From positions 1 through 49,732 of the forward strand of contig PCSU01000056.1 of assembly GCA_002771355.1 (NCBI GenBank): 49,732 nt of DNA, given 5' to 3'. The notes under the pieces were generated by a model, which was not told the DNA's origin, did not search any database, and saw only the letters and a list, made by a program, of their open reading frames with translations. How positions within the stretch are numbered: position 1 is the first letter of the stretch; the number at the start of each line of letters is the position of its first letter. This document shows positions 1 through 49,732 of the stretch, one piece after another. Source of the stretch: a candidate division WWE3 bacterium CG22_combo_CG10-13_8_21_14_all_39_12. Lineage in GTDB: Bacteria; Patescibacteriota; 4484-211; GCA-002791395. The position numbers and the translations under genes were made by a program.

Positions 1-131
1 ACTAGCGCACTGCGGGGAGTACTTCACTATCACCTACCTTTCTGTCCTAAGCTAGGACTTAATACGTTTTAAACGATACGACCGTCGGTACTTTTTCAAA
101 GACAATATATTATTAATGTTCAATTCGAAAT

Positions 132-2294
132 TTAAATCTCACACACACTAAACCCACACTCCTTACACTTCCAACAATTGTGTTCGTGGACAAGGGGTTT
201 GTCACAATCCGGACATTTTCGCACTTTTTCTTCCTCTGGCTTATTACCATCGCCAAACTCAAACACCTGTTCACTCTTAGTTGCATCTCTATATACCGTT
301 AACCCCTTACAACCCAATTTCCATGCATGAACATACGCATCTTTAATGTCTTCTGGTGTTGCCGTTGATGGCATATTTACCGTTTTTGTAATCGCATTAT
401 CTGTCCATTTCTGGAACGAAGCCTGCATACGAATATGATCTTTCCAGTTAATATCATGTGCTACCTTAAACACTTTTTTAATATCTGCGGGCACTTCATC
501 AATCCCTTGCACACTTCCATGATTTGCTAATATTTTTTGCATCAACTCTTCGCTGTACACACCCGCGGCCTTTAACCTATCTTTTAGTTTTTCATTCATG
601 GTTTTAAGCCGCATTCCTCCTAAAATATTTTGTTCGTACGCTAGTGCAAAATGAGGTTCAATCGCAAAACTCGTTTCGCAAATAACTGCATTACCACTAC
701 TTGGTGGGAATGTAAGCAAGGCCACGTTTCGAGGTTTTTCTTTTTTGTCAGCCCAGATTGAATCTTTAACCAATGGGAATGCGCCCTTTTCTTTTGCAAT
801 CTCAACCGATGATTCAAACGCAGCCTCGTACATTGTTTTAGTTACTTTTTCGGCAAGTTTAAACGCTTCCTCAGAATCGTAGGCAATATCTAAATCAATC
901 AAAGCATCTGCCCAACCCACACAACCCATTCCTAATCGGCGATGAGCACGAACTGACTCATCAACCTTTTTTACCGGAAACCACGAAGCATCAATCACGT
1001 TATCCATTAAGCGTGTTGCTATCTTCATAACCTCAGCCAACCGTTTGTGGTCAAACTTTCCGTTGTCAATGAACTTGGTGAAGTTTACATACCCCAAATT
1101 GCATGATTCATATGGATATAACGGCACTTCTCCGCACGGATTAGTAGCCATAATCATGCCACGTTTTTTAAGTAGCGGATTGGCAAGCGCTGTTCCCCGA
1201 TTCATAGCCGATAAGTTTAGAATACCAGGATCCCCTGTTGCCCAGGCTAACTGTGCAACCAAATCAAGAATAGAACGTGCTTTAACCGTATTTTCAACTT
1301 CACCCGTTCGTGGGTTAACTAAATCCCAGTTTTTACCTTCAACCGCAGCCTCCATAAAGTCATCCGTAATACCTATTGATATATTAGTTTTGGGTAAGTA
1401 TCCATCATTTTTCTTGGCGCTAATAAAGTTAAAAATGTCAGGATGATTGGTATTTAATACAGCCATGTTTCCGCTCTCGTAACGTCCTTCTTGTCTAAAC
1501 ATGCTCGTCATCAAATCAAACATCTCTATGAGGCGCACAGGGCCTGCAGCGAGTTCTGGAATACCATTTACTGTGTCTCCTTCGGGTCGAATGTGTGAAA
1601 AATTGTATCCGCACCCACCACCATTACGCTTAATCTGTGTTGATTGGTGCAGGATTTTAAAAATATCGTCAATATCATCTTCAAGTGGCCATACAAAACA
1701 GTTAGCCAGTTGTGAACGGTCTTTACCTGAATTAGTAAGAGTTCTTGTTCCAGGCAAAAAATCAAAACTTACCATTATTGATAAGAATTTTTCGTACCAT
1801 TCCTTTTTCTTTTTGGCTCCTTTTTCTACACTACTTAGGGCTTTCGCCACGCGCTCTAACATCTGGCGTGGCGTTTCAATTGTCTGACCCTTCTCATCCC
1901 GTTTTAAGTATCTACGCTTTAGAATGTATAGCGTGTTGTACGACAAACCAATATCATCTTCAATCCCTAAAGACTCTTTGTCTTGAATTGCATGCTTTTG
2001 GTTTTCACGGTACAAAATAAACTCTTTTGAAACTTTGGCGTGACCATGTTCAATTAAGATTTTTTCAACGCCATTACCAATCTGCTCAGATGCGATAACT
2101 TTTGAATCTGGATATGTATTTACTAAATGTAAAACTGCTTCATCGGCCAGAACTTGGGCACGCTCTTTATCCGTTCCGCCAACTTTTTGTACCGCTAACC
2201 AAATCGACTGCAAAATCTTATTTTGCAAAAATGGCTGCGTGTCACCATTTCGTTTTGTTACGGTTTTAAATGGTATGGTCTTTTTATTAATCAT
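132..2294 (-). CDS. nrdJ: Class II (adenosylcobalamin-dependent) ribonucleotide reductase, paralog 1: ATP-cone + catalytic core + fused C-terminal Cys-rich zinc-finger tail
   Basis: 720-aa ORF. N-terminal ATP-cone-like segment (VTKRNGDTQPF...ILYRE). Redox Cys motifs LANCFVWPLED and ESCNLGY. Thiyl-radical loop ATNPCGEV. C-terminus CPDC-x9-CWKCKEC-x4-C. Confidence 0.9.
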   Translation of the reverse strand: MINKKTIPFKTVTKRNGDTQPFLQNKILQSIWLAVQKVGGTDKERAQVLADEAVLHLVNTYPDSKVIASEQIGNGVEKILIEHGHAKVSKEFILYRENQKHAIQDKESLGIEDDIGLSYNTLYILKRRYLKRDEKGQTIETPRQMLERVAKALSSVEKGAKKKKEWYEKFLSIMVSFDFLPGTRTLTNSGKDRSQLANCFVWPLEDDIDDIFKILHQSTQIKRNGGGCGYNFSHIRPEGDTVNGIPELAAGPVRLIEMFDLMTSMFRQEGRYESGNMAVLNTNHPDIFNFISAKKNDGYLPKTNISIGITDDFMEAAVEGKNWDLVNPRTGEVENTVKARSILDLVAQLAWATGDPGILNLSAMNRGTALANPLLKKRGMIMATNPCGEVPLYPYESCNLGYVNFTKFIDNGKFDHKRLAEVMKIATRLMDNVIDASWFPVKKVDESVRAHRRLGMGCVGWADALIDLDIAYDSEEAFKLAEKVTKTMYEAAFESSVEIAKEKGAFPLVKDSIWADKKEKPRNVALLTFPPSSGNAVICETSFAIEPHFALAYEQNILGGMRLKTMNEKLKDRLKAAGVYSEELMQKILANHGSVQGIDEVPADIKKVFKVAHDINWKDHIRMQASFQKWTDNAITKTVNMPSTATPEDIKDAYVHAWKLGCKGLTVYRDATKSEQVFEFGDGNKPEEEKVRKCPDCDKPLVHEHNCWKCKECGFSVCEI

Positions 2295-2314
2295 GTTTTA
2301 GTGAGTACACATTA

Positions 2315-4426
2315 TTAGTTGTCCAGCGAATACTCACGTTTACCCAGTGGTGTTAAGTTAACTTTTGACTGGATCATTTGTGTATCTTCACCCGATGAAC
2401 CGCTGCCAGAACTTAATACCTGCATATCACGACTTCCATCTCGATAAATAGTTACCCCCTTACAACCTAGTTTCCACGACAACATATATACTTCTTTTAC
2501 ATCATCAATCGTTGCGCTGTTTGGCATATTGATGGTTTTTGAAATGGCATTATCTGTATGTTTTTGGAAAGCTGCCTGCATTTTTACGTGAAATGCTGGT
2601 GAAATCTCGTGTGCAGTTACAAATAGCTTTTGAATTTTTTCTGGAATTTCTTTATTGTTTTGAAGCGAACCATGTTTTGAAACTTCTCCTAACACCTCAT
2701 CGTTATAAAACCCATTCTTTTTTGCCATATCTTCAAAATATTGGTTTACATAAAACACGCCTTTAGCATCAACGACATTTTTCCTAAACGCAACAGCAAA
2801 TATTGGTTCAATCCCACTTGATGCATTGGCAACCATACTTATTGAACCCGTTGGAGCAATACTTGTTCTTGCTGCATTTCGCATTTTTACTTTCATTTTT
2901 TTGTAAATACTTAAATCGTAATGTGGGAACACACCTTTTTCTTTTGCCAACTCTGCTGATGCGTTAAAGGCAGTGTCATTTACAAACTTCATAACCTCTT
3001 CAGCCGTTTTTAAGGCTTTGGGTGTGTTGTAGGGAATTCCAAGCTGAATTAACATATCGGCAAACCCCATAATTCCAAGACCAATGCGCCGGTTGCCTTT
3101 AGCCATCTCGGTAATTTTTTCGACAGGATATTCACTCAAATCAACACCATTATCCATAAACCTGGACGCTAAAATGGTGATTCGTTCAAGTTCCTTGTAA
3201 TCAATTTTGCCATCTTTTACCAATACCGCCAAATTAATAGATCCTAGGTTACAAACATCAAACGGATGTAACCACTGTTCACCACAAATATTTGTTGATT
3301 CCAAAGGCCCAAGGCCAGGTAACGGATTTGTCTTATTGGTATTATCTAAAAAGAGCATTCCCGGATCTCCGTTATCCCACGCAAGAGAGGTCATGATATC
3401 AAAAATACCCTCAGCATTTAAGGTGTGTACTTTTGCTCCAGTCCTAGGATTTATAAGATCAAAATCGCTTCCCTTTTGAACTGCTTTCATAAACGTATCG
3501 GTTGCACCAACTGAAACATTAAACGTTGTAAGGTTTTTGCCACCCCGTTTTGCATGAATAAAATCTAAAATATCAGGATGGTTGGCATTTAATACCGCCA
3601 TACTTGCAGCTTTACGATGCCCACCCATACCAATAACCTGGTTAGATGCGTCAATAACATGCATAAATGAAATAGGTCCTGTGGAAAGTCCACCTGACGA
3701 TTCCACAAAGTCTCCCGCTGGACGAATACGTGAAAAATTGTATCCCACTCCCCCACCCGCTCGTTGCGTTATTATTGCGGACTGTTTGATTGATTCATAA
3801 ATTGACTCAATACTGTCTTCAATTGGTAACACATGACAGTTTGATAACGGACCTCCAAACCCAGCATTCCGAAGATAACTTCCACCTGGAATAAATTTAC
3901 GTTTGGCCATTAACTCAAAAAACCCTTCAGCATTGTTAACAATTTCTTTTTTGCTTAATCCATACCTTTTATCTACATCAGCAATTGAGCTTGATACCCG
4001 TTCAAAAAGTTGGGTTGGATTCTCAATTGGATTGCCTGATGCATCTTTGCGTAAATGCCTAGCTTTAAGCGCACGTAATGAATTTATCGGTAGTTCAAGT
4101 GCATCATCAATCCCCAAGCTTTTACGCTCTTCTCGACGCTGTTCACGGTTTTTTCGGTACAAAATAAACGCTTTGGCAACATCATAATAACCGGCCGCCA
4201 TAAGGCATTGCTCAATCACATCTTGAATCTGTTCAACTTCAGGAACAGTAACATGTGTCTTTTTTAAGATCTCAACAACAATCTCACTTAAGCGTTTTGC
4301 CTCCTTTTCACCAAATGCCGATAGAGAATCTGCCGCTTTAAAAATTGCACGAATAATCCGATCTTTATCGAAAGCAACTATTGAACCATCTCGTTTTTTA
4401 ATTGTTGTTAGTGTTTTAGGTGACAT
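2315..4426 (-). CDS. nrdJ: Class II ribonucleotide reductase, paralog 2: ATP-cone + core, no Cys tail
   Basis: 703-aa ORF, 20 nt upstream of paralog 1. ATP-cone (IKKRDGSIVAFDKDRI...ILYRK). LSNCHVLPIED, STNICGEQ and DVCNLGS motifs. C-terminus is Gly/Ser-rich with no cysteines. Confidence 0.88.
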   Translation of the reverse strand: MSPKTLTTIKKRDGSIVAFDKDRIIRAIFKAADSLSAFGEKEAKRLSEIVVEILKKTHVTVPEVEQIQDVIEQCLMAAGYYDVAKAFILYRKNREQRREERKSLGIDDALELPINSLRALKARHLRKDASGNPIENPTQLFERVSSSIADVDKRYGLSKKEIVNNAEGFFELMAKRKFIPGGSYLRNAGFGGPLSNCHVLPIEDSIESIYESIKQSAIITQRAGGGVGYNFSRIRPAGDFVESSGGLSTGPISFMHVIDASNQVIGMGGHRKAASMAVLNANHPDILDFIHAKRGGKNLTTFNVSVGATDTFMKAVQKGSDFDLINPRTGAKVHTLNAEGIFDIMTSLAWDNGDPGMLFLDNTNKTNPLPGLGPLESTNICGEQWLHPFDVCNLGSINLAVLVKDGKIDYKELERITILASRFMDNGVDLSEYPVEKITEMAKGNRRIGLGIMGFADMLIQLGIPYNTPKALKTAEEVMKFVNDTAFNASAELAKEKGVFPHYDLSIYKKMKVKMRNAARTSIAPTGSISMVANASSGIEPIFAVAFRKNVVDAKGVFYVNQYFEDMAKKNGFYNDEVLGEVSKHGSLQNNKEIPEKIQKLFVTAHEISPAFHVKMQAAFQKHTDNAISKTINMPNSATIDDVKEVYMLSWKLGCKGVTIYRDGSRDMQVLSSGSGSSGEDTQMIQSKVNLTPLGKREYSLDN

Positions 4427-4496
4427 CTAAAATGTGTACATTTTTTAAACTAGTAAGTTTTTTCGAATGATTTCATCATTCTTATTTTTACTCTTA

Positions 4497-6299
4497 TTAT
4501 TTTTCCAACCTCTTTGTCTTGCTGGTTGCCATTACTTGAAACATTTTTGAACCATCCCGATAAATGGTTACGCCTTTACAACGCTCCTTCCATGCCAACA
4601 TGTAGGCATTCTTAACATCATCAAGCGTAGCCTCATTTGGTAGATTAATGGTCTTACTTACAGAATTATCTGCATACTCTTGCCACGCTGCTTGAATCTT
4701 TACGTGATATTTCCAACTAATATCATGCGTGGTTACAAATACTTTTTTAAGGTCTTCAGGGATCTCATCAATCCCATGCAAACTCCCACCGTTTTCAATG
4801 ATCTTTTCAATAATAGTCTTTTTATGCAACCCTCGCTCTTTTAAGGTTTCTTCGAAAACAGGATCAAGATATGTCATCACTTCAGTTGGTTTGTTTTCAC
4901 TTGCCTTCTCAAAGGATGTTCGTCTTTCATATCCAAGTGAAAACGCAGGCTCTATTCCTGAGGTTGTGTTGGCTATCATTGATACCGTACCTGTTGGAGC
5001 AATGGTAAACATGGTACTGTTCCGGTACTTTTCGGCTGTACCTTTGTACGTTGAAATATCAAAATTCGGAAAAACCCCTCTGGTGGTGGCTAGCTCTAGA
5101 GACGCTTTTTCAAACTCCCCCTTAATAAACTTTGCCATTCGCCTGGCAAACCTGACACCTTCCATTGAGTTATAAGAAATACCAAGCTTAAATAACACAT
5201 GCCCAAACCCAATCACACCTGCACCAATTTTTCTATTTCCATACCGAACCATTTTTTCTGTCTCAGGCAATATGTATGTATTAACCTCAATCATATTATC
5301 CAAAAACCTCACAATAGTACGCGTAGTTTGAGCCAACGTATCCCAATCAACTGTCCAATCCTTTCCCTTTTTAACCATATGTGAATCAAGGTTTATTGAT
5401 GATAAATTACAACTCTCAAATGGAAGTAGAGGTTGTTCTCCACAAGGATTTGTCGCATTCAAAAGTCCTAGTGAGGGAGTAAAATTATCTTCTTCAGTGC
5501 GATCTAAAAACATGAGTCCTGGATCTCCACTAATCCACGCATGTTCAGAAATTTGATCAAACAGTGCCCTGGCTTTTATTTTTTTAACCACTTCCCCATT
5601 ACGTGGATTTACAAGCGACCACATTTTGTCGTCTTGTACCGCTTCCATGAATTCATTAGTAACACCAACCGAAATATTAAAGTTTTTAATTGTTTGATCC
5701 TCATCTTTAACTTGAATAAAATCCTCAATATCTGGATGATCAACGTTTAAAATTCCCATGTTTCCACCATGACGTTTGCCACCTTGAATAACTTTAGATA
5801 ATGCGGCTGAATAGGCCTGCAAAAAATCAACAGGACCAGATGCAGCATTTAATACTCCCCTGACCTTATCACCATGTGGGCGTATTTTTGAAAAGTTAAA
5901 TCCTGTACCACCATAATTTTTCTGAACAATTGCAGCTTTTCCTAGATTCTCAAAAATGGAGCTTATATTATCTTCAACTGGAATCACAAAACAGGGGGAT
6001 AACTGATTTGCTGCTGTTGGATTACCCGCTTCATAAAGAGTACTCCGTGTAACAATAAGTCTGTTTTCACGCATAGACTCAAAAAACATTTCACGAGCAG
6101 CCTCAACTTCGGTCCCATTTCCCCAATTAAGTTCAGCCTTTGCCATATGGTTTGCAACTCGAAGATATATCTCGCCCGGTGTCTCTAAAGACTTCCCATC
6201 ATCATCTGTAATAGAACAACGTGACACCAGTGTTTTTTTTGCATTAGGAGCCATCTTTGGTTCTTTAAAATACTTTGGTTTTTTTATATTTATTTTCAT
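4497..6299 (-). CDS. nrdJ: Class II ribonucleotide reductase, paralog 3: core only (no ATP-cone, no Cys tail)
   Basis: 600-aa ORF. LSPCFVIPVED, ATNPCGEQPLLPFESCNLSS and VTIYRDGS motifs. The start could alternatively be Met16 (MAPNAKK). Confidence 0.88.
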   Translation of the reverse strand: MKINIKKPKYFKEPKMAPNAKKTLVSRCSITDDDGKSLETPGEIYLRVANHMAKAELNWGNGTEVEAAREMFFESMRENRLIVTRSTLYEAGNPTAANQLSPCFVIPVEDNISSIFENLGKAAIVQKNYGGTGFNFSKIRPHGDKVRGVLNAASGPVDFLQAYSAALSKVIQGGKRHGGNMGILNVDHPDIEDFIQVKDEDQTIKNFNISVGVTNEFMEAVQDDKMWSLVNPRNGEVVKKIKARALFDQISEHAWISGDPGLMFLDRTEEDNFTPSLGLLNATNPCGEQPLLPFESCNLSSINLDSHMVKKGKDWTVDWDTLAQTTRTIVRFLDNMIEVNTYILPETEKMVRYGNRKIGAGVIGFGHVLFKLGISYNSMEGVRFARRMAKFIKGEFEKASLELATTRGVFPNFDISTYKGTAEKYRNSTMFTIAPTGTVSMIANTTSGIEPAFSLGYERRTSFEKASENKPTEVMTYLDPVFEETLKERGLHKKTIIEKIIENGGSLHGIDEIPEDLKKVFVTTHDISWKYHVKIQAAWQEYADNSVSKTINLPNEATLDDVKNAYMLAWKERCKGVTIYRDGSKMFQVMATSKTKRLEK

Positions 6300-6404
6300 A
6301 ATCTTAAGATGTAACCCTATCTATGGACTCAGAATATATAAGGGATTTCTGCCTTACCATATTCTGAATCCACAACTATAATTACCACTGGTAACTATAT
6401 ACCA

Positions 6405-6575
6405 CTAACTGCATTTTGTGTGTCCACATGACAAACACAAAAAACATCCTTCTTGAAAAGCAACAGGACCAGCCCCACATTCTGGACAGAAAAAGTTACT
6501 CGTCTGATCTTCTGCAGAATTAGTATTCTCATTGGCACCTGTTAATTGTATTGTTTGCGTCTCAGTTTGAATAAT
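6405..6575 (-). CDS. Stand-alone Cys-rich zinc-ribbon mini-protein resembling the class II RNR C-terminal redox tail (56 codons, putative ATT start)
   Basis: Hand translation of the minus strand gives IIQTETQTIQLTGANENTNSAEDQTSNFFCPECGAGPVAFQEGCFLCLSCGHTKCS, ending at TAG (6407-6405). The Cys spacing C-x2-C-x10-C-x2-C-x2-C-x4-C matches the tail of paralog 1. A strong SD, AAGGAGGTG (6588-6580), sits just upstream of ATT at 6575 (GGAGG core 6 nt upstream). The open frame contains no ATG, GTG or TTG. Confidence 0.5.
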   Translation of the reverse strand: MIQTETQTIQLTGANENTNSAEDQTSNFFCPECGAGPVAFQEGCFLCLSCGHTKCS

Positions 6576-6595
6576 AAAACACCTCCTTATGTTGT

Positions 6596-8341
6596 TTACT
6601 TTGCTCCTACCGTTAAAACTTGAGTATCTCTACTGTTATTTCTATATACGGTAACTCCTTTGCACTTTAAGTCGTACGCTTGAATATATACATTCTCAAC
6701 ATCTTCTATGGTTGATTGTTCTGGCATATTTACCGTTTTAGTAATAGCATTATCAGTAAATTCCTGAAACGCTGCTTGCATCTTTACATGCCATTCAGGT
6801 GATATATCATGTGCCGTAACAAAAGATCGCTTTAAATCATCAGGTATTGCATCAATATCCCTAACGGACCCTACAACACCAATTCGTTCCATAATTTCAT
6901 TAGAATTGACACCTCGTTTTTGAGATACTTTTTTAAAAACCGGATTAAGTTCAACAAGTTTTGTATCTCCCATTGTCTCCATGTTTTGCCTGGTATAAGC
7001 CAACGCAAAAAATGGTTCTATTCCGCCAGAAACCCCCGCAACAAGACTCGTTGTACCGGTTGGAGCAATTGTAGTTATTGTACAGTTTCGCATTCGATCA
7101 AAACCCCACTTTTCAAACACACTTTTATCAAAGTTCGGAAAACTTCCTTTCTCTTCAGCTAATTTCATTGATTCATCACGTCCAATATCAGTCATTCGCT
7201 TCATAAGTTTACGAGCCAACTCTAGCGCATCCTCGGAATCATAAGGAATTCCCTGATACGCCAACACATCAGCAAAGCCCATGACGCCAAGCCCAATTCG
7301 ACGATTACCATGATTAACATCATACATTTCTTGAATGGGGTATTCATTTAAATCAATACTATTGTCTAAAAATCTAACAGCAAGACGAACTACCCGTTCA
7401 TACTCATTCCAATCAAAAACATACCCTTCCTGCGTTTCATTCAAAAATCGTGGCAGAACAATAGAACCTAGTGTACATGCTTCATATGGAAGCAATGGTT
7501 GCTCACCACACTGATTGACTGACTCGATCTTTCCAACTCCAGGTACCGTATTGTGTCGATTAATTTCATCAATAAAAATCACGCCTGGTTCTGCACTACT
7601 GTGAGCACTCTCTGCAATTTGTCGTAATAATTTTCTGGCACTTACCGTTTCCCACACTTTTCCATCCCTCGGGTTGATGAGGTTAAAATCAGAATCCGTT
7701 TTTACAGCGTCCATAAATGCGTCAGTTATTGCAACAGAAATATTAAAATTAGTTAGCTGAGAGTAATCTTTTTTAGCATCAATAAATTTAAAAATATCTG
7801 GATGATCAACACGCAACACGCCCATATGTCCTGCATGACGAATCGAACCAATATTTAAAATCACTTCACTACTAAAGTCAAACAAACGCATAAATGAAAT
7901 TGGTCCTGTTGCTGGCTTTCCTGTTGATAAAATCATGTCCCCTTCAGGGCGAATTTTAGAAAAATCATAACCTACAGCAGCGCCAGCACGATGAACCAAA
8001 GCTGCATTATGGAGTGTTCCATAAATAGATGTTAAATGATCTTCAATGGGCAAAACAAAACATGCCGAAAGTATGCGATTTGACCGACCTGCGTTTCGCA
8101 TTGGAGTTCCTGACACAAATTTAAGACTCGATAAAATATCGTAAAAATCTTCTTCAACCGACTCAGCAGACCGACTGGTGGGATATTTATTCTCAACGGA
8201 GGCCAATGTTTTTGCAATACGCTCAAACATCTCTTCTGGAGTTTCAAGAACATTACCACTCTCATCCCTTCGAAGATACCGTTTTTCAAGTACCGTTAAT
8301 CCATTTTCGGGAATGTCTAGTGATGTTAGTACTTTACTCAT
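6596..8341 (-). CDS. nrdJ: Class II ribonucleotide reductase, paralog 4: core only
   Basis: 581-aa ORF. LSACFVLPIED, SVNQCGEQPLLPYEACTLGS and VTVYRNNS motifs. Ends ...TVGAK with no Cys tail. Confidence 0.88.
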   Translation of the reverse strand: MSKVLTSLDIPENGLTVLEKRYLRRDESGNVLETPEEMFERIAKTLASVENKYPTSRSAESVEEDFYDILSSLKFVSGTPMRNAGRSNRILSACFVLPIEDHLTSIYGTLHNAALVHRAGAAVGYDFSKIRPEGDMILSTGKPATGPISFMRLFDFSSEVILNIGSIRHAGHMGVLRVDHPDIFKFIDAKKDYSQLTNFNISVAITDAFMDAVKTDSDFNLINPRDGKVWETVSARKLLRQIAESAHSSAEPGVIFIDEINRHNTVPGVGKIESVNQCGEQPLLPYEACTLGSIVLPRFLNETQEGYVFDWNEYERVVRLAVRFLDNSIDLNEYPIQEMYDVNHGNRRIGLGVMGFADVLAYQGIPYDSEDALELARKLMKRMTDIGRDESMKLAEEKGSFPNFDKSVFEKWGFDRMRNCTITTIAPTGTTSLVAGVSGGIEPFFALAYTRQNMETMGDTKLVELNPVFKKVSQKRGVNSNEIMERIGVVGSVRDIDAIPDDLKRSFVTAHDISPEWHVKMQAAFQEFTDNAITKTVNMPEQSTIEDVENVYIQAYDLKCKGVTVYRNNSRDTQVLTVGAK

Positions 8342-8355
8342 GAGTGATACTTCTT

Positions 8356-8383
8356 ATCATAAAAAAAACAGAGTATTAGTCAA
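8356..8383 (-). promoter_or_regulatory. Candidate sigma70-type promoter for nrdJ paralog 4 (TTGACT-16 nt-TATGAT)
   Basis: Minus strand reads TTGACT (8383-8378), a 16-nt spacer, then TATGAT (8361-8356). The ATG lies 14 nt downstream of the -10 and no SD is visible. Confidence 0.45.
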
Positions 8384-8556
8384 CGGTACTTTTTTGCCGT
8401 TAGTTCATCCTTAATGGAGTGTACATAAAATCAAACCGTAGTACGGGCATGGATTGAAGGTAAGCAGTTTACTCATCGCATAGCTTGCAAACTGCCCTTT
8501 ACAATAATCTCAACTTACGGTATAGAGTTCATAAGAACAAACTTATAAAAAAAATT

Positions 8557-9099
8557 ATGAAGATTTACACACGAACTGGAGATAACGGAAAGACCTCTCT
8601 TTTTACTGGTGAGAGAACATCAAAAGATGCCTTACGAATAATATGTATTGGAACAATTGATGAACTAAATGCAGCAATCGGAGTCGTTGTTTCTCAACTA
8701 AAAAACACTCCTTCCTCTGAAGACACTGCCATCCGCTTGAGAACTATCCAACGCAAACTCTTTACTACCGGTAGTTCACTTGCAAACTCTAATCTTTCCA
8801 TAACACAAGAAGATATTAACAATATGGAAGCTAGTATTGATTACTTAACTGATCACCTACCAACACTTAACAATTTTATTTTGCCTGGAGGTAGTCAGGC
8901 TGCAAGTAGTTGCCATCTTGCACGAACTATCTGTAGAAGATGCGAACGGCTATTAGTAACTCTAAACAACACTGAGTCGATTGACCCACTTGTTTTGCAA
9001 TTTTTTAATCGCCTTTCTGACTATTTATTCACGATAGCACGGGCAATAAATATTAACGAAGGTACAGGAGAAATAATTTGGAATAGACATAATCTGTAA
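8557..9099 (+). CDS. pduO: PduO-type ATP:cob(I)alamin adenosyltransferase
   Basis: The N-terminus MKIYTRTGDNGKTSLFTGERTSKD is the hallmark PduO/MMAB-type start. About 180 aa with a helical-bundle-type sequence. I chose ATG 8557 rather than the ORF-track start at 8485. Confidence 0.85.
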   Translation: MKIYTRTGDNGKTSLFTGERTSKDALRIICIGTIDELNAAIGVVVSQLKNTPSSEDTAIRLRTIQRKLFTTGSSLANSNLSITQEDINNMEASIDYLTDHLPTLNNFILPGGSQAASSCHLARTICRRCERLLVTLNNTESIDPLVLQFFNRLSDYLFTIARAININEGTGEIIWNRHNL

Positions 9100-9141
9100 C
9101 GAAACCTGGGGATTAAGCCTACTCAAAATTTTTACTTGAAA

Positions 9142-10254
9142 TTATCGACGACGCAAAAACGCAGGAGTTTCATATTCATCATCATCGGACTTTTTATCAG
9201 GTTCAGTCATGTGCACCGGTGACTGTGGAGTCATCACCGTAGGTGAAACTGGCGATTGCTGTCGAAGTCTTGCGTGAATGTTGGTACGATCTTTCATACG
9301 TGGAGAATCAAAACCTGTTGCAATTACTGTTATTTTTATGGTGTCTTTACTTTCCTCATTAACGGCTGCACCAAAAATGATATTTGCATCTGGATCAGCA
9401 GCTGCACTAATCACTTCTGCAGCTTTATTTACTTCAGATAACGTTAAGTCCATACCGCCAACAACATTAAATAATATTCCCTTTGCTCCATCAATAGAAT
9501 TTTCAAGAAGTGGACTATTGATTGCTTCTTGAGCTGCTTTAATTGCGCGATCTTCACCTGAACCATACCCAATGCCCATTAAGGCACTGCCCGCATTAGA
9601 CATAATACTTTTAACATCAGCAAAATCACGATTAATTAAACCAGGAAGAACGATAATATCTGAAATCCCTTGAACTGATTGGCCCAAAACCGAATCTGCT
9701 ACTTTAAACGCTTCAATCAGTGGACGACCTTCATCCATAATTTCTAACAAGCGTTGGTTTGGGATAGTAATTAATGCATCAACCTTATCCTTCATCTCTT
9801 CTAATGATTTTTCTGCATTCATCATGCGACGAGCCCCCTCAAAACTAAATGGTTTAGTTACAACACCAACAGTTAAGGCACCTTTTTTGCGTGCAACTTC
9901 TGCAATGTATGGTGCAGCTCCAGAACCAGTTCCGCCACCCATTCCAGCAGTAATAAACACCATATCGGTACCATCCAAAAAGCTTTCAATATCCGAGCCA
10001 CTTTCTTCAGCTGACCCACGACCAACTTCTGGATTACCTCCAGAACCTAACCCTTTGGTTAATTGTTTACCAATTTGGATTTTAGTAGGAGCAGGTGAAC
10101 TTGCAAGATGTTGTGCATCAGTATTAACAGCAATAAATTCAACACCTTGAATATTCTGTTCCTCCATCATTGTCTTTATACTATTAGAACCTCCGCCACC
10201 TACACCGATGACTTTGATTTTTGCAAATTTTTCGACTTCTGGTTTGATAAGCAT
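9142..10254 (-). CDS. ftsZ: Cell division GTPase FtsZ
   Basis: GVGGGGSN and the tubulin signature GGGTGSGAAP, plus NTDAQ. Acidic/basic C-terminal peptide DDDEYETPAFLRRR. Confidence 0.97.
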   Translation of the reverse strand: MLIKPEVEKFAKIKVIGVGGGGSNSIKTMMEEQNIQGVEFIAVNTDAQHLASSPAPTKIQIGKQLTKGLGSGGNPEVGRGSAEESGSDIESFLDGTDMVFITAGMGGGTGSGAAPYIAEVARKKGALTVGVVTKPFSFEGARRMMNAEKSLEEMKDKVDALITIPNQRLLEIMDEGRPLIEAFKVADSVLGQSVQGISDIIVLPGLINRDFADVKSIMSNAGSALMGIGYGSGEDRAIKAAQEAINSPLLENSIDGAKGILFNVVGGMDLTLSEVNKAAEVISAAADPDANIIFGAAVNEESKDTIKITVIATGFDSPRMKDRTNIHARLRQQSPVSPTVMTPQSPVHMTEPDKKSDDDEYETPAFLRRR

Positions 10255-10390
10255 AATTAATTTTCTAGTAACACTATAGCACGTTTGAAAACCTTACGAG
10301 CGATAAATACAAACATATAATAGCATTTCCTTTTGTAGTAAGGTGTGGGGAGTTTTGAACCTATTCACTACAGGCATATAGTTTTTAAAA

Positions 10391-11680
10391 CTAAGGAATA
10401 AAACCTTTAAACCAACTAACAACACCTTTAAATGATTGCTTTACCCCAGAGAAAGAAAGGCTAACTTTTGGTACTCCTGGCATAAATGAACTACCCCCAC
10501 TAAACCCATGTGCAGCATACAAAACTGTTCCGACACTTGCTGCAAAACTTGGTGAATTCAACTCATCAACAAGACCAGTAACCCCTTGAGGTTCTGCAAC
10601 TCGAACAGGTAAATTAACCTCATGAACAAGAATTTCTTTGAGTCCAAGCGTATGAGCTGTACCACCGCAAACAACAAGTCCTGCTGGAACCATACCTTCA
10701 TACCCACTCTTTTTTATCTCCTGAACAATTTCTTCAGAGATTTCTTCAAGACGAGGTTCAATAACACCTTCAATTAAAAACTTTTTATCAATACTTGATA
10801 CATTTTCTATTGCAAGAGATGAAACATCAAACAATTCGCTATCTGTTTCCTCTTCACTGTTACCACCGGCAGCTGTTGCTGCTAACGTTGAAATTTTAGT
10901 ACTTACATATTGTTTAATTCGTTCAGCATCTTCAATTGATACGCGTAAACCAATTGCAATGTCTGAAGTAATATTCTTGCCACCTATCTTTAATACACTG
11001 CTATAGACAGGAGATCCGTCAATAAATACGACAACATCTGTAGTTCCTCCCCCGATATCAACAAGCACCACACCCAATTCCTTCTCGGTTTCTGTCAAAA
11101 CGCTTTCACTTGATGCAAGCCCCGTATACACAAGATTCTCAACATCTAGTCCTACCTGTTGCACACACTTTACAAGATTTCTCATACTCGTTGTTGCACC
11201 AGATATCAAATGAGTTTCAACCTGCAAACGAGTTCCACTCATACCAATAGGATCATGGATCCCTTCTTGTGAATCAATAACAAATGAGCGTGGTACAACA
11301 TGAATAATTTCACGTGAAGATGGCATAGAAACAGCCCTGGCAGCCTCTATAACCCTATCAACATCATTGGGCATAATCTCACCGTCGGGACTAGTAATTG
11401 CAACAACACCTTGTGAGTTTACAGATGAAATATGGCTTCCATTCACCGTAACCCATACACGAGATATGGTAACACCAGCCATACGTTCAGCTGACTCGAT
11501 ACCAACAGATAAAGATTCAACCGCATCATCAATATCAACCACAACGCCTTTTTTAATACCTTGGGATGGCACACTTGAAACACCAATAACTTGAATATTT
11601 TCCTCTGAAACTTCAGCTATAAGTGTAACAATTTTTGAGGATCCAACATCGATAGTTGTAAGTATTTGTTCTCTTGCCAT
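10391..11680 (-). CDS. ftsA: Cell division protein FtsA (actin-like ATPase)
   Basis: TTIDVGSSKI and VLVDIGGGTTDV phosphate-binding motifs. Position between ftsQ and ftsZ. ATG at 11680 (MAREQIL) preferred over the upstream TTG at 11713. Confidence 0.92.
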   Translation of the reverse strand: MAREQILTTIDVGSSKIVTLIAEVSEENIQVIGVSSVPSQGIKKGVVVDIDDAVESLSVGIESAERMAGVTISRVWVTVNGSHISSVNSQGVVAITSPDGEIMPNDVDRVIEAARAVSMPSSREIIHVVPRSFVIDSQEGIHDPIGMSGTRLQVETHLISGATTSMRNLVKCVQQVGLDVENLVYTGLASSESVLTETEKELGVVLVDIGGGTTDVVVFIDGSPVYSSVLKIGGKNITSDIAIGLRVSIEDAERIKQYVSTKISTLAATAAGGNSEEETDSELFDVSSLAIENVSSIDKKFLIEGVIEPRLEEISEEIVQEIKKSGYEGMVPAGLVVCGGTAHTLGLKEILVHEVNLPVRVAEPQGVTGLVDELNSPSFAASVGTVLYAAHGFSGGSSFMPGVPKVSLSFSGVKQSFKGVVSWFKGFIP

Positions 11681-11770
11681 AAGTATTAGTACATAAATAA
11701 CCCCGCCTAACAAGAATGCTATTCACCCAAACACCCTTGGCATAATAAGGTCACACTTTTGTGTACAATA

Positions 11771-12604
11771 TTACGAATATCTTACCACAGGGCGATCAAA
11801 TCGCAAATCAAGTTCAATAACTGTTTTCCCAGATCGTAAAGATCCTGTAAAAATTGGCTCTATTAACTGTAAAATCTCAGATGGGTTTTGTTTGGAACTT
11901 ATCTTAATTACTAATCGATTTTCAGAATTTAAATATATGGTTTGTAAAATTCGAGTAGTTTCACCTGAAGCTTCCATCACAACTTCAGACAAAGTAAGTC
12001 CAACTGATCCCCACTCAAAAGTTGCTGCTGACAAAAACCATTCTATTGTGCTCATTGGAATTGACTCCCCTACTGAGATTTTTGAGCCAAGTTGAGTCTC
12101 ACCAATTGAGACGACTGGAACAATCTCAGGAAGCTTCTCAATATTTTGATACGAATAAAAGACCATGCCGTCATCAGAAACTAGATACCACGTATCAGAT
12201 GTGTGAATACACAGTACCGGTACAAATTCCTCATAAGATATTTTTACTGTGCCTGGTAACTCGCGTGTAACGGTACTATTTTTTACCTGAGGATATTGCG
12301 CAGTAATTTCACGTTCGAGATCATTTCCAGGATACATAAAAATTGATGACGGTACATACTTTTGGGCCAAAATCCCAACCTCTGAACGTGCAACATACAT
12401 TTCACTCTGTGGCGAGACAATTATTTCTTTTACTAAAAAAGTATCACCTGTTGCTATGACAAATACAATACTAAGTAATGCAATAACACCAATTACGTAA
12501 CCGATGAGTTTTTTTGTCGGAATAAATCTTTTAACATTAATTCGTTTCGGCAGTGTGTTTTTATTTCGACGTTTCAGTCGCCGAAACCATTGTGGTGATC
12601 TCAT
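11771..12604 (-). CDS. ftsQ: FtsQ/DivIB-like division protein (basic N-terminus, one TM helix, POTRA-like domain)
   Basis: Basic N-terminus, TM helix LIGYVIGVIALLSIVFVIA, and a POTRA-like FLVKEIIVSPQ...RELPGTVKISYEEFVP. Position between murG and ftsA. Overlaps the murG 3' end by 44 nt. Confidence 0.75.
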   Translation of the reverse strand: MRSPQWFRRLKRRNKNTLPKRINVKRFIPTKKLIGYVIGVIALLSIVFVIATGDTFLVKEIIVSPQSEMYVARSEVGILAQKYVPSSIFMYPGNDLEREITAQYPQVKNSTVTRELPGTVKISYEEFVPVLCIHTSDTWYLVSDDGMVFYSYQNIEKLPEIVPVVSIGETQLGSKISVGESIPMSTIEWFLSAATFEWGSVGLTLSEVVMEASGETTRILQTIYLNSENRLVIKISSKQNPSEILQLIEPIFTGSLRSGKTVIELDLRFDRPVVRYS

Positions 12605-13700
12605 TTACAATTCTCTCCTTTGCATTAAAAATTACTCTGGATTTTGCAACCTTGGCTTGATTATAAAACTGTTGATACTTTGACAACATTGTATCAAGAG
12701 TTTTTTCAAGAGTTTCAGGTGATAACCTATCTTCAGCTAACAACAATGCCGCACCTTCATTAACAAGCATCCGAGCATTCTTATGTTGCTCGTTGTGAGA
12801 AACCCACGGAATAGGTACAAAAATCGCTGGTTTTGCTAATGCAGCAACTTCATAAACCGTATGTCCACCAGCACGCGACAATACAATTGATGCCTGCGAA
12901 AATACGCTCCCTATTTCTTCTTCATATATGTACTTTTCAACTCGATATCTGGATTGCAACTGTTTCGATAACATCTGTTTGTGTTTAATAGCCGTATCAT
13001 AATCATTAAAGACCGTACTTCCTCCAGTCTGATGCACAATATTGACCTTCAGTAACAATGATTCTAAAGATTTTTGTATTGTTTCATTTATAATATGACT
13101 TCCTTGCTTACCACCTGTCACATATAAAATCGGCAAATCGTTAGTAAACATAGGTACACTATCTGTTTGAAATAATTCTGGCCGTAATGGTAGTCCCGTT
13201 ATGGTAACTTTGTTTTGATCAAAGTACCGTTTTGACTGTGGCCATGTTACAAAAACTTTCGTAGCAAAAAATCCAATAAATCTGTTCGCTAAACCTACAA
13301 CGGTTGTCTGCTCATGAGTTACACTAGGAATTCGCTGTATCCACGCAGCCAAAACCACAGGAGTAGCCAGATATCCGCCAAAACTTACTACCAAATCAGG
13401 GCGATCACGTAGTAAATACCAAAATGCTTGAAAGAACCCAAATGGTAACCGAAGCCAGTGGAGAGGATGAAATGTCTTGTATAATTTTCCGGCCTTAACT
13501 TCTCTAAACGGGATTGAACTTTTTGTAACTTCTTGATACTCAGCAGACAAACTTAAGTCACCAAACATAGAGTACTTATGCCCATACCAAACCACAAGCG
13601 CCTTTTTTTGCTCAAAAAGTTCTCGCGCAATTGTTAGAGCAGAATTGTGGTGTCCACCTGTAAAAATTATCGTTGGTAATTGTATTTTTTCATCTGACAT
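12561..13700 (-). CDS. murG: MurG-type UDP-GlcNAc:lipid I N-acetylglucosaminyltransferase
   Basis: GT28 architecture: N-terminal FTGGHHNSAL, TGGKQGS, and RAGGHTVYEVAALAKPAIFVPIP...HNEQHKNA. Sits downstream of ftsW. Confidence 0.85.
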   Translation of the reverse strand: MSDEKIQLPTIIFTGGHHNSALTIARELFEQKKALVVWYGHKYSMFGDLSLSAEYQEVTKSSIPFREVKAGKLYKTFHPLHWLRLPFGFFQAFWYLLRDRPDLVVSFGGYLATPVVLAAWIQRIPSVTHEQTTVVGLANRFIGFFATKVFVTWPQSKRYFDQNKVTITGLPLRPELFQTDSVPMFTNDLPILYVTGGKQGSHIINETIQKSLESLLLKVNIVHQTGGSTVFNDYDTAIKHKQMLSKQLQSRYRVEKYIYEEEIGSVFSQASIVLSRAGGHTVYEVAALAKPAIFVPIPWVSHNEQHKNARMLVNEGAALLLAEDRLSPETLEKTLDTMLSKYQQFYNQAKVAKSRVIFNAKERIVNEITTMVSATETSK

Positions 13701-13769
13701 TGCGTGGCTATTGTACCAAAGTATCTATCCACATGAACACCTAAAATAAAACTACTCAAGATCCAAATA

Positions 13770-14909
13770 CTACACCTGCCCACGAGCACTTCGCGAAATG
13801 TTTATCAAAATCCCAACCGAAACAAGAAGTAATGTTAATGAAGTGCCCCCGTAACTTATAAAAGGAAGTGGTACACCAGTCAGTGGCATTAATCCAACCA
13901 TTCCCCCTAAATTCACCAACGTTTGAAACGCAATTGTAGTGGTAATACCAACAGCCAAAAATTTACCAAACGGATCTGAAGCTCTTTGTGCAATTGTAAT
14001 TCCTCGCCAAATCACAAATGCAAGTGCACCAATTACTAAAATCGCACCTATAAAACCTAATTCTTCACCGATAATTGCAAATATAGAATCAGTCGTAACC
14101 TCTGGGATATACTCATATTTTTGGCGAGAACTCCCTAGTCCAAGCCCCAATATGCCACCTGACCCCAGTGCAATAAATATTTGTGTAATTTGATATGAAA
14201 CTCCCTGAGGATCCGCCAACGGGTCCAGAAATGTGAAGATTCTTTGCCTTCTATAATCACTCGATAATGCATAAATAACTGCAGAAACAGCTCCTGATAT
14301 CCCAGCAAGACTTATCCAAAACAATGATGCTCCCGCAACAAAATAGACCATAAGCGCTGTTACAGAAATCAAAATTGCGTTTCCGAGATCAGGTTCTAAT
14401 GCCGTTAAAAGTAGAATTGTACCAACAACAACTAAAAATGGCTTGTGGGGCAATCCTCTTCGTATATCTTTATCAAACAAAGCAGCCAAATATATAACGA
14501 TGCTTAACTTAGCGATCTCAGATGGTTGAACTGATATGCTTTGCAAAAATGGCACCGGTATATATAGGCGCTGCTTTGCACCATACACCTCTTGTGAAAA
14601 ACCAGGGAGTAGTACGACAAGAAGTAAAATAATGGTTAAAACAATAAGTGGAAATGCAATCTTTTTTAAAACATGATAATCAATATTACTTACAATAAAG
14701 GCTCCAACTATACCAATAAATGCCCATATGCTCTGGTTTTTTAAAAACCAAAACTTGTCCCCAAATTCTTCAAATGCAACAACGACACTTGTGTTGTAAA
14801 CCATAAACACACCAAACAGCGTGAGTGCTAACACAACTCCAGCAAGCACATAATCTGTTACCGCAAAGGTTCTTATTTTAAAACTGTTCTTTTTTGATCG
14901 TACGGGCAT
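13770..14909 (-). CDS. ftsW: FtsW/RodA (SEDS) peptidoglycan polymerase
   Basis: About 10 TM helices. SEDS motifs QPSEIAKL, PDLGN, TDSIFAIIGEELGFIG and PLPFISYGGTS. Confidence 0.9.
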   Translation of the reverse strand: MPVRSKKNSFKIRTFAVTDYVLAGVVLALTLFGVFMVYNTSVVVAFEEFGDKFWFLKNQSIWAFIGIVGAFIVSNIDYHVLKKIAFPLIVLTIILLLVVLLPGFSQEVYGAKQRLYIPVPFLQSISVQPSEIAKLSIVIYLAALFDKDIRRGLPHKPFLVVVGTILLLTALEPDLGNAILISVTALMVYFVAGASLFWISLAGISGAVSAVIYALSSDYRRQRIFTFLDPLADPQGVSYQITQIFIALGSGGILGLGLGSSRQKYEYIPEVTTDSIFAIIGEELGFIGAILVIGALAFVIWRGITIAQRASDPFGKFLAVGITTTIAFQTLVNLGGMVGLMPLTGVPLPFISYGGTSLTLLLVSVGILINISRSARGQV

Positions 14910-16224
14910 GATTAATTACATCCTCAGGGAACATTTCTAAAGATTGAATTTCAAAAAGTTGCTCATTACTAGATACACTCCTTCCATCACCAATTGTAAG
15001 TAATAAAAATTCATCTTTGGTCAACCCGCCAACAGTATATTGAGATGAGATAAATTCAATTCTTTGATCTCCTCCAACATAAACCCCATTAGGGGGGGTG
15101 TGATTAATAATCACCTGTGATGCTTCAGTATTTCTTGAAATAACTCTCATTCCCTTCAGCTGTTTTGTGAAAAAGTATGGATCATCGATCATGGTATCGT
15201 TAATAGTAATACCAAAGCTTTTATAATGTTCGTTTAAAAGACTTGATCCACATACCTCCTGTTCAAGTTGAGTTATCATCTGGGCAGAAGCTGTAAACCG
15301 TGGATTCATCTCCTGGGCATAAACTCTTGCATGCTCATCTACCAAAAAATCCAATCCAAAAAAACCACGATATCCAAGATCACGCGCAATTGTTGCTAAC
15401 TTAACTGTTATTCTCCCAATGTCAAAAACAACGTCCTTTGTCTTAGTACTAAAATATGGTACAAGGTCCGTCCATACGTTTCCAACAGTACTACCCTCCA
15501 TACGAGCTAAGGGAACCTCCTCATTCATGTCATCATTTATTTGAATAAAAGGATACGTTTGATAAACTTCACTCTCTGAAACTACAGCATTAATAGTAAG
15601 TGTTGTTCCTGGTATAAACTGCGATACTTTTACCTTACGATTACTATACTGATCTCGCAAACTGAATAGATCCGACTCACTTTCAAGAAAAAATGTACGG
15701 TTCCCAAACCAACCTCTTTCAAACTGAACAACCATTCGTTCTCCAAATTCTTGAGACAATGAGTCAAAATGAAGATTATTTAAGTGCTCAACACGAGACG
15801 GCGGGTGAGGTATCTGGTGCTCCTTACACATGCGAACAAAGTTTAATTTATTTTCTAATAGCGAACTTACGGCTGGCGATGCATTCAAAGAACGTATTGT
15901 ACGAGATTTACCTAATGGCGTTTCAGCTATCACTTTCTCTAATGAAAATAATGGTTTAAAAAATATAATCCCCACCTCATCAACACTTCTTTTTAAGATA
16001 AACTCTTGAACTGCATCATGAAGTAACAATTTACGACTATTACGAACGATTATGTCTCCCCCCAATTCTTTTTCAATACAAAATACCGATACACCTTTTT
16101 CTATAAGCATATCAACAATATCGGTATAGTCGACGCAAATCACATGAAAATTCTCATATAAATCTTCAATGCCAAGGGCCCGTAAAGGATCTGTTGCTAC
16201 GTAAAATATTGGTAATCTTTCCAT
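14878..16224 (-). CDS. ATP-grasp family ligase of unknown substrate, occupying the usual murD position
   Basis: 448 aa. C-terminal ATP-grasp core FFGLDFLVDEHARVYAQEMNPRFTAS. Its stop overlaps the ftsW start by 32 nt and its start is 4 nt after the PLP gene. Confidence 0.7.
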   Translation of the reverse strand: MERLPIFYVATDPLRALGIEDLYENFHVICVDYTDIVDMLIEKGVSVFCIEKELGGDIIVRNSRKLLLHDAVQEFILKRSVDEVGIIFFKPLFSLEKVIAETPLGKSRTIRSLNASPAVSSLLENKLNFVRMCKEHQIPHPPSRVEHLNNLHFDSLSQEFGERMVVQFERGWFGNRTFFLESESDLFSLRDQYSNRKVKVSQFIPGTTLTINAVVSESEVYQTYPFIQINDDMNEEVPLARMEGSTVGNVWTDLVPYFSTKTKDVVFDIGRITVKLATIARDLGYRGFFGLDFLVDEHARVYAQEMNPRFTASAQMITQLEQEVCGSSLLNEHYKSFGITINDTMIDDPYFFTKQLKGMRVISRNTEASQVIINHTPPNGVYVGGDQRIEFISSQYTVGGLTKDEFLLLTIGDGRSVSSNEQLFEIQSLEMFPEDVINHARTIKKEQF

Positions 16225-16228
16225 TTGT

Positions 16229-17119
16229 TTAGGTTAGCACAACTACAACATGACTGTTTATCTTAAAATTTACAGTTTGAGCTTTTATAAATCCCGCATA
16301 AGCAAGCGCTCCCTCCTTTGAAAAATCAGTAACCCCATATTCTGTAAGTGTATTAATTGCAGATAAAACCTCATCATCTGTAACAATCCACCCGGATCCA
16401 TTGGTAGCTTTAACTGCATCAATTACTAACTCTTTTCGATCGGTCTGCCTTGCAACAATACCGGTAACAATACTTCGTGCCTTTTTTCTAAACGTTGTAT
16501 CAAATTTTGAAGCAATAGTATTAATATGTTGCGATTGCACAACATGAATCTGCGGCATACTTTCACGTGGCGTATCAGCCATAACAATACCCTCCCAAAA
16601 GCCCTGTACGGTTGTGCCAGAACTAACAGGAAAAAATATACTTACACCATCAACATTCTCACCCTGGGTTTTAATTTGTTGTTGTATTTCATCCCACAGT
16701 GCTTGGTAACCTTTGGTAGCATTACTATCTTTTGATTGTCTCACATACGGAATTGAGTGTTTATGGGAAAAATCTATAGCTCCTTGAATTGCCATTTCTT
16801 GTTTATGAATTATCGCTCCATAGCTAGACAATCTTTCAAACCGAACCGGTTCAATAAAAGGTGGTACAAAAGCATGCAGTGTAATTCCTGCCACCTGACA
16901 ATAGTACGCTGCAGCAACTGAAGCATTCCCCGAAGAAGATACTACAATTTCTCTATGATTCCCCTCAACCATATGGGCAATTTGCCATACCATCCCTCGC
17001 GACTTAACCGAACCAGTAACGTTATGATCTTCTCTTTTTAGCCATACATTTCCAACGTTTTGAAGTGGCGTTTCTGGCCAAGGTAAAGCGTAGTCATTTG
17101 CAAACTGCGAAGCATTCAT
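16229..17119 (-). CDS. Fold-type II PLP-dependent enzyme (Trp-synthase-beta/threonine-synthase/cysteine-synthase superfamily)
   Basis: PLP-lysine motif KREDHNVTGSVKSRG, plus SSSGNASVAAA and a phosphate-loop-like PVSSGTTV. 296 aa. Confidence 0.8.
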   Translation of the reverse strand: MNASQFANDYALPWPETPLQNVGNVWLKREDHNVTGSVKSRGMVWQIAHMVEGNHREIVVSSSGNASVAAAYYCQVAGITLHAFVPPFIEPVRFERLSSYGAIIHKQEMAIQGAIDFSHKHSIPYVRQSKDSNATKGYQALWDEIQQQIKTQGENVDGVSIFFPVSSGTTVQGFWEGIVMADTPRESMPQIHVVQSQHINTIASKFDTTFRKKARSIVTGIVARQTDRKELVIDAVKATNGSGWIVTDDEVLSAINTLTEYGVTDFSKEGALAYAGFIKAQTVNFKINSHVVVVLT

Positions 17120-17172
17120 ATACGTAGTATACTATTTTTTATAAGACAATTGTGTTAAAGGTGGTGAATAAA

Positions 17173-17343
17173 ATGGAAGAAATTCAAACAAAACAAGTAC
17201 CATGTCTAGACTGCGACTCTACTCTTGAGGTCGTTGACGATATTGAGATTGGAGATATTCTAGTATGCGAGGGTTGCGGTGTTGAACTAGAAGTAGTTAA
17301 CAATAACCCCACAGAACTTGATTATCTCTATGTTCAAAAATAA
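17173..17343 (+). CDS. LysW-like zinc-ribbon small protein (amino-group carrier protein fold) lacking the canonical acidic EDWGE tail
   Basis: 56 aa: MEEIQTKQVPCLDCDSTLEVVDDIEIGDILVCEGCGVELEVVNNNPTELDYLYVQK. The CxxC...GE/D-I-hydrophobic-C-E-x-CG-x-ELEVV pattern matches LysW. SD AAGGTGGTG lies 6 nt before ATG 17173. Antisense to the dcw operon. Confidence 0.6.
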   Translation: MEEIQTKQVPCLDCDSTLEVVDDIEIGDILVCEGCGVELEVVNNNPTELDYLYVQK

Positions 17344-17352
17344 AAACGATTC

Positions 17353-18378
17353 TTAGATCGTTGCAATAAAAAGTCCAATAAAAGCACATAAAGCACCAGC
17401 GATCCAAAACCGCATGGTTACTTTTGTCTCATCCCACCCCATCGCTTCAAAGTGATGGTGTAGTGGTGCAATTTTAAATAATCTCTTTTCCCCAAGATAT
17501 CTAATTGAAAACAACTGAATAAGGCTTGATAATAACTCAATAACAAATACCCCTCCAATAATTGGTAACACAAGAGACTTTCCAATAAGTAAAGCTATTA
17601 CTCCCAATAATGCTCCAAATGCTATTGAGCCTGAATCCCCCATAAATAACCGTGCTGGATACACATTAAAATACAAGAACGCAAGGAGCGCACCCATAAG
17701 AACAGCTATAAATAAAATCACATCTCCTGAAAATGTATGTGGTACTGCTAACACCCAAAACGCAGATAATGCAATTAACATAAGTCCTGTTGCAAGACCA
17801 TCCATCCCATCAGTAATATTAAATGCATTGCTCGACGATACAATTACAAATGCAGCAAAGGGAATATATAACCACCCAAGACTTATATCATTAACTCTAA
17901 AAACACTGGAAAGAATCGGGATTTCAACTGTATGTAGTCCGGTGAATTTATATAAGAGGTATCCAATAATTAATCCTAATATTGTCTGAATAATAAGCTT
18001 CTCAAGGGCAGGAAGTGCACGAATCCTGCGTTTACGAACCCGAATCATTTTTCGAAAGTCGTCATACATCCCCAAAACTCCAAATGAGATAAGTGTTACA
18101 AACAAAATAATTGATGTCCAGTTTATAGAAAATGAAGTAACTACATAAAAAATTATAGAGAACAGTAATACTGACCCAAGGATAAGTACTCCTCCCCCTG
18201 TTGGCGTTCCGACTTTCCACCCATGCAAGTCATTAAATACCGTCTTGTTCCCGTGCATATCAACACTTTTTACAGGTTTTTGTCGAATATGTAACTTGTA
18301 AAGTGCATGTATAAATGGAATTGCAAGCGCAGCAGTGAAGATAAAAGATAGAAGTAATATCGCAAATATTTTGTACAT
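17353..18378 (-). CDS. mraY: Phospho-N-acetylmuramoyl-pentapeptide transferase MraY
   Basis: Polytopic membrane protein with NAFNITDGMDGLA, FMGDSGS and PLHHHFE motifs. Confidence 0.95.
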   Translation of the reverse strand: MYKIFAILLLSFIFTAALAIPFIHALYKLHIRQKPVKSVDMHGNKTVFNDLHGWKVGTPTGGGVLILGSVLLFSIIFYVVTSFSINWTSIILFVTLISFGVLGMYDDFRKMIRVRKRRIRALPALEKLIIQTILGLIIGYLLYKFTGLHTVEIPILSSVFRVNDISLGWLYIPFAAFVIVSSSNAFNITDGMDGLATGLMLIALSAFWVLAVPHTFSGDVILFIAVLMGALLAFLYFNVYPARLFMGDSGSIAFGALLGVIALLIGKSLVLPIIGGVFVIELLSSLIQLFSIRYLGEKRLFKIAPLHHHFEAMGWDETKVTMRFWIAGALCAFIGLFIATI

Positions 18379-18384
18379 TTTTTA

Positions 18385-20472
18385 TTATGTTGTATTTAGT
18401 ATCTTTAATCTTCGTACACCATCTCCACGCTCAGGATGAAAATGCACACTATACGCTTCTCCCTGTGGAGTTTTTTCTTGCCATTGTTGTTCCTGCAACG
18501 ACTTTTTAGCATCAACGACTTTGATTATAGCAGTGTGTGGCCCTTGTCGTACGGTTCTTTTATATGAAGAATGTGCATACTCAATCTCAGTAATAACACC
18601 ATTTTTTCTTGTGATACCAGTAATAATCAAGACATGGTCACCCGGTCTTGCTACACCCATGCGAATCATATCAGATTCTTGAATATCGTTGATATCAGAA
18701 ATGGGAACGGTGTGCTTATCATTTGTTAACATATCTGCACTCACATTTCTGTACCAACGATCCGGCATCAGGGATTTTCGTATCCTGCCAAAAAGGCTTG
18801 TTGGAGTAATAAGTTTAGTAAGACTTGGTATCTCTCTAGTTAACAGATATGCATTCAATACATGGAACACCATGCCAGAACACTCAATGCCAATCTGTTG
18901 CTGTTTCATAAATCTAAACACTTCGGCATCTGAATGGGTTTCAAGATCAAACTCGTTTTCCTGTGCCATTTCAAGTAATTCATGGCGAATCACCTCTGGA
19001 GAACCCTTGCCGGCGCTCCTTTTTATATTAAATCGCTTTTGATTAATAACGTATGGGATTTTTATGTTCTTTTCATTTACCGTAAAATTGATATATTCAC
19101 CTAAGCGTTCCCTCATCGCTCGAGTAGCCTTAGCATGCTTAAGCCTATCAATAAGTCTCTCATCAAGACCATCCATTCCACCTGACGACATCAAAACATA
19201 TACACACGGCAAAGGTTCTGAAATAAGCTTAAAAATTAACACGTCTTGTTGTGGGGCATACATGGTATGCTCATGCGTTTTTGAAATAGCTGCAACAATA
19301 TCTTTACCTGTAACTTTATAATCAGCATCTTTTTTGGCAGACACTTTGGGAATATATAGTTTATCTGCTGCACTAAAGCGATTGTCAAATTCTGTTAATA
19401 CGGCCGGATTTTTAAGCGATGAGGAAAACATGTCAAATACACCAACAACCGTACTGTCTGGCCATTTTTGTTTTATTGATAAAAGCACTGTCTGCGCTTT
19501 TACTGGAGAATGTGCCAAGTCCCTAACAATAACAGTGCCGGCATCGTCATAAATAACTTCCATCCTTTGTTTCAATCCAGCATAAGATTCAAGATGAGCC
19601 TTTACTTGAACAGAATCAAATCCAATCTCTGTTAACAACGTATATGCAGCTGTAAGATTATCTTTATTAAATTCCCCAAGCATGGTCGGTGTCCAGTTAA
19701 GATCAATTGTTTTAATATCTGATGAACCATCATGTGAATACGTTACAACCTTACATGGCGCATGAGATATGGCATCTTTAATGTTTTTACCATCAACATT
19801 TGCAATAAGAACACCATCAGAAGGAAGCTTACTTACTAACTCAATGTAGTTTTTTATATAAAGATCTTCTGTTGGAAACTGATCGTAATGATCCCATTCG
19901 GCTGAGGTTAGAACAAGATACTTTGGCTTATAGTAAAAAAACTTAGATTGCGGCGGTTCACTTGTCATTGGAGGTACTGGATACTCATCTCCTTCAACAA
20001 CTGACCATTTCCCTTGAGAAGAAACCAAACTCTCCTCATAGCCTACCATTTGCCCTCCCACCATATATGATGGATCTTGATGAAGCTGAGATAGCACATG
20101 AACAATTGCACCCGATATCGTACCTTTCCCAAAATTGCCTGCTACAACAATCGACTCATCTTTAACCACATATTCACCAAGAACTTCTGGGTATGAAACA
20201 GTTTTAATATGTAATACTTTAGCCTTTTCAAATTCTGGATTATGAGGGTCAACAATCAATGCATTCCCACCAACTACAACAAGATCCGTCCCAGGTTTCA
20301 GATTATCGGCATTATATGGAGACGAAATCTTGACGCCAATTTTCTCAAGATACGTACTATTTGGCGGATACACGTTTATGTCAGATCCTGAGACATTCCA
20401 ACCCTTTTTTAAAAACATATGAGCCAGGGCAGATGTTGCTTTGCCAGCTATTCCAATAATGTGTACATTCAT
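18385..20472 (-). CDS. Mpl-type Mur ligase (UDP-MurNAc:murein-tripeptide ligase-like) fused to a ~250-aa C-terminal Cys/His peptidase-like (NlpC/P60- or transglutaminase-like) domain
   Basis: The N-terminus HIIGIAGKATSALAHMFLKKGWNVSGSDINVYPPNSTYLEKIGVKI closely parallels E. coli Mpl (GSDANVYPPMSTLLEKQGIE). Also VEGDEY, AEWDH, RDLAHSP and LMSSGGMDGL. Variant P-loop AGNFGKGT. Extra C-terminal region (aa ~446-695) has GIECSGMVFHV ... PGDHVLIITG ... EYAHSS. Confidence 0.75.
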   Translation of the reverse strand: MNVHIIGIAGKATSALAHMFLKKGWNVSGSDINVYPPNSTYLEKIGVKISSPYNADNLKPGTDLVVVGGNALIVDPHNPEFEKAKVLHIKTVSYPEVLGEYVVKDESIVVAGNFGKGTISGAIVHVLSQLHQDPSYMVGGQMVGYEESLVSSQGKWSVVEGDEYPVPPMTSEPPQSKFFYYKPKYLVLTSAEWDHYDQFPTEDLYIKNYIELVSKLPSDGVLIANVDGKNIKDAISHAPCKVVTYSHDGSSDIKTIDLNWTPTMLGEFNKDNLTAAYTLLTEIGFDSVQVKAHLESYAGLKQRMEVIYDDAGTVIVRDLAHSPVKAQTVLLSIKQKWPDSTVVGVFDMFSSSLKNPAVLTEFDNRFSAADKLYIPKVSAKKDADYKVTGKDIVAAISKTHEHTMYAPQQDVLIFKLISEPLPCVYVLMSSGGMDGLDERLIDRLKHAKATRAMRERLGEYINFTVNEKNIKIPYVINQKRFNIKRSAGKGSPEVIRHELLEMAQENEFDLETHSDAEVFRFMKQQQIGIECSGMVFHVLNAYLLTREIPSLTKLITPTSLFGRIRKSLMPDRWYRNVSADMLTNDKHTVPISDINDIQESDMIRMGVARPGDHVLIITGITRKNGVITEIEYAHSSYKRTVRQGPHTAIIKVVDAKKSLQEQQWQEKTPQGEAYSVHFHPERGDGVRRLKILNTT

Positions 20473-20474
20473 GT

Positions 20475-21257
20475 TTAATGTGAATCACGTTTTATATTTA
20501 AAACGTCAACAATGCCTTTGTAACCATTAATATCTAACCACTCTTTATCTTTAAGAAGTTCTTGCAAAGACTCTTTATTAAGTAGATATTTGAGTGCATC
20601 AATATTTGTATTCCATTTTGATCCATCGAAAAATTCAAACCCAGAAAAATTCGTTTTGTAGAGTGAGGCTTGAGAATACGCTGTTCCCAAATATGCATAG
20701 GACAAGCCATCATTTTTTGCCCAATTAATTGCCTCTAACATCATGCGTGAACCCAATCCACTAGCTGATACTGCGGTGTTAATAAACGCCATCCAATAGA
20801 ACATACTGCCCCCAGATACCATAACAGGTATCATTCCTGCTATACGATCATCATCTTGTCGCTTCCACGTAAAAATCACATCACTCATATGATGAGAAAA
20901 CATTCGTTTTATTGCATGATCGGAAACCTTTGCATCCCCCATTACATCAATAACAAATTGGCGCATCCATAATAAATCTGTGTTATTAATTCTCACTGAA
21001 TCACTTGATTGAATGGTGAAATGATATGGCGATGTTTTTTTTATAACGCGACGATTTTCTGAAGAAGGTTCAAATTGATTAAGATCAATTCGCGTTGAAC
21101 GAGCAAGATACCATAAACCAATTTTCATTCTCGAAGGCAAAAAACCCATGTTAAGTAATGAAGCTTTATCTTCATTATTATCTTCTAAGGCCCACACTTG
21201 ATACGGAAACGCATAGTCATTATAGGAAGCAAGATGTTCTGAGAATAGTAACTTCAT
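20475..21257 (-). CDS. ATE/Bpt-family (arginyl/leucyl-tRNA--protein transferase-like) aminoacyl-tRNA transferase homolog
   Basis: 260 aa. GFLPSR...RIDLNQFEPSSENRRVIKK parallels Bpt GFRRSG...RV..F.PS.SQRR. The C-terminal LSYAYLGTAYSQASLYKTNFSGFEFFDGSKW parallels the ATE_C motif YLGY...YK..F.P.E....W. The N-terminal Cys cluster of Bpt is absent. Confidence 0.6.
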   Translation of the reverse strand: MKLLFSEHLASYNDYAFPYQVWALEDNNEDKASLLNMGFLPSRMKIGLWYLARSTRIDLNQFEPSSENRRVIKKTSPYHFTIQSSDSVRINNTDLLWMRQFVIDVMGDAKVSDHAIKRMFSHHMSDVIFTWKRQDDDRIAGMIPVMVSGGSMFYWMAFINTAVSASGLGSRMMLEAINWAKNDGLSYAYLGTAYSQASLYKTNFSGFEFFDGSKWNTNIDALKYLLNKESLQELLKDKEWLDINGYKGIVDVLNIKRDSH

Positions 21258-21335
21258 ACATACTATTTTATGGGATTAGTCTACAAAGAGCAAAGTTAAA
21301 TTTTTAATCATGGACACATATATTAAGATAAAGGC

Positions 21336-22802
21336 ATGGATAACAATTTTAGTATTGATAATCTCAAACAAGCAGTTCTTATGTATCACCCATCTGCAGA
21401 AATTGAGATAATAGATAACGCCTACAATTTTGCCGAGATGGCATATGCGGACATAAACAGAATTGACGATACCCCACTTATTGATCATGCCCTTGCAACG
21501 GCACTTATCCTTGCTGATATTCGAGTTGACGAACACACTATTGCAGCAGGTCTCCTTCATGACATCATCCATGAAACAGATCTTTCCCTCCAGGATATAG
21601 AAGGTGATTTTGAACCAGAAACCTTAAAACTCATTACTGACATTAGTAAACTTAAAACATATACGACAAAACAAAGTGAACTAGCCTATGCCCAACAATT
21701 AAGAAATCTATTTCTTGCTACAACTGAAGACATTCGTGTTGTTTTAGTACGACTTGCTGAAAAAATCCACAACTTACATAGCATTACAGCTCTTCCGCAA
21801 GAAAAAAGACTTGTTGTTGCTCAAAAAGCTATTGACATTTATGCACCACTTGCCGACCTATTGGGTGTTCAAAAATTTAAACGTGAACTTGAAGACCGAG
21901 CATTTGAGGTTTTAAACAAAGTAGAATTTGAAACCATAAAAAATTATTATGACTCCAGGTATGGTTCACAAGACAGTACGGTTAATGCGATCCACGATGA
22001 CTTACAGCAAACACTCGCATCACGAAACATGGATTTCAAACTGTATGGACGCATGAAGGCAAAATACAGTACCTATAAAAAATTCCTTGCAGAAAGCGAG
22101 GGGAAACAGACTCTTGAAGATTTTCTCGATACTATTTATGACAAAATTGGATTCACTATTCTTGTTAACTCAACGGAAGACTGCTACAGGAGTTTAAGCA
22201 CCTTGCGTCGTGAATTCCCTTCTGCACGGGATCTAGTCAAGGACTATATTATAAATCCCAAACCTAATGGATATAAAGCTATTCACACCTACATAACTAC
22301 AAAAAACGACATGCCTTGTGAGGTTCAAATAAAAACTCACATCATGCACGAATTTAATGAATTTGGGCCTGCTGCACATGCATTCTACAAACTTGTGGGT
22401 AGAAAACGTGGTTCCTTGCTTGAAACACCTGAAGAGAAAATAACTCAAATGAAAGAACTCTTACATTGGAAGGAAGGCATTCTTAGCGATAACGATGCGA
22501 CAACAAAACTAACAACTTTCAAAAAACATATTTATGTCTTTACCCCTAAAGCCGATGTTATTGAACTACCTCACGGTGCAACCCCAATAGATTTTGCATA
22601 CCATATTCACACTAAAATTGGCGATCGCATACGTGGAGCTCATGTTAATAATAAATTTGTCGGTATAGATCATGTTTTAGAGAATGGTGATGTATGCGAA
22701 ATCCTAACCCGTAACGGAAGACAAAAACCAAGCCGTGATTGGCTCAGAATAGCAAAAACTGCTGCAGCTCGAAGCCAGATTAGAAAATCACTTCAAGAAT
22801 AA
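21336..22802 (+). CDS. RelA/SpoT homolog (HD-like domain + (p)ppGpp synthetase domain + TGS), no ACT/RRM domain
   Basis: AAGLLHDIIHETD (HD), GRMKAKYSTYKKF, DYIINPKPNGYKAIHT, EVQIKTHIMHEFNEFGPAAHAFYK, and TGS IYVFTPKADVIELPHGATPIDFAYHIHTKIG. Opposite strand to the dcw genes. Confidence 0.88.
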   Translation: MDNNFSIDNLKQAVLMYHPSAEIEIIDNAYNFAEMAYADINRIDDTPLIDHALATALILADIRVDEHTIAAGLLHDIIHETDLSLQDIEGDFEPETLKLITDISKLKTYTTKQSELAYAQQLRNLFLATTEDIRVVLVRLAEKIHNLHSITALPQEKRLVVAQKAIDIYAPLADLLGVQKFKRELEDRAFEVLNKVEFETIKNYYDSRYGSQDSTVNAIHDDLQQTLASRNMDFKLYGRMKAKYSTYKKFLAESEGKQTLEDFLDTIYDKIGFTILVNSTEDCYRSLSTLRREFPSARDLVKDYIINPKPNGYKAIHTYITTKNDMPCEVQIKTHIMHEFNEFGPAAHAFYKLVGRKRGSLLETPEEKITQMKELLHWKEGILSDNDATTKLTTFKKHIYVFTPKADVIELPHGATPIDFAYHIHTKIGDRIRGAHVNNKFVGIDHVLENGDVCEILTRNGRQKPSRDWLRIAKTAAARSQIRKSLQE

Positions 22803-22833
22803 AAATTAATGCTCAGATAAAACTGTTCAAATC

Positions 22834-23955
22834 TTACGTAGTATATTGATTGATTAGTTCACGAACAACAGCTTGGTCACTCCATGGGATTTCTGTTTTA
22901 CCATCTAGATTCATGGATTTCTCATGTCCCTTTCCAGTAATTAAAACAATGCTTCCCTCCGTTGCTTGTGATAGTGCAAATGCAATTGCTTCTTTTCGAT
23001 TGGGCTTAATAAAATAAGTTTCATCACGTACACCACCTGCATTGCCTGCCCCTAAAGCAATTTGTTGACAAATTACGTTCACATCTTCTGTGCGTGGATC
23101 TTCAGCAGTTATCACTGTTAAATCAGCATTTTTTACTGCAATTTCACCCATTGTTGGACGTTTGTGATAATCACGCTCACCAGCACACCCAAAAACAACA
23201 ATTACCTTACTTTCGGTTGAGACCATGGTACGAACAGAAGTTAACGCAGTATATAAACCTTTTGAGGTATGTGCAAAATCTACGATTACTTTAAACTTGT
23301 CATTATATACAACCTCCATTCGCCCAGAGATTGCAGTTACTGACTCGATACCTTTTTTAACAAACTCTTGTGGTACTTGTAAGGCAAGTGCAATCGCTGC
23401 TGCTAGTTTTGCATTTTGCGTATTATAGCTCCCCAAGAGATTAACATCGATTCCCTGAAGCACTCCATCCGAAATATTCTCAGCACTAAGCGAAATATCA
23501 CCAGTAGCTAAAAATGAAAGTTTTGTCTTTTGATAAGCTTCAAAACTTTTATGGTAATCCAAATGCTCGTGTGTAATATTTGTTAGTCCAGTTACATTAA
23601 AATGCACACCCGCAAACCTGTTTTGATCAATTGCATGGGAAGTTACCTCCAAAACAACATGGGTCATCCCTTCATTTACCATGCTACGTAATATTTTTTG
23701 AACATCCCATGCCCCGGGACTTGTTACATGAAACCCTGTATCCATCTGCTTATCTCCAAACTGTGCAGAAATGGTTGATAATAAGCCAACGTTAATTCCT
23801 GCTTTACTTAAAATTGCATGCGTATAAATAGATGTCGTTGTTTTACCATCAGTGCCTGTAATACCAATCACAGTCAGCTTACGAGAAGGGTGACCAAAAT
23901 ATATAGTGGCAATCCACGCACGAAGTAAATGAAATATGTTTTTGATTTTTTGCAT
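22834..23955 (-). CDS. murE: MurE-like Mur ligase lacking the N-terminal (UDP-MurNAc-binding) domain
   Basis: 373 aa. The P-loop VIGITGTDGKTTT starts at about aa 28. Also EVTSHAIDQNR, ITHEHLDYH, VDFAHTSKG, GCAGERDYHKRPTMG, TAEDPRTED and TGKGHE, all MurE signatures. About 100 aa shorter at the N-terminus than typical MurE. Confidence 0.8.
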   Translation of the reverse strand: MQKIKNIFHLLRAWIATIYFGHPSRKLTVIGITGTDGKTTTSIYTHAILSKAGINVGLLSTISAQFGDKQMDTGFHVTSPGAWDVQKILRSMVNEGMTHVVLEVTSHAIDQNRFAGVHFNVTGLTNITHEHLDYHKSFEAYQKTKLSFLATGDISLSAENISDGVLQGIDVNLLGSYNTQNAKLAAAIALALQVPQEFVKKGIESVTAISGRMEVVYNDKFKVIVDFAHTSKGLYTALTSVRTMVSTESKVIVVFGCAGERDYHKRPTMGEIAVKNADLTVITAEDPRTEDVNVICQQIALGAGNAGGVRDETYFIKPNRKEAIAFALSQATEGSIVLITGKGHEKSMNLDGKTEIPWSDQAVVRELINQYTT

Positions 23956-23957
23956 AT

Positions 23958-24977
23958 TTATAATCCTTTCTTTAATCGTTCAAGTTTTACATATATCCAC
24001 ATGGGCCAATATTTCCATACTTTAATTGGATAATCGAGTGTATTCATCCACCGAACTCTTTTACCACCGAAACCTTTTTTAAAGAATGTTAACCCTGCCC
24101 TCGGATGGTTTGGATTGTCAGTTGGTGCAACCCCCCAAAAATCATACGTTTTTGCTCCTCGTTCCTTTGCACGTTTAATAAGTGCCCACTGCAAGGCATA
24201 CTGTGCATGTTCATCTCCATATTCATTGGTAGACCCACTATGATGATAAAAAGCCATCTGGTCATAAAACACTAAAAGAGATGCAGCGTGTACTCTTCCT
24301 TTGTGCTCGGCAATCAAAATCTCAATAAGTCCATCTTTGTTGAATGCTTCAAACTCATCAATAAAAAATTGTTTATCATACGAAACAAAACCCTGACGTT
24401 TTACTGTTTCATTATATACGTCAAAAAGTTTACATAGGTCAGAAACATCCGTTGATATGCGTACTGTCACCCCTTGTTTTTGAGCCTTTCGTACATAATA
24501 GCGCGTATTCTTACGCATTGATGAAAGTAATTCATCTTCAGATTGCGTAAGATCAAGAGTCATGGTGTACTCGGCATTAAAGTACATGGGAGCCTTCCTA
24601 TAACCCATACTAATATATTCCTTAATTTTTTGATCATCGTGAATAAGTGGTGCACGAAAACGCATAAAATCAAGATTTTCTTTTTGAGCATACTCAAGAA
24701 TATGCGTATGAAAAGCATTAAACTGTGCCTTATCCTCCCAATCAATAGTTGGTCCTGCATGCGAAACTATATAGTTTGCCCGTCTAGATTTCACCACAAC
24801 ACATAAATTGGCACCAACGAGCTGGTCATCATCATATAGTCCGAGACGAAGGACCGTATGTCCCTGGCTTTCCTCAAAATCTCCCCAATTCCACGCCTGA
24901 AGCATAGATTGTGGGTTATGTGAACACACTAATGCCCGCCACTCATTTTTATTTGTTACATCATGTACTGTTAACAT
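23958..24977 (-). CDS. FemAB/FemX/MurM-family peptidoglycan peptide-bridge aminoacyl-tRNA transferase
   Basis: 339 aa. MRKNTRYYVRKAQKQGVTV and YHHSGSTNEY...AQYALQWALIKRAKERGAKTYDFWGV are typical of the FemABX family. Confidence 0.8.
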   Translation of the reverse strand: MLTVHDVTNKNEWRALVCSHNPQSMLQAWNWGDFEESQGHTVLRLGLYDDDQLVGANLCVVVKSRRANYIVSHAGPTIDWEDKAQFNAFHTHILEYAQKENLDFMRFRAPLIHDDQKIKEYISMGYRKAPMYFNAEYTMTLDLTQSEDELLSSMRKNTRYYVRKAQKQGVTVRISTDVSDLCKLFDVYNETVKRQGFVSYDKQFFIDEFEAFNKDGLIEILIAEHKGRVHAASLLVFYDQMAFYHHSGSTNEYGDEHAQYALQWALIKRAKERGAKTYDFWGVAPTDNPNHPRAGLTFFKKGFGGKRVRWMNTLDYPIKVWKYWPMWIYVKLERLKKGL

Positions 24978-24979
24978 AA

Positions 24980-26227
24980 TTAAGCTCCCTTTTCTTCTTT
25001 GTACTCCTTATACAAAGAAATTACTAACGAAACGTCTTCATCGGTCATTCGGGAATACGTTGGCAAGTTTACCACCTGTGATGCAACATCTTCTGCTACA
25101 GGAGCATCACCTACGGTATACCCTAATTTAGACAGATCCACTTCACATGGGGCTACTACTTGATCATACCAATCACCCAAAATAACGCCGCGCCGTGAAA
25201 AATACTTCTTCATTTCTGTTGGACTGTTTTCTAAAATGGCATAACGTAACCAAACTCGTTCTGCTGTATCAATTTGAACACTTTGTATTCCTGCATCATA
25301 ATACTTCGATGCAATTTCAGTACGACGATTCGTGGACACCTTAAGGGAAGAAAGCTGGGACATTGCAAGTTTAGCCAAAACTCCAGGCATTTTTTTTGTA
25401 GTCCATAGTGGACGAGGTCCTGACATCTTCTCATCAAAAGACGTGGCTTTTGATATTAAACCTATATTTTGCAACACATAATGCCATGCTTTTCCGAATG
25501 ATAACCAATGGTATGTTACTAGTGATATCCACGTTGTGATCGGATGTAATAGCTGTTTTTTGATCCACCACCAACCCATCTTTTTTCGAGTTTCCACCTG
25601 CTGTCTATATTTGTTTTGTTTTCCAAAATCTTTTAAGACAACAATACCTCCAAACACTGAACTGACGATTTTGTCACGCCCAAAACTAAACACACTCGCG
25701 TCCGCTATTGTCCCCACTGGTTTGCCATCACGGGTAGCGCCAAGGGCATGGGCACAATCTTCGATAACAATAATCCCCTTTTCGTGCGCAAACGATAAAA
25801 GTTCATCAAGATCCTGAAACGGCAATCCAAACGTATGCTGAACAATAATTGCTTTCGTCTTTTTTGAAACATGCTTTTTTACTTCCTCTAAACTCACATT
25901 CAAGGAATCCTTTTCAATATCAACAATAACTGGAGTCGCGCCAACCCAATGAACAGGATTGGTGACTGCAACACAGGTAAACCCCTGAACAATAACCTCG
26001 TCACCTTTGCCAATACTATATGTAGAAAGAATATCCGCTATACCTGCCCGTGCACTATTAATTGCAAACACTGATTCTTTTGAGATAGAAAGAATATCTG
26101 AAAACACACTTTCTAATTCATGTACTGGTTCCGTGTCACGCCATTTCCATGGCTGTAATAGCAATGCTATAGCAAGATGTACATCCTCTTTTGAAATATT
26201 TGGGGATAAGCTTGGGGTGATAAGCAT
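24980..26227 (-). CDS. DegT/DnrJ/EryC1/StrS-family PLP-dependent sugar aminotransferase
   Basis: GDEVIVQGFTCVAV, VIEDCAHALGA, and the PLP-Lys motif FSFGRDKIV. 415 aa. Confidence 0.85.
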   Translation of the reverse strand: MLITPSLSPNISKEDVHLAIALLLQPWKWRDTEPVHELESVFSDILSISKESVFAINSARAGIADILSTYSIGKGDEVIVQGFTCVAVTNPVHWVGATPVIVDIEKDSLNVSLEEVKKHVSKKTKAIIVQHTFGLPFQDLDELLSFAHEKGIIVIEDCAHALGATRDGKPVGTIADASVFSFGRDKIVSSVFGGIVVLKDFGKQNKYRQQVETRKKMGWWWIKKQLLHPITTWISLVTYHWLSFGKAWHYVLQNIGLISKATSFDEKMSGPRPLWTTKKMPGVLAKLAMSQLSSLKVSTNRRTEIASKYYDAGIQSVQIDTAERVWLRYAILENSPTEMKKYFSRRGVILGDWYDQVVAPCEVDLSKLGYTVGDAPVAEDVASQVVNLPTYSRMTDEDVSLVISLYKEYKEEKGA

Positions 26228-26228
26228 A

Positions 26229-27515
26229 TTATGAATTGCTAGTCAATTTCGTCATTGTTTGTAAATTAATCAAAGACCTTCCCTCAAAAAGTACTGCAAC
26301 TGATCCGACCTTGTTAACCATTTCATCATAGAGTTGTTTAGCTGATACAACAAGCTTCGCATGAGCATAATACTTGGCGTGGAAAGGTTCAACAATATAA
26401 AAACCATCAACACGTGGGAAAATTTCTTGGTCCAACGCACTGTTTACAGATTGCGATTCTTCGCCTAACTCATATACTCCCGTACAAACCACAATATGAC
26501 GATCAGCAGGGATTGAAACAAGTTTCTCGACAGCCGCTCGAAATCCTGTGGAATTGCTATTATACGTATCATCAATAACAGAAAGATTATCTGAAACCTT
26601 TGTTATTTGCATACGTGATTGTTGTGGATTAATATGTGAAATCCCTTGCGCAATCTGATCCTCGGTCATTCCCAGCAATGCACCAACAACACGTGCGGCC
26701 TGGACATTTTGATCAACGTTTCGTGACTCATACGTCATTATTGCAACATCAATATTTTTGACAAGCTCCTCAACATTTTTGTCTGCAACATTTAATACAG
26801 CTGTACCGTTTACATCAAGTGCATCAATCAACTCCATTTTTGCTTTTATAATATTTTCCTTACCACCAAAAAGACCAGCATGCTGTTCATTAAGTCCTGT
26901 CATAACACCAATTTTTGGTTTCATCGCATCAGCGACAAGCTTTATTACCCCTTGATAATATGCTCCCATTTCTACGACATATACATCATATGAAGCATCT
27001 AAGTATCGTAATGCATGGAGGGCAACACCAATCTCACCATTGGCACTTTTGGGTGTTCTTAAAACTTTAAATTTTTCACTTAATACGTCGGCTATAACTT
27101 CTTTTGTTGTGGTCTTTCCGTACGATCCAGTTACACCAATCACTATAAGGCTCGGAAACATAGCCCGCTTACGTTTTGCCAGAAACAATAAAAATCGTTC
27201 AACAAAAAACGATGGTATTGACCATAAAAACACAGCCGCTGCTATAGCGAATGGTCCTCCAATAACAACTAAAAACGCTACACATACAACCCAAAATAGC
27301 GATAGCTTTGGAATAGTGACTAGTGGGAAAAGTACTATTACTGCAGCAGTAAGAGAAATAAGGACAATCTTAATCGTAATCTTTGGACGTTTGCGTTGAC
27401 CTGATAGTAATAAACGGACTCGATCTTGTGGAGTTAAAGACTGAATAAATAACACCATTCGATCTCGTCTATATCCTTTGAGTTGCCATTGATATAACCA
27501 GTAAATAAAATTCAT
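26229..27515 (-). CDS. murF: MurF-like Mur ligase with the N-terminal domain replaced by a ~110-aa membrane anchor (2-3 TM helices)
   Basis: VIGVTGSYGKTTTKE, ANGEIGV, VVEMGAYYQG, NEQHAGLFG and IDDTYNSNSTGFRAAVEKL are MurF signatures. The N-terminus IVLISLTAAVIVLFPLV...LFWVVCVAFLVVIGGPFAIAAAVFLW is hydrophobic. Confidence 0.8.
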   Translation of the reverse strand: MNFIYWLYQWQLKGYRRDRMVLFIQSLTPQDRVRLLLSGQRKRPKITIKIVLISLTAAVIVLFPLVTIPKLSLFWVVCVAFLVVIGGPFAIAAAVFLWSIPSFFVERFLLFLAKRKRAMFPSLIVIGVTGSYGKTTTKEVIADVLSEKFKVLRTPKSANGEIGVALHALRYLDASYDVYVVEMGAYYQGVIKLVADAMKPKIGVMTGLNEQHAGLFGGKENIIKAKMELIDALDVNGTAVLNVADKNVEELVKNIDVAIMTYESRNVDQNVQAARVVGALLGMTEDQIAQGISHINPQQSRMQITKVSDNLSVIDDTYNSNSTGFRAAVEKLVSIPADRHIVVCTGVYELGEESQSVNSALDQEIFPRVDGFYIVEPFHAKYYAHAKLVVSAKQLYDEMVNKVGSVAVLFEGRSLINLQTMTKLTSNS

Positions 27516-27521
27516 ATGTAT

Positions 27522-28250
27522 TTATGTGCGTTGGGTAAAACGCATAATTTCTTTAACCACAATCTCAGGATGTTCGTATAAAAACGAATGCCCGCGCCCC
27601 TCTACTGCGACAAGCGTTGATTGCGGTATTTTCTCACTCCATACTTTTGACATGGTAAATGGTGTTGCCTTGTCTTGCCTTGCCCACAACAATAATGTTG
27701 GTACTTTAATCCCCATAAGATCTTCACGAATGTCTTGCGATAAAACTCGACTTAGGATGGATTTTAGTCCTTCTGGTGCCTGCGCATAATCATAAGAACC
27801 TGTACCTTTTGTCCATAGTTTTGTAACACCAGACTTAAAGACAGAAATTATTGGTAAAGAAAATATAATAGATCCCCACGAGGCCAACTGTTTTTTTATG
27901 TCTAAAATCAGGTTTTTGGTCCGTACACCTGACGGATTAACCACCACTAAATGTGAAGCAAGAGTTGGATACTTTGCACTACACAATGCACAAACAGCCC
28001 CACCAAAGGAATGTCCAACCAATACGACAGGTGCCTTAGCATTGTTTACTATGTACTCTTCTAACCATTGTGCGTACTCAGAAATACCCCAATCTGTTGG
28101 AGGTACATTCGTTTGTCCAAAACCGGGCAAGGTTGGAACTAATACACGGTATCCTAGACCATTGAGTTCATCTTCAAGTTTTTTAAGTGGATTTATTTTA
28201 TATGTCCACCCGTGAACAAGAACTATTGTTACATTATTCTTGATATCCAT
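27522..28250 (-). CDS. Alpha/beta-fold hydrolase
   Basis: VLVHGW, nucleophile elbow VGHSFGG, and C-terminal GRGHSF. 242 aa. Confidence 0.8.
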   Translation of the reverse strand: MDIKNNVTIVLVHGWTYKINPLKKLEDELNGLGYRVLVPTLPGFGQTNVPPTDWGISEYAQWLEEYIVNNAKAPVVLVGHSFGGAVCALCSAKYPTLASHLVVVNPSGVRTKNLILDIKKQLASWGSIIFSLPIISVFKSGVTKLWTKGTGSYDYAQAPEGLKSILSRVLSQDIREDLMGIKVPTLLLWARQDKATPFTMSKVWSEKIPQSTLVAVEGRGHSFLYEHPEIVVKEIMRFTQRT

Positions 28251-29502
28251 AAATTTTCATACCTAGCTTTGCCAATGAACTAAAGATATTTTGATGTACA
28301 TCCTTGATCGCATTTGAATATGATATTTCTGAAGTCCCTGATGCAGCCTGTGCACACAAAAGCGCACTCACAGCTGACTCATATGACTCTGGTGCAAATT
28401 TTGTTGCCCTAAATTTATGTGGACCAAATATTCTCACTTCAGATGTAAATGGATCCGATGGTAATACCGTGACTTCAACCCCACAGGAGGAAAGCGGGCT
28501 TACAATTTCTGACACCTTATGCTTTTCAATAAACAATTGGGATTCCCCATCAGACAATCCAGAAATGACGCTTAATACTGATTGCCATATGAGGGGTAAT
28601 CTTTGAGACTCACTAAGCGTTTGAATAGATGGGGTAAATACCTGGTCTTTTTGCCACACTCTTAAAACCTCTTTATCAAGACTAAATTCAACACCACGAT
28701 CTAATAATCGCTTTGTTATCCGTGATAATGATTTATTGGGAAAGTTAGTTATTTGTATATCTCCTCTAGAAACTGCAACCAATGCCAAATATAACAAGGC
28801 TTCGCGTGATGATGGCGGAACCACATACAAAATTCCAATAAGTTCAGGGACAGACTCGACAACAATTTCAAGATTATCTCCTTGAATATGAACCCCCATT
28901 TGTGTAAAAACAGCTTTTAAAATATCAAACTCCTCTGAGGGAGCACATTGCTTAATCGTTGTCTTTAAACCACTTGTGGCTAACGTAAGGGCAACGAGCG
29001 AGGCAAGCACCTTATCTTCAAAGGACATCTCTGATGGAAGAGTAACCGCACAATCTTTTTTTGTTGTGGGCAAATATGCAACTACATAATGGGACTCTAA
29101 CTCAACGGTTACACCAAATGCCTCTAGGATTGGACGAAGGTATGAATGAGATGCAATAACAGTCTCGGGAATGCCGGCCTTTCCAAATCGTGCGAGTAAT
29201 GTTGCCCAAATCAATACAAGTTCAAATGTAGTAAGAGTTTTGTTGGGAGGAATCGCCGACATTGAAATTGATTCTCCATGAATGGAAACCCCATCATCTG
29301 TTAGAATTTGAGCTCCAATAAAGGCAAGTATTTCTGTTGTATCCCCTAATGTTTTACAATCTGGTGGATTTTTTACAACGGTCGGGTTCTGTGACAATAT
29401 TCCTGCAATAAGTGCGATTTTAGAAGCCATAACACTCTCAGATAGTGTTACCTCTCCCGTTAAGTAGCTATTCCCCTCAATTGTTATTGTTTCTATCTCC
29501 AT
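28234..29502 (-). CDS. MurA/EPSP-synthase-fold protein with degenerate active-site residues
   Basis: 422 aa, alignable by eye to MurA. LTGEVTLSESVMASKIALIAGIL parallels [23 protein letters not shown], and LLARFGKAGIPETVIASHSYLRP parallels [22 protein letters not shown]. The K22/N23 equivalents are V/M, and the loop has no Cys or Asp. Confidence 0.65.
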   Translation of the reverse strand: MEIETITIEGNSYLTGEVTLSESVMASKIALIAGILSQNPTVVKNPPDCKTLGDTTEILAFIGAQILTDDGVSIHGESISMSAIPPNKTLTTFELVLIWATLLARFGKAGIPETVIASHSYLRPILEAFGVTVELESHYVVAYLPTTKKDCAVTLPSEMSFEDKVLASLVALTLATSGLKTTIKQCAPSEEFDILKAVFTQMGVHIQGDNLEIVVESVPELIGILYVVPPSSREALLYLALVAVSRGDIQITNFPNKSLSRITKRLLDRGVEFSLDKEVLRVWQKDQVFTPSIQTLSESQRLPLIWQSVLSVISGLSDGESQLFIEKHKVSEIVSPLSSCGVEVTVLPSDPFTSEVRIFGPHKFRATKFAPESYESAVSALLCAQAASGTSEISYSNAIKDVHQNIFSSLAKLGMKIYGYQE

Positions 29503-29644
29503 GTTTTACTCTAAAACTATTTTTATATCTAGTAAAAATCACCATTTGGTAGCCCTCGTCACCTCTTTAGCCGTTATTGCCGGCATATGGGGGTTTTATT
29601 ACAATATTAGTGTATTATAGCCAATTTTTTGAGATAACGCACAT

Positions 29645-31573
29645 TTACGCTGGTTCAATCTGAAAATACACCATTAAATCTTGGGCAAATTGAAACCACA
29701 ATGGAACAACCGTATCTGCAGAGAATGACGATGTTGTTGGTTCGCTGAGCTTCATAATCAGCACAAATTGAGGATCATCTATCGGAGCAAAACCAACAAA
29801 TGTTGTATTGGTTTTGTGAGGGTCATACGCCCCATTTACAGGAATCTGGGCTGTGCCCGTTTTCCCACCAATACTATAATCCTCCATTCCAGCATTCTTA
29901 ACAAACCACTTAAACTCACCATCAGTTACTACTTTTCGAAGCATCAACCGAAGCATTTCAGAGGTCTCCTGGCTTATTGGTTCAGAAATTATTTCAGGCT
30001 TTACAACAATCTCGGTTTTATTTCCTTTATTATCGTAATCAATAAGTGTATCCACAATATGAGGTTTATATAGGTTGCCACCATTTATTAATGAAGAAAA
30101 TGCTGAAACCATTTGAAGTGGTGTTACAGAAATACCTTGGCCAAACGACATGTTTGCTAGATCAATATCCCTCCACATTGATTGATCTCTAACAATTCCC
30201 CACTCTTCACCCTGAAGATCAATCCCTGTTGGACTTCCAAAGTTAAAAGCATCAATATACTTTGCAAATGTTTCAAAACCTACCCTATGTCCAACCCATG
30301 CAGCACCAGTATTGTTTGAGTGTTGCAAAATCTCTGTCATAGTAATTGTTCCCAAATATCGATTATTCCATGTCCGCACTGAAAACCCACTGTATACAAC
30401 GGGCCCAACATCATCAAACGTAATAGAGGGAGTAACTAACCCTTCATTAAGAGCCATGGACAATGTTATTGGTTTTATAACTGATCCTGGCTCGTAATTT
30501 CCACCTATTGAAAGATTCCGAAAAACCTCAACTTTTCCAACATCTGACTCTCCTTTTAACTCATCAGACCAATACTCAGGTAAGTACGTAGGATAGTTTG
30601 CCATTGCAAGAATGCGTCCCGTGTTGGGTTCTAAAAGTATTGCAGTTCCGTTTTTAGCATCATATTTTTTAACACCTTCCTCAAGCCTCTTTTCAAGAAG
30701 ATACTGTAACTCACGTTCAATAGTAAGAATCAAATCCCTTCCGTGAGACGGACTTTTTTGAAACTGCTCTCCATAGGGAATTGGTCGCCCATTAACATCC
30801 GTTTCTGTAACAACATACCCTGAACGACCAGAAAGATCGCCATCATAAAACCCTTCAAGACCAAAATAACCCGTATCACGTCCCGTTACATTTTTTCCCA
30901 CAAACCCCAAAACATGTGCTGCAAATGTCCCCTCAGGGTATGAACGTTTTTTATTAGCTTGAAAATGAAGCCCCAAAGAATTATCTTTTTCAATTGATTG
31001 TTTTTGGTTTCGATCCAGTCCTACAATCATTTGTACATATTGGTTACTATCATCCTTTAGCGCTTGTGATAATTCTTCTTTGATTACTTCTTTAAGAGTA
31101 TCCGGCCAATCTGACTGTTCTAAAGGCAAAGTATATCTGAATTTATGAATAGTGATTGGAAGCGAAACATCTACAGAAACCTTTTCATCCTCCTTGGGTT
31201 TAACATATAATCGTTCATGAATTTCTTTATCAACCGGCTCAGCCTTTAGCATCTCATCAATATGTTTATATAATATATCTACGCTTTTCCCTTTATCCTC
31301 CATTTCCTTGGGAACTGCAAACAATAAATATGTGTCCGCATTAATCACCAACGGATAGTTATCATGAGTATATATTTCTCCACGTCTTGCTATGAGCTCT
31401 TGTTCAACAACGTGCTGATCATACGCCAATGCTTTGTAATGTGCATGGTCTAATATCATGATCTGACCCAATCGCAGTGCAACGATGAAAAACCCAAAAA
31501 TAATACTTGATTTAATAAGTCGTAAACGCCAATCCATAATTGTAATTATGCAATGATTCCACCGGAAAAACAA
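29645..31573 (-). CDS. ftsI: Class B penicillin-binding protein / FtsI transpeptidase
   Basis: N-terminal TM helix, SxxK (GSVIKP), SxN (HSNN) and KTG (GKTGTA) motifs. The ORF-track start is TTG and Met13 is an alternative. Confidence 0.92.
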   Translation of the reverse strand: MFFRWNHCIITIMDWRLRLIKSSIIFGFFIVALRLGQIMILDHAHYKALAYDQHVVEQELIARRGEIYTHDNYPLVINADTYLLFAVPKEMEDKGKSVDILYKHIDEMLKAEPVDKEIHERLYVKPKEDEKVSVDVSLPITIHKFRYTLPLEQSDWPDTLKEVIKEELSQALKDDSNQYVQMIVGLDRNQKQSIEKDNSLGLHFQANKKRSYPEGTFAAHVLGFVGKNVTGRDTGYFGLEGFYDGDLSGRSGYVVTETDVNGRPIPYGEQFQKSPSHGRDLILTIERELQYLLEKRLEEGVKKYDAKNGTAILLEPNTGRILAMANYPTYLPEYWSDELKGESDVGKVEVFRNLSIGGNYEPGSVIKPITLSMALNEGLVTPSITFDDVGPVVYSGFSVRTWNNRYLGTITMTEILQHSNNTGAAWVGHRVGFETFAKYIDAFNFGSPTGIDLQGEEWGIVRDQSMWRDIDLANMSFGQGISVTPLQMVSAFSSLINGGNLYKPHIVDTLIDYDNKGNKTEIVVKPEIISEPISQETSEMLRLMLRKVVTDGEFKWFVKNAGMEDYSIGGKTGTAQIPVNGAYDPHKTNTTFVGFAPIDDPQFVLIMKLSEPTTSSFSADTVVPLWFQFAQDLMVYFQIEPA

Positions 31574-31581
31574 AGAACAAA

Positions 31582-31923
31582 CTACCGGGTAGCTATTGAA
31601 CGTTCGTCTGGGGTTTCAGAAATAAACACCAGGTGTGAAAATGACCTATCCATGCTAAATTCCTCGCGAGCCTGTTTTTCAATCTTTGGCATCGCTGACA
31701 ATGCAACAATTTCTTCTCTTAATACTTCCATCTTGTCCTCGAGTTCTAGTTTGCGATTTTCGAGTACTGAAATATTCTGACCTGTTGTTGCAACCTGAGC
31801 TGCAAAAAAGATTTGTGCTGAAAAGGCGACAACGACAGCAATAATAAGAGTACTCATCGCAGTTATGTTTCGAAGTTTATTCGACATGGTTTTTTTTGTG
31901 TTTTCAGTTATTTTTCTATTCAT
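31582..31923 (-). CDS. ftsL: FtsL/FtsB-like septal protein (single TM + coiled coil)
   Basis: 113 aa. TM helix MSTLIIAVVVAFSAQIFFAA followed by heptad-like ENRKLELEDKMEVLREEIVAL. Position between rsmH and ftsI, with a 4-nt overlap with rsmH. Confidence 0.6.
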   Translation of the reverse strand: MNRKITENTKKTMSNKLRNITAMSTLIIAVVVAFSAQIFFAAQVATTGQNISVLENRKLELEDKMEVLREEIVALSAMPKIEKQAREEFSMDRSFSHLVFISETPDERSIATR

Positions 31924-32807
31924 ATTTTTTCTGCTATACGCATCTTTGCTGACCTGGCACGCGTGTTTCGACTAATTTCCTCGTCAGATGGAACTATAAC
32001 CTTGGTTGTTATTACCGTTATGTCCTCTCTGGCTTTAAATGCATGTTTTACAATCCTATCTTCTAAAGAATGAAACGATATCACTACAATTCGAGCACCT
32101 TTTGAGGCAATGTCCATAGCTTGAGATAAACCCGTTTTTAATACTTCAAGCTCGTCATTGACTGCTATGCGTAATGCCTGAAACACCTGTGTACTAGGAC
32201 TAATGTTTCGCGACCAACGCGAACCGTAGGCCTTTTCAACAACTTTTGCTAGATCACCAGTTGTCAATAGTGGACAAATGTCTCTTGCCTTAACAATCGC
32301 CTGAGCGATTCTTTTAGGCATAAAAACCTCACCATATGTTGACAACAATATTGTTAACTCCCTCTCGGTCAAACCATTAACAAGATCAGCGGCTGTCACT
32401 GCATTTCTTTTATCCATGCGCATATCAAGTGGGCTATTTTCCAAAAAAGAAAATCCTCGATGTGATTTATCTAGTTGATCGCTTGATAAACCTAAGTCAA
32501 AAAGAACACCAGAAATTTCAATGTCTTGTAACTCAACTACTTCTTTAAGATGTTCAAAACTTCTGTTAACAATTCGTACTGATGAATTGCCTGCAAACCT
32601 TTGGTTCAATCTCTCGACTGCATCAGCATCTTGGTCAAAACCAAGTACTTTTCCGCCCCTATTTAAGATCTCTTGTGTATGACCTCCTCCACCCGAGGTC
32701 GCATCAATATGCCACTTCCCAGGGACGACCTGTAATGCGTCAATCGCTTCATTTTTTAATACGGTAATGTGCAAACTATCCGTTTTTTGTTTTTCTTCTA
32801 GCATCAT
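31920..32807 (-). CDS. rsmH: 16S rRNA m4C1402 methyltransferase RsmH (MraW)
   Basis: HITVLKNEAIDAL, IDATSGGGGHT, FDLGLSSDQLD and VISFHSLEDRIVK. I chose ATG 32807, which is preceded by GGGGAA. The ORF-track TTG start is at 32819. Confidence 0.92.
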   Translation of the reverse strand: MMLEEKQKTDSLHITVLKNEAIDALQVVPGKWHIDATSGGGGHTQEILNRGGKVLGFDQDADAVERLNQRFAGNSSVRIVNRSFEHLKEVVELQDIEISGVLFDLGLSSDQLDKSHRGFSFLENSPLDMRMDKRNAVTAADLVNGLTERELTILLSTYGEVFMPKRIAQAIVKARDICPLLTTGDLAKVVEKAYGSRWSRNISPSTQVFQALRIAVNDELEVLKTGLSQAMDIASKGARIVVISFHSLEDRIVKHAFKAREDITVITTKVIVPSDEEISRNTRARSAKMRIAEKI

Positions 32808-32820
32808 TAAATTCCCCAAT

Positions 32821-32856
32821 CATATTGATTCCTTGGAATCATATTGACTGCTTGGA
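32821..32856. repeat. Two tandem ~17-19-bp direct repeats (CATATTGA[T/C]T[C/G]CTTGGA) abutting the rsmH start
   Basis: Copies at 32821-32837 and 32840-32856 differ at 2 positions. On the minus strand each copy contains a TATGAT -10-like hexamer. Confidence 0.7.
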
Positions 32857-32890
32857 GTCAATAAACGTCATCTGCAGAAAAGGTGTAGCA

Positions 32891-32929
32891 GTTTGTAACC
32901 AAAGTTTGTAACTAAGGTTTGTAATCAAA
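32891..32929. repeat. Three perfectly phased tandem 13-bp repeats GTTTGTAA[C/T][C/T]AA[A/G] in the mraZ-rsmH spacer
   Basis: gtttgtaaccaaa (32891-32903), gtttgtaactaag (32904-32916), gtttgtaatcaaa (32917-32929). The minus-strand core is TTACAAAC. Confidence 0.85.
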
Positions 32930-32945
32930 CCACATGTCACCATAA

Positions 32946-32966
32946 AAACAGTTATCGTAACTGTTT
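32946..32966 (-). other. Perfect 9-bp stem / 3-nt loop hairpin downstream of mraZ (possible weak terminator or attenuator)
   Basis: aaacagtta-tcg-taactgttt. On the minus-strand transcript the stem runs into UUUUUAU. The stem is AT-rich, so termination efficiency is uncertain. Confidence 0.4.
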
Positions 32967-33030
32967 CGGAACAGTGCGGTGTTTGACCACCACTTTCCGC
33001 AGATGCGTAAATCCAGCAGGCTTTTCCGTT

Positions 33031-33468
33031 TTAATCGTTTACGTTTACTAACCTATTCGCTATCTCAACTGATTCTCGAGCCATTTGTGCTCGGTACTGC
33101 TCCCATTGATGTTCGTCCCACAGTTCAATCCAATTTCCCAGCCCAACAAACACCACATCATCACTAGCAATATGTGCATGTTCTATAAGACTTTCTGGGA
33201 TAACTATTCGTCCCTGTGAGTCCACATTGAGTTCGTGAGCACCACCCAACAAAAATCGTGTTGCTTCTCTCTTATCAGCCGAAATAAACGGTTGATCTGT
33301 AACCCCTTCCAATAATGTTTCAAAGTGCTCCGGTGTAACAATTACAATGCTGTTCTCATATCCACGTGTGGCAATAACAGTATCGCCAGAAATTTTTTTC
33401 CTCAATTTTCCTGGTATCGCTACTCGTTTTCCTTGTGTACATGATGCTTTGTATTCGCCTAAAAACAT
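33031..33468 (-). CDS. mraZ: Transcriptional regulator MraZ
   Basis: MFLGEYKASCTQGKRVAIPGKLRK plus a second SpoVT/AbrB-like repeat (DSQGRIVIPESL). 145 aa and first gene of the dcw cluster. Confidence 0.93.
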   Translation of the reverse strand: MFLGEYKASCTQGKRVAIPGKLRKKISGDTVIATRGYENSIVIVTPEHFETLLEGVTDQPFISADKREATRFLLGGAHELNVDSQGRIVIPESLIEHAHIASDDVVFVGLGNWIELWDEHQWEQYRAQMARESVEIANRLVNVND

Positions 33469-33471
33469 AAT

Positions 33472-33496
33472 TCACCATTTCTCACCAAACTTCACC
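33472..33496 (-). promoter_or_regulatory. Putative MraZ operator: three GGTGA (TGGTGA) direct repeats at exact 10-bp spacing
   Basis: Plus-strand TCACC at 33472-76, 33482-86 and 33492-96. The minus strand reads AATGGTGAAgTTTGGTGAGaAATGGTGAAtt-ATG(mraZ). Confidence 0.55.
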
Positions 33497-33499
33497 ATT

Positions 33500-33529
33500 A
33501 ATGTACTACATCTGTCTACCATATGTCAA
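33500..33529 (-). promoter_or_regulatory. Candidate mraZ/dcw promoter TTGACA-18 nt-TACATT
   Basis: Minus strand: consensus -35 TTGACA (33529-33524), 18-nt spacer, TACATT (33505-33500), immediately upstream of the GGTGA repeats. Confidence 0.5.
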
Positions 33530-33575
33530 CGATTGAGATTGACCAAAACACGTCATTTTACAAGCACACATACCG

Positions 33576-33600
33576 AGCGAATTCCCAATGGGAATTCGCT
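33576..33600. promoter_or_regulatory. 25-bp perfect palindrome AGCGAATTCCC-AAT-GGGAATTCGCT in the mraZ/glyQS divergent region
   Basis: 11-bp arms (33576-33586 and 33590-33600) with a 3-nt centre, 45 nt upstream of the glyQS ATG. No flanking T-tract on either strand. Confidence 0.6.
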
Positions 33601-33644
33601 ACAAAATAGCAAATACTTAACCTTCTATATGTTATAGTAATTAC

Positions 33645-35003
33645 ATGTCAAATCACGATATTCAAGATGTTGTTTCATTAGCTAAACGACGGGGTTTTGT
33701 ATTCCCCAGTTCCCAGATATATGGTGGTTGGGAAGCTACCTATGATTTTGGACCACTGGGTACTGAAATCTTACGAACACTTAAAAACCTATGGTGGGAG
33801 AATTTTATTCACCGTAAACCAAATGTTGTAGGGTTAGATAGTGCTATTATTAGCCATCCTCGTGTATGGGAAGCAAGTGGACATGTGGATTCGTTTGCCG
33901 ATGTGATGGTTGAAGACAAGAAAACTCAAAAAAGATATCGTGCAGACCACCTCATTGAAGACACACTTAACATCCCAACCGACGGGTTTACCCCCCAGGA
34001 GTTTGACGAGCTTATTGGAAAGAACAATATTAAAAGCCCTGACAATAATGAACTATCGCAAGCTAAGTATTTTAATCAACTGGTAGAGGTACAAATTGGC
34101 ACAACCTCTGACACAAAATCTACAGCTTACTTACGCGGTGAAACCTGTCAACCAATTTTCTATAACTATGGTTTAGTAAAAGATTCAATGCGCATGAAAC
34201 TTCCATTTGGTGTTGGACAAATTGGTAAGGCATTTAGAAATGAAATAAAGGTTGGACCATTTTTCTTTAGAACGCGCGAGTTCGAACAAATGGAAATTGA
34301 AATGTTTTTACATCCGAGTGAGGCTTCCGAACAGTTAGAAACATTTAAAACTGAAAGTATGGAATGGCTCACATCCCTTGGGATTTCAAAAGACAAACTT
34401 AAGTTCAGGGAACAGGAATTTAAAGAACGTGCACATTACAACAAAATCGCAACAGATATTGAGTACAGTTTTCCGTTTGGATGGAAGGAGTTTCAAGGGA
34501 TTCACTACCGTGGTGACTGGGATCTGACTAGGCATGGAGAGTTTTCAGGACACTCTTTTGTGGAAAAAATCGAAGAGACTGGAGAAGAGTTTGTGCCTCA
34601 CATTGTAGAATATTCAATTGGTTTAAGTCGTCTCTTACTTGTCCTTTTATCCGACGCATATACTAAAGAAGAAGATCGGTTAGTCTTAAAAATAGCTTCT
34701 CACCTTGCGCCTTACAAAGCGGCAGTGTTTCCATTAGTTCGAAACAAACCAGAAATTACTGAACGAGCAAAAAAAATATTTGCAGACCTTAATCTACACA
34801 CACCAACAGCATTTGATGACAGGGGCAATATTGGTAAACGATATTTATCTCAAGATGAAATTGGTACTCCATTTTGCGTAACAATAGATTACGACACACT
34901 TGATGATGGAACAGTAACTGTTAGAGACCGCGACAGTAAAGAACAGATTCGAATCGCAGAAACAAAATTAGTGGACTATATCTTAACAAATACCTCTGTT
35001 TAG
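33645..35003 (+). CDS. glyQS: Glycyl-tRNA synthetase (dimeric GlyQS type, class II)
   Basis: LAKRRGFVFPSSQIYGGWEATYDFGPLGTEI, FRNEIKVGPFFFRTREFEQMEIE, and a C-terminal anticodon-binding region. 452 aa. Confidence 0.93.
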   Translation: MSNHDIQDVVSLAKRRGFVFPSSQIYGGWEATYDFGPLGTEILRTLKNLWWENFIHRKPNVVGLDSAIISHPRVWEASGHVDSFADVMVEDKKTQKRYRADHLIEDTLNIPTDGFTPQEFDELIGKNNIKSPDNNELSQAKYFNQLVEVQIGTTSDTKSTAYLRGETCQPIFYNYGLVKDSMRMKLPFGVGQIGKAFRNEIKVGPFFFRTREFEQMEIEMFLHPSEASEQLETFKTESMEWLTSLGISKDKLKFREQEFKERAHYNKIATDIEYSFPFGWKEFQGIHYRGDWDLTRHGEFSGHSFVEKIEETGEEFVPHIVEYSIGLSRLLLVLLSDAYTKEEDRLVLKIASHLAPYKAAVFPLVRNKPEITERAKKIFADLNLHTPTAFDDRGNIGKRYLSQDEIGTPFCVTIDYDTLDDGTVTVRDRDSKEQIRIAETKLVDYILTNTSV

Positions 35004-35567
35004 TTATTTAACTAAACCTTTTGTGTTTAAGGTTCTCTCCAAAACCTCTTCAAATAATCTATGCATAAAGATCTTCCTTTGATAAGGATCCTTAGGGTAT
35101 TGTGACCCATGATCCTCATCTGACCAAAAGCCGGCATTTTTTAATAGATATCTTTCAAGATTTCGAAGCTGATCAGAATGATAAGCTTTACGTGAATCAA
35201 TTTGTGTTAGTAATCCAATCACCTGATTAAACAAATCTGTATCAGGTTCTTCGTCCGGAATTAAGTGCTCAACGAGTTCTGAAATATAGTACGCAACATT
35301 TACCAATGATTTGTCTTCTTTAATATAGCCAAAGTTCTCTACTGTCTGGGCTTCCGTTATAAGGCCAAGTCCTGAAGATTCCCTAATCGTAACCCTGGCT
35401 ACGTTAAATAAATCTAAGTGGCCCCCTCTCCTTGAAGTAATACTTCGCACCCCTTTTGCAACAGCTCGTATTTTGCCTGTATATTTTGCGAACATAACAA
35501 ATAAAACGTCACGTTCTCCGTAAGGGTATCGACGCAAAATGATTGCATCGTCTGTAAAAGTTTTCAT
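35004..35567 (-). CDS. recO: DNA repair protein RecO
   Basis: N-terminal OB-fold signature DDAIILRRYPYGERDVLFVMFAKYTGKIRAVAKGVRS. 187 aa. Its stop codon abuts the glyQS stop. Confidence 0.8.
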   Translation of the reverse strand: MKTFTDDAIILRRYPYGERDVLFVMFAKYTGKIRAVAKGVRSITSRRGGHLDLFNVARVTIRESSGLGLITEAQTVENFGYIKEDKSLVNVAYYISELVEHLIPDEEPDTDLFNQVIGLLTQIDSRKAYHSDQLRNLERYLLKNAGFWSDEDHGSQYPKDPYQRKIFMHRLFEEVLERTLNTKGLVK

Positions 35568-35578
35568 GAATTCAAATG

Positions 35579-37417
35579 TTACCAGGAAATTGTTTTTACC
35601 GTATCTGTAGTAACATCAAAAGAATCTTCAAGTTTATCATTTACAAATATAGTATGCTCAACTGAACTTTTCCCCGGTTGTTTTTGTATAGTAAGTGTAA
35701 ACTCATCGCCATCCTGCCGTGGAATTGTATAGGTAAAAGAAACTACTTGTGAAGAAAGTGCAGGAATTCGAACGAAGTTATCAAACACCGTTTTTCCAAG
35801 ATCGTTATAAACTTGGCTTTGAGCTTCTCCACCGGAAAAATCAATAAGTTGAGATCCTTTCGGAACATATACTCTTAAGTAATTACGAGCTGTAGCATTA
35901 AGCCAACCATCAAACGTTCCCGTATTTTCATAGGTAAGATTGACCTTTACCGTAATTACCCCCTGATCAGAACGAGTATAGTGGTGTTCAACCGATCGGA
36001 CTAAATACATATCTGACTTTAATCCTGCAAGGTTTGCATCATTTACATGAAAATAATCTTCATCCGTAGAAACTATTCTACCGGAAAAATTGTATTGTTC
36101 TGACAGGTCTTGAAGCTCAGGATCAGTAAAATACAATAATACATGCTTTTGATCTAGTTGCTTAGTAACTACGCTAAAAAGGGGCATCCACTGGGTACTC
36201 TTTACTGACATGACTTGATCAAAAATATTATTCATCAATGCCCCAATAACATCTTTTCTAAGTGCTTGATCTGAGGTGAGCTGACTTGAATAAAACTCTA
36301 AGCGACACACAACATTTTCCGAGGTAAATGTTGTCCCTCCATCTTTACAAGACGCTGGAACATATGGAAATAAACTAAAATCAATACTATAATCTGGAAT
36401 TTCAACATCCCCTGTGAATTCAAGCAACGCCGAAACAAATTGAGTATCTATTGCAATGATCCCATCAACAGACGCTTGGCCAATTTGTTTCCAATACGTA
36501 TGGAACATATCCATTGACTCTTTGTAGTCTGGTGAGAAGTTTGTATCTCTCATATGCCAAGCTGTTTCCGTAAGATATTTTATTATGGGAGCTGGAGGTG
36601 TGTAATAAACCTGATCATCTCTAATCTCATAAATGTTTTTTGCTTCAGAAAAAGAAATCTCGCCTGACTTACTATTTAAAATAGTAAATGATGTAATAAA
36701 TCCTCCAGTTGGACGTAACTCCTTGTCGTTTTGAAACAATACCAAATACCGTTTTGTTGCATCAACTCCCATTAAATCAGGTAATTGCATTACAAACTCC
36801 TTAATTTGAGGAATATTTTCGGAAAATGACTGCGTAAGTTTAACTCCTTCCCGTGCGTAATCACGTATTGGAATTCCTAAGTTTGGGTAGGTATCAACTG
36901 ACAAATCATTAACCAAGACTATAACTGGCTCAATATCAGAAAGATATGTATCTAAAATTGGAATTATTTGTGGTGATATTTTTAAGAAATTTTCTAAGTA
37001 CTGTTCACTACCACTTGATGTATCAAGACCTAATGCCAAAGAGAATGGAGCCACATTCTCTAAAAAATCTTGGTGAACAAACAGCCCCTCATCGATAATC
37101 TTAGCAATAATAGGAAGATCTTTATAAACCGGCTTTACCATAGGAACATAATTTAATAGTTTCATCTGATCAATTGCAATGAGTAGATCTGCAGTATTAA
37201 CCCTCAAAGAGGCAAGTACTGATGGCAGTTGATCAATAGTTCGCTGCGAAGCATGTGTTTTAAGATCTTGAGCATCATCGTAAACCAATGATGCTGAATC
37301 AATAATGACACCTGTGGGGGAAAGAACAGTAATGTAACAAACAAAACCTTGAAAACAAGCAATTGCAATAAGTAATAATATTAATTTTGCGTGATGTTTT
37401 ATAACAAGCATAGACAC
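35579..37417 (-). CDS. Membrane-anchored extracytoplasmic protein of unknown function (possibly DUF4012-like, a family often adjacent to envelope glycan genes)
   Basis: 612 aa with an N-terminal TM helix (LILLLIAIACFQGFVCYITVL). No catalytic motif recognised. The family assignment is from memory only. Confidence 0.4.
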   Translation of the reverse strand: MSMLVIKHHAKLILLLIAIACFQGFVCYITVLSPTGVIIDSASLVYDDAQDLKTHASQRTIDQLPSVLASLRVNTADLLIAIDQMKLLNYVPMVKPVYKDLPIIAKIIDEGLFVHQDFLENVAPFSLALGLDTSSGSEQYLENFLKISPQIIPILDTYLSDIEPVIVLVNDLSVDTYPNLGIPIRDYAREGVKLTQSFSENIPQIKEFVMQLPDLMGVDATKRYLVLFQNDKELRPTGGFITSFTILNSKSGEISFSEAKNIYEIRDDQVYYTPPAPIIKYLTETAWHMRDTNFSPDYKESMDMFHTYWKQIGQASVDGIIAIDTQFVSALLEFTGDVEIPDYSIDFSLFPYVPASCKDGGTTFTSENVVCRLEFYSSQLTSDQALRKDVIGALMNNIFDQVMSVKSTQWMPLFSVVTKQLDQKHVLLYFTDPELQDLSEQYNFSGRIVSTDEDYFHVNDANLAGLKSDMYLVRSVEHHYTRSDQGVITVKVNLTYENTGTFDGWLNATARNYLRVYVPKGSQLIDFSGGEAQSQVYNDLGKTVFDNFVRIPALSSQVVSFTYTIPRQDGDEFTLTIQKQPGKSSVEHTIFVNDKLEDSFDVTTDTVKTISW

Positions 37418-37420
37418 ATT

Positions 37421-38872
37421 CTACATTGCTCCTGAACCTTTGAGAACAACAGGAATGGTTCTAAATAAAATTTTAATATCTAACCACACACTTGCGTGGG
37501 TTGCATAGTAAGCATCCATTGATACTCGTTCTGTAAAATCAACATTACTTCTACCTGAAACCTGCCATAAACCGGTAATCCCTGGTTTAACTGTCAATAA
37601 ACGTCGAACGAGGGCTTTCGTCTGAGGAAAACTATTTTGCTGTGTCTGAAGTTCTTTTACAACATAAGCACGCGGTCCAACAATACTTATCTCCCCCTTT
37701 AATACGTTAATAAGTTGCGGTAACTCATCAATACTAGTTCTACGAATAAACGATCCCACTTTTGTTACCCGAGGGTCCTTAGCAAGTTTATAATTTGGTT
37801 GCTCCTCTTTTAATTTTTCTGTTTTCTCATCCTGACTTGCGTGAACAAACTTGCCATCTTTTTCAAACATACTCATACTTCTAAACTTAATAAGGTCAAA
37901 TTCAAGCCCATTACGACCTACTCGTCGGTGCCGAAACAACACAGGACCTTTGGAGTCTAAATGAATCGCAATCGCGGTACAAGCCATAAGCGGCGAAAGA
38001 AAAATAAGCGAAACAACACTTATGAAAACATCAAGTAACCTTTTAAATGCAAGCATCCACCCATCTAATAGTGACGGGCTCAGTTCAATAAGTGGTGTTG
38101 CGGCAAACTCGTGAGTTTTTACATGTGCAGTTGCAAGATCAAGTACATTTGGAACAAACATAAATGCTATTCCCCTACCCTCACAGACTGTAAAAATTTC
38201 AAGAGATGTACTATCCGAAATTGCAGGATCAGCAATGATTACCACATGCACGACTTCATCAATGAGATATTTTTCTAATGAATCAAAATTGTACGTCCAC
38301 TCAGGAAGTCCAGGATCTATTAAGGAGTCCTTAGAGCTTGGTTGTGTAATATATATCGCCTTAATGTTATAGATATTCTCTCCAACCGCTTCTAAACTTG
38401 CCTTGACCCTATCAATATGTGGTTGAGCTCCAACGATAACTACATTTTCCCTGGCAAAACCTCTCGATCGAATAACTCTTTCGATAACAACCATAACTCC
38501 TCTACCAATAAGTAGAAACACTACAGAAAAAAGAGCAGAAAACCCAAGGACCAACCGTGAATAATCAAATGTCCTGCTAAAATAAATCACAGAACCAACA
38601 AATGCCCCGGTTAATAGTGAACCAAAAACAATGCGAAACACATCTGAATACCTATCGATAACCAGTTCTTGTTTATACAACCCAAAATAAGCAAAAACAC
38701 TGATATATAAAAACCCGGCCATAAGTGCAAACGGTACAAATTGCATAAAAGGGATAAGCATCACATCACCAAATTTTTCACGAACATAGTAAGAAACGAC
38801 ATAAGACAAAACTACCAGAACATAGTCTGTAACTAATGTAATTATTCCAAGCAATAACTTACTTCTTCTCAT
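37421..38872 (-). CDS. Polyprenyl-phosphate glycosyl-1-phosphate transferase (bacterial sugar transferase, WbaP/CpsE-like)
   Basis: N-terminal TM helices. C-terminal [20 protein letters not shown]...[22 protein letters not shown]...[36 protein letters not shown]...[13 protein letters not shown]. Confidence 0.88.
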
Positions 38873-38873
38873 T

Positions 38874-39743
38874 TTACGTGTAGATTATAACAATGATACT
38901 TAGTCCCCACAACAACGCGGTCAAAATAATTTGTTTATCAGTCAATAGTGTTCGGGTCGGATCCTCCCCCTTATTGTCCGTATAAACCAAAAGCAGATAC
39001 CTAAATAATCCATATACGACAAGTGGGACAGTATAAACCAACGCTGAGGTTCCCAAACGATTAACAACATCCGGTGCTTGAGTATACAAAACATAACTTA
39101 ATAAACTTGCCGTTGATACTATTGTTAAGAGTGTATCCAGAAGTTGTGGGGTGTAGTTTTGTAAAGATTTTCTTGTTCCAGAAGCACTATCTCCTAATAG
39201 CAAAAACTCATGCCTACGTTTTCCAATTACAAGAAATAACGCAAGAAAAAATGTTGTTATAAATAGCCAGTTTGAAATAGTAACCCCAATTGCAACACCA
39301 CCCGCTACCGCACGAATTACAAAACCGAGTGAAACGATAAGAATATCAACCAATTCGATGTGTTTTAAAACCTTTGTATATGATGTTGTAAGAATAAGAT
39401 ATACCATAAGAATGGCAAAAAATTGAGGGCTTACTAATAACGCCGTACCTACACTTACTACAAATAACACCCCTGCAATAATCCATGCCTGACGAGTAGA
39501 TATAACTCCTGCTGCTAATGGCCGATACTTTTTGACTGGATGTAAACGATCCCTTGTTATATCAACAATATCGTTCACAACATATGTTGCACTTGCAGCA
39601 CACGAAAATGCAATAAAACCAAGAATTGTAAGATATAGAGAATCTTGATCAGATAAGCGTTGCGCAAAGAGTAGCGCTGCAAATAACAAAAGGTTTTTTG
39701 CCCACTGATGTACTCGAATTAGTCGTATTACGTTTCGTTGCAT
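38874..39743 (-). CDS. UbiA-family prenyl-phosphate transferase, decaprenyl-phosphate phosphoribosyltransferase (DPPR synthase)-like
   Basis: VVNDIVDITRDRLHPVKKYRPLAAG resembles the Rv3806c-type NDxxDxxxD...K.RP.A.G motif. About 8 TM helices. 289 aa. Confidence 0.7.
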   Translation of the reverse strand: MQRNVIRLIRVHQWAKNLLLFAALLFAQRLSDQDSLYLTILGFIAFSCAASATYVVNDIVDITRDRLHPVKKYRPLAAGVISTRQAWIIAGVLFVVSVGTALLVSPQFFAILMVYLILTTSYTKVLKHIELVDILIVSLGFVIRAVAGGVAIGVTISNWLFITTFFLALFLVIGKRRHEFLLLGDSASGTRKSLQNYTPQLLDTLLTIVSTASLLSYVLYTQAPDVVNRLGTSALVYTVPLVVYGLFRYLLLVYTDNKGEDPTRTLLTDKQIILTALLWGLSIIVIIYT

Positions 39744-40861
39744 ATGCTATGTAGTCGATCCACAAAAACCTCCCTAGAAAACCCCTTCGCATGATTTACT
39801 AGCTTTGTTTTATCCCATGATATCTCAGGTACCCTTTTAAGAGCCACCTTTAGATCATCTGCCGTTTGGGATTCAAACAGTATACCCGTTTCATTTGAAA
39901 TAACAGTATCACGTGCCCCCCCTTTATTATAGGCAACAACAGGTATACCACATGCATTAGCTTCAATAATCGTCATACCAAAATCTTCATATTGCGGATG
40001 AAGCAAAGCCACGCTGTGACGCAATACATATGAAGCCTCTTTGTCAGTAAGATATCCAGCCATAATCGTTGACCCAGTTGCGCGGGACGCTAATTTTTTA
40101 TATGCAGCTCCGGTACCAATAATTACTAACGGAATGTTAAGTTCCTGACATGCATCAATCGCCACATCAATGCGCTTCCATTCAACGAGACGAGACATCA
40201 CAACCATATAGTTGTCGGGAAGATCAAACGATGGTTTTTCCTCTCCATTAAACCTTTCAAAATCAACAAACGGAAACAACACTTCTGCATCACGTCGATG
40301 ATATTTATTGATTCTCTTTACCACAATACTGCTATTGCCATAAACAACATCAGCACGTTGACCCGCAATATAATCCGATTGGCGCATTGTTGAAAGGATC
40401 GGTAAAAGAAGTCGACGTAACATTGTACCCAATCTCCCAGATCCAAAATACATTCGTGGTTCCCAAAACCCTCTAAATGGAGAGTGAATGTAACTTATGT
40501 GTTTAGTCGTTGGCTTAGTAACAATTCCATGAGCAAACCTTGTGGATGTTGAAAAAACAATATCAAAATCAGAAAAATCAAACTGCTCGAAAACTAAAGG
40601 ATAGAGGTAAAACAATACTTTATTGATAAATGCTTTAGCAGGAAGTTTATCTAATATACTTGTTCGAAACCTGGTTGCATCAATTCCTGTTTTTTTAATC
40701 ACATCACTTGTTACCATTGATGTAAATATCGGTGCACCAGGAAACTCATGAGCTATTGCAGCCATTACACGTTCAGCCCCACCCCATTGAACAAAATCGT
40801 CATGAACTAATGCTATTTTTGGGGTGACGGGCTCTTGAATCGATTCCTTTAATTGACTCAC
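39728..40861 (-). CDS. GT4-family (GT-B) glycosyltransferase
   Basis: N-terminus IALVHDDFVQWGGAERV. C-terminal EDFGMTIIEANACGIPVVA (E-x7-E-type motif). Confidence 0.85.
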   Translation of the reverse strand: MSQLKESIQEPVTPKIALVHDDFVQWGGAERVMAAIAHEFPGAPIFTSMVTSDVIKKTGIDATRFRTSILDKLPAKAFINKVLFYLYPLVFEQFDFSDFDIVFSTSTRFAHGIVTKPTTKHISYIHSPFRGFWEPRMYFGSGRLGTMLRRLLLPILSTMRQSDYIAGQRADVVYGNSSIVVKRINKYHRRDAEVLFPFVDFERFNGEEKPSFDLPDNYMVVMSRLVEWKRIDVAIDACQELNIPLVIIGTGAAYKKLASRATGSTIMAGYLTDKEASYVLRHSVALLHPQYEDFGMTIIEANACGIPVVAYNKGGARDTVISNETGILFESQTADDLKVALKRVPEISWDKTKLVNHAKGFSREVFVDRLHSICNET

Positions 40862-41853
40862 TTTAGTGCCTCCTTAGGTATTACGAGGTGTTTTTCTTTT
40901 TCTAGTGTATACCAAAATAACGCCCCAAAAATAATTACCGTTATGTTTGCCGCAAAGTGAGTTACTATTGCAAAGAGAAATGATAGCGACTCGTTTACAC
41001 CCATAAGTGAAAACGAAAGAACCGTTACATATTCATAGGTGCCTACCCCTCCAGGACTTGCAGGAATAACAATAGCAAGATTAATAATTCCCATCAAAAA
41101 GGCTGCAAACCCCAAAGATAGCTGAATACCAAACGCATGAAAACTTGTGTAATAAAATAAAACTTCAAGTCCCCATACCAAAAGACTTAATCCCATGAGC
41201 CTGAAAATAGATGGAAAAGAATTCAATGCACGTAACCCTTCAAAAAGCTGCTTAGAAAAAATATTTACCTTGTCTCCGATTCTTTTAGGCAACATTACAC
41301 TAAATGTATGAACCACTGACTGTGCTTTTACAGGGTATTTTGCTGAAACAATAAACAAAACAAATAAAGCACCAAAGATTCCACTCGCAACCTCAACTGC
41401 TTGGGTTGCCCACTGGGGCATAGGTAAAAACAAACTACCAACGAGCGTAAAAAACACAACGGTAATTCCATCCAAAACACGTTCTACAACAACCGTTGTA
41501 AACGCTTTAGGTATTGATACATCAGGATAAAGAGTATGCAATGCATATGCACGGTACACTTCGCCGGCACGAAGCGGCAATACATTATTTGCAGCAAAAC
41601 CCATCACGAGCGTTTTTAGTGAATGCCAAAATGTTACCGGTATATGCATTAACAGAAAATATACTTGCCATCTTCGCCCCCTCACAACGTATCCCGCTGC
41701 AAGGAGCCCGAGACCAACCATAAGCAACCAAATATTAATCTCATTAACATGACTACGCATAAGACCAAAGTCAGTTTTTTCAATCGAAAGATATAAAAAA
41801 AATCCACTTATGCCAATCAATACAATTGTGTTTACGATTTTTTTAATATTCAT
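40858..41853 (-). CDS. UPF0104 / lysyl-PG-synthase-TM-like (flippase-like) integral membrane protein
   Basis: About 8 TM helices. NNVLPLRAGEVYRAY and IPASPGGVGTYEY motifs are typical of this family. Confidence 0.65.
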   Translation of the reverse strand: MNIKKIVNTIVLIGISGFFLYLSIEKTDFGLMRSHVNEINIWLLMVGLGLLAAGYVVRGRRWQVYFLLMHIPVTFWHSLKTLVMGFAANNVLPLRAGEVYRAYALHTLYPDVSIPKAFTTVVVERVLDGITVVFFTLVGSLFLPMPQWATQAVEVASGIFGALFVLFIVSAKYPVKAQSVVHTFSVMLPKRIGDKVNIFSKQLFEGLRALNSFPSIFRLMGLSLLVWGLEVLFYYTSFHAFGIQLSLGFAAFLMGIINLAIVIPASPGGVGTYEYVTVLSFSLMGVNESLSFLFAIVTHFAANITVIIFGALFWYTLEKEKHLVIPKEALK

Positions 41854-41859
41854 TACTCT

Positions 41860-42984
41860 TTAGTGCTTAATACTCGAATGGTACAAAGATAATGTTTCAG
41901 TTGCCATGCGTTCCCAACTATACTCTGTAACTTTTCCCAAACCGAGATTAATTTGTGTATTTCGTAATGTACTATTTGAGTTAAGATCATTTACTTTTCG
42001 GGCAAAACCTTGAGAATCCCCTTCATTAACATACAATGCTCCATCTCCACATACTTCTCTATGAACGGGAATGTCAGACAAAACAACGGGACACGAAGCA
42101 CTCATCGCTTCAAGAGGAGGTATTCCAAAACCCTCTTCAGCTGAGGCGCTCACAAAAACACTCGCCTGACTATACAATACAGATAACTCTTCATCGTCAA
42201 CGTATCCTAATATATTTACACGATGAGATAATCCCTTTTGCTTTGCCATATCTTCAATTTTTTGATAAAAACTATTCCGAGACCCAACAAGTAAAAGTGT
42301 AATATCTTCTGGCATATCATTAAGTGCATCAATTAAAACATCAACTCTCTTATAGGGGTATGCATTGCCCACATACATCACAAACTTATTGGTAATTCCA
42401 TACTTTTCCAAAACATGTAGTGGCTCATTTATTGTCTGATGATTACTTAGGTCAGTATCAATCCCTTCATACGTTACTGAGATTTTGCTGTCGGAAACAT
42501 TAAACCAATCAACAATGTCATTTTTTACGAAATGGGTTGGGGTAATAATATGACGACTACGATTAACCGCCCACCACATATCTAGTCTATATGCTTTATT
42601 CTTTACGGCATACATAAATGGTGAAAGTGTAGTTGCATCAAGACCAACATGTTTGTGTTTAATAAGATCGTGAATCGTAACCACAAATGGCGTCGAAAAA
42701 TTGAGAATGGGTACAATAAAGTGGGGAAAATGCACCAGGTCATATCTACCCTTTGCAAGAGCTAAAGGGAGTTTAATTTGTTCAGCAATACTATGGTGAG
42801 GGGCGTCAACCACTTGTAGAGAAAAATTTTTAGGAAATGATTCATTCCTATATTTCTCTAAAACAAAAAGTGTAAATAAATCATCTGTATCTATACGGGA
42901 AAGATAATGTATAAGATTTTTGGTATACCTGCCAAGACCTGCATGGTAAAGACCATAAAAGCGAGCATCAATTGCAATATTCAT
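41860..42984 (-). CDS. GT4-family glycosyltransferase
   Basis: MNIAIDARFYGLYHAGLGRY, and C-terminal EEGFGIPPLEAMSASCPVVLSD. Confidence 0.85.
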   Translation of the reverse strand: MNIAIDARFYGLYHAGLGRYTKNLIHYLSRIDTDDLFTLFVLEKYRNESFPKNFSLQVVDAPHHSIAEQIKLPLALAKGRYDLVHFPHFIVPILNFSTPFVVTIHDLIKHKHVGLDATTLSPFMYAVKNKAYRLDMWWAVNRSRHIITPTHFVKNDIVDWFNVSDSKISVTYEGIDTDLSNHQTINEPLHVLEKYGITNKFVMYVGNAYPYKRVDVLIDALNDMPEDITLLLVGSRNSFYQKIEDMAKQKGLSHRVNILGYVDDEELSVLYSQASVFVSASAEEGFGIPPLEAMSASCPVVLSDIPVHREVCGDGALYVNEGDSQGFARKVNDLNSNSTLRNTQINLGLGKVTEYSWERMATETLSLYHSSIKH

Positions 42985-43014
42985 ATGTTATTGTGATAAG
43001 TATAACAAGTTATC

Positions 43015-44196
43015 TTACAGGCCTAAAACCGACCTATAAACTGAGATAGTGTTTTTTGCTACATCTTTCCACAAAAACCGTTTGATATTCTCACGACCTT
43101 TCCGAATATACTCTGCCAAGTCTACCTCGTGGTTTAGCACTTTTTTGATTTTTTGCGCAATATCACGTGGGTTGTGTGGATCAAAAAAGATAACACCCTG
43201 CCCACCAACTTCATGAAAAATCTCAATGTCTGAAGCAAGCATTGGTTTTTCGTACCACTGCGCTTCTAAAATAGGTATTCCAAAACCTTCTATATATGAA
43301 GGCGAAATCACTGCAGTAGCATTTTGATACAATCCTTTTAGTTCACTGTCGGGAAGATATCCGTTAGAAATATAATAGTTTGGAAATACAACATAATCGG
43401 AAAGACCCATTTCAAAAACTAATGTGCGAACTTTTTTAGATAACTCATCAACTTTTCCAACAAATACAAGTTGTACTTTTACTCCTGATTGTATGAGTTC
43501 AGATAACGCTTGTAATAAGGTTGCATGGTTCTTGTGCGGATACATGGTTGCAACATACAATATATAGGGCATCGAAATATCATATCTATCAAGAACTCCT
43601 TTAAGGTTTGAGTCAATTTCATCATCCATTTTTGTTGATGAAACATGGTCAAAACCAATTGATGTATTTATAATTTTAGTAGGGTCAACCTTAAGGTGCT
43701 TAACAATCTCATTTTTTGAGACCTTAGATATGGTTGTTATTTTTTGAGCTCTGTGTGCTAAAAACCAAATTGCAATTCGATATACAAACTTTTTGAATAA
43801 ATAATATCTATAGTTTTTTGTAGAGTTACCAAACGTTGAATACGACAAATGAATTAAGTCATAAATGGTAAGCACAAATGGACCTGGATAAAGTAGCGGC
43901 GCATTAAAATTCGTAAAATGCATAAGATCAACTTTGTACTTTTTAATGATCCACCATAGTTTTATTTGTTCAGCAAACGAATAGGGTGCAATATCGGCCA
44001 ACACCTTTGTAATTCGATCACTTTTCGGTTGATATGCCCTAAACCCATCTTTTCGTAAAAAAACAATGAGCGAAATATCGTCACCCATCTCTTTTTCGAT
44101 TGATAACAATAGATTTTCAACGACCCTTCCAATTCCTGTAATAAATATTCGTGCATCAATTCCTATGGTAATTTTGGAAGATAGGTTTGAAATCAT
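43015..44196 (-). CDS. GT4-family glycosyltransferase
   Basis: IGIDARIFITGIGRV, and C-terminal IEGFGIPILEAQWYEKPMLASD. Confidence 0.85.
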   Translation of the reverse strand: MISNLSSKITIGIDARIFITGIGRVVENLLLSIEKEMGDDISLIVFLRKDGFRAYQPKSDRITKVLADIAPYSFAEQIKLWWIIKKYKVDLMHFTNFNAPLLYPGPFVLTIYDLIHLSYSTFGNSTKNYRYYLFKKFVYRIAIWFLAHRAQKITTISKVSKNEIVKHLKVDPTKIINTSIGFDHVSSTKMDDEIDSNLKGVLDRYDISMPYILYVATMYPHKNHATLLQALSELIQSGVKVQLVFVGKVDELSKKVRTLVFEMGLSDYVVFPNYYISNGYLPDSELKGLYQNATAVISPSYIEGFGIPILEAQWYEKPMLASDIEIFHEVGGQGVIFFDPHNPRDIAQKIKKVLNHEVDLAEYIRKGRENIKRFLWKDVAKNTISVYRSVLGL

Positions 44197-44200
44197 ACAA

Positions 44201-45115
44201 TTATTTTGATAGTTTTTGACGGAAAACTCGCTTGAGGTTTAGTAACCAAATACCTATATCAACAGCTGTATTCACCATAACATTATACTCAGAACGTAAG
44301 TGTTTATCATAAAACAGTTGCATTGCATTAACACTTGAACGAGCAACAAGCACTTTCCCCTGTCTAGAGGCAGAACTTAGTTTTTCCCCTTCTTTGCGAG
44401 TACCTTTTGACGCGCCACGAAAATGAGTTATTGAACAATCCGGAAAATACATAACCTTGTATCCCGCCTTTTTTGTTTGAAAACACATATCAATATCCTC
44501 GCCGTTTAGAAAATAATCTTCGTCCCACCAACCGATTTTTTCACCAACATCTCGACGAATTAACATAAATGCGCCAACAATAGAATCTACCTCATGGGAA
44601 ACCGTAAGATCTTTCCATCCTTGGTTGTATTGATTATAAAACTGTGATTTTGGGAAAATCTTACTTAATCCGGTGAGTCTTGTAAGTGAAGCCCATGGCG
44701 TTGGGAAACCTCGATGACTATCCCAATCAAACGAACCATTCGACAAATTTACTCTACATGTTGAAAGTCCAATTGTTGCGTCGGCATCCATGTGTTTTAG
44801 CATGGTGGAAAGCGTTCCTTCAGGAACCGTGGTGTCGGAGTTTAAAAATAAGACAAATTCTGTTTCTGGATTAGAGGCTTTAACTCCTACGTTATTACCT
44901 TTTGAAAACCCAAGGTTCTCGCCAGTTTCAATTAGTTTTACCCCAGGATACTGCTGCCGAATTGCCTGTACACTTTCGTCTTTACTGCCATTGTCAACAA
45001 CAATAACTTCAAAATCAGTCCCTATACGTTGATCTTTTAACTGTGACAAAGAATTAAGACAATTAAGCGTCACGGCTTTTGTGTTGTAGGAGATTATTAT
45101 TATTGAAAGATTCAT
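44201..45115 (-). CDS. GT2-family glycosyltransferase
   Basis: LSIIIISYNT, VIVVDNGSKDES, LNSDT, and the GAFMLIRR region. Confidence 0.88.
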   Translation of the reverse strand: MNLSIIIISYNTKAVTLNCLNSLSQLKDQRIGTDFEVIVVDNGSKDESVQAIRQQYPGVKLIETGENLGFSKGNNVGVKASNPETEFVLFLNSDTTVPEGTLSTMLKHMDADATIGLSTCRVNLSNGSFDWDSHRGFPTPWASLTRLTGLSKIFPKSQFYNQYNQGWKDLTVSHEVDSIVGAFMLIRRDVGEKIGWWDEDYFLNGEDIDMCFQTKKAGYKVMYFPDCSITHFRGASKGTRKEGEKLSSASRQGKVLVARSSVNAMQLFYDKHLRSEYNVMVNTAVDIGIWLLNLKRVFRQKLSK

Positions 45116-45138
45116 TTCAAGTATTCATTAATATTTCA

Positions 45139-46701
45139 TTAATCTTTTTTCTTATCAATAATATTGTTACTAAAGATCAATCCTAAAATGAACCACAATA
45201 ACATTGCAACTTTTGATGCACGGAAAATATCAACAAATATGCCGTTCACGAGCAGTGCAATAAGAATAATTCCAGCTGTTGTAATGATTAGTTTTTGTCT
45301 TTCATCTGTACTTTTTCGTACACGAATAATAATCTGATATCCAATTACCATCATCAACACTACGTATGCAATGATTCCAAGAATACCTGTTTCACCAAAA
45401 AGTGTTACAAATTCACTATCAAGACCTATGCCTAATGAACCCATCCCAGTTCCCAACCACACATTTTGCGACACCGCTTCAAATGCTCGCGGCCATGTCT
45501 CTTTCAAACGCCAATATAGACTTGCATCTTTTTCGGCAATTGCATCAATAGCATCTGAAATAAACGTATTTGTAACAGCAGGCTTATTCTTCATATCTTC
45601 AGTAATTGTTTCATCCACCCCACTCACAACAACAGTAGTCACCGAAGTTGTTGGAACATTTGTCTCTGGTGGTTTACTAGTTGCTTCAGGAATAGTAGGT
45701 TTCACAGGTGATCCGCCCGCATTGGATGATTTTGTTATTGATATCTGTGGGACAGGAGATGGTGTCTTTGTTGGGCGTGGTGTAGGTGTCATCGTTGGAA
45801 GTGGAGTAACTGTTGGGGATGGTACAAGTGTTGCTAACTCAACTGCGTTACCAACACCCTGAGAAATATGTCCATATCGCTCAACAAGAGACTTTGACAC
45901 CATGGGTGGCACAATAATTATCAGCAGAGTTACTGCAATTACCTTGAGAGAAAAACTCTTATCTCTCTGAACAAAAAGAAAAAATGGTATTGAGAAGGCA
46001 CTTGCAATTATAGGAAATCTTGAGCCTGACATTCCAAGGGCAACAATTGTTAATAGCAATGAAACTAATAAGGCTTTTTTCAACCACCCACGACTCTCAA
46101 TAACCCACATAGCAAATGTCAAAGGAATGATAATTATCAGAAAACCAGCAAGCTCATAAGGTCCTGAAAAACTCGCAAAAGCCCGATCTGTTCCAAAAAT
46201 ATATGTGTACCCATAAAAACCTCCCCCAAATCCTCCAAGAATTCCCATGAGCTGTAACACAGCCCACAACGAGAGCGGAATACTCGATAAAGAAATATAA
46301 ACAAAGATTTTTTTTACCCGTTCCCAAGAACTCACAAAGAGCGCTGATAAAAAGAAAAATACGGTGTATTCAATAAACCTAAAAATAAAAAACAATCCTC
46401 CCCACTCGTAAGTTTTGAATCCATTATAAACGGTAGATAATGTGGCCACTCCTAGCCACATAAAAATAAGACGTGTAACTGGTAATTTTACAATTTTTAG
46501 AAATTTCTCACGATATTCATTTTGACTGATAGTTAGATAGACTGAATACAGCACAAAAATTGCGATCAATAAGTCTTCTATTCTAATTGGCGTTGGAAAT
46601 CCACTAAGGCCTTGAATAAGTGACAACTTTGGGAACAACAACACAAACATCATGAGAGCCGTCAAAATATTAACTGGTGAAAAAAATCTTTTGGGTAGCA
46701 T
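45139..46701 (-). CDS. O-antigen ligase/polymerase (Wzy_C)-like polytopic membrane protein with a Pro/Thr-rich loop insertion
   Basis: 520 aa and more than 10 TM helices. The MSGSRFP region is typical of the Wzy_C loop. Low-complexity PSPTVTPLPTMTPTPRPTKTPSPVPQ...KPPETNVPTTSVTT spans about aa 293-357. Confidence 0.65.
   Translation of the reverse strand: MLPKRFFSPVNILTALMMFVLLFPKLSLIQGLSGFPTPIRIEDLLIAIFVLYSVYLTISQNEYREKFLKIVKLPVTRLIFMWLGVATLSTVYNGFKTYEWGGLFFIFRFIEYTVFFFLSALFVSSWERVKKIFVYISLSSIPLSLWAVLQLMGILGGFGGGFYGYTYIFGTDRAFASFSGPYELAGFLIIIIPLTFAMWVIESRGWLKKALLVSLLLTIVALGMSGSRFPIIASAFSIPFFLFVQRDKSFSLKVIAVTLLIIIVPPMVSKSLVERYGHISQGVGNAVELATLVPSPTVTPLPTMTPTPRPTKTPSPVPQISITKSSNAGGSPVKPTIPEATSKPPETNVPTTSVTTVVVSGVDETITEDMKNKPAVTNTFISDAIDAIAEKDASLYWRLKETWPRAFEAVSQNVWLGTGMGSLGIGLDSEFVTLFGETGILGIIAYVVLMMVIGYQIIIRVRKSTDERQKLIITTAGIILIALLVNGIFVDIFRASKVAMLLWFILGLIFSNNIIDKKKD
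45631..45825 (-). other. Pro/Thr/Ser-rich low-complexity linker coding segment inside the Wzy_C-like gene
   Basis: Direct translation, see above. It also generates the spurious plus-strand ORF 45371..45862. Confidence 0.8.
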
Positions 46702-46718
46702 ATTATGTTTATCCAGAA

Positions 46719-47819
46719 TTATCTTATTTGCACTTGAGAAATCACCTTAAGCCATCCTTCTTTCCACTTATTGATATTGTAATTAGTACGAACTTCTTGC
46801 TGCTGCGAAAGGGCTACAGAATCTTTTGATGTATATGTTTCAATCATAACTCTGGCAAGATCATCCGCTGTAATGTCCGATTGAGCTGTTGGCAAATCAG
46901 CAAGTCCTTGTGCATTGGTAGAAACCGTTGCTGTGCCACATGCCATACTTTCAAGTGCTGACAGTGAGGTTCCTTCCCGTTGAAGTGTTGGAACAACAGT
47001 CATCTCACAAGCATTGTAAACGCCAGGCATCAGAGCCCATGGGATACTCCCTTTAAAAACAACAGCGCCTTCAAGATTATGTTTTTGAATTAAAGAGTTA
47101 AGGTAATCTTTATATTGTTCGTCTCCCCCGCCCCCAACAACAACAAGTGTTGTTTCAGGAAACTTTTCTTTAAATTGTGCAAATGCCTCAATTGAAAGAT
47201 GAATACCTCTGGCGTGCGAAATGTTGCGAGGAACTACAATTGAATGTTCCGGAAAGTCTGTCGCTGGATCAACATTCGTAAAAACACTGGTATCAACACA
47301 GTTTGGTATATACCATTTTCCTGGTAATACTTCTTCAAACATTCGCTCTTTTGGCTTGATATCAACCCCAAGTTGTCTAAAATAATTCGTGTCATTTGCA
47401 ACCAAATATTTAAAATGTTTAAACGACCACTGAGCAATTTTGATTTTTAACTTCTGAGATAACGATGTTGCCGGTATATCCCATTCACACCCATGAGACA
47501 AAACGATTACGTTTTTTTTCCAAAATAATGGAAGCGAATGAAATGCGTAATGACAAATAAGTGTATCCTCTTTTGAAAGACTTTTGAACTTCAGTGGCAA
47601 CAAAAAATTAAACCACCATAAATCAAGCGCTCTACCACCGTTGAATACTTTTGGAGCATGGGGAACGAGTTCAAGCTCTGGATCATGAACGTTATCATTA
47701 AACTGATACACTCGCTGGTCATGCCCTTCGCCTTTAAAAATCTCGTATAAATTAGCCAAGTAGGTTTGTGCTCCACCGGTTATTGGTTTGTATTCTGTTG
47801 CAATATGTCCTATGTTCAT
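46719..47819 (-). CDS. GT4-family glycosyltransferase
   Basis: N-terminus GGAQTYLANL. C-terminal REGTSLSALESMACGTATVSTN. Confidence 0.8.
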   Translation of the reverse strand: MNIGHIATEYKPITGGAQTYLANLYEIFKGEGHDQRVYQFNDNVHDPELELVPHAPKVFNGGRALDLWWFNFLLPLKFKSLSKEDTLICHYAFHSLPLFWKKNVIVLSHGCEWDIPATSLSQKLKIKIAQWSFKHFKYLVANDTNYFRQLGVDIKPKERMFEEVLPGKWYIPNCVDTSVFTNVDPATDFPEHSIVVPRNISHARGIHLSIEAFAQFKEKFPETTLVVVGGGGDEQYKDYLNSLIQKHNLEGAVVFKGSIPWALMPGVYNACEMTVVPTLQREGTSLSALESMACGTATVSTNAQGLADLPTAQSDITADDLARVMIETYTSKDSVALSQQQEVRTNYNINKWKEGWLKVISQVQIR

Positions 47820-48559
47820 GATGATTTCTTAATTTCCTGATTTCTATTCCACACATAATACCCTAAATAGCAGGCATGATGTAACCCTATCCATCCATCT
47901 TTATATCCCTGTTTGCGAAAATACACATTTACAAACCTAAGCAAAGGCCGAAGTCTCTCTTTTAACGTTAACTCGTTCCCTTGTTTTACAAATATCTCGG
48001 CCTCCAAACGTGAGTATTCTTTCACTTTATCCATAAGATCAGAAAAGTCTCTATATGAATAATGCCTCATTACGTTTTTAAGTTTTCCCTCTTTCCCAAC
48101 CGCTACCACTTCATGTACGACTCCACCAAACGAACCTTGTGATTTTCTAAATACCCTGACATGCCAATCGTTTTGCAAACCGCCATACTTTAAAAGCCTA
48201 TCACCAATATATGTTTCGAATCGAATTGAGTATCCATCAAATTTTGAATCTACAATAGCCGCTTGAATTTCTGTTGCCAATTCTGACGAAACCACCTCAT
48301 CCGCATCAAGGCTTAAAATCCACTCATTATTGGCTTTACTAATTGCAAAGTTTTTTTGTTTCCCGTAGCCAAGCCATTCCTGAACATACACATCATTGGT
48401 AAACTCGCGTGCAATTTTTTCAGTTGTGTCTGTTGTTCGAGAGTCAATAACAACAATAATTTGATCGCACCACGTAACAGATTCAAGCGTCCGCGCAAGT
48501 GTGTCGGAAGCATCTTTTGCTATAAGTACAGCAGAAATTTTACTCATGCTATTTTTCAT
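47816..48559 (-). CDS. GT2-family glycosyltransferase (small, WaaE/KdtX-like)
   Basis: ISAVLIAKDASDTLARTLESV...IIVVIDSRTTDTT...LSLDADEVVS. 247 aa. 4-nt overlap with the downstream GT4. Confidence 0.85.
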   Translation of the reverse strand: MKNSMSKISAVLIAKDASDTLARTLESVTWCDQIIVVIDSRTTDTTEKIAREFTNDVYVQEWLGYGKQKNFAISKANNEWILSLDADEVVSSELATEIQAAIVDSKFDGYSIRFETYIGDRLLKYGGLQNDWHVRVFRKSQGSFGGVVHEVVAVGKEGKLKNVMRHYSYRDFSDLMDKVKEYSRLEAEIFVKQGNELTLKERLRPLLRFVNVYFRKQGYKDGWIGLHHACYLGYYVWNRNQEIKKSS

Positions 48560-48611
48560 AATTCAACGTAACTGTACCATCGTTTTGTACCACAATACAC
48601 TCCTATTACTC

Positions 48612-48640
48612 TTGACAACCACCCCGGAATTGTTTAATCT
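48612..48640 (+). promoter_or_regulatory. Candidate promoter for abiEi: TTGACA-17 nt-TAATCT
   Basis: Consensus -35 at 48612-48617, 17-nt spacer, -10 at 48635-48640, 38 nt before ATG 48679. Confidence 0.5.
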
Positions 48641-48678
48641 GTAAGTAGATAGTCACCATAAACGGTTACTTACGATAT

Positions 48679-49461
48679 ATGAAACAAACAATTCTTTCTA
48701 CTCAACAAAGCGCTCTACTTGAGGATTTAATCGTCCAGCATGGCCAAATTGTCACTTCCGAGCAGATCTATGCCCAGGCGAAGGATGTGTGGGGGCAACC
48801 AGTAGCTAAAAACGTCGTAACTAGACTTACTCGCAATGGGTGGTTAATTCGGGTGAAACGAGGTTTATATGCCATCTCTGACTTAAGCAACCGTGGATTT
48901 TTGTCTCTCTCGCCCTATGTAGTGGCTCATCTTCTGGTTAGAGATTCCTACGTCTCTTTTGAATCGGCTTTAGCCTATCATGGCATGTTTGATCAGCTCA
49001 CCAACAAAACTATTTCTATTTCTCAAGTGCAGTATAAGACGGTTCAGTTGCAATCGGTTGAATATAGTTTTGTGAAAGTGCTGGATAAGTGGTTTTTGGG
49101 TTGGCAGAACGTGAGTATTGATAATACAACTGTTCGTATGGCCACTGCCGAAAAAGCCTTAATTGACATGGTCCAATTCCATAAAAGTAAATATACTGTT
49201 GATCTAGTTGTGGAAAAACTCGCTCAATATAAAAGCTCACTAGATATGCAAAAAATGACTGCGTATTTGAGGAAGATGTCTTTGACCACGATTAAGACAT
49301 TTGGTTTTCTGTTCGACCTCTTAGAGATTGATTCTGGCAATCTTTACAATCAAGTTAAGTTAAAAGGCACTCACGTGATGTTATCTCACGATGCTAAGTT
49401 TAATGCCAAATGGCGACTCTATTACGATGAGTATTTTGATAAATACCAGTCAGTCAAATAA
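48679..49461 (+). CDS. abiEi: AbiEi-family type IV toxin-antitoxin antitoxin / wHTH transcriptional regulator
   Basis: N-terminal wHTH-like LLEDLIVQHGQIVTSEQIY...LTRNGWLIRVKRGLYAIS. 260 aa. Immediately followed (5 nt) by an AbiEii-type gene. Confidence 0.7.
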   Translation: MKQTILSTQQSALLEDLIVQHGQIVTSEQIYAQAKDVWGQPVAKNVVTRLTRNGWLIRVKRGLYAISDLSNRGFLSLSPYVVAHLLVRDSYVSFESALAYHGMFDQLTNKTISISQVQYKTVQLQSVEYSFVKVLDKWFLGWQNVSIDNTTVRMATAEKALIDMVQFHKSKYTVDLVVEKLAQYKSSLDMQKMTAYLRKMSLTTIKTFGFLFDLLEIDSGNLYNQVKLKGTHVMLSHDAKFNAKWRLYYDEYFDKYQSVK

Positions 49462-49466
49462 TTCCT

Positions 49467-49732
49467 ATGCTTACCCGACAACAACTTGAAATCATCAATC
49501 GTAAAAGTCTGCGTTATCCCTTACATATCGCCGAGAAAGACTATTTCTTAGCTCTGGTTATGCAGATTATTGCCGCTTCCTCAACCGGCAAAACTCTTGT
49601 TTTTAAAGGGGGTACGGCCTTGCATCACTGTTACCTGGGCCAGTATCGTTTTTCCGAGGACTTGGATTTTTCATCAAATCAAACACCGTTGCCAATCGAA
49701 GATGTCCGTAAAATCTTTGACAACATCGACTA
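49467..49732 (+). CDS. abiEii: AbiEii/AbiGii-family nucleotidyltransferase toxin (5' partial, runs off the window)
   Basis: Hand translation gives MLTRQQLEIINRKSLRYPLHIAEKDYFLALVMQIIAASSTGKTLVFKGGTALHHCYLGQYRFSEDLDFSS. The KGGTAL...RFSEDLDF motif is the family's NTase signature. Confidence 0.8.
   Translation, partial: MLTRQQLEIINRKSLRYPLHIAEKDYFLALVMQIIAASSTGKTLVFKGGTALHHCYLGQYRFSEDLDFSSNQTPLPIEDVRKIFDNID

Follow-up and report, generated by a model that had tools for sequence, protein, structure and literature searches.

The window (the whole stretch of DNA that was analyzed, 49,732 nucleotides) encodes a 260-residue protein that belongs to a widespread, uncharacterized branch of the ATE/Bpt superfamily of aminoacyl-tRNA transferases. 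This protein, the target, probably adds an amino acid to a cell wall peptide building block and not to a protein. As judged from alignments and gene neighborhoods, the branch keeps the catalytic core of the superfamily, has lost the parts that read protein N-termini, and almost always adjoins genes for wall precursors, which makes a wall peptide acceptor probable. We give a probability of about 0.5 to the reading that the target is a tRNA-dependent transferase that acts on a peptidoglycan peptide or a D-amino acid acceptor. A genome scan with a 12-sequence alignment detected relatives in at least 559 species, and no published characterization of the family was found in the literature searched.

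Table 1. Features of the window and residues of the target protein discussed in the text.
Feature	Position	Strand	Remarks
ATE/Bpt-superfamily aminoacyl-tRNA transferase homologue (target)	20475..21257	(-)	260 aa, Cys-free; profiles, AF2 fold, alignment
Target key residues, N-terminal half			G38-F39-L40-P41 (in place of GFRRSG), R53, R56, helix S66-E67-N68-R69-R70...K73-K74
Target key residues, C-terminal half			Y154, M172, A176, Y189-L190-G191, Y200-K201, W215
ATP-grasp ligase, PF02655	14878..16224	(-)	448 aa; conserved in L001, L009
Fold-type II PLP enzyme (ThrC / Ser-Thr dehydratase-like)	16229..17119	(-)	far under all cut-offs
MraY	17353..18378	(-)	same co-directional gene string as ATE-like gene
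MurC/Mpl-type UDP-MurNAc ligase (aa 1 to ~450) with fused 245-aa C-terminal domain	18385..20472	(-)	profiles
RelA/SpoT homologue	21336..22802	(+)	between murE and ATE-like gene, in this genome only
MurE-type ligase without N-terminal (UDP-binding) domain	22834..23955	(-)	373 aa; murE model aligned from ~position 95
FemAB-family aminoacyl-tRNA transferase, second tRNA-dependent transferase of cluster	23958..24977	(-)	PF02388, 143 bits
MurF-like ligase, N-terminal domain replaced by hydrophobic membrane-type segment (aa 44-113)	26229..27515	(-)
Glycine--tRNA ligase, divergent from mraZ	33645..35003	(+)

The target open reading frame is real. It starts with ATG, and its stop codon is separated by 2 nt from the start of the 695-aa ORF of the MurC/Mpl-type ligase; the coordinates and spacing of the original prediction were thus reproduced. 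The same holds for the two sequence features it had pointed to: the ATE_C-like C-terminal string, YAYLGTAYSQASLYKTNFSGFEFFDGSKW, occupies residues 187-215, and the F-x-PS-x-x-x-RR segment is found as F62-E-P-S-S-E-N-R69-R70. The neighbor, which had been called Mpl-like, is indeed a ligase of this kind, but the NCBIfam MurC model scores higher than Mpl (209 versus 168 bits, both under their cut-offs).

The relationship to ATE, also part of the original prediction, is statistically real but distant. The Pfam model ATE_C (PF04377) matches the target with 24.8 bits (E 3.7e-5) against a gathering score of 25, and several relatives clear this cut-off by themselves (27-44 bits). Six NCBIfam Bpt "arginyltransferase" models match with E values from 8e-11 to 4e-4, at 20.5-41.7 bits and so under their equivalog cut-offs of 170-267, and hhalign aligned the target family with ten database Bpt sequences over 181 columns at 97.4% probability (E 9e-12). 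The FemAB profile PF02388 gave no match at E<=1. The AF2 model of the target (pLDDT 89.3, pTM 0.87) shows a predicted fold of the ATE1/Bpt/FemX type: the top PDB match in Foldseek is human ATE1 (E 2e-8, TM 0.58), followed by yeast ATE1, L-PGS/MprF, FemX, and L/F-transferase, and the top matches are mainly aminoacyl-tRNA transferases (ATE1, L-PGS, A-PGS, MprF, FemX, Aat; E 2e-8 to 1e-5). We draw the ATE1 relationship from the fold and the profile-profile comparison because sequence searches of the PDB, with the single target sequence and with the family profile, gave weak matches to generic GNATs alone; ATE1 chains were absent at E<=10 for the family profile, whereas a true Bpt profile recovers ATE1 at E 1e-26.

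Conservation was counted over 38 family members. The Tyr-Lys pair Y200-K201 is invariant (38/38) and aligns with Y216-K217 of Bpt and Y303-K304 of scAte1. The invariant Tyr-Lys pair stabilizes the tetrahedral intermediate in ATE1 and FemX; the catalytic Lys has an aromatic residue just before it (klAte1 Y303-K304, FemX F304-K305), this Lys of klAte1 is equivalent to FemX K305, and the klAte1 K304A variant is inactive (PMC9351520). In the alignment, the basic alpha3 helix common to tRNA-dependent transferases corresponds to S66-E-N-R-R-(I/V)-x-(R/K)-K of the family, and the Bpt counterpart is the stretch RQQKRILKRN. The basic positions of the family helix (predicted helix 66-74) are R69 in 37/38 members, R70 in 38/38, R/K73 in 37/38, and K/R74 in 32/38, and this alignment shows that the target keeps the putative basic helix for the tRNA acceptor arm. 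The histidine at the tRNA 3' end (ATE1/klAte1 H178, Bpt H118, FemX H206) has its counterpart at position 106, where 26/38 members carry Phe and the target carries Met; the replacement of this histidine by Phe or Met in the family speaks against the wall reading. In klAte1, H178 contacts the C75/A76 phosphates, and H178A reduces but does not abolish ATE1 activity (PMC9351520).

The missing histidine also favors the alternative that the protein is an acyl-CoA-dependent GNAT, for example an N-acetyltransferase of D-amino acids or wall precursors, that works without tRNA. Acetyltransf_6 scores 26.2 bits (Pfam cut-off 22) and Acetyltransf_1 20.4 bits (just under its cut-off of 20.7), some members are named "GNAT family N-acetyltransferase" at NCBI, and the weak PDB sequence matches are ordinary GNATs. 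However, Acetyltransf_6 itself models a FemAB-type GNAT domain, tRNA-dependent transferases predominate among the top structural matches, and two features specific to such enzymes, the Tyr-Lys pair and the basic helix, are invariant in the family. Acetyl-CoA-dependent GNATs carry a pyrophosphate-binding loop with the motif Q/R-x-x-G-x-G/A; at this position the family has (R/S)-(S/N)-L168-G169-x-x-M172-M173, which contains a single Gly and does not match the motif. We regard a tRNA-independent acetyltransferase as improbable.

The residues predicted to read the substrate differ from those of the characterized enzymes. The second Arg of GFRRSG, R80 in klAte1, is essential for the recognition of acidic protein N-termini, and R80E is inactive (PMC9351520). 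This Arg aligns with P41 of the target (G38-F39-L40-P41-S42), and the position is Pro in 36/38 members. The Cys cluster of Bpt and ATE1 is absent, as the original prediction had stated for Bpt: the target contains no Cys and has no match to ATE_N (PF04376) in the Pfam search, no Cys column is conserved among the 38 members, and in the hhalign family alignment the Bpt Cys region is left unaligned or faces a gap. The donor pocket residues S255/S273/E277/Y289 of ATE1 correspond to A/A/Q/V in Bpt and to family positions 154/172/176/188, where we find Y154 in 36/38 members, M172 in 29 (with 6 L and 3 I), A176 in 31/38, and a small or aliphatic residue at 188. Two of these positions are bulkier in the family, as mapped through a 19%-identity profile alignment and not a superposition.

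Among known systems, Bpt, the bacterial Leu-tRNA-protein transferase (NCBIfam PRK01305 "arginyltransferase"; ATE_N + ATE_C), is closest in sequence. It is similar in size (~235-260 aa) with ~180 homologous columns, and both proteins have the F-x-P-x-x-x-x-R-R basic helix, the YLG motif, the catalytic Y-K, and a C-terminal Trp; R56 of the target corresponds to Bpt R71. In contrast to Bpt, the target has GFLPS in place of GFRRSG, Tyr/Met in place of Ala/Ala in the donor pocket, 31 N-terminal residues that are specific to the family (MKLLFSE...Y..FPY.VW), and murC/murE or alr as genomic partners and not N-degron genes. Eukaryotic ATE1 (PDB 8tzv, 7tif, 7wfx) is the best structural match (TM 0.55-0.62 normalized to the query) and has the same two-lobed GNAT-type fold and catalytic Tyr-Lys, but it is twice as large, carries a Cys4 site for Zn/Fe-S, reads acidic N-termini through R80, and binds Arg in an acidic pocket (E277). 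FemX, FemAB, and MurM (PF02388) belong to the same superfamily, use the catalytic Lys, and act on wall precursors, the type of acceptor proposed for the target; the target nevertheless is ~80 aa shorter, lacks a PF02388 match, has lower TM-scores (0.42-0.49) than with ATE1, and is closer to Bpt in sequence. The L/F-transferase Aat and the aminoacyl-phosphatidylglycerol synthases (MprF C-terminal domain) are structural matches from the same tRNA-dependent GNAT superfamily (E 1e-7 to 7e-6), but they have basic protein N-termini and lipid head groups, respectively, as acceptors, and no similarity to the target was detected at the sequence level.

The genome is of the CPR type (Patescibacteria-like), and the target lies within its dcw cluster, which is complete from mraZ to ftsZ. 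The RelA/SpoT homologue lies on the opposite strand and parts murE from the ATE-like gene, which therefore heads the downstream transcription unit here; the target would probably be co-translated with MurC, at the head of an ATE-like/murC/mraY/PLP/ATP-grasp/ftsW string. A promoter scan was at chance level (27 found versus 29 expected). No recognizable murD occurs in the cluster, MurE and MurF are truncated, and the ATP-grasp ligase and the PLP enzyme fill the mraY-ftsW interval, the normal place of murD. The PLP enzyme recurs in dcw clusters of CPR carriers (the window, L001, L005, L009, L013, L016, L021, and L022). The domain fused to the C-terminus of MurC (nt 18385-19122) contains conserved residues of Cys (IGI[D/E]CSG) and His, and in relatives is a separate ORF of 234-283 aa. 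It had no match in Pfam, NCBIfam, or the PDB and only three homologues in a word-index search, and its AF2 model has a pLDDT of 47.7; the conserved Cys/His motifs suggest that it may be NlpC/P60-like. The right flank of the window encodes glycosyltransferases and AbiEii, with murD, ddl, and clpS absent from it; the source contig ends slightly past the left end of the window. Each of the five CPR carrier loci for which that region was available has a glycyl-tRNA synthetase gene immediately upstream of mraZ, which is a weak lead to the amino acid donor or plain synteny.

Gene neighborhoods (+/-8-10 kb each) were compared for 80 loci, the best-scoring of at least 559; the counts given here refer to 14 CPR and 70 non-CPR loci. 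The taxon labels of these metagenome-assembled genomes are unreliable; most non-CPR loci are labeled Verrucomicrobiota, the others Calditrichota, KSB1, Fibrobacteres, and further phyla. The CPR and non-CPR members fall into separate clades of a rough NJ tree. The expectation that the dcw linkage would be conserved in relatives was borne out for CPR, where a Mur ligase lies directly downstream in 12/14 loci (MurC in those that were scanned) and directly upstream in 7/14 (N-truncated MurE in those scanned; in L011, L013, L014, L016, and L021 it directly precedes the ATE-like gene with a 4-nt overlap). It failed for most carriers, which have alanine racemase and a PurD-like ligase instead: alr is on the same strand in 51/70 non-CPR loci and directly upstream in 45/70, often with a 4-nt overlap, and the PurD-like ATP-grasp ligase, a PurD paralogue, is nearby in 42/70. 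The racemase is bona fide (TIGR00492, 345 bits versus a cut-off of 168). Unrelated neighbors such as GrpE, MazG, or a glycoside hydrolase are found in 16/70 loci, and alr-less loci are scattered within the alr-linked clade. Other partners were seen as well: at L033 the gene is FemAB-like, at L012 it resembles a cytoplasmic MurNAc-L-Ala amidase, and one family member is fused to a PEP-synthase-type ATP-grasp (P0196, whose gene context is uninformative). The FemAB gene foreseen in the window is present, 2.7 kb from the target in the same cluster, but this adjacency is not conserved, being seen only in the window, its closest relative L001, and one unrelated locus. Plasmid and phage collections contained no family member, with one distant Bpt-like match on a Pseudorhodobacter replicon.

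These neighborhoods bear on another alternative, an ordinary Bpt that transfers Leu or Arg from tRNA to N-terminal Asp or Glu and so tags proteins for degradation by ClpS/ClpAP, with the wall neighbors being incidental. Bpt models are the best relatives of known function at the sequence level, many members carry the JGI annotation arginyl-tRNA--protein-N-Asp/Glu arginylyltransferase, ATE1 is the best structural match, and the catalytic Tyr-Lys and basic helix are retained. However, the Bpt scores (20-42 bits) fall well short of the equivalog cut-offs, the family profile misses the ATE1 chains that a true Bpt profile finds, the Arg for acidic N-termini is replaced by Pro, and the Cys cluster is absent. 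Furthermore, murC/murE or alr remains the linked partner across phyla, none of clpS, clpA, and aat was seen in ~85 neighborhoods (+/-8-10 kb each), and the window likewise showed no clpS or clpA. We consider an ordinary Bpt unlikely. The wall-related, non-protein acceptor of the original prediction thus appears partly supported by the murC/alr linkage, the replacement of R80 by Pro, and the ClpS/ClpA-free neighborhoods.

The gene content of the CPR clusters would also be compatible with a bypass of MurD or a salvage route, in which the target would couple L-Ala from Ala-tRNA to the alpha-amine of D-Glu, present as the free amino acid or at the N-terminus of a gamma-D-Glu-diamino-acid peptide. 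The MurC/Mpl-type ligase would load the preformed peptide onto UDP-MurNAc, and peptide extension away from the nucleotide would fall to the MurE and MurF versions without UDP-binding domains. This scheme is consistent with the tight spacing between the ATE-like gene and murC (2 nt in the window, -29 to +66 nt in relatives); with the lack of a recognized murD among the scanned CPR ligases and at the mraY-ftsW position, the complete cluster of the window included; with MurE lacking its N-terminal domain and MurF lacking it or carrying a membrane segment in its place; and with peptide-hydrolase-like partners (the Cys/His domain fused to MurC, and the cytoplasmic amidase in L012). The alpha-amine of an acidic residue is the ancestral acceptor of the ATE/Bpt lineage, and the putatively smaller donor pocket would suit Ala. 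Several observations nevertheless make the scheme unlikely. A murD could sit elsewhere in the genome, L016 holds a full-length MurE as well as the truncated one, the family lacks the Arg with which ATE1 reads the acidic side chain, and the ligase scores higher as MurC than as Mpl; moreover, the non-CPR carriers are tied to alr and not to loss of murD, and their Mur set is presumed to be full. More speculative, and rather improbable, is a combined reading: in CPR the stem peptide would be built off UDP-MurNAc, with the target forming the L-Ala to D-Glu bond or re-capping salvaged gamma-D-Glu peptides, the truncated MurE and MurF extending them, and the MurC/Mpl-type ligase loading them; in Verrucomicrobiota and other phyla the target, Alr, and the PurD-like ligase would make an as yet unseen D-Ala-containing wall peptide. 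If true, the stem peptide part would constitute a route to the peptidoglycan precursor that needs no MurD and depends in part on tRNA.

Under the preferred reading, the target would be a soluble aminoacyltransferase that uses aminoacyl-tRNA, belongs to the ATE/Bpt lineage, and was retargeted from protein N-termini to cell wall peptide chemistry. From the alignment and the gene neighborhood we infer a small amino acid (the size of Gly, Ala, or Ser) from a charged tRNA as the donor, and a free amino group on a peptidoglycan peptide building block as the attachment site; candidate acceptors are the amine on the side chain of the diamino acid that MurE adds, and a D-amino acid or short D-amino acid peptide. 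The neighborhoods would then represent a recurrent three-part kit: a PLP enzyme as the source of a D-amino acid (in most phyla alanine racemase, in the CPR cluster of the window the ThrC-like enzyme), a carboxylate-amine ligase that uses ATP (in the window the truncated MurE, MurC, and an ATP-grasp; elsewhere the PurD-like ATP-grasp), and the target as tRNA-dependent transferase. No similarity was detectable between the ATP-grasp of the window and the PurD-like ligase of non-CPR loci, and the two appear to be analogous and not orthologous partners. The Aslfm D-aspartate ligase with aspartate racemase and the VanT/VanC-type pairs of racemase and ATP-grasp are operons that build D-amino acid parts of wall peptides. 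The pairing of alr with the PurD-like ligase follows the same logic, but those systems have no tRNA-dependent transferase, and the ligase linked to the family is a PurD paralogue and not of the Ddl or Asl type. In wall cross-links, D-amino acids are added by ATP-grasp ligases, and L-amino acids or Gly by tRNA-dependent Fem ligases (PMC2922099).

Several observations speak against the wall reading. In most carriers alr and not the dcw cluster is the partner; alr is a housekeeping gene, and its linkage could reflect operonic convenience or regulation. The PurD-like ligase (100 bits versus a cut-off of 288) could be the sole PurD of the organism, and across 60 loci no dedicated tRNA gene is linked to the family, nor is there consistent linkage to any tRNA gene. 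To our knowledge, interpeptide bridges are not known from the walls of Verrucomicrobiota. The protein might also be a regulator that binds charged tRNA (Ala or Gly), or aminoacylates in response to it, and tunes Alr or MurC to balance the use of L-alanine between translation and the wall. Alr and MurC, the conserved partners, both consume L-Ala, and the tight stop/start overlaps could reflect translational coupling. However, the full catalytic constellation is invariant across a divergence to ~30% identity, as is typical of an enzyme, and we know of no precedent for such a role in the aminoacyl-tRNA transferase superfamily; a regulatory function seems very unlikely.

Bacteria are known to form tRNA-dependent peptide bonds outside the ribosome in Fem-type wall cross-bridges (mostly in Firmicutes and Actinobacteria), in the aminoacylation of lipids, in N-degron tagging, and in the synthesis of a few antibiotics. 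With at least 559 species carrying it, a family derived from Bpt would extend this non-ribosomal chemistry by a new branch, and would predict wall or D-amino acid peptide chemistry that is as yet undescribed in the phyla that carry it. For CPR, the finding bears on how wall precursors are built or salvaged in a reduced, host-dependent cell.

The gene at the centre of the original prediction encodes the 260-aa protein with the motifs reported there, and its stop codon lies 2 nt ahead of a 695-aa MurC/Mpl-type ORF, as claimed. Its proposed membership of the ATE/Bpt family also held, the protein being a genuine yet distant relative. Pfam matches are ATE_C at 24.8 bits (cut-off 25) and Acetyltransf_6 at 26.2 bits, and six NCBIfam Bpt models match with a best E-value of 8e-11 and 20-42 bits against cut-offs of 170-267. 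Our Bpt set consisted of database entries annotated as arginyltransferase or Asp/Glu leucyltransferase and carrying ATE_N and ATE_C; the query that retrieved them served as bait only. Profile-profile comparison of 38 family sequences with ten Bpt sequences gave a probability of 97.4% (E 9e-12) over 181 columns. Against the PDB, the Bpt profile detects ATE1 chains at E 1e-26 to 1e-22, whereas the family profile detects none at E<=10; the family is therefore far more distant from ATE1 than Bpt is. The AF2 model built from the family alignment (pLDDT 89.3, pTM 0.87) has human, yeast and K. lactis ATE1 as top PDB matches (TM 0.55-0.62), followed by L-PGS, A-PGS, MprF, FemX and L/F-transferase; the structures matched by this predicted fold are aminoacyl-tRNA-dependent GNAT-type transferases.

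Members of the family are currently annotated as 'hypothetical', 'GNAT family N-acetyltransferase' or, automatically, 'arginyltransferase', and full-text literature searches found no published description of the family. We mapped residues (numbered by the window protein unless another is named) using published klAte1 structure-function work (PMC9351520) and the family, Bpt and ATE1 alignments. The catalytic Lys and the aromatic residue before it, Y303-K304 in klAte1 and F304-K305 in FemX (PMC9351520), align with Bpt Y216-K217 and with Y200-K201, which is invariant in 38/38 members. The basic tRNA-binding alpha3 helix has a counterpart in S66-E67-N68-R69-R70-(I/V)-x-(R/K)73-K74 (predicted helix 66-74), and R56 aligns with a superfamily-wide Arg (Bpt R71). 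The invariant Tyr-Lys pair, the basic helix, the fold matches and the absence of a CoA loop motif all disfavor an acyl-CoA-dependent GNAT, and the invariance of the catalytic residues disfavors a purely regulatory role. An ordinary N-degron Bpt is disfavored as well. The GFRRSG motif of ATE/Bpt reads GFLPS in the family; its second Arg, klAte1 R80, has been assigned to recognition of the acidic N-terminal side chain, and R80E is inactive (PMC9351520), yet this position is Pro in 36 of the 38 members. The Cys cluster of Bpt and ATE1 is absent from the family, and the window protein, for which its lack had been noted, contains no cysteine. Sub-threshold scores and a contrary gene context add to this loss of Arg and Cys determinants. 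Neither clpS, clpA nor aat was seen in any neighbourhood read. At the position of ATE1 H178, a His in contact with the 3' end of the tRNA, family members carry Phe or Met. In the aminoacyl pocket, ATE1 with its Arg donor has S255/S273/E277/Y289, Bpt with its Leu donor has A/A/Q/V and the family has Y154/M172/A176/(L, A, I or V); in this low-identity alignment the family residues suggest a smaller, uncharged pocket that may fit a small donor, e.g., Gly, Ala or Ser.

A word-index search recovered 126 close family clusters. When 1.84 billion representatives were searched exhaustively by HMM, the hits (clusters at 50% identity) numbered 194 at E<=1e-30, 461 at 1e-10 and 1276 at 1e-3. Scanning GTDB with one genome per species confirmed relatives in at least 559 species. 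For the neighbourhood analysis, every ORF within +/-6 kb was clustered at 84 non-redundant loci; the loci analysed are the best-scoring 80 of at least 559, and gene calling in high-GC loci was crude. The MAG record titles of loci L010, L013, L041, L046, L075, L076, L087 and L088 mismatch gene content or GC: some CPR-like (Patescibacteria-like) loci are labelled Gammaproteobacteria, some Verrucomicrobia-like ones Bifidobacterium, and Akkermansia muciniphila also appears. Taxon labels in this collection are unreliable and of no use for phyletic claims. In a rough, Bpt-rooted NJ tree the CPR clade stands apart from the other members, and the loci lacking alr are dispersed inside the alr-linked clade.

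The window (38% GC) is a CPR-like genome segment whose minus strand carries a complete dcw cluster: mraZ, mraW, ftsL-like, ftsI, a weak murA-like gene, alpha/beta hydrolase, murF-like (membrane N-terminus), DegT aminotransferase, FemAB, N-truncated murE, relA/spoT (opposite strand), ATE-like, murC with a C-terminal extension, mraY, ThrC-like PLP enzyme, ATP-grasp ligase, ftsW, murG, ftsQ, ftsA and ftsZ. The PLP enzyme and the ATP-grasp ligase occupy the mraY-ftsW interval instead of murD. No ddl is recognisable within this cluster. RelA/SpoT (HD, synthetase and TGS domains) is inserted between murE and the ATE-like gene; in L009 the homologue precedes murE and shares its strand. The DegT/PseC-type sugar aminotransferase and the hydrolase are both kept in L001, and their presence within the cluster is a hint that the wall precursor carries a modified sugar or peptide.

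Coordinates of features in the window and in loci of relatives (L numbers)
Feature	Locus	Coordinates	Strand
Whole dcw cluster	window	9142-33468	-
ATE-like gene	window	20475-21257	-
MurC/Mpl-type ORF	window	18385-20472	-
MurC C-terminal extension, 245 aa	window	18385-19122	-
Free-standing homologue of extension	L001	12123-12878	
Free-standing homologue of extension	L005	10158-10862	
Free-standing homologue of extension	L009	5671-6522	
Free-standing homologue of extension	L016	10103-10807	
ATP-grasp, 448 aa	window	14878-16224	-
ThrC-like PLP enzyme	window	16229-17119	-
RelA/SpoT	window	21336-22802	+
N-truncated MurE	window	22834-23955	-
DegT/PseC-type aminotransferase	window	24980-26227	-
MurF-like	window	26229-27515	-
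Alpha/beta hydrolase	window	27522-28250	-
Glycine--tRNA ligase	window	33645-35003	+
Glycine--tRNA ligase	L011	1433-2791	
Glycine--tRNA ligase	L012	552-1817	
Glycine--tRNA ligase	L014	958-2229	
Glycine--tRNA ligase	L005/L006	1-171	
Amidase-like, 209 aa	L012	7375-8004	
Fusion protein P0196, 809 aa	L089	8001-10430	
Dus	L046	2052-2912	-
Dus (MnmA and LeuRS nearby)	L007	9907-10989	
Ribonucleotide-reductase tandem	window	132-8341	-
Cobalamin adenosyltransferase	window	8485-9099	+
LPG_synthase_TM-only protein, 331 aa	window	40858-41853	-
AbiEi antitoxin	window	48679-49461	+
AbiEii toxin (source contig)	L091	10789-11547	

The dcw linkage on which the original prediction leaned is conserved in part: a Mur ligase adjoins in most CPR loci, whereas alr is the usual partner in 70 others. 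Of the 14 low-GC CPR-type loci, 12 have a Mur ligase immediately after the ATE-like gene and seven have one immediately before it. Where scanned, the downstream ligase is MurC-type and the upstream one a MurE without its N-terminal, UDP-binding domain (L011, L013, L014, L016 and L021); the window's MurE, on the far side of relA/spoT, lacks this domain too. L016 encodes a truncated MurE (421 aa) alongside a full-length one (495 aa). The usual order is ftsI, truncated murE, ATE-like, murC, murB, murA, ddl, murF, mraY. The window's subgroup has ATE-like, murC, a 234-283-aa Cys/His protein, mraY, PLP enzyme, ATP-grasp, and in the window itself the Cys/His protein is fused to MurC as its extension. 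Its conserved GKG(S/T)P, RIG(I/V)(D/E)CSG, HVL and Y-x-HSS motifs give this extension the look of an NlpC/P60-type Cys/His domain; it has no match in Pfam, NCBIfam or the PDB, and its AF2 model is poor (pLDDT 47.7). A bolder reading suggested for CPR is MurD bypass or peptide salvage. No murD is recognisable in any CPR dcw cluster examined (window, L001, L009, L011-L014). MurE lacks its UDP-binding domain, and in the window's MurF-like protein a hydrophobic membrane-type segment (aa 44-113) replaces the N-domain. Peptide-hydrolase-like partners occur, namely the MurC extension and, in L012, an N-acetylmuramoyl-L-alanine amidase-like protein (CwlD/AmiA models) without signal peptide or membrane segment, whose gene lies between truncated murE and the ATE-like gene and overlaps the latter by 4 nt. 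The ancestry of the lineage, with an acidic acceptor, also fits. However, bypass or salvage leaves the alr-linked majority of carriers unexplained. The five CPR carrier loci that cover the region next to mraZ all encode glycine--tRNA ligase immediately upstream of it, a weak hint at Gly or mere conserved synteny.

Elsewhere in the window, the large subunit of ribonucleotide reductase is encoded four times in tandem (720, 703, 600 and 581 aa; two with ATP-cones), a paralogy unusual for a small genome, and a cobalamin adenosyltransferase gene adjoins this array. An LPG_synthase_TM-only protein (MprF membrane/flippase-type), which lacks the tRNA-dependent synthase domain, is encoded in a glycosyltransferase/UbiA/Wzy-like envelope cluster. 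At its edge the window carries an AbiEi antitoxin gene; the AbiEii toxin gene adjoins it just past the window on the source contig.

The 70 non-CPR loci are labelled mostly Verrucomicrobiota, but also Calditrichota, KSB1, Fibrobacteres, Methylomirabilota and Limnocylindrales. A bona fide alanine racemase (TIGR00492, 345 bits; cut-off 168) shares the strand of the ATE-like gene in 51 and immediately precedes it in 45, where the two genes often overlap by 4 nt. A 430-aa PurD paralogue is present in 42/70; its 100 bits fall short of the cut-off of 288, it has no matching N-domain, and it hits PurD structures in the PDB at E 1e-23. An ATP-grasp gene directly adjoins the ATE-like gene in three loci, and P0196, a PigC/Rph-like fusion protein, joins the family domain to PPDK_N (PEP-synthase-type ATP-grasp) and a PEP-utilising mobile (phospho-)His domain. 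At 16 loci neither partner occurs, and among the neighbours are a FemAB-like gene (L033), M3 oligopeptidase, S9 peptidase, phosphohexomutase and unrelated genes. The PurD-like/alr/ATE-like trio also occurs on the 144-kb Oleiharenicola sp. Vm1 plasmid pVm1 (CP180536; L003/L018), so the module can be accessory and mobile. On this plasmid, DAP-epimerase is encoded 9 kb upstream, and TrwC/T4SS genes are close by. In 15 Verrucomicrobiota-type loci the ATE-like gene is closely followed by a convergent tRNA-dihydrouridine synthase (Dus) gene, which probably reflects lineage synteny.

The neighbourhood of the ATE-like gene is thus strongly non-random, and the element shared by CPR and non-CPR contexts is a three-part kit. 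It would comprise a PLP enzyme for D-amino-acid supply (Alr or, in CPR, a fold-type II ThrC/dehydratase-like enzyme), a carboxylate-amine ligase driven by ATP (a PurD-like ATP-grasp, or else Mur ligases plus ATP-grasp) and the ATE-like protein as putative tRNA-dependent transferase. In wall cross-bridge synthesis, ATP-grasp ligases add D-residues and tRNA-dependent Fem-type enzymes add L-residues or Gly (PMC2922099). Since the kit matches this division of labour, we favor transfer of a small amino acid to a wall-type amine: the enzyme would move it from aminoacyl-tRNA to the amine of a wall-peptide or D-amino-acid building block. Dependence on tRNA is quite probable. For a wall-related acceptor rather than a protein we put the probability at about 0.5; the lost N-terminus determinants and the wall/alr context favor the wall precursor or muropeptide originally proposed, whereas the alr-linked majority lies outside dcw. 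We regard the ATE-like family as a subfamily derived from Bpt whose specificity determinants have changed and whose wall or D-amino-acid context is conserved.

What the first reader, a model, noticed from the sequence alone, without database searches (positions are those of the whole stretch)
22834..27515. MurE-like and MurF-like ligases both lack the UDP-binding N-terminal domain, and the MurF-like enzyme is membrane-tethered
Seen: in the MurE-like ORF the P-loop (GITGTDGKTTT) begins at about residue 33, whereas typical MurE has a ~100-aa domain before it. The later MurE signatures (DFAHT, ERD..KRP, EDPR.ED, GKGHE) are intact. In the MurF-like ORF the first ~110 aa are two or three hydrophobic helices, followed directly by GVTGSYGKTTT and the DDTYNSN motif. 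A DegT aminotransferase and a FemAB gene sit between them. Established: domain 1 of Mur ligases positions the UDP of UDP-MurNAc substrates. Inference: these enzymes may act on non-nucleotide acceptors, such as free or carrier-bound peptide or lipid-linked intermediates at the membrane. The EDPR variant of the MurE DNPR motif leaves the position-3 residue open.
Basis: partly seen in the sequence, partly recalled or inferred. Interest (0 to 1): 0.68.

Follow-up and report, generated by a model that had tools for sequence, protein, structure and literature searches.

The report
Two-domain MurE and membrane-embedded MurF
In this candidate-phylum (WWE3) bacterium, and across the whole Patescibacteria radiation, two of the four cell-wall peptide ligases lack the domain that normally grips the UDP handle of their substrate, and one of them (MurF) carries a conserved, undescribed membrane module in its place, so the last cytoplasmic steps of cell-wall precursor synthesis probably run differently there than in the textbook.

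Summary
The MurE-like ORF (22834-23955, minus strand) has 30 residues before its P-loop. It passes the NCBIfam murE cut-off from profile position ~95 onward and cannot be extended upstream. The MurF-like ORF (26229-27515) aligns to solved MurF only from residue ~112. Residues 1-122 form three short cytosolic helices plus a transmembrane hairpin, which continues as one helix into the ligase core.

Neither feature is an artefact or a local oddity:
- All 120 closest MurE clusters have the P-loop at residue 31-72.
- 118 of 120 closest MurF clusters have hydrophobic N-termini with a near-invariant WQLKEY-x3-R and P-x2-T-x-K signature.
- That module has about 1,070 representatives, always N-terminal to a Mur ligase, and no Pfam family.
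- It lies in a conserved block, alpha/beta-hydrolase, MurF, DegT-like, FemAB-like. One protein fuses MurF to the DegT-like enzyme.

Catalytic and peptide-binding residues are intact. MurC here, and MurD and MurL in a related genome, keep UDP-type architecture.

Best reading: these are the lineage's working MurE and MurF, with MurF operating at the membrane. Whether the acceptor handle is UDP or the lipid carrier is unresolved. I found no published description. I rate it a new variant of a known kind.

The parts
22834..23955 (-). Two-domain MurE (373 aa): central ATP-binding domain plus C-terminal domain, no domain 1
   Evidence: TIGR01085 scores 351 bits (cut-off 257), aligned from profile position ~95. 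Pfam finds Mur_ligase_M and Mur_ligase_C only. AF2 pLDDT 93.4. The best Foldseek hits are MurE 2xja, 2wtz, 1e8c and 4bub, with TM-score 0.83-0.87 normalised to the query and 0.63-0.68 normalised to the target.
23866..23955 (-). The 30 residues before the MurE P-loop: a single helix (2-19) equivalent to the canonical linker helix, then the first strand
   Evidence: Aligns to M. tuberculosis MurE from residue 134 and to plant MurE-like from residue 329. AF2 secondary structure. Stops in the upstream frame.
23833..23865 (-). MurE P-loop GITGTDGKTTT (residues 31-41)
   Evidence: T33, G34, T35, D36, G37, K38 and T39 are invariant in 119 relatives.
23092..23103 (-). EDPR (residues 285-288), the counterpart of the DNPR motif that selects the position-3 amino acid in MurE
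   Evidence: E in 118/119, D in 119/119, P in 115/119 and R in 119/119 short-MurE clusters.
23958..24977 (-). FemAB-family aminoacyl-tRNA-dependent transferase, last gene of the conserved block
   Evidence: PF02388, E 1e-41. Found downstream of TM-MurF in 29 of 30 loci long enough to show it.
24980..26227 (-). DegT/DnrJ/EryC1-family PLP enzyme, with a family-specific insert
   Evidence: PF01041, E 7e-58. The SF-x3-K lysine is present. Found downstream of TM-MurF in 32 of 39 loci. Fused to TM-MurF in P0347.
25334..25618 (-). Aromatic-rich segment of about 95 aa in the DegT-like protein (residues 204-298); QdtB has about 45 aa here
   Evidence: Alignment gap against 3frk. Length is 86-99 aa in 31 CPR relatives, with a conserved WI..QLLHP motif. 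Wimley-White interfacial minimum is -7.9 kcal/mol here and -2.1 to -9.4 kcal/mol across the 31 relatives, so the interfacial signal varies.
26229..27515 (-). Membrane-embedded MurF (428 aa): N-terminal membrane module, central domain and C-terminal domain
   Evidence: TIGR01143 scores 190.5 bits, which is below its 288.6 cut-off. Pfam finds M and C domains only. AF2 pLDDT 94.4, pTM 0.89. The best Foldseek hits are MurF 4qf5, 3zl8, 4cvm and 1gg4.
27150..27515 (-). N-terminal membrane module (residues 1-122) that replaces MurF domain 1
   Evidence: No Pfam hit. A profile of the module finds 1,069 representatives at E<=1e-3, always at the N-terminus of Mur-ligase-length proteins or fragments of them.
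27459..27488 (-). Signature WQLKGYRRDR (residues 10-19; family consensus WQLKEY-x3-R), cytosolic
   Evidence: Frequency of the family consensus residue in 116 relatives: W10 97%, Q11 99%, K13 97%, position 14 is Glu in 94% (the window protein has Gly here), Y15 99%, R19 97%.
27369..27386 (-). Signature PKITIK (P44-x2-T47-x-K49) at the cytosolic entry of TM1
   Evidence: P44 and T47 are 100% conserved and K49 94%.
27315..27374 (-). Transmembrane helix 1 (residues 48-67)
   Evidence: Hydropathy and an AF2 helix at 48-67.
27222..27299 (-). Transmembrane helix 2 (residues 73-98), continuous with the linker helix 99-118
   Evidence: AF2 gives a single helix 73-118. Net charge is +8 for residues 1-47 and +4 for 99-122, which fits an N-in/C-in topology.
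27105..27137 (-). MurF P-loop GVTGSYGKTTT (residues 127-137)
27522..28250 (-). Alpha/beta-hydrolase (GHSFG nucleophile elbow), first gene of the conserved block
   Evidence: PF12697 and PF00561. Directly upstream of TM-MurF in 42 of 44 loci, mostly with a 4-nt overlap.
18385..20472 (-). MurC/Mpl-like ligase that retains the UDP-binding N-terminal domain; serves as an internal contrast
   Evidence: PF01225 covers residues 3-101, E 1.5e-17. TIGR01082 scores 209 bits and TIGR01081 scores 168 bits, both below their cut-offs of 335.1 and 388.7.
17353..18378 (-). MraY-like ORF, the membrane enzyme expected to take the ligases' product
   Evidence: Identified by position and by BLASTP only: 33-45% identity to ORFs in the related loci, and the matching genes in L001 and L003 carry PF00953 Glycos_transf_4. 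This ORF itself was not scanned against a family library.

Best explanation
These are the Patescibacteria (CPR) versions of MurE and MurF, not broken genes.

**What is shown**
- Both enzymes keep the ATP-binding central domain and the C-terminal amino-acid-binding domain, with all catalytic residues.
- Both lack the MurE/MurF-type domain 1. In model enzymes that domain holds the uracil and the diphosphate loop.
- MurE is a free two-domain enzyme.
- The central domain of MurF is joined by one unbroken helix to a conserved membrane module. The module has cytosolic WQLKEY-x3-R and P-x2-T-x-K signatures plus a transmembrane hairpin. This holds the acceptor end of the MurF cleft at the inner face of the membrane.

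**What is inferred**
[quoted passage not shown] Residue 3 is probably a diamino acid whose side chain FemAB then branches.
- MurF still adds the terminal dipeptide, but does so at the membrane beside MraY.
- MurF works together with the alpha/beta-hydrolase, the DegT-like PLP enzyme and the FemAB-like transferase. Their genes are conserved around murF; the hydrolase gene mostly overlaps murF by 4 nt.
- The conserved cytosolic face of the membrane module either provides a new pocket for the nucleotide handle or docks a partner protein.
For: **Identity**
- MurE passes the TIGR01085 cut-off. Both AF2 models match solved MurE and MurF best.
- H76, T78, S106, H107, R113, N126, E130, H131, K145, D226/H229/T230, R261/D262/K265/R266 and GKGHE are invariant in 119 relatives. 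These include counterparts of M. tuberculosis Thr195, Ser222 and Arg230, named as substrate contacts in PMC6736417. The counterpart of Thr196 (position 79) varies: Thr in 75, Ser in 27 and Asn in 11 of 119 clusters.

**Not an artefact**
- No upstream extension is possible.
- 120 of 120 closest MurE clusters have the P-loop at residue 31-72.
- 118 of 120 closest MurF clusters have hydrophobic N-termini.
- 46 genome loci, nearly all labelled as Patescibacteria lineages, carry the motif at the N-terminus of a 420-570 aa ORF. Most of these have a recognisable Mur-ligase P-loop 105-165 residues downstream.

**The module is functional, not a plain anchor**
- Q11, Y15, P44 and T47 are 99-100% conserved at about 30% overall identity.
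- The model has pTM 0.89.

**Pathway context**
- The genes lie in the dcw cluster after ftsI, with 1-6 nt gaps.
- MurC keeps its UDP domain.
- Beckwithbacteria has, in order, hydrolase, TM-MurF, FemAB, MraY, MurL-like and full-length MurD. The acceptor is therefore UDP-linked up to the dipeptide in that genome.

**Coupling**
- The hydrolase is directly upstream in 42/44 loci, DegT is downstream in 32/39 and FemAB in 29/30.
- A MurF::DegT fusion exists.
Against: - MurE has nothing to replace the uracil pocket and diphosphate loop. No Mur ligase lacking the N-terminal domain has been shown to use a UDP-substrate; the characterised example, MurT, acts on lipid II (PMC6113224).
- MurF scores below the TIGR01143 cut-off (190 vs 289 bits).
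- In this window no MurD, MurB or Ddl family hit was found. The upstream chemistry in WWE3 itself may therefore not be canonical.
- The roles of the hydrolase and the DegT-like enzyme are unexplained.
- I had no model coordinates, so I could not check whether the conserved motif faces the acceptor cleft.
Confidence: 0.5

Rival explanations
1. Lipid-linked acceptor. MraY transfers a shorter muramyl peptide to undecaprenyl phosphate. The membrane-embedded MurF, and possibly the two-domain MurE, then complete the stem peptide on undecaprenyl-PP-MurNAc-peptide at the inner membrane face, in the way MurT/GatD and the Fem enzymes act on lipid II. On this view domain 1 was lost because UDP is no longer the handle.
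For: [quoted passage not shown] An N-terminal domain would clash with the membrane for a lipid substrate (PMC6113224).
- In this MurF the membrane starts at that boundary, because helix 73-118 is continuous.
- Conserved K/R/T/Q/Y residues lie at the membrane-cytosol interface.
- The partner proteins also carry aromatic, interface-seeking segments: the DegT-like insert and the FemAB tail.
- FemAB relatives in S. aureus act on lipid II (PMC6113224 introduction).
Against: - It requires MraY to prefer a tri- or dipeptide donor, and no sequence evidence for that was sought or found.
- MurE has no membrane segment; its maximum Kyte-Doolittle score is 1.29.
- Conserved aromatic plus Gln/Glu residues (W10, Q11, E14, Y15) would suit a uridine pocket equally well.
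- It would be a departure from a pathway order conserved in all studied bacteria.
Confidence: 0.27
2. The block of hydrolase, TM-MurF, DegT-like and FemAB-like genes is not the D-Ala-D-Ala-adding step. On this view the MurF-like ligase adds a different residue, or decorates another envelope polymer or lipid-linked glycan, and a conventional MurF lies elsewhere in the genome.
For: - The score is below the murF cut-off.
- The association with a sugar-aminotransferase-type enzyme and a hydrolase is conserved, and neither has a role in textbook precursor synthesis.
Against: - It occupies the canonical murF slot after ftsI.
- It is the only MurF-like gene in the dcw clusters examined.
- The MurF-type C-terminal signatures are kept: DDTYNSN, and E349/L350/G351 conserved in >=90% of relatives.
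- Its best structural matches are MurF.
- The top 120 homologue clusters show no separate canonical CPR MurF.
- FtsI-type transpeptidases need a D-Ala-D-Ala donor.
Confidence: 0.1
3. The stem peptide is pre-assembled free or on a carrier. The domain-1-less ligases extend a free or carrier-bound peptide, and the MurC/Mpl-like ligase, which does have a UDP-binding domain, then attaches the finished peptide to UDP-MurNAc, as Mpl does with recycled tripeptide.
For: - The MurC-like protein scores nearly as well on Mpl (168 bits) as on MurC (209 bits) and carries an extra 250-aa C-terminal region.
- No MurD is present in this window. An ATP-grasp ligase and a PLP enzyme occupy its slot.
Against: - The residues of the MurE central domain that bind the MurNAc-dipeptide part are invariant.
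- Other CPR lineages with the same short MurE and TM-MurF have a full-length MurD and a MurL-like enzyme whose characterised homologue acts on UDP-MurNAc-dipeptide.
- Membrane anchoring of MurF has no rationale in this scheme.
Confidence: 0.05
4. Artefact: mis-called starts, a frameshift or assembly error, or decaying pseudogenes.
For: None found.
Against: - In-frame stops lie directly upstream of both ORFs.
- The flanking genes are full length and tightly packed.
- The same architecture occurs in hundreds of independent assemblies from many CPR classes.
- Catalytic residues are invariant.
- The AF2 models are of high confidence.
Confidence: 0.01

Closest known systems
[quoted passage not shown] E. 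coli 1E8C, M. tuberculosis 2WTZ/2XJA, T. maritima 4BUB)
   Same: - Same family by profile (TIGR01085 above its cut-off).
- Same central and C-terminal folds.
- Same P-loop, same Lys at the carbamylation position, and same substrate-contact Thr/Ser/Arg.
- Same GKGHE motif and same dcw context.
   Different: - Lacks the whole of domain 1, about 90-120 aa, which includes the uracil pocket and the diphosphate loop.
- The motif is EDPR rather than DNPR.
- The WWE3 clade also lacks about 25 aa of the distal central domain, relative to the 56-57 residues typical of other CPR short MurEs.
Canonical MurF (UDP-MurNAc-tripeptide:D-Ala-D-Ala ligase; e.g. E. coli 1GG4, P. aeruginosa 4CVK/4CVM, A. baumannii 4QF5)
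   Same: - Solved MurF enzymes are its best structural and sequence matches.
- Shares the central and C-terminal domains, the DD-x-YN-x-N motif, and the position after ftsI in the dcw cluster.
   Different: - Domain 1 is replaced by a conserved membrane module with 2 TM helices here and an estimated 3-5 in other CPR.
- It scores below the murF family cut-off.
- Its gene is embedded in a conserved block with a hydrolase gene (mostly 4-nt overlap), a DegT-like gene and a FemAB-like gene.
MurT of the MurT/GatD lipid II amidotransferase
   Same: A Mur-ligase-superfamily enzyme that lacks the UDP-binding N-terminal domain and acts on a membrane-bound (lipid II) substrate. It is the precedent for the idea that 'no domain 1 means a lipid-linked acceptor'.
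   Different: - MurT has a DUF1727-type C-terminal domain, a zinc ribbon and an obligatory GatD partner, and it amidates rather than adds an amino acid.
- The MurT model does not appear in the complete NCBIfam hit list of the MurF-like protein, nor among the 25 (of 29) hits shown for the MurE-like protein.
- MurT is soluble, not membrane-embedded.
Two-domain members of the Mur ligase superfamily acting on non-nucleotide acceptors (FolC/FPGS, cyanophycin synthetase M domain, CapB)
   Same: They share the architecture of a central plus a C-terminal domain without a UDP-binding domain.
   Different: They are only distant relatives: folC scores 71 bits and cyanophycin synthetase 92 bits, against 351 bits for murE. 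Their acceptors and C-terminal specificity residues differ.
MurE-MurF fusion of Bordetella (8F5D) and other Mur-enzyme fusions or scaffolds
   Same: They are another way of bringing late Mur steps physically together for channelling.
   Different: The fusion keeps both N-terminal domains and is soluble. Here proximity would be achieved by membrane insertion next to MraY.

Membership tests
MurE (TIGR01085 / UDP-N-acetylmuramyl-tripeptide synthetase) | Whole-protein profile score above the curated cut-off | tested here: met
   351.1 bits against a cut-off of 257.3.
MurE (TIGR01085 / UDP-N-acetylmuramyl-tripeptide synthetase) | Three-domain architecture with an N-terminal UDP-binding domain 1 | tested here: not met
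   There are only 30 residues before the P-loop. No PF01225 hit. The alignment starts at profile position ~95 and at M. tuberculosis residue 134. Foldseek TM-score normalised to the full-length target is only 0.63-0.68.
MurE (TIGR01085 / UDP-N-acetylmuramyl-tripeptide synthetase) | Catalytic core: P-loop, Mg/ATP residues, Lys at the carbamylation position, central-domain contacts to MurNAc-L-Ala-D-Glu | tested here: met
   The P-loop residues 33-39, T78, S106, H107, R113, N126, E130, H131 and K145 are invariant in 119 relatives. Position 79 (the counterpart of M. tuberculosis Thr196) varies between Thr, Ser and Asn. Mapping onto M. tuberculosis Thr195/196, Ser222 and Arg230 uses.
MurE (TIGR01085 / UDP-N-acetylmuramyl-tripeptide synthetase) | DNPR-type motif that selects the position-3 amino acid | tested here: inconclusive
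   EDPR, conserved family-wide. The Arg is kept and the Asn is replaced by Asp. The specificity (DAP, Lys, Orn or other) cannot be read from sequence.
MurE (TIGR01085 / UDP-N-acetylmuramyl-tripeptide synthetase) | [quoted passage not shown] | not testable with these tools
   Needs an enzyme assay.
MurF (TIGR01143 / UDP-MurNAc-tripeptide:D-Ala-D-Ala ligase) | Whole-protein profile score above the curated cut-off | tested here: not met
   190.5 bits against a cut-off of 288.6. The Beckwithbacteria orthologue scores 197.9 bits.
MurF (TIGR01143 / UDP-MurNAc-tripeptide:D-Ala-D-Ala ligase) | MurF is the best match among Mur ligases by sequence and by fold | tested here: met
   murF is the top NCBIfam hit. 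The top PDB sequence hits are all MurF. The top 10 Foldseek hits are MurF.
MurF (TIGR01143 / UDP-MurNAc-tripeptide:D-Ala-D-Ala ligase) | N-terminal UDP-binding domain 1 | tested here: not met
   Residues 1-~111 have no counterpart in solved MurF. They form helices and a TM hairpin.
MurF (TIGR01143 / UDP-MurNAc-tripeptide:D-Ala-D-Ala ligase) | Position in the dcw cluster downstream of ftsI and near mraY | tested here: met
   The window order is ftsI, murA-like, hydrolase, murF, with mraY in the same cluster further downstream, after the DegT-like, FemAB, murE and murC-like genes. In other CPR loci the order is murF, (DegT), FemAB, mraY.
MurF (TIGR01143 / UDP-MurNAc-tripeptide:D-Ala-D-Ala ligase) | Adds D-Ala-D-Ala | not testable with these tools
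   Needs an enzyme assay. No Ddl family hit was found in the window.
MurT (lipid II isoglutaminyl synthase subunit) | MurT profile match, DUF1727 C-terminal domain, GatD partner gene | tested here: not met
   The MurT model (NF052464) is absent from the complete hit list of the MurF-like protein, and from the 25 of 29 hits shown for the MurE-like protein. The C-terminal domains are PF02875. No GATase gene lies in the cluster.
Mpl (UDP-MurNAc:tripeptide ligase) | Profile match above the cut-off | tested here: not met
   TIGR01081 scores 30 bits (MurE-like) and 18 bits (MurF-like) against a cut-off of 389.

The most novel reading that the evidence does not exclude
In Patescibacteria the order of cell-wall precursor synthesis is rearranged. 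MraY loads an incomplete muramyl peptide onto undecaprenyl phosphate. A membrane-bound assembly then finishes and tailors the stem peptide on the lipid carrier. That assembly consists of TM-MurF with its coupled alpha/beta-hydrolase, the DegT-like PLP enzyme and the FemAB-like transferase, possibly with the two-domain MurE. On this reading, loss of the UDP-gripping domain in MurE and MurF, and its replacement by a membrane module in MurF, are the footprint of that switch.
Probability: 0.25. Interest if true: 0.9.

Novelty: new variant of a known kind. Interest (0 to 1): 0.7.

Why it matters
The sequential Mur ligase pathway acting on UDP-MurNAc is textbook biochemistry and an antibiotic target. 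Its three-domain enzyme plan, in which domain 1 holds the UDP, is treated as universal.

Here a whole radiation of bacteria runs two of the four steps with enzymes that lack that domain. One of them is an integral membrane protein with a strongly conserved, unnamed module, wired to three partner genes of unknown role.

This bears on several questions:
- It gives a direct, testable handle on how ultra-small, host-dependent bacteria build their wall.
- It shows how dispensable UDP recognition is for Mur ligases.
- It raises the question of whether stem-peptide completion can take place on the lipid carrier.
- It also flags that annotation pipelines label these proteins MurE/MurF or 'hypothetical' without noting the altered architecture.

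Tried and rejected
- **Upstream extension, frameshift or alternative start.** Rejected. Stops lie directly upstream and the neighbouring genes are complete.
- **A divergent but present domain 1.** Rejected. There are too few residues in MurE, and the AF2 model of the MurF N-terminus is helical and transmembrane.
- **Known family for the MurF membrane module.** Pfam at E<=5 gives only noise: DUF6338 at E 0.09.
- **The module outside MurF.** The profile search of 1.84 billion representatives found it only at the N-termini of Mur-ligase proteins, fragments of them, and one MurF::DegT fusion.
- **Is the ATP-grasp protein in the MurD slot a MurL?** No similarity, and no PDB relative.
- **C-terminal extension of the MurC-like protein.** No Pfam, NCBIfam or PDB hit.
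- **Parity of TM-helix number between the motif and the ligase, as a topology test.** My crude peak counter gave 2, 3 and 4 helices in similar numbers, so the test was uninformative. Topology rests on the charge distribution.
- **Literature.** Six full-text searches found no description of domain-1-less MurE or transmembrane MurF. The Lipocone paper and the pseudomurein-cluster paper were checked and do not cover it.

Full report
**1. Where we are**

The window is from a candidate division WWE3 (Katanobacteria, Patescibacteria/CPR) bacterium. The MurF-like protein is 100% identical to 'hypothetical protein COX05_03250 [candidate division WWE3 bacterium CG22_combo_CG10-13_8_21_14_...]'.

The finding lies in a division and cell-wall (dcw) cluster on the minus strand. 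Reading in the direction of transcription:

| Gene | Coordinates |
|---|---|
| MraZ | 33031-33468 |
| RsmH | 31920-32819 |
| FtsL | 31582-31923 |
| FtsI | 29645-31573 |
| very divergent MurA-like | 28234-29502 |
| alpha/beta-hydrolase | 27522-28250 |
| MurF-like | 26229-27515 |
| DegT-like | 24980-26227 |
| FemAB-like | 23958-24977 |
| MurE-like | 22834-23955 |
| RelA/SpoT (plus strand) | 21336-22802 |
| ATE_C/GNAT-like | 20475-21257 |
| MurC/Mpl-like, 695 aa | 18385-20472 |
| MraY | 17353-18378 |
| PALP-fold PLP enzyme | 16229-17119 |
| ATP-grasp protein | 14878-16224 |
| FtsW | 13770-14909 |
| MurG | 12561-13700 |
| FtsQ-like | 11771-12604 |
| FtsA | 10391-11713 |
| FtsZ | 9142-10254 |

From MurA-like to MurE-like the gaps are -17, 6, 1, 2 and 2 nt, so this stretch is one tightly packed transcription unit.

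**2.

*MurE-like (373 aa).*
- Pfam sees only the middle and C-terminal Mur ligase domains.
- NCBIfam murE (TIGR01085) scores 351 bits, above its 257-bit cut-off, but residue 13 aligns to profile position 95.
- Against solved MurE, residue 15 aligns to residue 134 of the M. tuberculosis enzyme.
- The ORF already begins at the first start codon after a stop. The upstream frame is full of stops, and the FemAB stop codon lies 2 nt before the ATG in another frame.

*MurF-like (428 aa).*
- The P-loop is at residues 127-137.
- E. coli MurF aligns only from query 112 to residue 90.
- Residues 44-113 are strongly hydrophobic.
- An in-frame stop lies two codons upstream of the start.

*Structure predictions.* AlphaFold2 with 116 and 119 homologues gives confident models, with pLDDT 94.4 and 93.4 and pTM 0.89 for both.
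- The MurE model matches solved MurE. The TM-score is 0.83-0.87 normalised to the query but only 0.63-0.68 normalised to the full-length targets, as expected if about 100 residues are missing.
- The MurF model matches MurF best.
- In the MurF model, residues 1-38 form three short helices and 48-67 a membrane helix. Residues 73-118 form one uninterrupted helix that leaves the membrane and runs into the P-loop strand.
- The net charge is +8 for residues 1-47 and +4 for 99-122. This fits both ends lying in the cytoplasm, as an ATP-dependent ligase requires.

**3. The architecture is lineage-wide, not local**

- The 120 best MurE clusters, out of at least 8,000 hits, are 373-503 aa. None has a PF01225 N-terminal domain. 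In the 119 where the motif search found it, the P-loop lies at residue 31-72, mostly 31-42. Named sources include WWE3, Dojkabacteria, Microgenomates, Magasanikbacteria and Doudnabacteria.
- Of the 120 best MurF clusters, 118 have hydrophobic segments before the P-loop. Named sources include WWE3, Nealsonbacteria and Gottesmanbacteria.
- The MurF N-termini share a strong signature. W10, Q11, K13, Glu at position 14 (Gly in the window protein), Y15 and R19 are 94-99% conserved (consensus WQLKEY-x3-R). P44 and T47 are 100% conserved and K49 94%. Overall identity across the family is about 30%.
- Most homologues have one extra TM helix before the motif and an estimated two to four between the motif and the ligase. 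The WWE3 form is the shortest.
- Pfam has no model for this module.
- A scan of one genome per species with the motif returned 46 loci. Nearly all are labelled as Patescibacteria lineages: WWE3, Wolfe-, Nealson-, Magasanik-, Beckwith-, Kerfeld-, Peregrini- and Peribacteria, Paceibacterota and Microgenomatus. A few MAGs carry odd labels. In every case the motif sits at the N-terminus of a 420-570 aa ORF, and most of these show a recognisable Mur-ligase P-loop downstream.
- A profile of the module against 1.84 billion representatives found 1,069 proteins at E<=1e-3 and 356 at E<=1e-10. The match is always at the N-terminus. The short hits are truncated ORFs that end inside the ligase, or N-terminal fragments that stop before the ligase domain. 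One 915-aa protein is a MurF::DegT-like fusion.

**4. What is kept and what is lost**

*Kept in the short MurE family.* The following are invariant in 119 clusters: the P-loop, H76, T78, E103, S106, H107, Q111, R113, N126, E130, H131, H135, K145, D226/H229/T230, R261/D262/K265/R266, D286/R288, and G341, K342 and E345 of the GKGHE motif, whose G343 and H344 are conserved in more than 90%.

Using the alignment to M. tuberculosis MurE, T78 and S79 correspond to Thr195 and Thr196, S106 to Ser222 and R113 to Arg230. A review lists these as substrate-site contacts (PMC6736417).

[quoted passage not shown] The peptide and MurNAc end of the acceptor site is therefore intact and the nucleotide end is gone.

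*Position-3 motif.* EDPR is the family form of the motif: E in 118/119 clusters, D in 119/119, P in 115/119 and R in 119/119. From my own recollection of the MurE literature, the Arg of DNPR binds the distal carboxylate of DAP, and Lys-adding enzymes vary this motif. I did not verify that here, so the identity of residue 3 stays open. A FemAB-type branching enzyme in the operon would fit a diamino acid with a free side-chain amine.

*Extra deletion.* The WWE3 clade (19 of 119 clusters) has a further deletion in the distal central domain. It has 32 residues between K145 and N178 where most other CPR relatives have 56-57.

**5. Context that bears on mechanism**

(a) MurC/Mpl-like in this window keeps its UDP-binding N-terminal domain (PF01225, residues 3-101).

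(b) In Beckwithbacteria (complete genome CP011210.1, locus L023) the order is hydrolase, TM-MurF, FemAB, MraY, a MurL-like protein, a full-length MurD, then FtsW.
- The MurL-like protein scores 274 bits on the UDP-MurNAc-L-Ala-L-Glu epimerase model, below that model's equivalog cut-off of 700.
- MurD scores 328 bits on TIGR01087 against a cut-off of 212, aligned from profile position 2.
- So only the MurE/MurF-type domain 1 was lost in CPR, and the acceptor is nucleotide-linked at least up to the dipeptide in that lineage.

(c) TM-MurF sits in a conserved block.
- The alpha/beta-hydrolase is directly upstream in 42 of 44 loci, mostly with a 4-nt overlap.
- The DegT-like gene is downstream in 32 of 39 loci.
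- The FemAB-like gene is downstream in 29 of 30 loci.
- The MurF::DegT fusion adds a further link.

(d) The DegT-like protein has the PLP lysine context (SF-x3-K). It also has a family-wide segment of about 93 aa where QdtB has about 45. The segment is rich in Trp and other aromatics and carries a conserved WI..QLLHP motif. The FemAB-like C-terminus is also aromatic and amphipathic. These features suggest membrane-interface binding, but that is inference only.

(e) The structural paper on MurT/GatD notes that the pyrophosphate of UDP-substrates in MurE (4c12) and MurF (4cvk) lies at the boundary between the N-terminal and middle domains. For a lipid II substrate, an N-terminal domain would be unnecessary and would clash with the membrane (PMC6113224). 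In the CPR MurF that boundary is where the membrane begins.

**6. Most likely mechanism**

*Shown.* These are the lineage's MurE and MurF orthologues. They have complete catalytic cores, no domain 1, and in MurF a conserved membrane module.

[quoted passage not shown] MurF adds the terminal dipeptide at the inner membrane face next to MraY, in concert with the hydrolase, the DegT-like protein and FemAB. The conserved cytosolic face of the module either forms a replacement pocket for the nucleotide or docks a partner. I put this at about 0.5.

*Main rival (about 0.27).* The acceptor of MurF, and perhaps of MurE, is the lipid-linked muramyl peptide. The geometry in 5(e), the interface-located conserved basic and polar residues, and the membrane-seeking features of the partners favour it. 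Against it are the need for a re-specified MraY and the absence of any membrane element in MurE.

*Lesser rivals.*
- The block has a non-MurF function and a real MurF lies elsewhere (0.1).
- The peptide is assembled free and then transferred in an Mpl-like step (0.05). This is weakened by the conserved MurNAc-peptide contacts and by MurD/MurL in relatives.
- Artefact (0.01).

*A caveat specific to this organism.* The window has no MurD, MurB or Ddl family hit. A PALP enzyme plus an ATP-grasp protein sit in the MurD slot. The same pair flanks MraY in Dojkabacteria CP129478.1. The early steps in WWE3 and Dojkabacteria may therefore themselves be unusual.

**7. Comparison with what is known, and novelty**

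The proteins work like MurE and MurF and belong to those families by core sequence and fold. Both fail the defining three-domain architecture, and MurF also fails the curated family score. They are not MurT, Mpl, FolC or cyanophycin-synthetase relatives.

Six full-text searches and two targeted paper reads found no description of domain-1-less MurE, transmembrane MurF or the four-gene block. The library lacks most subscription-journal papers, so prior description cannot be excluded. The sequences themselves are public and are annotated as MurE, MurF or hypothetical.

I class this as a new variant of a known kind. Interest is 0.7: a specialist would be surprised that two of the four Mur ligases across a major bacterial radiation lack the UDP-binding domain, and the question of where stem-peptide completion happens becomes directly testable.

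Noticed in passing
window 23958-28250; loci L005-L050: The four-gene block of alpha/beta-hydrolase, TM-MurF, DegT-like and FemAB-like genes is conserved across Patescibacteria. The hydrolase is directly upstream in 42/44 loci, usually with a 4-nt overlap. DegT is downstream in 32/39 and FemAB in 29/30. One representative protein (P0347, 915 aa) is a TM-MurF::DegT-like fusion. The roles of the hydrolase and the PLP enzyme in wall synthesis are unknown.
   Followed up: partly
window 25334-25618 (DegT-like residues 204-298) and 23958-24059 (FemAB-like C-terminus): The DegT-like protein has a family-wide segment of about 93 aa where solved sugar aminotransferases have about 45. It is rich in Trp and other aromatics and carries a conserved WI..QLLHP motif. 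The FemAB-like protein ends in an aromatic, amphipathic tail. Both look like membrane-interface elements.
   Followed up: partly
window 14878-17119: No MurD, MurB or Ddl family hit was found anywhere in the window. A PALP-fold PLP enzyme (threonine-synthase/dehydratase-like) and a 448-aa ATP-grasp protein lie between MraY and FtsW, where murD normally sits. The same pair flanks MraY in Dojkabacteria CP129478.1 (L003). Beckwithbacteria (L023) instead has a MurL-like protein plus MurD there. The ATP-grasp protein is not MurL-like and has no PDB relative.
   Followed up: partly
window 18385-19152 (C-terminal ~250 aa of the 695-aa MurC/Mpl-like protein): This extension has no Pfam, NCBIfam or PDB sequence hit. 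By eye it contains 'ECSGMV ... GDHVLI ... YAHSS', which resembles the Cys/His motifs of NlpC/P60 peptidases. This is unverified. The ligase part scores 209 bits on murC and 168 bits on mpl, both below their cut-offs.
   Followed up: partly
window 28234-29502: The MurA-like protein is very divergent. It scores 104 bits on TIGR01072 against a cut-off of 393, and the best Pfam EPSP_synthase stretch covers residues 9-260 of 422. Its 3' end overlaps the hydrolase gene by 17 nt. Other CPR loci (L034, L001, L003) have ordinary MurA and MurB.
   Followed up: no
window 20475-21257: This 260-aa GNAT protein has weak similarity to arginyl-tRNA-protein transferase (ATE_C) and Acetyltransf_6, and may be a second aminoacyl-tRNA-dependent transferase in the cluster. 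Its orthologue lies between short MurE and MurC in Dojkabacteria (L003 11276-11965).
   Followed up: partly
window 23419-23520 (MurE-like residues 146-177): The WWE3-clade MurE (19 of 119 clusters) has an extra deletion in the distal central domain. It has 32 residues between K145 and N178, against 56-57 in most other CPR short MurEs, and it loses the 'N-x-DD' strand region.
   Followed up: yes
window 21336-22802 (+): A RelA/SpoT-family gene (HD_4, RelA_SpoT and TGS domains) lies on the opposite strand and interrupts the dcw cluster between the MurE-like gene and the ATE-like gene.
   Followed up: no
L001 14196-14918; L034 1139-1840; L003 1372-2217: A Cu-oxidase_4 (YfiH/PgeF-type) gene lies immediately upstream of MurC in two other CPR loci (L001, L034) and is also present about 10 kb from MurC in the Dojkabacteria locus L003. 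From memory, PgeF is a peptidoglycan editing factor. No such gene was seen in the part of this window that was annotated.
   Followed up: no
window 2315-8341: Three consecutive ORFs on the minus strand resemble the ribonucleotide reductase large subunit (703, 600 and 581 aa). Two of them match the barrel domain in two separate stretches.
   Followed up: no

Follow-up and report, generated by a model that had tools for sequence, protein, structure and literature searches.

In candidate division WWE3 (Katanobacteria, CPR), the murA gene that follows ftsI in the dcw cluster appears to have kept its two-domain fold while losing the whole active site. The copy described here comes from a groundwater bacterium of this uncultured group and encodes a 422-aa, full-length MurA homologue (pseudo-MurA), whose similarity to MurA, as judged from sequence profiles and a predicted structure, is far above chance. 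Since the whole active site has been lost, the protein is predicted to be incapable of making UDP-GlcNAc-enolpyruvate. MurA, which fosfomycin targets, catalyses the first committed reaction on the way to peptidoglycan and is considered essential for bacteria with a wall. With a probability of roughly 0.55, the protein is read as a maintained pseudoenzyme that may have a non-catalytic role in wall-precursor synthesis.

Gene context and fold of the MurA homologue

The window (the whole stretch of DNA analysed, 49,732 nucleotides) carries the gene in the following arrangement:

29645..31573, minus strand: class B PBP, FtsI-type transpeptidase, upstream of pseudo-MurA (profile matches)
29503..29644, minus strand: 142-nt spacer between ftsI and pseudo-MurA, with a perfect TATAAT sequence at 29619-29614
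28234..29502, minus strand: pseudo-MurA, 422-aa ORF of a MurA-fold pseudoenzyme, ATG at 29502 and stop at 28236-28234
27522..28250, minus strand: alpha/beta hydrolase with intact GHSFG nucleophile elbow and a His motif
26229..27515, minus strand: MurF-like ligase with hydrophobic N-terminus and intact P-loop
24980..26227, minus strand: DegT/DnrJ/EryC1-family PLP aminotransferase
23958..24977, minus strand: FemAB-family aminoacyl transferase
22834..23955, minus strand: short MurE (373 aa) without the N-terminal domain

The original prediction had placed a MurA-like ORF at 28234-29502, directly after ftsI. Coordinates and position both hold (ftsI at 31573..29645, followed by the 142-nt spacer), while the strand is to be corrected to minus. 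Pseudo-MurA is the first and MurE the last gene of a tight six-gene block, in which the hydrolase ATG and the pseudo-MurA stop overlap (17 nt) and the gaps past the hydrolase measure 1-6 nt. Pseudo-MurA is probably cotranscribed with the hydrolase, the MurF-like ligase, DegT, FemAB and MurE; a promoter and terminator scan of the whole region returned sites no more numerous than in shuffled sequence. Other wall machinery is present (MraY, MurG, FtsW and PBP), and the dcw cluster contains no recognisable murB or murD. The C-terminal 250 aa of a 695-aa MurC-like protein had no Pfam or PDB match; separately, this region reached a pLDDT of only 37 in a single-sequence AlphaFold prediction.

Homology to MurA along the whole 422-aa ORF, as originally proposed, was confirmed by profile alignment and structural comparison. 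The NCBIfam murA model (TIGR01072) aligns along the whole protein, its positions 2-414 pairing with residues 4-417, and Pfam EPSP_synthase is matched at E 6e-19. The score against TIGR01072 (103.8 bits) falls far under the 392.7-bit equivalog cut-off, and that against NF006873 is 105.7 bits (cut-off 297); the aroA model reaches no more than 31.6 bits, over a fragment. Structure prediction, suggested earlier as a check, shows that the two-domain enolpyruvyl transferase (EPT) fold of about 420 aa persists (AF2; pLDDT 90.9, pTM 0.90), and Foldseek relates the model to MurA structures 2Z2C, 1UAE and 3KQJ (TM 0.85, E 4e-33). An artefactual ORF or wrong frame is ruled out by the fold prediction and the orthologues. 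All previously quoted sequence strings were found on translation, including ARFG (residues 104-107).

Canonical MurA (TIGR01072; PF00275; E. coli 1UAE/3KQJ) has its length and inside-out alpha/beta-barrel fold in common with pseudo-MurA at about 22% identity, and the motifs NxP, LARFG, xDxxEA, GP..L.G and LGA.I are kept. NikO (4FQD) and AroA belong to the same fold superfamily (Foldseek E 2e-27 and about 1e-23, respectively); both are active PEP-using enzymes and lie farther from pseudo-MurA than MurA does.

Active-site positions of pseudo-MurA

Pseudo-MurA was aligned in three independent ways, using E. coli MurA numbering: by phmmer against E. coli MurA chains, by MAFFT with E. coli MurA and 60, then 162, homologues, and by hhalign, in which the degenerate family matched canonical CPR MurAs over the full length (probability 100, E 1.8e-92). 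All three concur that none of the ten catalytic or substrate-binding residues (K22, N23, R91, C115, R120, D305, R331, D369, R371 and R397) is kept at its MurA position, each being replaced or deleted. The altered stretches are:

29422..29442, minus strand: residues 21-27, SESVMAS in place of SGAKNAA; K22 becomes V24 and N23 becomes M25
29224..29226, minus strand: F93 at the R91 position (MAFFT, hhalign)
29131..29175, minus strand: residues 110-124, GIPETVIASHSYLRP, shortened catalytic-loop remnant with no Cys/Asp
28582..28596, minus strand: residues 303-307, PLIWQ in place of PTD(M/L)Q; D305 becomes I305
28372..28386, minus strand: residues 373-377, SYESA in place of DLRA(S/G); D369 becomes S373 and R371 becomes E375
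28294..28311, minus strand: AIKDVH in place of (H/Q)IDRGY; R397 becomes D401 (MAFFT, hhalign)

Thus, the PEP-binding cationic triad K22/R120/R397 is represented by V24, a gap and D401, while the general base D305 and the product-release residues D369/R371 have given way to I305, S373 and E375. The UDP-GlcNAc contacts N23, R91 and S162-G164 are likewise not kept (M25, F93 and SFEDKVL, the last replacing the UDP-GlcNAc motif SVGATEN with its S162-V163-G164), and R331 reads V or S. The flexible PGGC loop has no Cys or Asp at position 115: the C115 column holds A117, G114 has become I, and the loop is 4-5 residues shorter, with R120 in the gap.

The original prediction that the enolpyruvyl-transfer residues are lost is therefore supported by alignment, structure prediction and orthologue conservation. 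It had read the K22-N23 pair (GAKNAA) as SVMAS and the D305 region (PTDMQ) as PLIWQ, both of which recur here; the Cys115 position, given as A/S, indeed holds neither Cys nor Asp. The model-guided MurA alignment proposed at that time confirmed the substitutions and placed no Cys/Asp or Lys/Arg/Asp triad at the catalytic positions. The replacement of DLRAS by SYESA also stands, but its assignment to the R397 region does not: DLRAS is the D369-L370-R371 motif, and R397 lies in IDRGYE, here IKDVHQ, and is lost as well.

Natural Cys115-to-Asp MurAs (Mycobacterium and Chlamydia type; P0008, P0013 and P0035 in the present set) resemble pseudo-MurA in lacking the fosfomycin-target Cys. These variants are active enzymes and keep Asp115 along with all other catalytic residues, whereas pseudo-MurA has Ala and none of the rest.

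The degenerate family across WWE3 and its evolution

A word-indexed search with the protein alone returned one close relative only, while an exhaustive HMMER search exposed a family: among its 150 best cluster representatives, 38 or more are equally degenerate, all of these are full length, and those bearing a name all belong to candidate division WWE3. Mutual identity among these proteins is about 20-25%. Conservation at the substituted positions, a further check that had been proposed, differs sharply between the two groups: 101 canonical MurAs show 99-100% conservation at the ten active-site positions, whereas in 35 degenerate homologues the most frequent residue never exceeds 26%. In the degenerate family, conservation of 70-100% is seen at Gly and Pro residues, at positions of the hydrophobic core and at two Trp. 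The first Trp is a feature in its own right:

28654..28656, minus strand: W283 (LRVW), kept in 95% of the degenerate family, not characteristic of canonical MurA

The second, W306 (within PLIWQ), is conserved in 73% of the family, and both adjoin the former D305 site. No newly conserved polar residue was found across the family; N45, R105, D231 and E234, which are polar and conserved, belong to motifs inherited from canonical MurA. Pseudo-MurA thus combines homology to an enzyme family and catalytic-residue loss with an intact, foldable protein kept across divergent lineages, as is characteristic of pseudoenzymes.

In a profile search for canonical MurA, none of the 120 best matches carries a WWE3 name, most matches being nameless. 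A scan of the GTDB genome collection with a two-sequence alignment gave no match, and sequence reads were found in DNA runs only, from aquifer and groundwater metagenomes.

The degenerate gene lies directly after ftsI in six of the seven lineages examined, and its dcw position is held in all seven. Four lineages share the hydrolase-DegT-FemAB set; adjacency of the hydrolase and DegT genes is seen in 4/7 and not in L011, L012 and L014, and no neighbours other than dcw genes in general are invariable. Two products of the L011 dcw cluster considered for a part in salvage, an APH-family kinase and a 208-aa protein, had no NCBIfam or PDB match. A related Patescibacteria genome encodes a canonical MurA (P0020; 459.7 bits, above the equivalog cut-off) in the identical mraZ-rsmH-ftsL-ftsI-murA slot, and its PBP is as near to the window PBP (44.5% identity) as are the PBPs of WWE3 lineages. 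Therefore, by its position, the pseudo-MurA gene descends from the real murA found after ftsI in related CPR dcw clusters.

Scores against the murA model are graded across lineages (460, 255, 175, 155, 148, 121, 104 and 102), and the recently degenerated P0029 retains 41.6% identity to P0020. In an NJ tree, the degenerate sequences form a cluster of 41 tips, of which 40 are degenerate or intermediate; a single origin is not claimed, given the star-like topology and the possibility of long-branch attraction. A strain variant of pseudo-MurA differs by eight synonymous and six non-synonymous changes (pN/pS 0.23; 14 changes in total, all inside codons 44-82), and synonymous sites are saturated in comparison with a 47%-identical orthologue. 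Between two WWE3 lineages, pseudo-MurA shows 21.6% identity as against 32-60% for its neighbours, making it the fastest-evolving gene of the cluster, which also fits very weak constraint.

Possible roles and meaning for WWE3 wall synthesis

Under the preferred reading, pseudo-MurA would act without catalysis, as a scaffolding or adaptor subunit that holds or places cytoplasmic wall-precursor enzymes at the divisome, and UDP-MurNAc would be supplied by a route other than pseudo-MurA. An intact, well-folded protein appears to have been retained over very deep divergence (about 20% identity). Either a scaffold or regulator or an enzyme of altered chemistry had been envisaged originally; the data lean, short of a decision, towards a non-catalytic role, since the degenerate family has conserved no residue where the active site used to be. 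EnvC and NlpD are degenerate LytM factors, catalytically dead, which regulate wall enzymes via protein-protein contacts. By analogy, they may serve as a precedent for an enzyme fold kept after loss of the catalytic residues; nevertheless, they are periplasmic and of unrelated fold, and for the WWE3 protein such contacts are a proposal.

The two conserved Trp by the former cleft could instead, to judge from sequence, mark a new ligand site. The MurA fold would then be neofunctionalised, its Trp pair binding or transforming another, non-anionic ligand (a sugar or muropeptide), and the protein might work jointly with the hydrolase, DegT and FemAB in making or remodelling an unusual wall precursor. 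This is rather unlikely: W283 and W306 are family-specific and sit beside the former D305 site, a putative translational coupling links the gene to an apparently active hydrolase, the hydrolase-DegT-FemAB association is found in several lineages, and the Mur ligases of the window are themselves atypical, but there is free variation at the positions that line the old cleft, the only conserved polar residues are inherited ones, and in three lineages the hydrolase and DegT genes are not adjacent. Less probable still is a functionless relic, a former murA drifting neutrally towards deletion after a switch to another MurNAc source. Its rapid evolution, the graded fall in murA scores and the want of conserved family-specific polar residues would suit such drift; against it stand an ORF that is intact and full length in each lineage examined despite the low mutual identity, a fold predicted with high confidence, the conservation of Gly, Pro, hydrophobic core and Trp positions, a stop that overlaps the start of the next gene and the strain-level pN/pS, based on 14 changes. 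Furthermore, CPR genomes, of about 1 Mb, seldom carry along a dead coding stretch of 1.3 kb.

A working UDP-GlcNAc enolpyruvyl transferase with a relocated, unrecognised active site is very improbable. The gene does occupy the exact slot of a real murA in a related genome, and the remaining wall machinery (MraY, MurG, FtsW, PBP) is in place; however, all ten residues are lost, most Arg/Lys positions are now hydrophobic or acidic, the catalytic loop is shortened, the family offers no alternative conserved charged set, and the score is 104 bits against a cut-off of 392.7. A maintained, non-catalytic pseudoenzyme is thus the reading preferred here.

It may be ventured, as a tentative extension, that WWE3 as a whole lack de novo UDP-MurNAc synthesis, with their only murA orthologue dead, and still build a wall with MraY, MurG, FtsW and PBPs. 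The precursor might be scavenged from neighbours as MurNAc or muropeptides, or be non-canonical and made via DegT, FemAB, the hydrolase, a membrane-anchored MurF-like ligase and a truncated MurE, the MurA relic serving as a structural subunit of the rewired pathway. No MurNAc salvage genes were identified. Among four candidate-phylum genomes, the complete WWE3 genome alone had no complete identifiable peptidoglycan pathway (PMC3812714). Tannerella forsythia has peptidoglycan, lacks MurA/MurB and needs external MurNAc (PMC7670621, PMC5790795), a precedent showing that MurA activity can be dispensable for a bacterium that has a wall and shares its habitat with others; it lost the genes outright, whereas the dcw cluster of WWE3 still holds a dead copy.

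Literature searched on WWE3/Katanobacteria peptidoglycan, MurA pseudoenzymes and MurA-like proteins held no description of pseudo-MurA or of any pseudoenzyme derived from MurA, which to our knowledge appears to be new. The degenerate proteins are labelled 'UDP-N-acetylglucosamine 1-carboxyvinyltransferase' in UniRef and JGI; metabolic reconstructions of CPR would therefore wrongly count this step as present. The progression from P0020 through P0029 to the highly diverged forms provides a natural series of an essential enzyme becoming a non-enzyme. A deep lineage with wall machinery, yet with a dead MurA in its dcw cluster, raises the question of where its wall sugar comes from. The uncultured, probably symbiotic WWE3 may rely on others for MurNAc or build an unusual wall, and either would be relevant to their cultivation.

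The MurA-like gene and its neighbourhood

The open reading frame of pseudo-MurA, the MurA-fold protein of the window, comprises 422 codons and is gene number five of a minus-strand division and cell-wall (dcw) cluster. Its coordinates in the original prediction (28234-29502) stood, while the strand had to be corrected to minus; its place right after ftsI was borne out, with a spacer of 142 nt.

Genes of the dcw cluster, in order
33468-33031, minus: mraZ, first gene
between mraZ and the PBP gene: rsmH, then ftsL
31573-29645, minus: class B PBP of FtsI type, directly upstream of pseudo-MurA
29502-28234, minus: pseudo-MurA (ATG at 29502, stop at 28236-28234)
28250-27522, minus: alpha/beta hydrolase
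26229-27515, minus: MurF-like ligase
between MurF-like ligase and MurE: DegT-family aminotransferase, then FemAB-family transferase
22834-23955, minus: short MurE
21336-22802, plus (opposite to the cluster): relA/spoT
20475-21257, minus: GNAT/Ate-like protein, 260 aa
18385-20472, minus: MurC/Mpl-like protein, 695 aa
next in order: MraY
14878-17119, minus: PALP-fold PLP enzyme and ATP-grasp protein, between mraY and ftsW
closing genes, in this order: FtsW, MurG, FtsQ, FtsA, FtsZ

The hydrolase start codon overlaps the pseudo-MurA stop by 17 nt and the following four junctions down to murE measure 1-6 nt each, so that pseudo-MurA, murE and the four genes between them make up a single, closely packed group of six. 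Judged by their motifs, the neighbouring proteins seem capable of catalysis: the hydrolase has GHSFG plus a His motif, DegT its Lys motif, and the MurF-like ligase and MurE each a P-loop.

Various other features of the cluster deserve mention. The RelA/SpoT-family gene splits it by its opposite orientation, and the adjoining GNAT/arginyl-tRNA-transferase-like protein joins FemAB as a further putative aminoacyl transferase. The MurF-like ligase keeps an intact P-loop (GSYGKT); in place of the usual N-terminal domain it has ~70 strongly hydrophobic residues (~45-115) resembling membrane spans, and anchoring in the membrane would be unusual for a Mur ligase. Profile matches to the 373-aa MurE start at about model position 95, the N-terminal UDP-MurNAc-binding domain being apparently missing; a short Mur ligase (255 aa) also immediately follows murA at L016, a locus with canonical murA. 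The MurC/Mpl-like protein has an atypical P-loop (GNFGKGT) and a 250-aa C-terminal extension with no Pfam or PDB match, of which AlphaFold on the single sequence gave no usable model (pLDDT 37); its ECSG and GDH motifs may recall NlpC/P60 peptidases. The PALP-fold enzyme (threonine synthase/dehydratase-like, 296 aa) and the ATP-grasp protein (448 aa) occupy the usual place of murD, between mraY and ftsW.

Outside the cluster, 132-8341 (minus) and 8485-9099 (plus) hold four tandem genes with full-length matches to adenosylcobalamin-dependent (class II) ribonucleotide reductase and an adjoining PduO-type cobalamin adenosyltransferase. The four paralogues are mutually 36-45% identical, two of them carrying an ATP-cone-like N-terminal extension, and such a diverged set is unusual in a ~1 Mb genome. 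Upstream of the dcw cluster, a large polysaccharide locus (35579-46701, minus) encodes a DUF4012 protein, a polyprenyl glycosylphosphotransferase, a UbiA-family decaprenyl-phosphate phosphoribosyltransferase-like protein, several GT4 and GT2 glycosyltransferases, a flippase-like protein and an O-antigen-ligase-like protein. The order of its first part (UbiA-family, glycosylphosphotransferase, DUF4012) is the same in L001, a locus of another lineage, and that of the latter two genes is retained in L011 (WWE3 GCA_013335095.1).

MurA fold and substituted active site

Homology to MurA is unambiguous and, as originally proposed, full-length: Pfam EPSP_synthase matches pseudo-MurA at E 6e-19, and the NCBIfam murA model (positions 2-414) covers residues 4-417, scoring just 103.8 bits where the curated cut-off is 392.7. 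AlphaFold2, run on a 24-sequence alignment, gave a mean pLDDT of 90.9 and a pTM of 0.90 with every segment at 50 or above, and in Foldseek searches of the PDB, MurA structures ranked first (E 4e-33, TM 0.85, ~21% identity), followed by NikO and EPSP synthases. These results predict a well-folded, two-domain protein of MurA type in which the fold persists.

Active-site residues were compared by phmmer against PDB chains of MurA from E. coli and Enterobacter, by MAFFT alignment to E. coli MurA together with first 60 and later 162 homologues, and by hhalign profile-profile alignment of 24 degenerate members with 12 canonical CPR MurAs (probability 100, E 1.8e-92, 422 aligned columns). The three independent methods concur on all substitutions.

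E. coli MurA residues and their counterparts in pseudo-MurA
K22: V24
N23: M25
R91: F93
G114: I
C115: A117, in a loop 4-5 residues shorter
R120: gap
D305: I305
R331: V or S
D369: S373
R371: E375
R397: D401
G398: V
Y399: H

The predicted loss of catalytic residues is therefore confirmed, and none of the methods restores a Cys/Asp or the Lys/Arg/Asp triad. Every peptide string quoted originally is present; the reading of DLRAS as the R397 region was mistaken, since DLRAS is the D369/R371 motif and R397 sits in IDRGYE, here IKDVHQ. The UDP-GlcNAc motif SVGATEN is unrecognisable as well, six cationic cleft residues are exchanged for hydrophobic or acidic ones and the catalytic loop is truncated. 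At the level of sequence and model, pseudo-MurA is unable to bind PEP or UDP-GlcNAc in the manner of MurA. Natural C115D MurAs, in contrast, retain all other residues. Pseudo-MurA shares fold and ancestry with MurA and none of the sequence-level features defining that family, and hence should not be annotated as such.

A degenerate family in candidate division WWE3

A word-indexed search found a single close relative, P0002 (47% identity), which shares the substitutions and the gene order. When 1.84 billion representatives were searched exhaustively with HMMER, 1251 homologues came up; the best 150 gave 38 degenerate (at most three of the ten residues K22, N23, R91, C115, R120, D305, R331, D369, R371 and R397 retained), 23 intermediate and 101 canonical proteins. 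All source-named degenerate proteins belong to candidate division WWE3 (the window's own protein cluster, PJA40793.1, with P0016, P0022, P0032 and P0045), and are annotated as hypothetical protein by NCBI versus UDP-N-acetylglucosamine 1-carboxyvinyltransferase by UniRef and JGI. Many aquifer and groundwater metagenomes contain the window's sequence. The 101 canonical MurAs show no variation at K22, N23, R91, G114, R120, D305, R371 and G398, and 99% conservation at R331 and R397; in 35 degenerate sequences, the commonest residue at each of these columns reaches 26% at most. What is conserved is mostly Gly, Pro, Leu and MurA-inherited motifs (NxP, LARxG, D..EA, GP..L, LGA.I), together with family-specific W283 (95%) and W306 (73%). 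Judged from these sequences, degeneration is a lineage-wide state rather than a private oddity of the window.

The degenerate gene lies right after ftsI in six of the seven lineages examined.

Gene order at degenerate loci
Window and L001: ftsI, degenerate gene, hydrolase, MurF-like, DegT, FemAB
L008 and L013: ftsI, degenerate gene, hydrolase, DegT, FemAB, ftsW
L011: ftsI, degenerate gene, FemAB, additional genes, mraY
L014: ftsI, degenerate gene, murF
L012: secG, degenerate gene, murF, mraY, ftsW

The additional genes of L011 (12701-16910) encode a 610-aa protein without a family match, a PIG-L/LmbE-type deacetylase, an APH-family kinase without a model or structure match and a 208-aa unknown; a sugar kinase together with a deacetylase at this place could hint at amino-sugar salvage.

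The top-scoring canonical MurA (P0020, Patescibacteria MAG GCA_018814785.1, L016; 10/10 residues, 460 bits) occupies the identical slot (mraZ-rsmH-ftsL-ftsI-murA-murE). The PBP of its genome is 44.5% identical to that of the window, the distance seen between WWE3 lineages, and P0020 is 27.9% identical to pseudo-MurA, slightly above the 20-25% against other degenerate members. P0029 (L014 6214-7533) is 41.6% identical to P0020 (L016 6386-7753), yet lacks eight of the ten residues; this dcw-resident pair seems to show the same decay at a recent stage. Measured with the murA model, the scores form a falling series (460, 255, 175, 155, 148, 121, 104, 102). We read this as a genuine dcw-resident murA that probably lost function and then diverged fast, the window copy being among the most diverged. 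Degenerate sequences group together in a crude neighbour-joining tree, whose star-like topology supports no claim on the number of loss events.

Selection and proposed role

No gene of the cluster evolves faster than that of pseudo-MurA (21.6% identity to L008 versus 32-60% for neighbours; 47% to L001 versus 43-74%), as neutral decay would allow. Nevertheless, all copies examined are full-length, core residues are conserved across the degenerate family, the predicted fold is confident, and the strain variant L015 carries eight synonymous and six non-synonymous changes (pN/pS 0.23, a small sample from codons 44-82 only), all of which argue against such decay. The confinement of all 14 differences of this near-identical assembly to codons 44-82 suggests a small recombination patch. 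In the hydrolase gene of L015 (8867-9442; window 27522-28250), a single C-to-T change introduces a premature stop (191 aa versus 242), which could be a genuine polymorphism or an error of the assembly; the rest of the cluster is identical.

A second MurA homologue was found neither in the 49.7-kb window nor in the flanks fetched for other loci, and murB, murD and ddl were not recognisable within the window. Of four genomes from candidate phyla, the complete one of WWE3 alone is reported to be without a complete identifiable peptidoglycan pathway (Kantor et al., 2013; PMC3812714). The walled Tannerella forsythia lives without MurA and MurB through MurNAc import (PMC7670621).

Since residues at the former cleft positions are free to vary and newly conserved polar residues do not appear, a new enzymatic activity seems less likely than a structural role, and the mechanism would be non-catalytic. 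The main rival, for which the conserved W283/W306 pair leaves room, is binding of a sugar or other ligand. The nearest conceptual precedents are catalytically dead homologues of enzymes acting as regulators of wall enzymes, e.g., degenerate LytM factors, the fold of which is unrelated; in our literature search, neither a pseudoenzyme derived from MurA nor a degenerate MurA in WWE3 was found described. The originally proposed pseudoenzyme interpretation is supported and extends to the candidate phylum as a whole, a related genome having a canonical counterpart in the same position, and the dcw position and translational coupling to wall-precursor enzymes suggest that pseudo-MurA may act as a scaffold or adaptor in the cytoplasmic part of wall synthesis.
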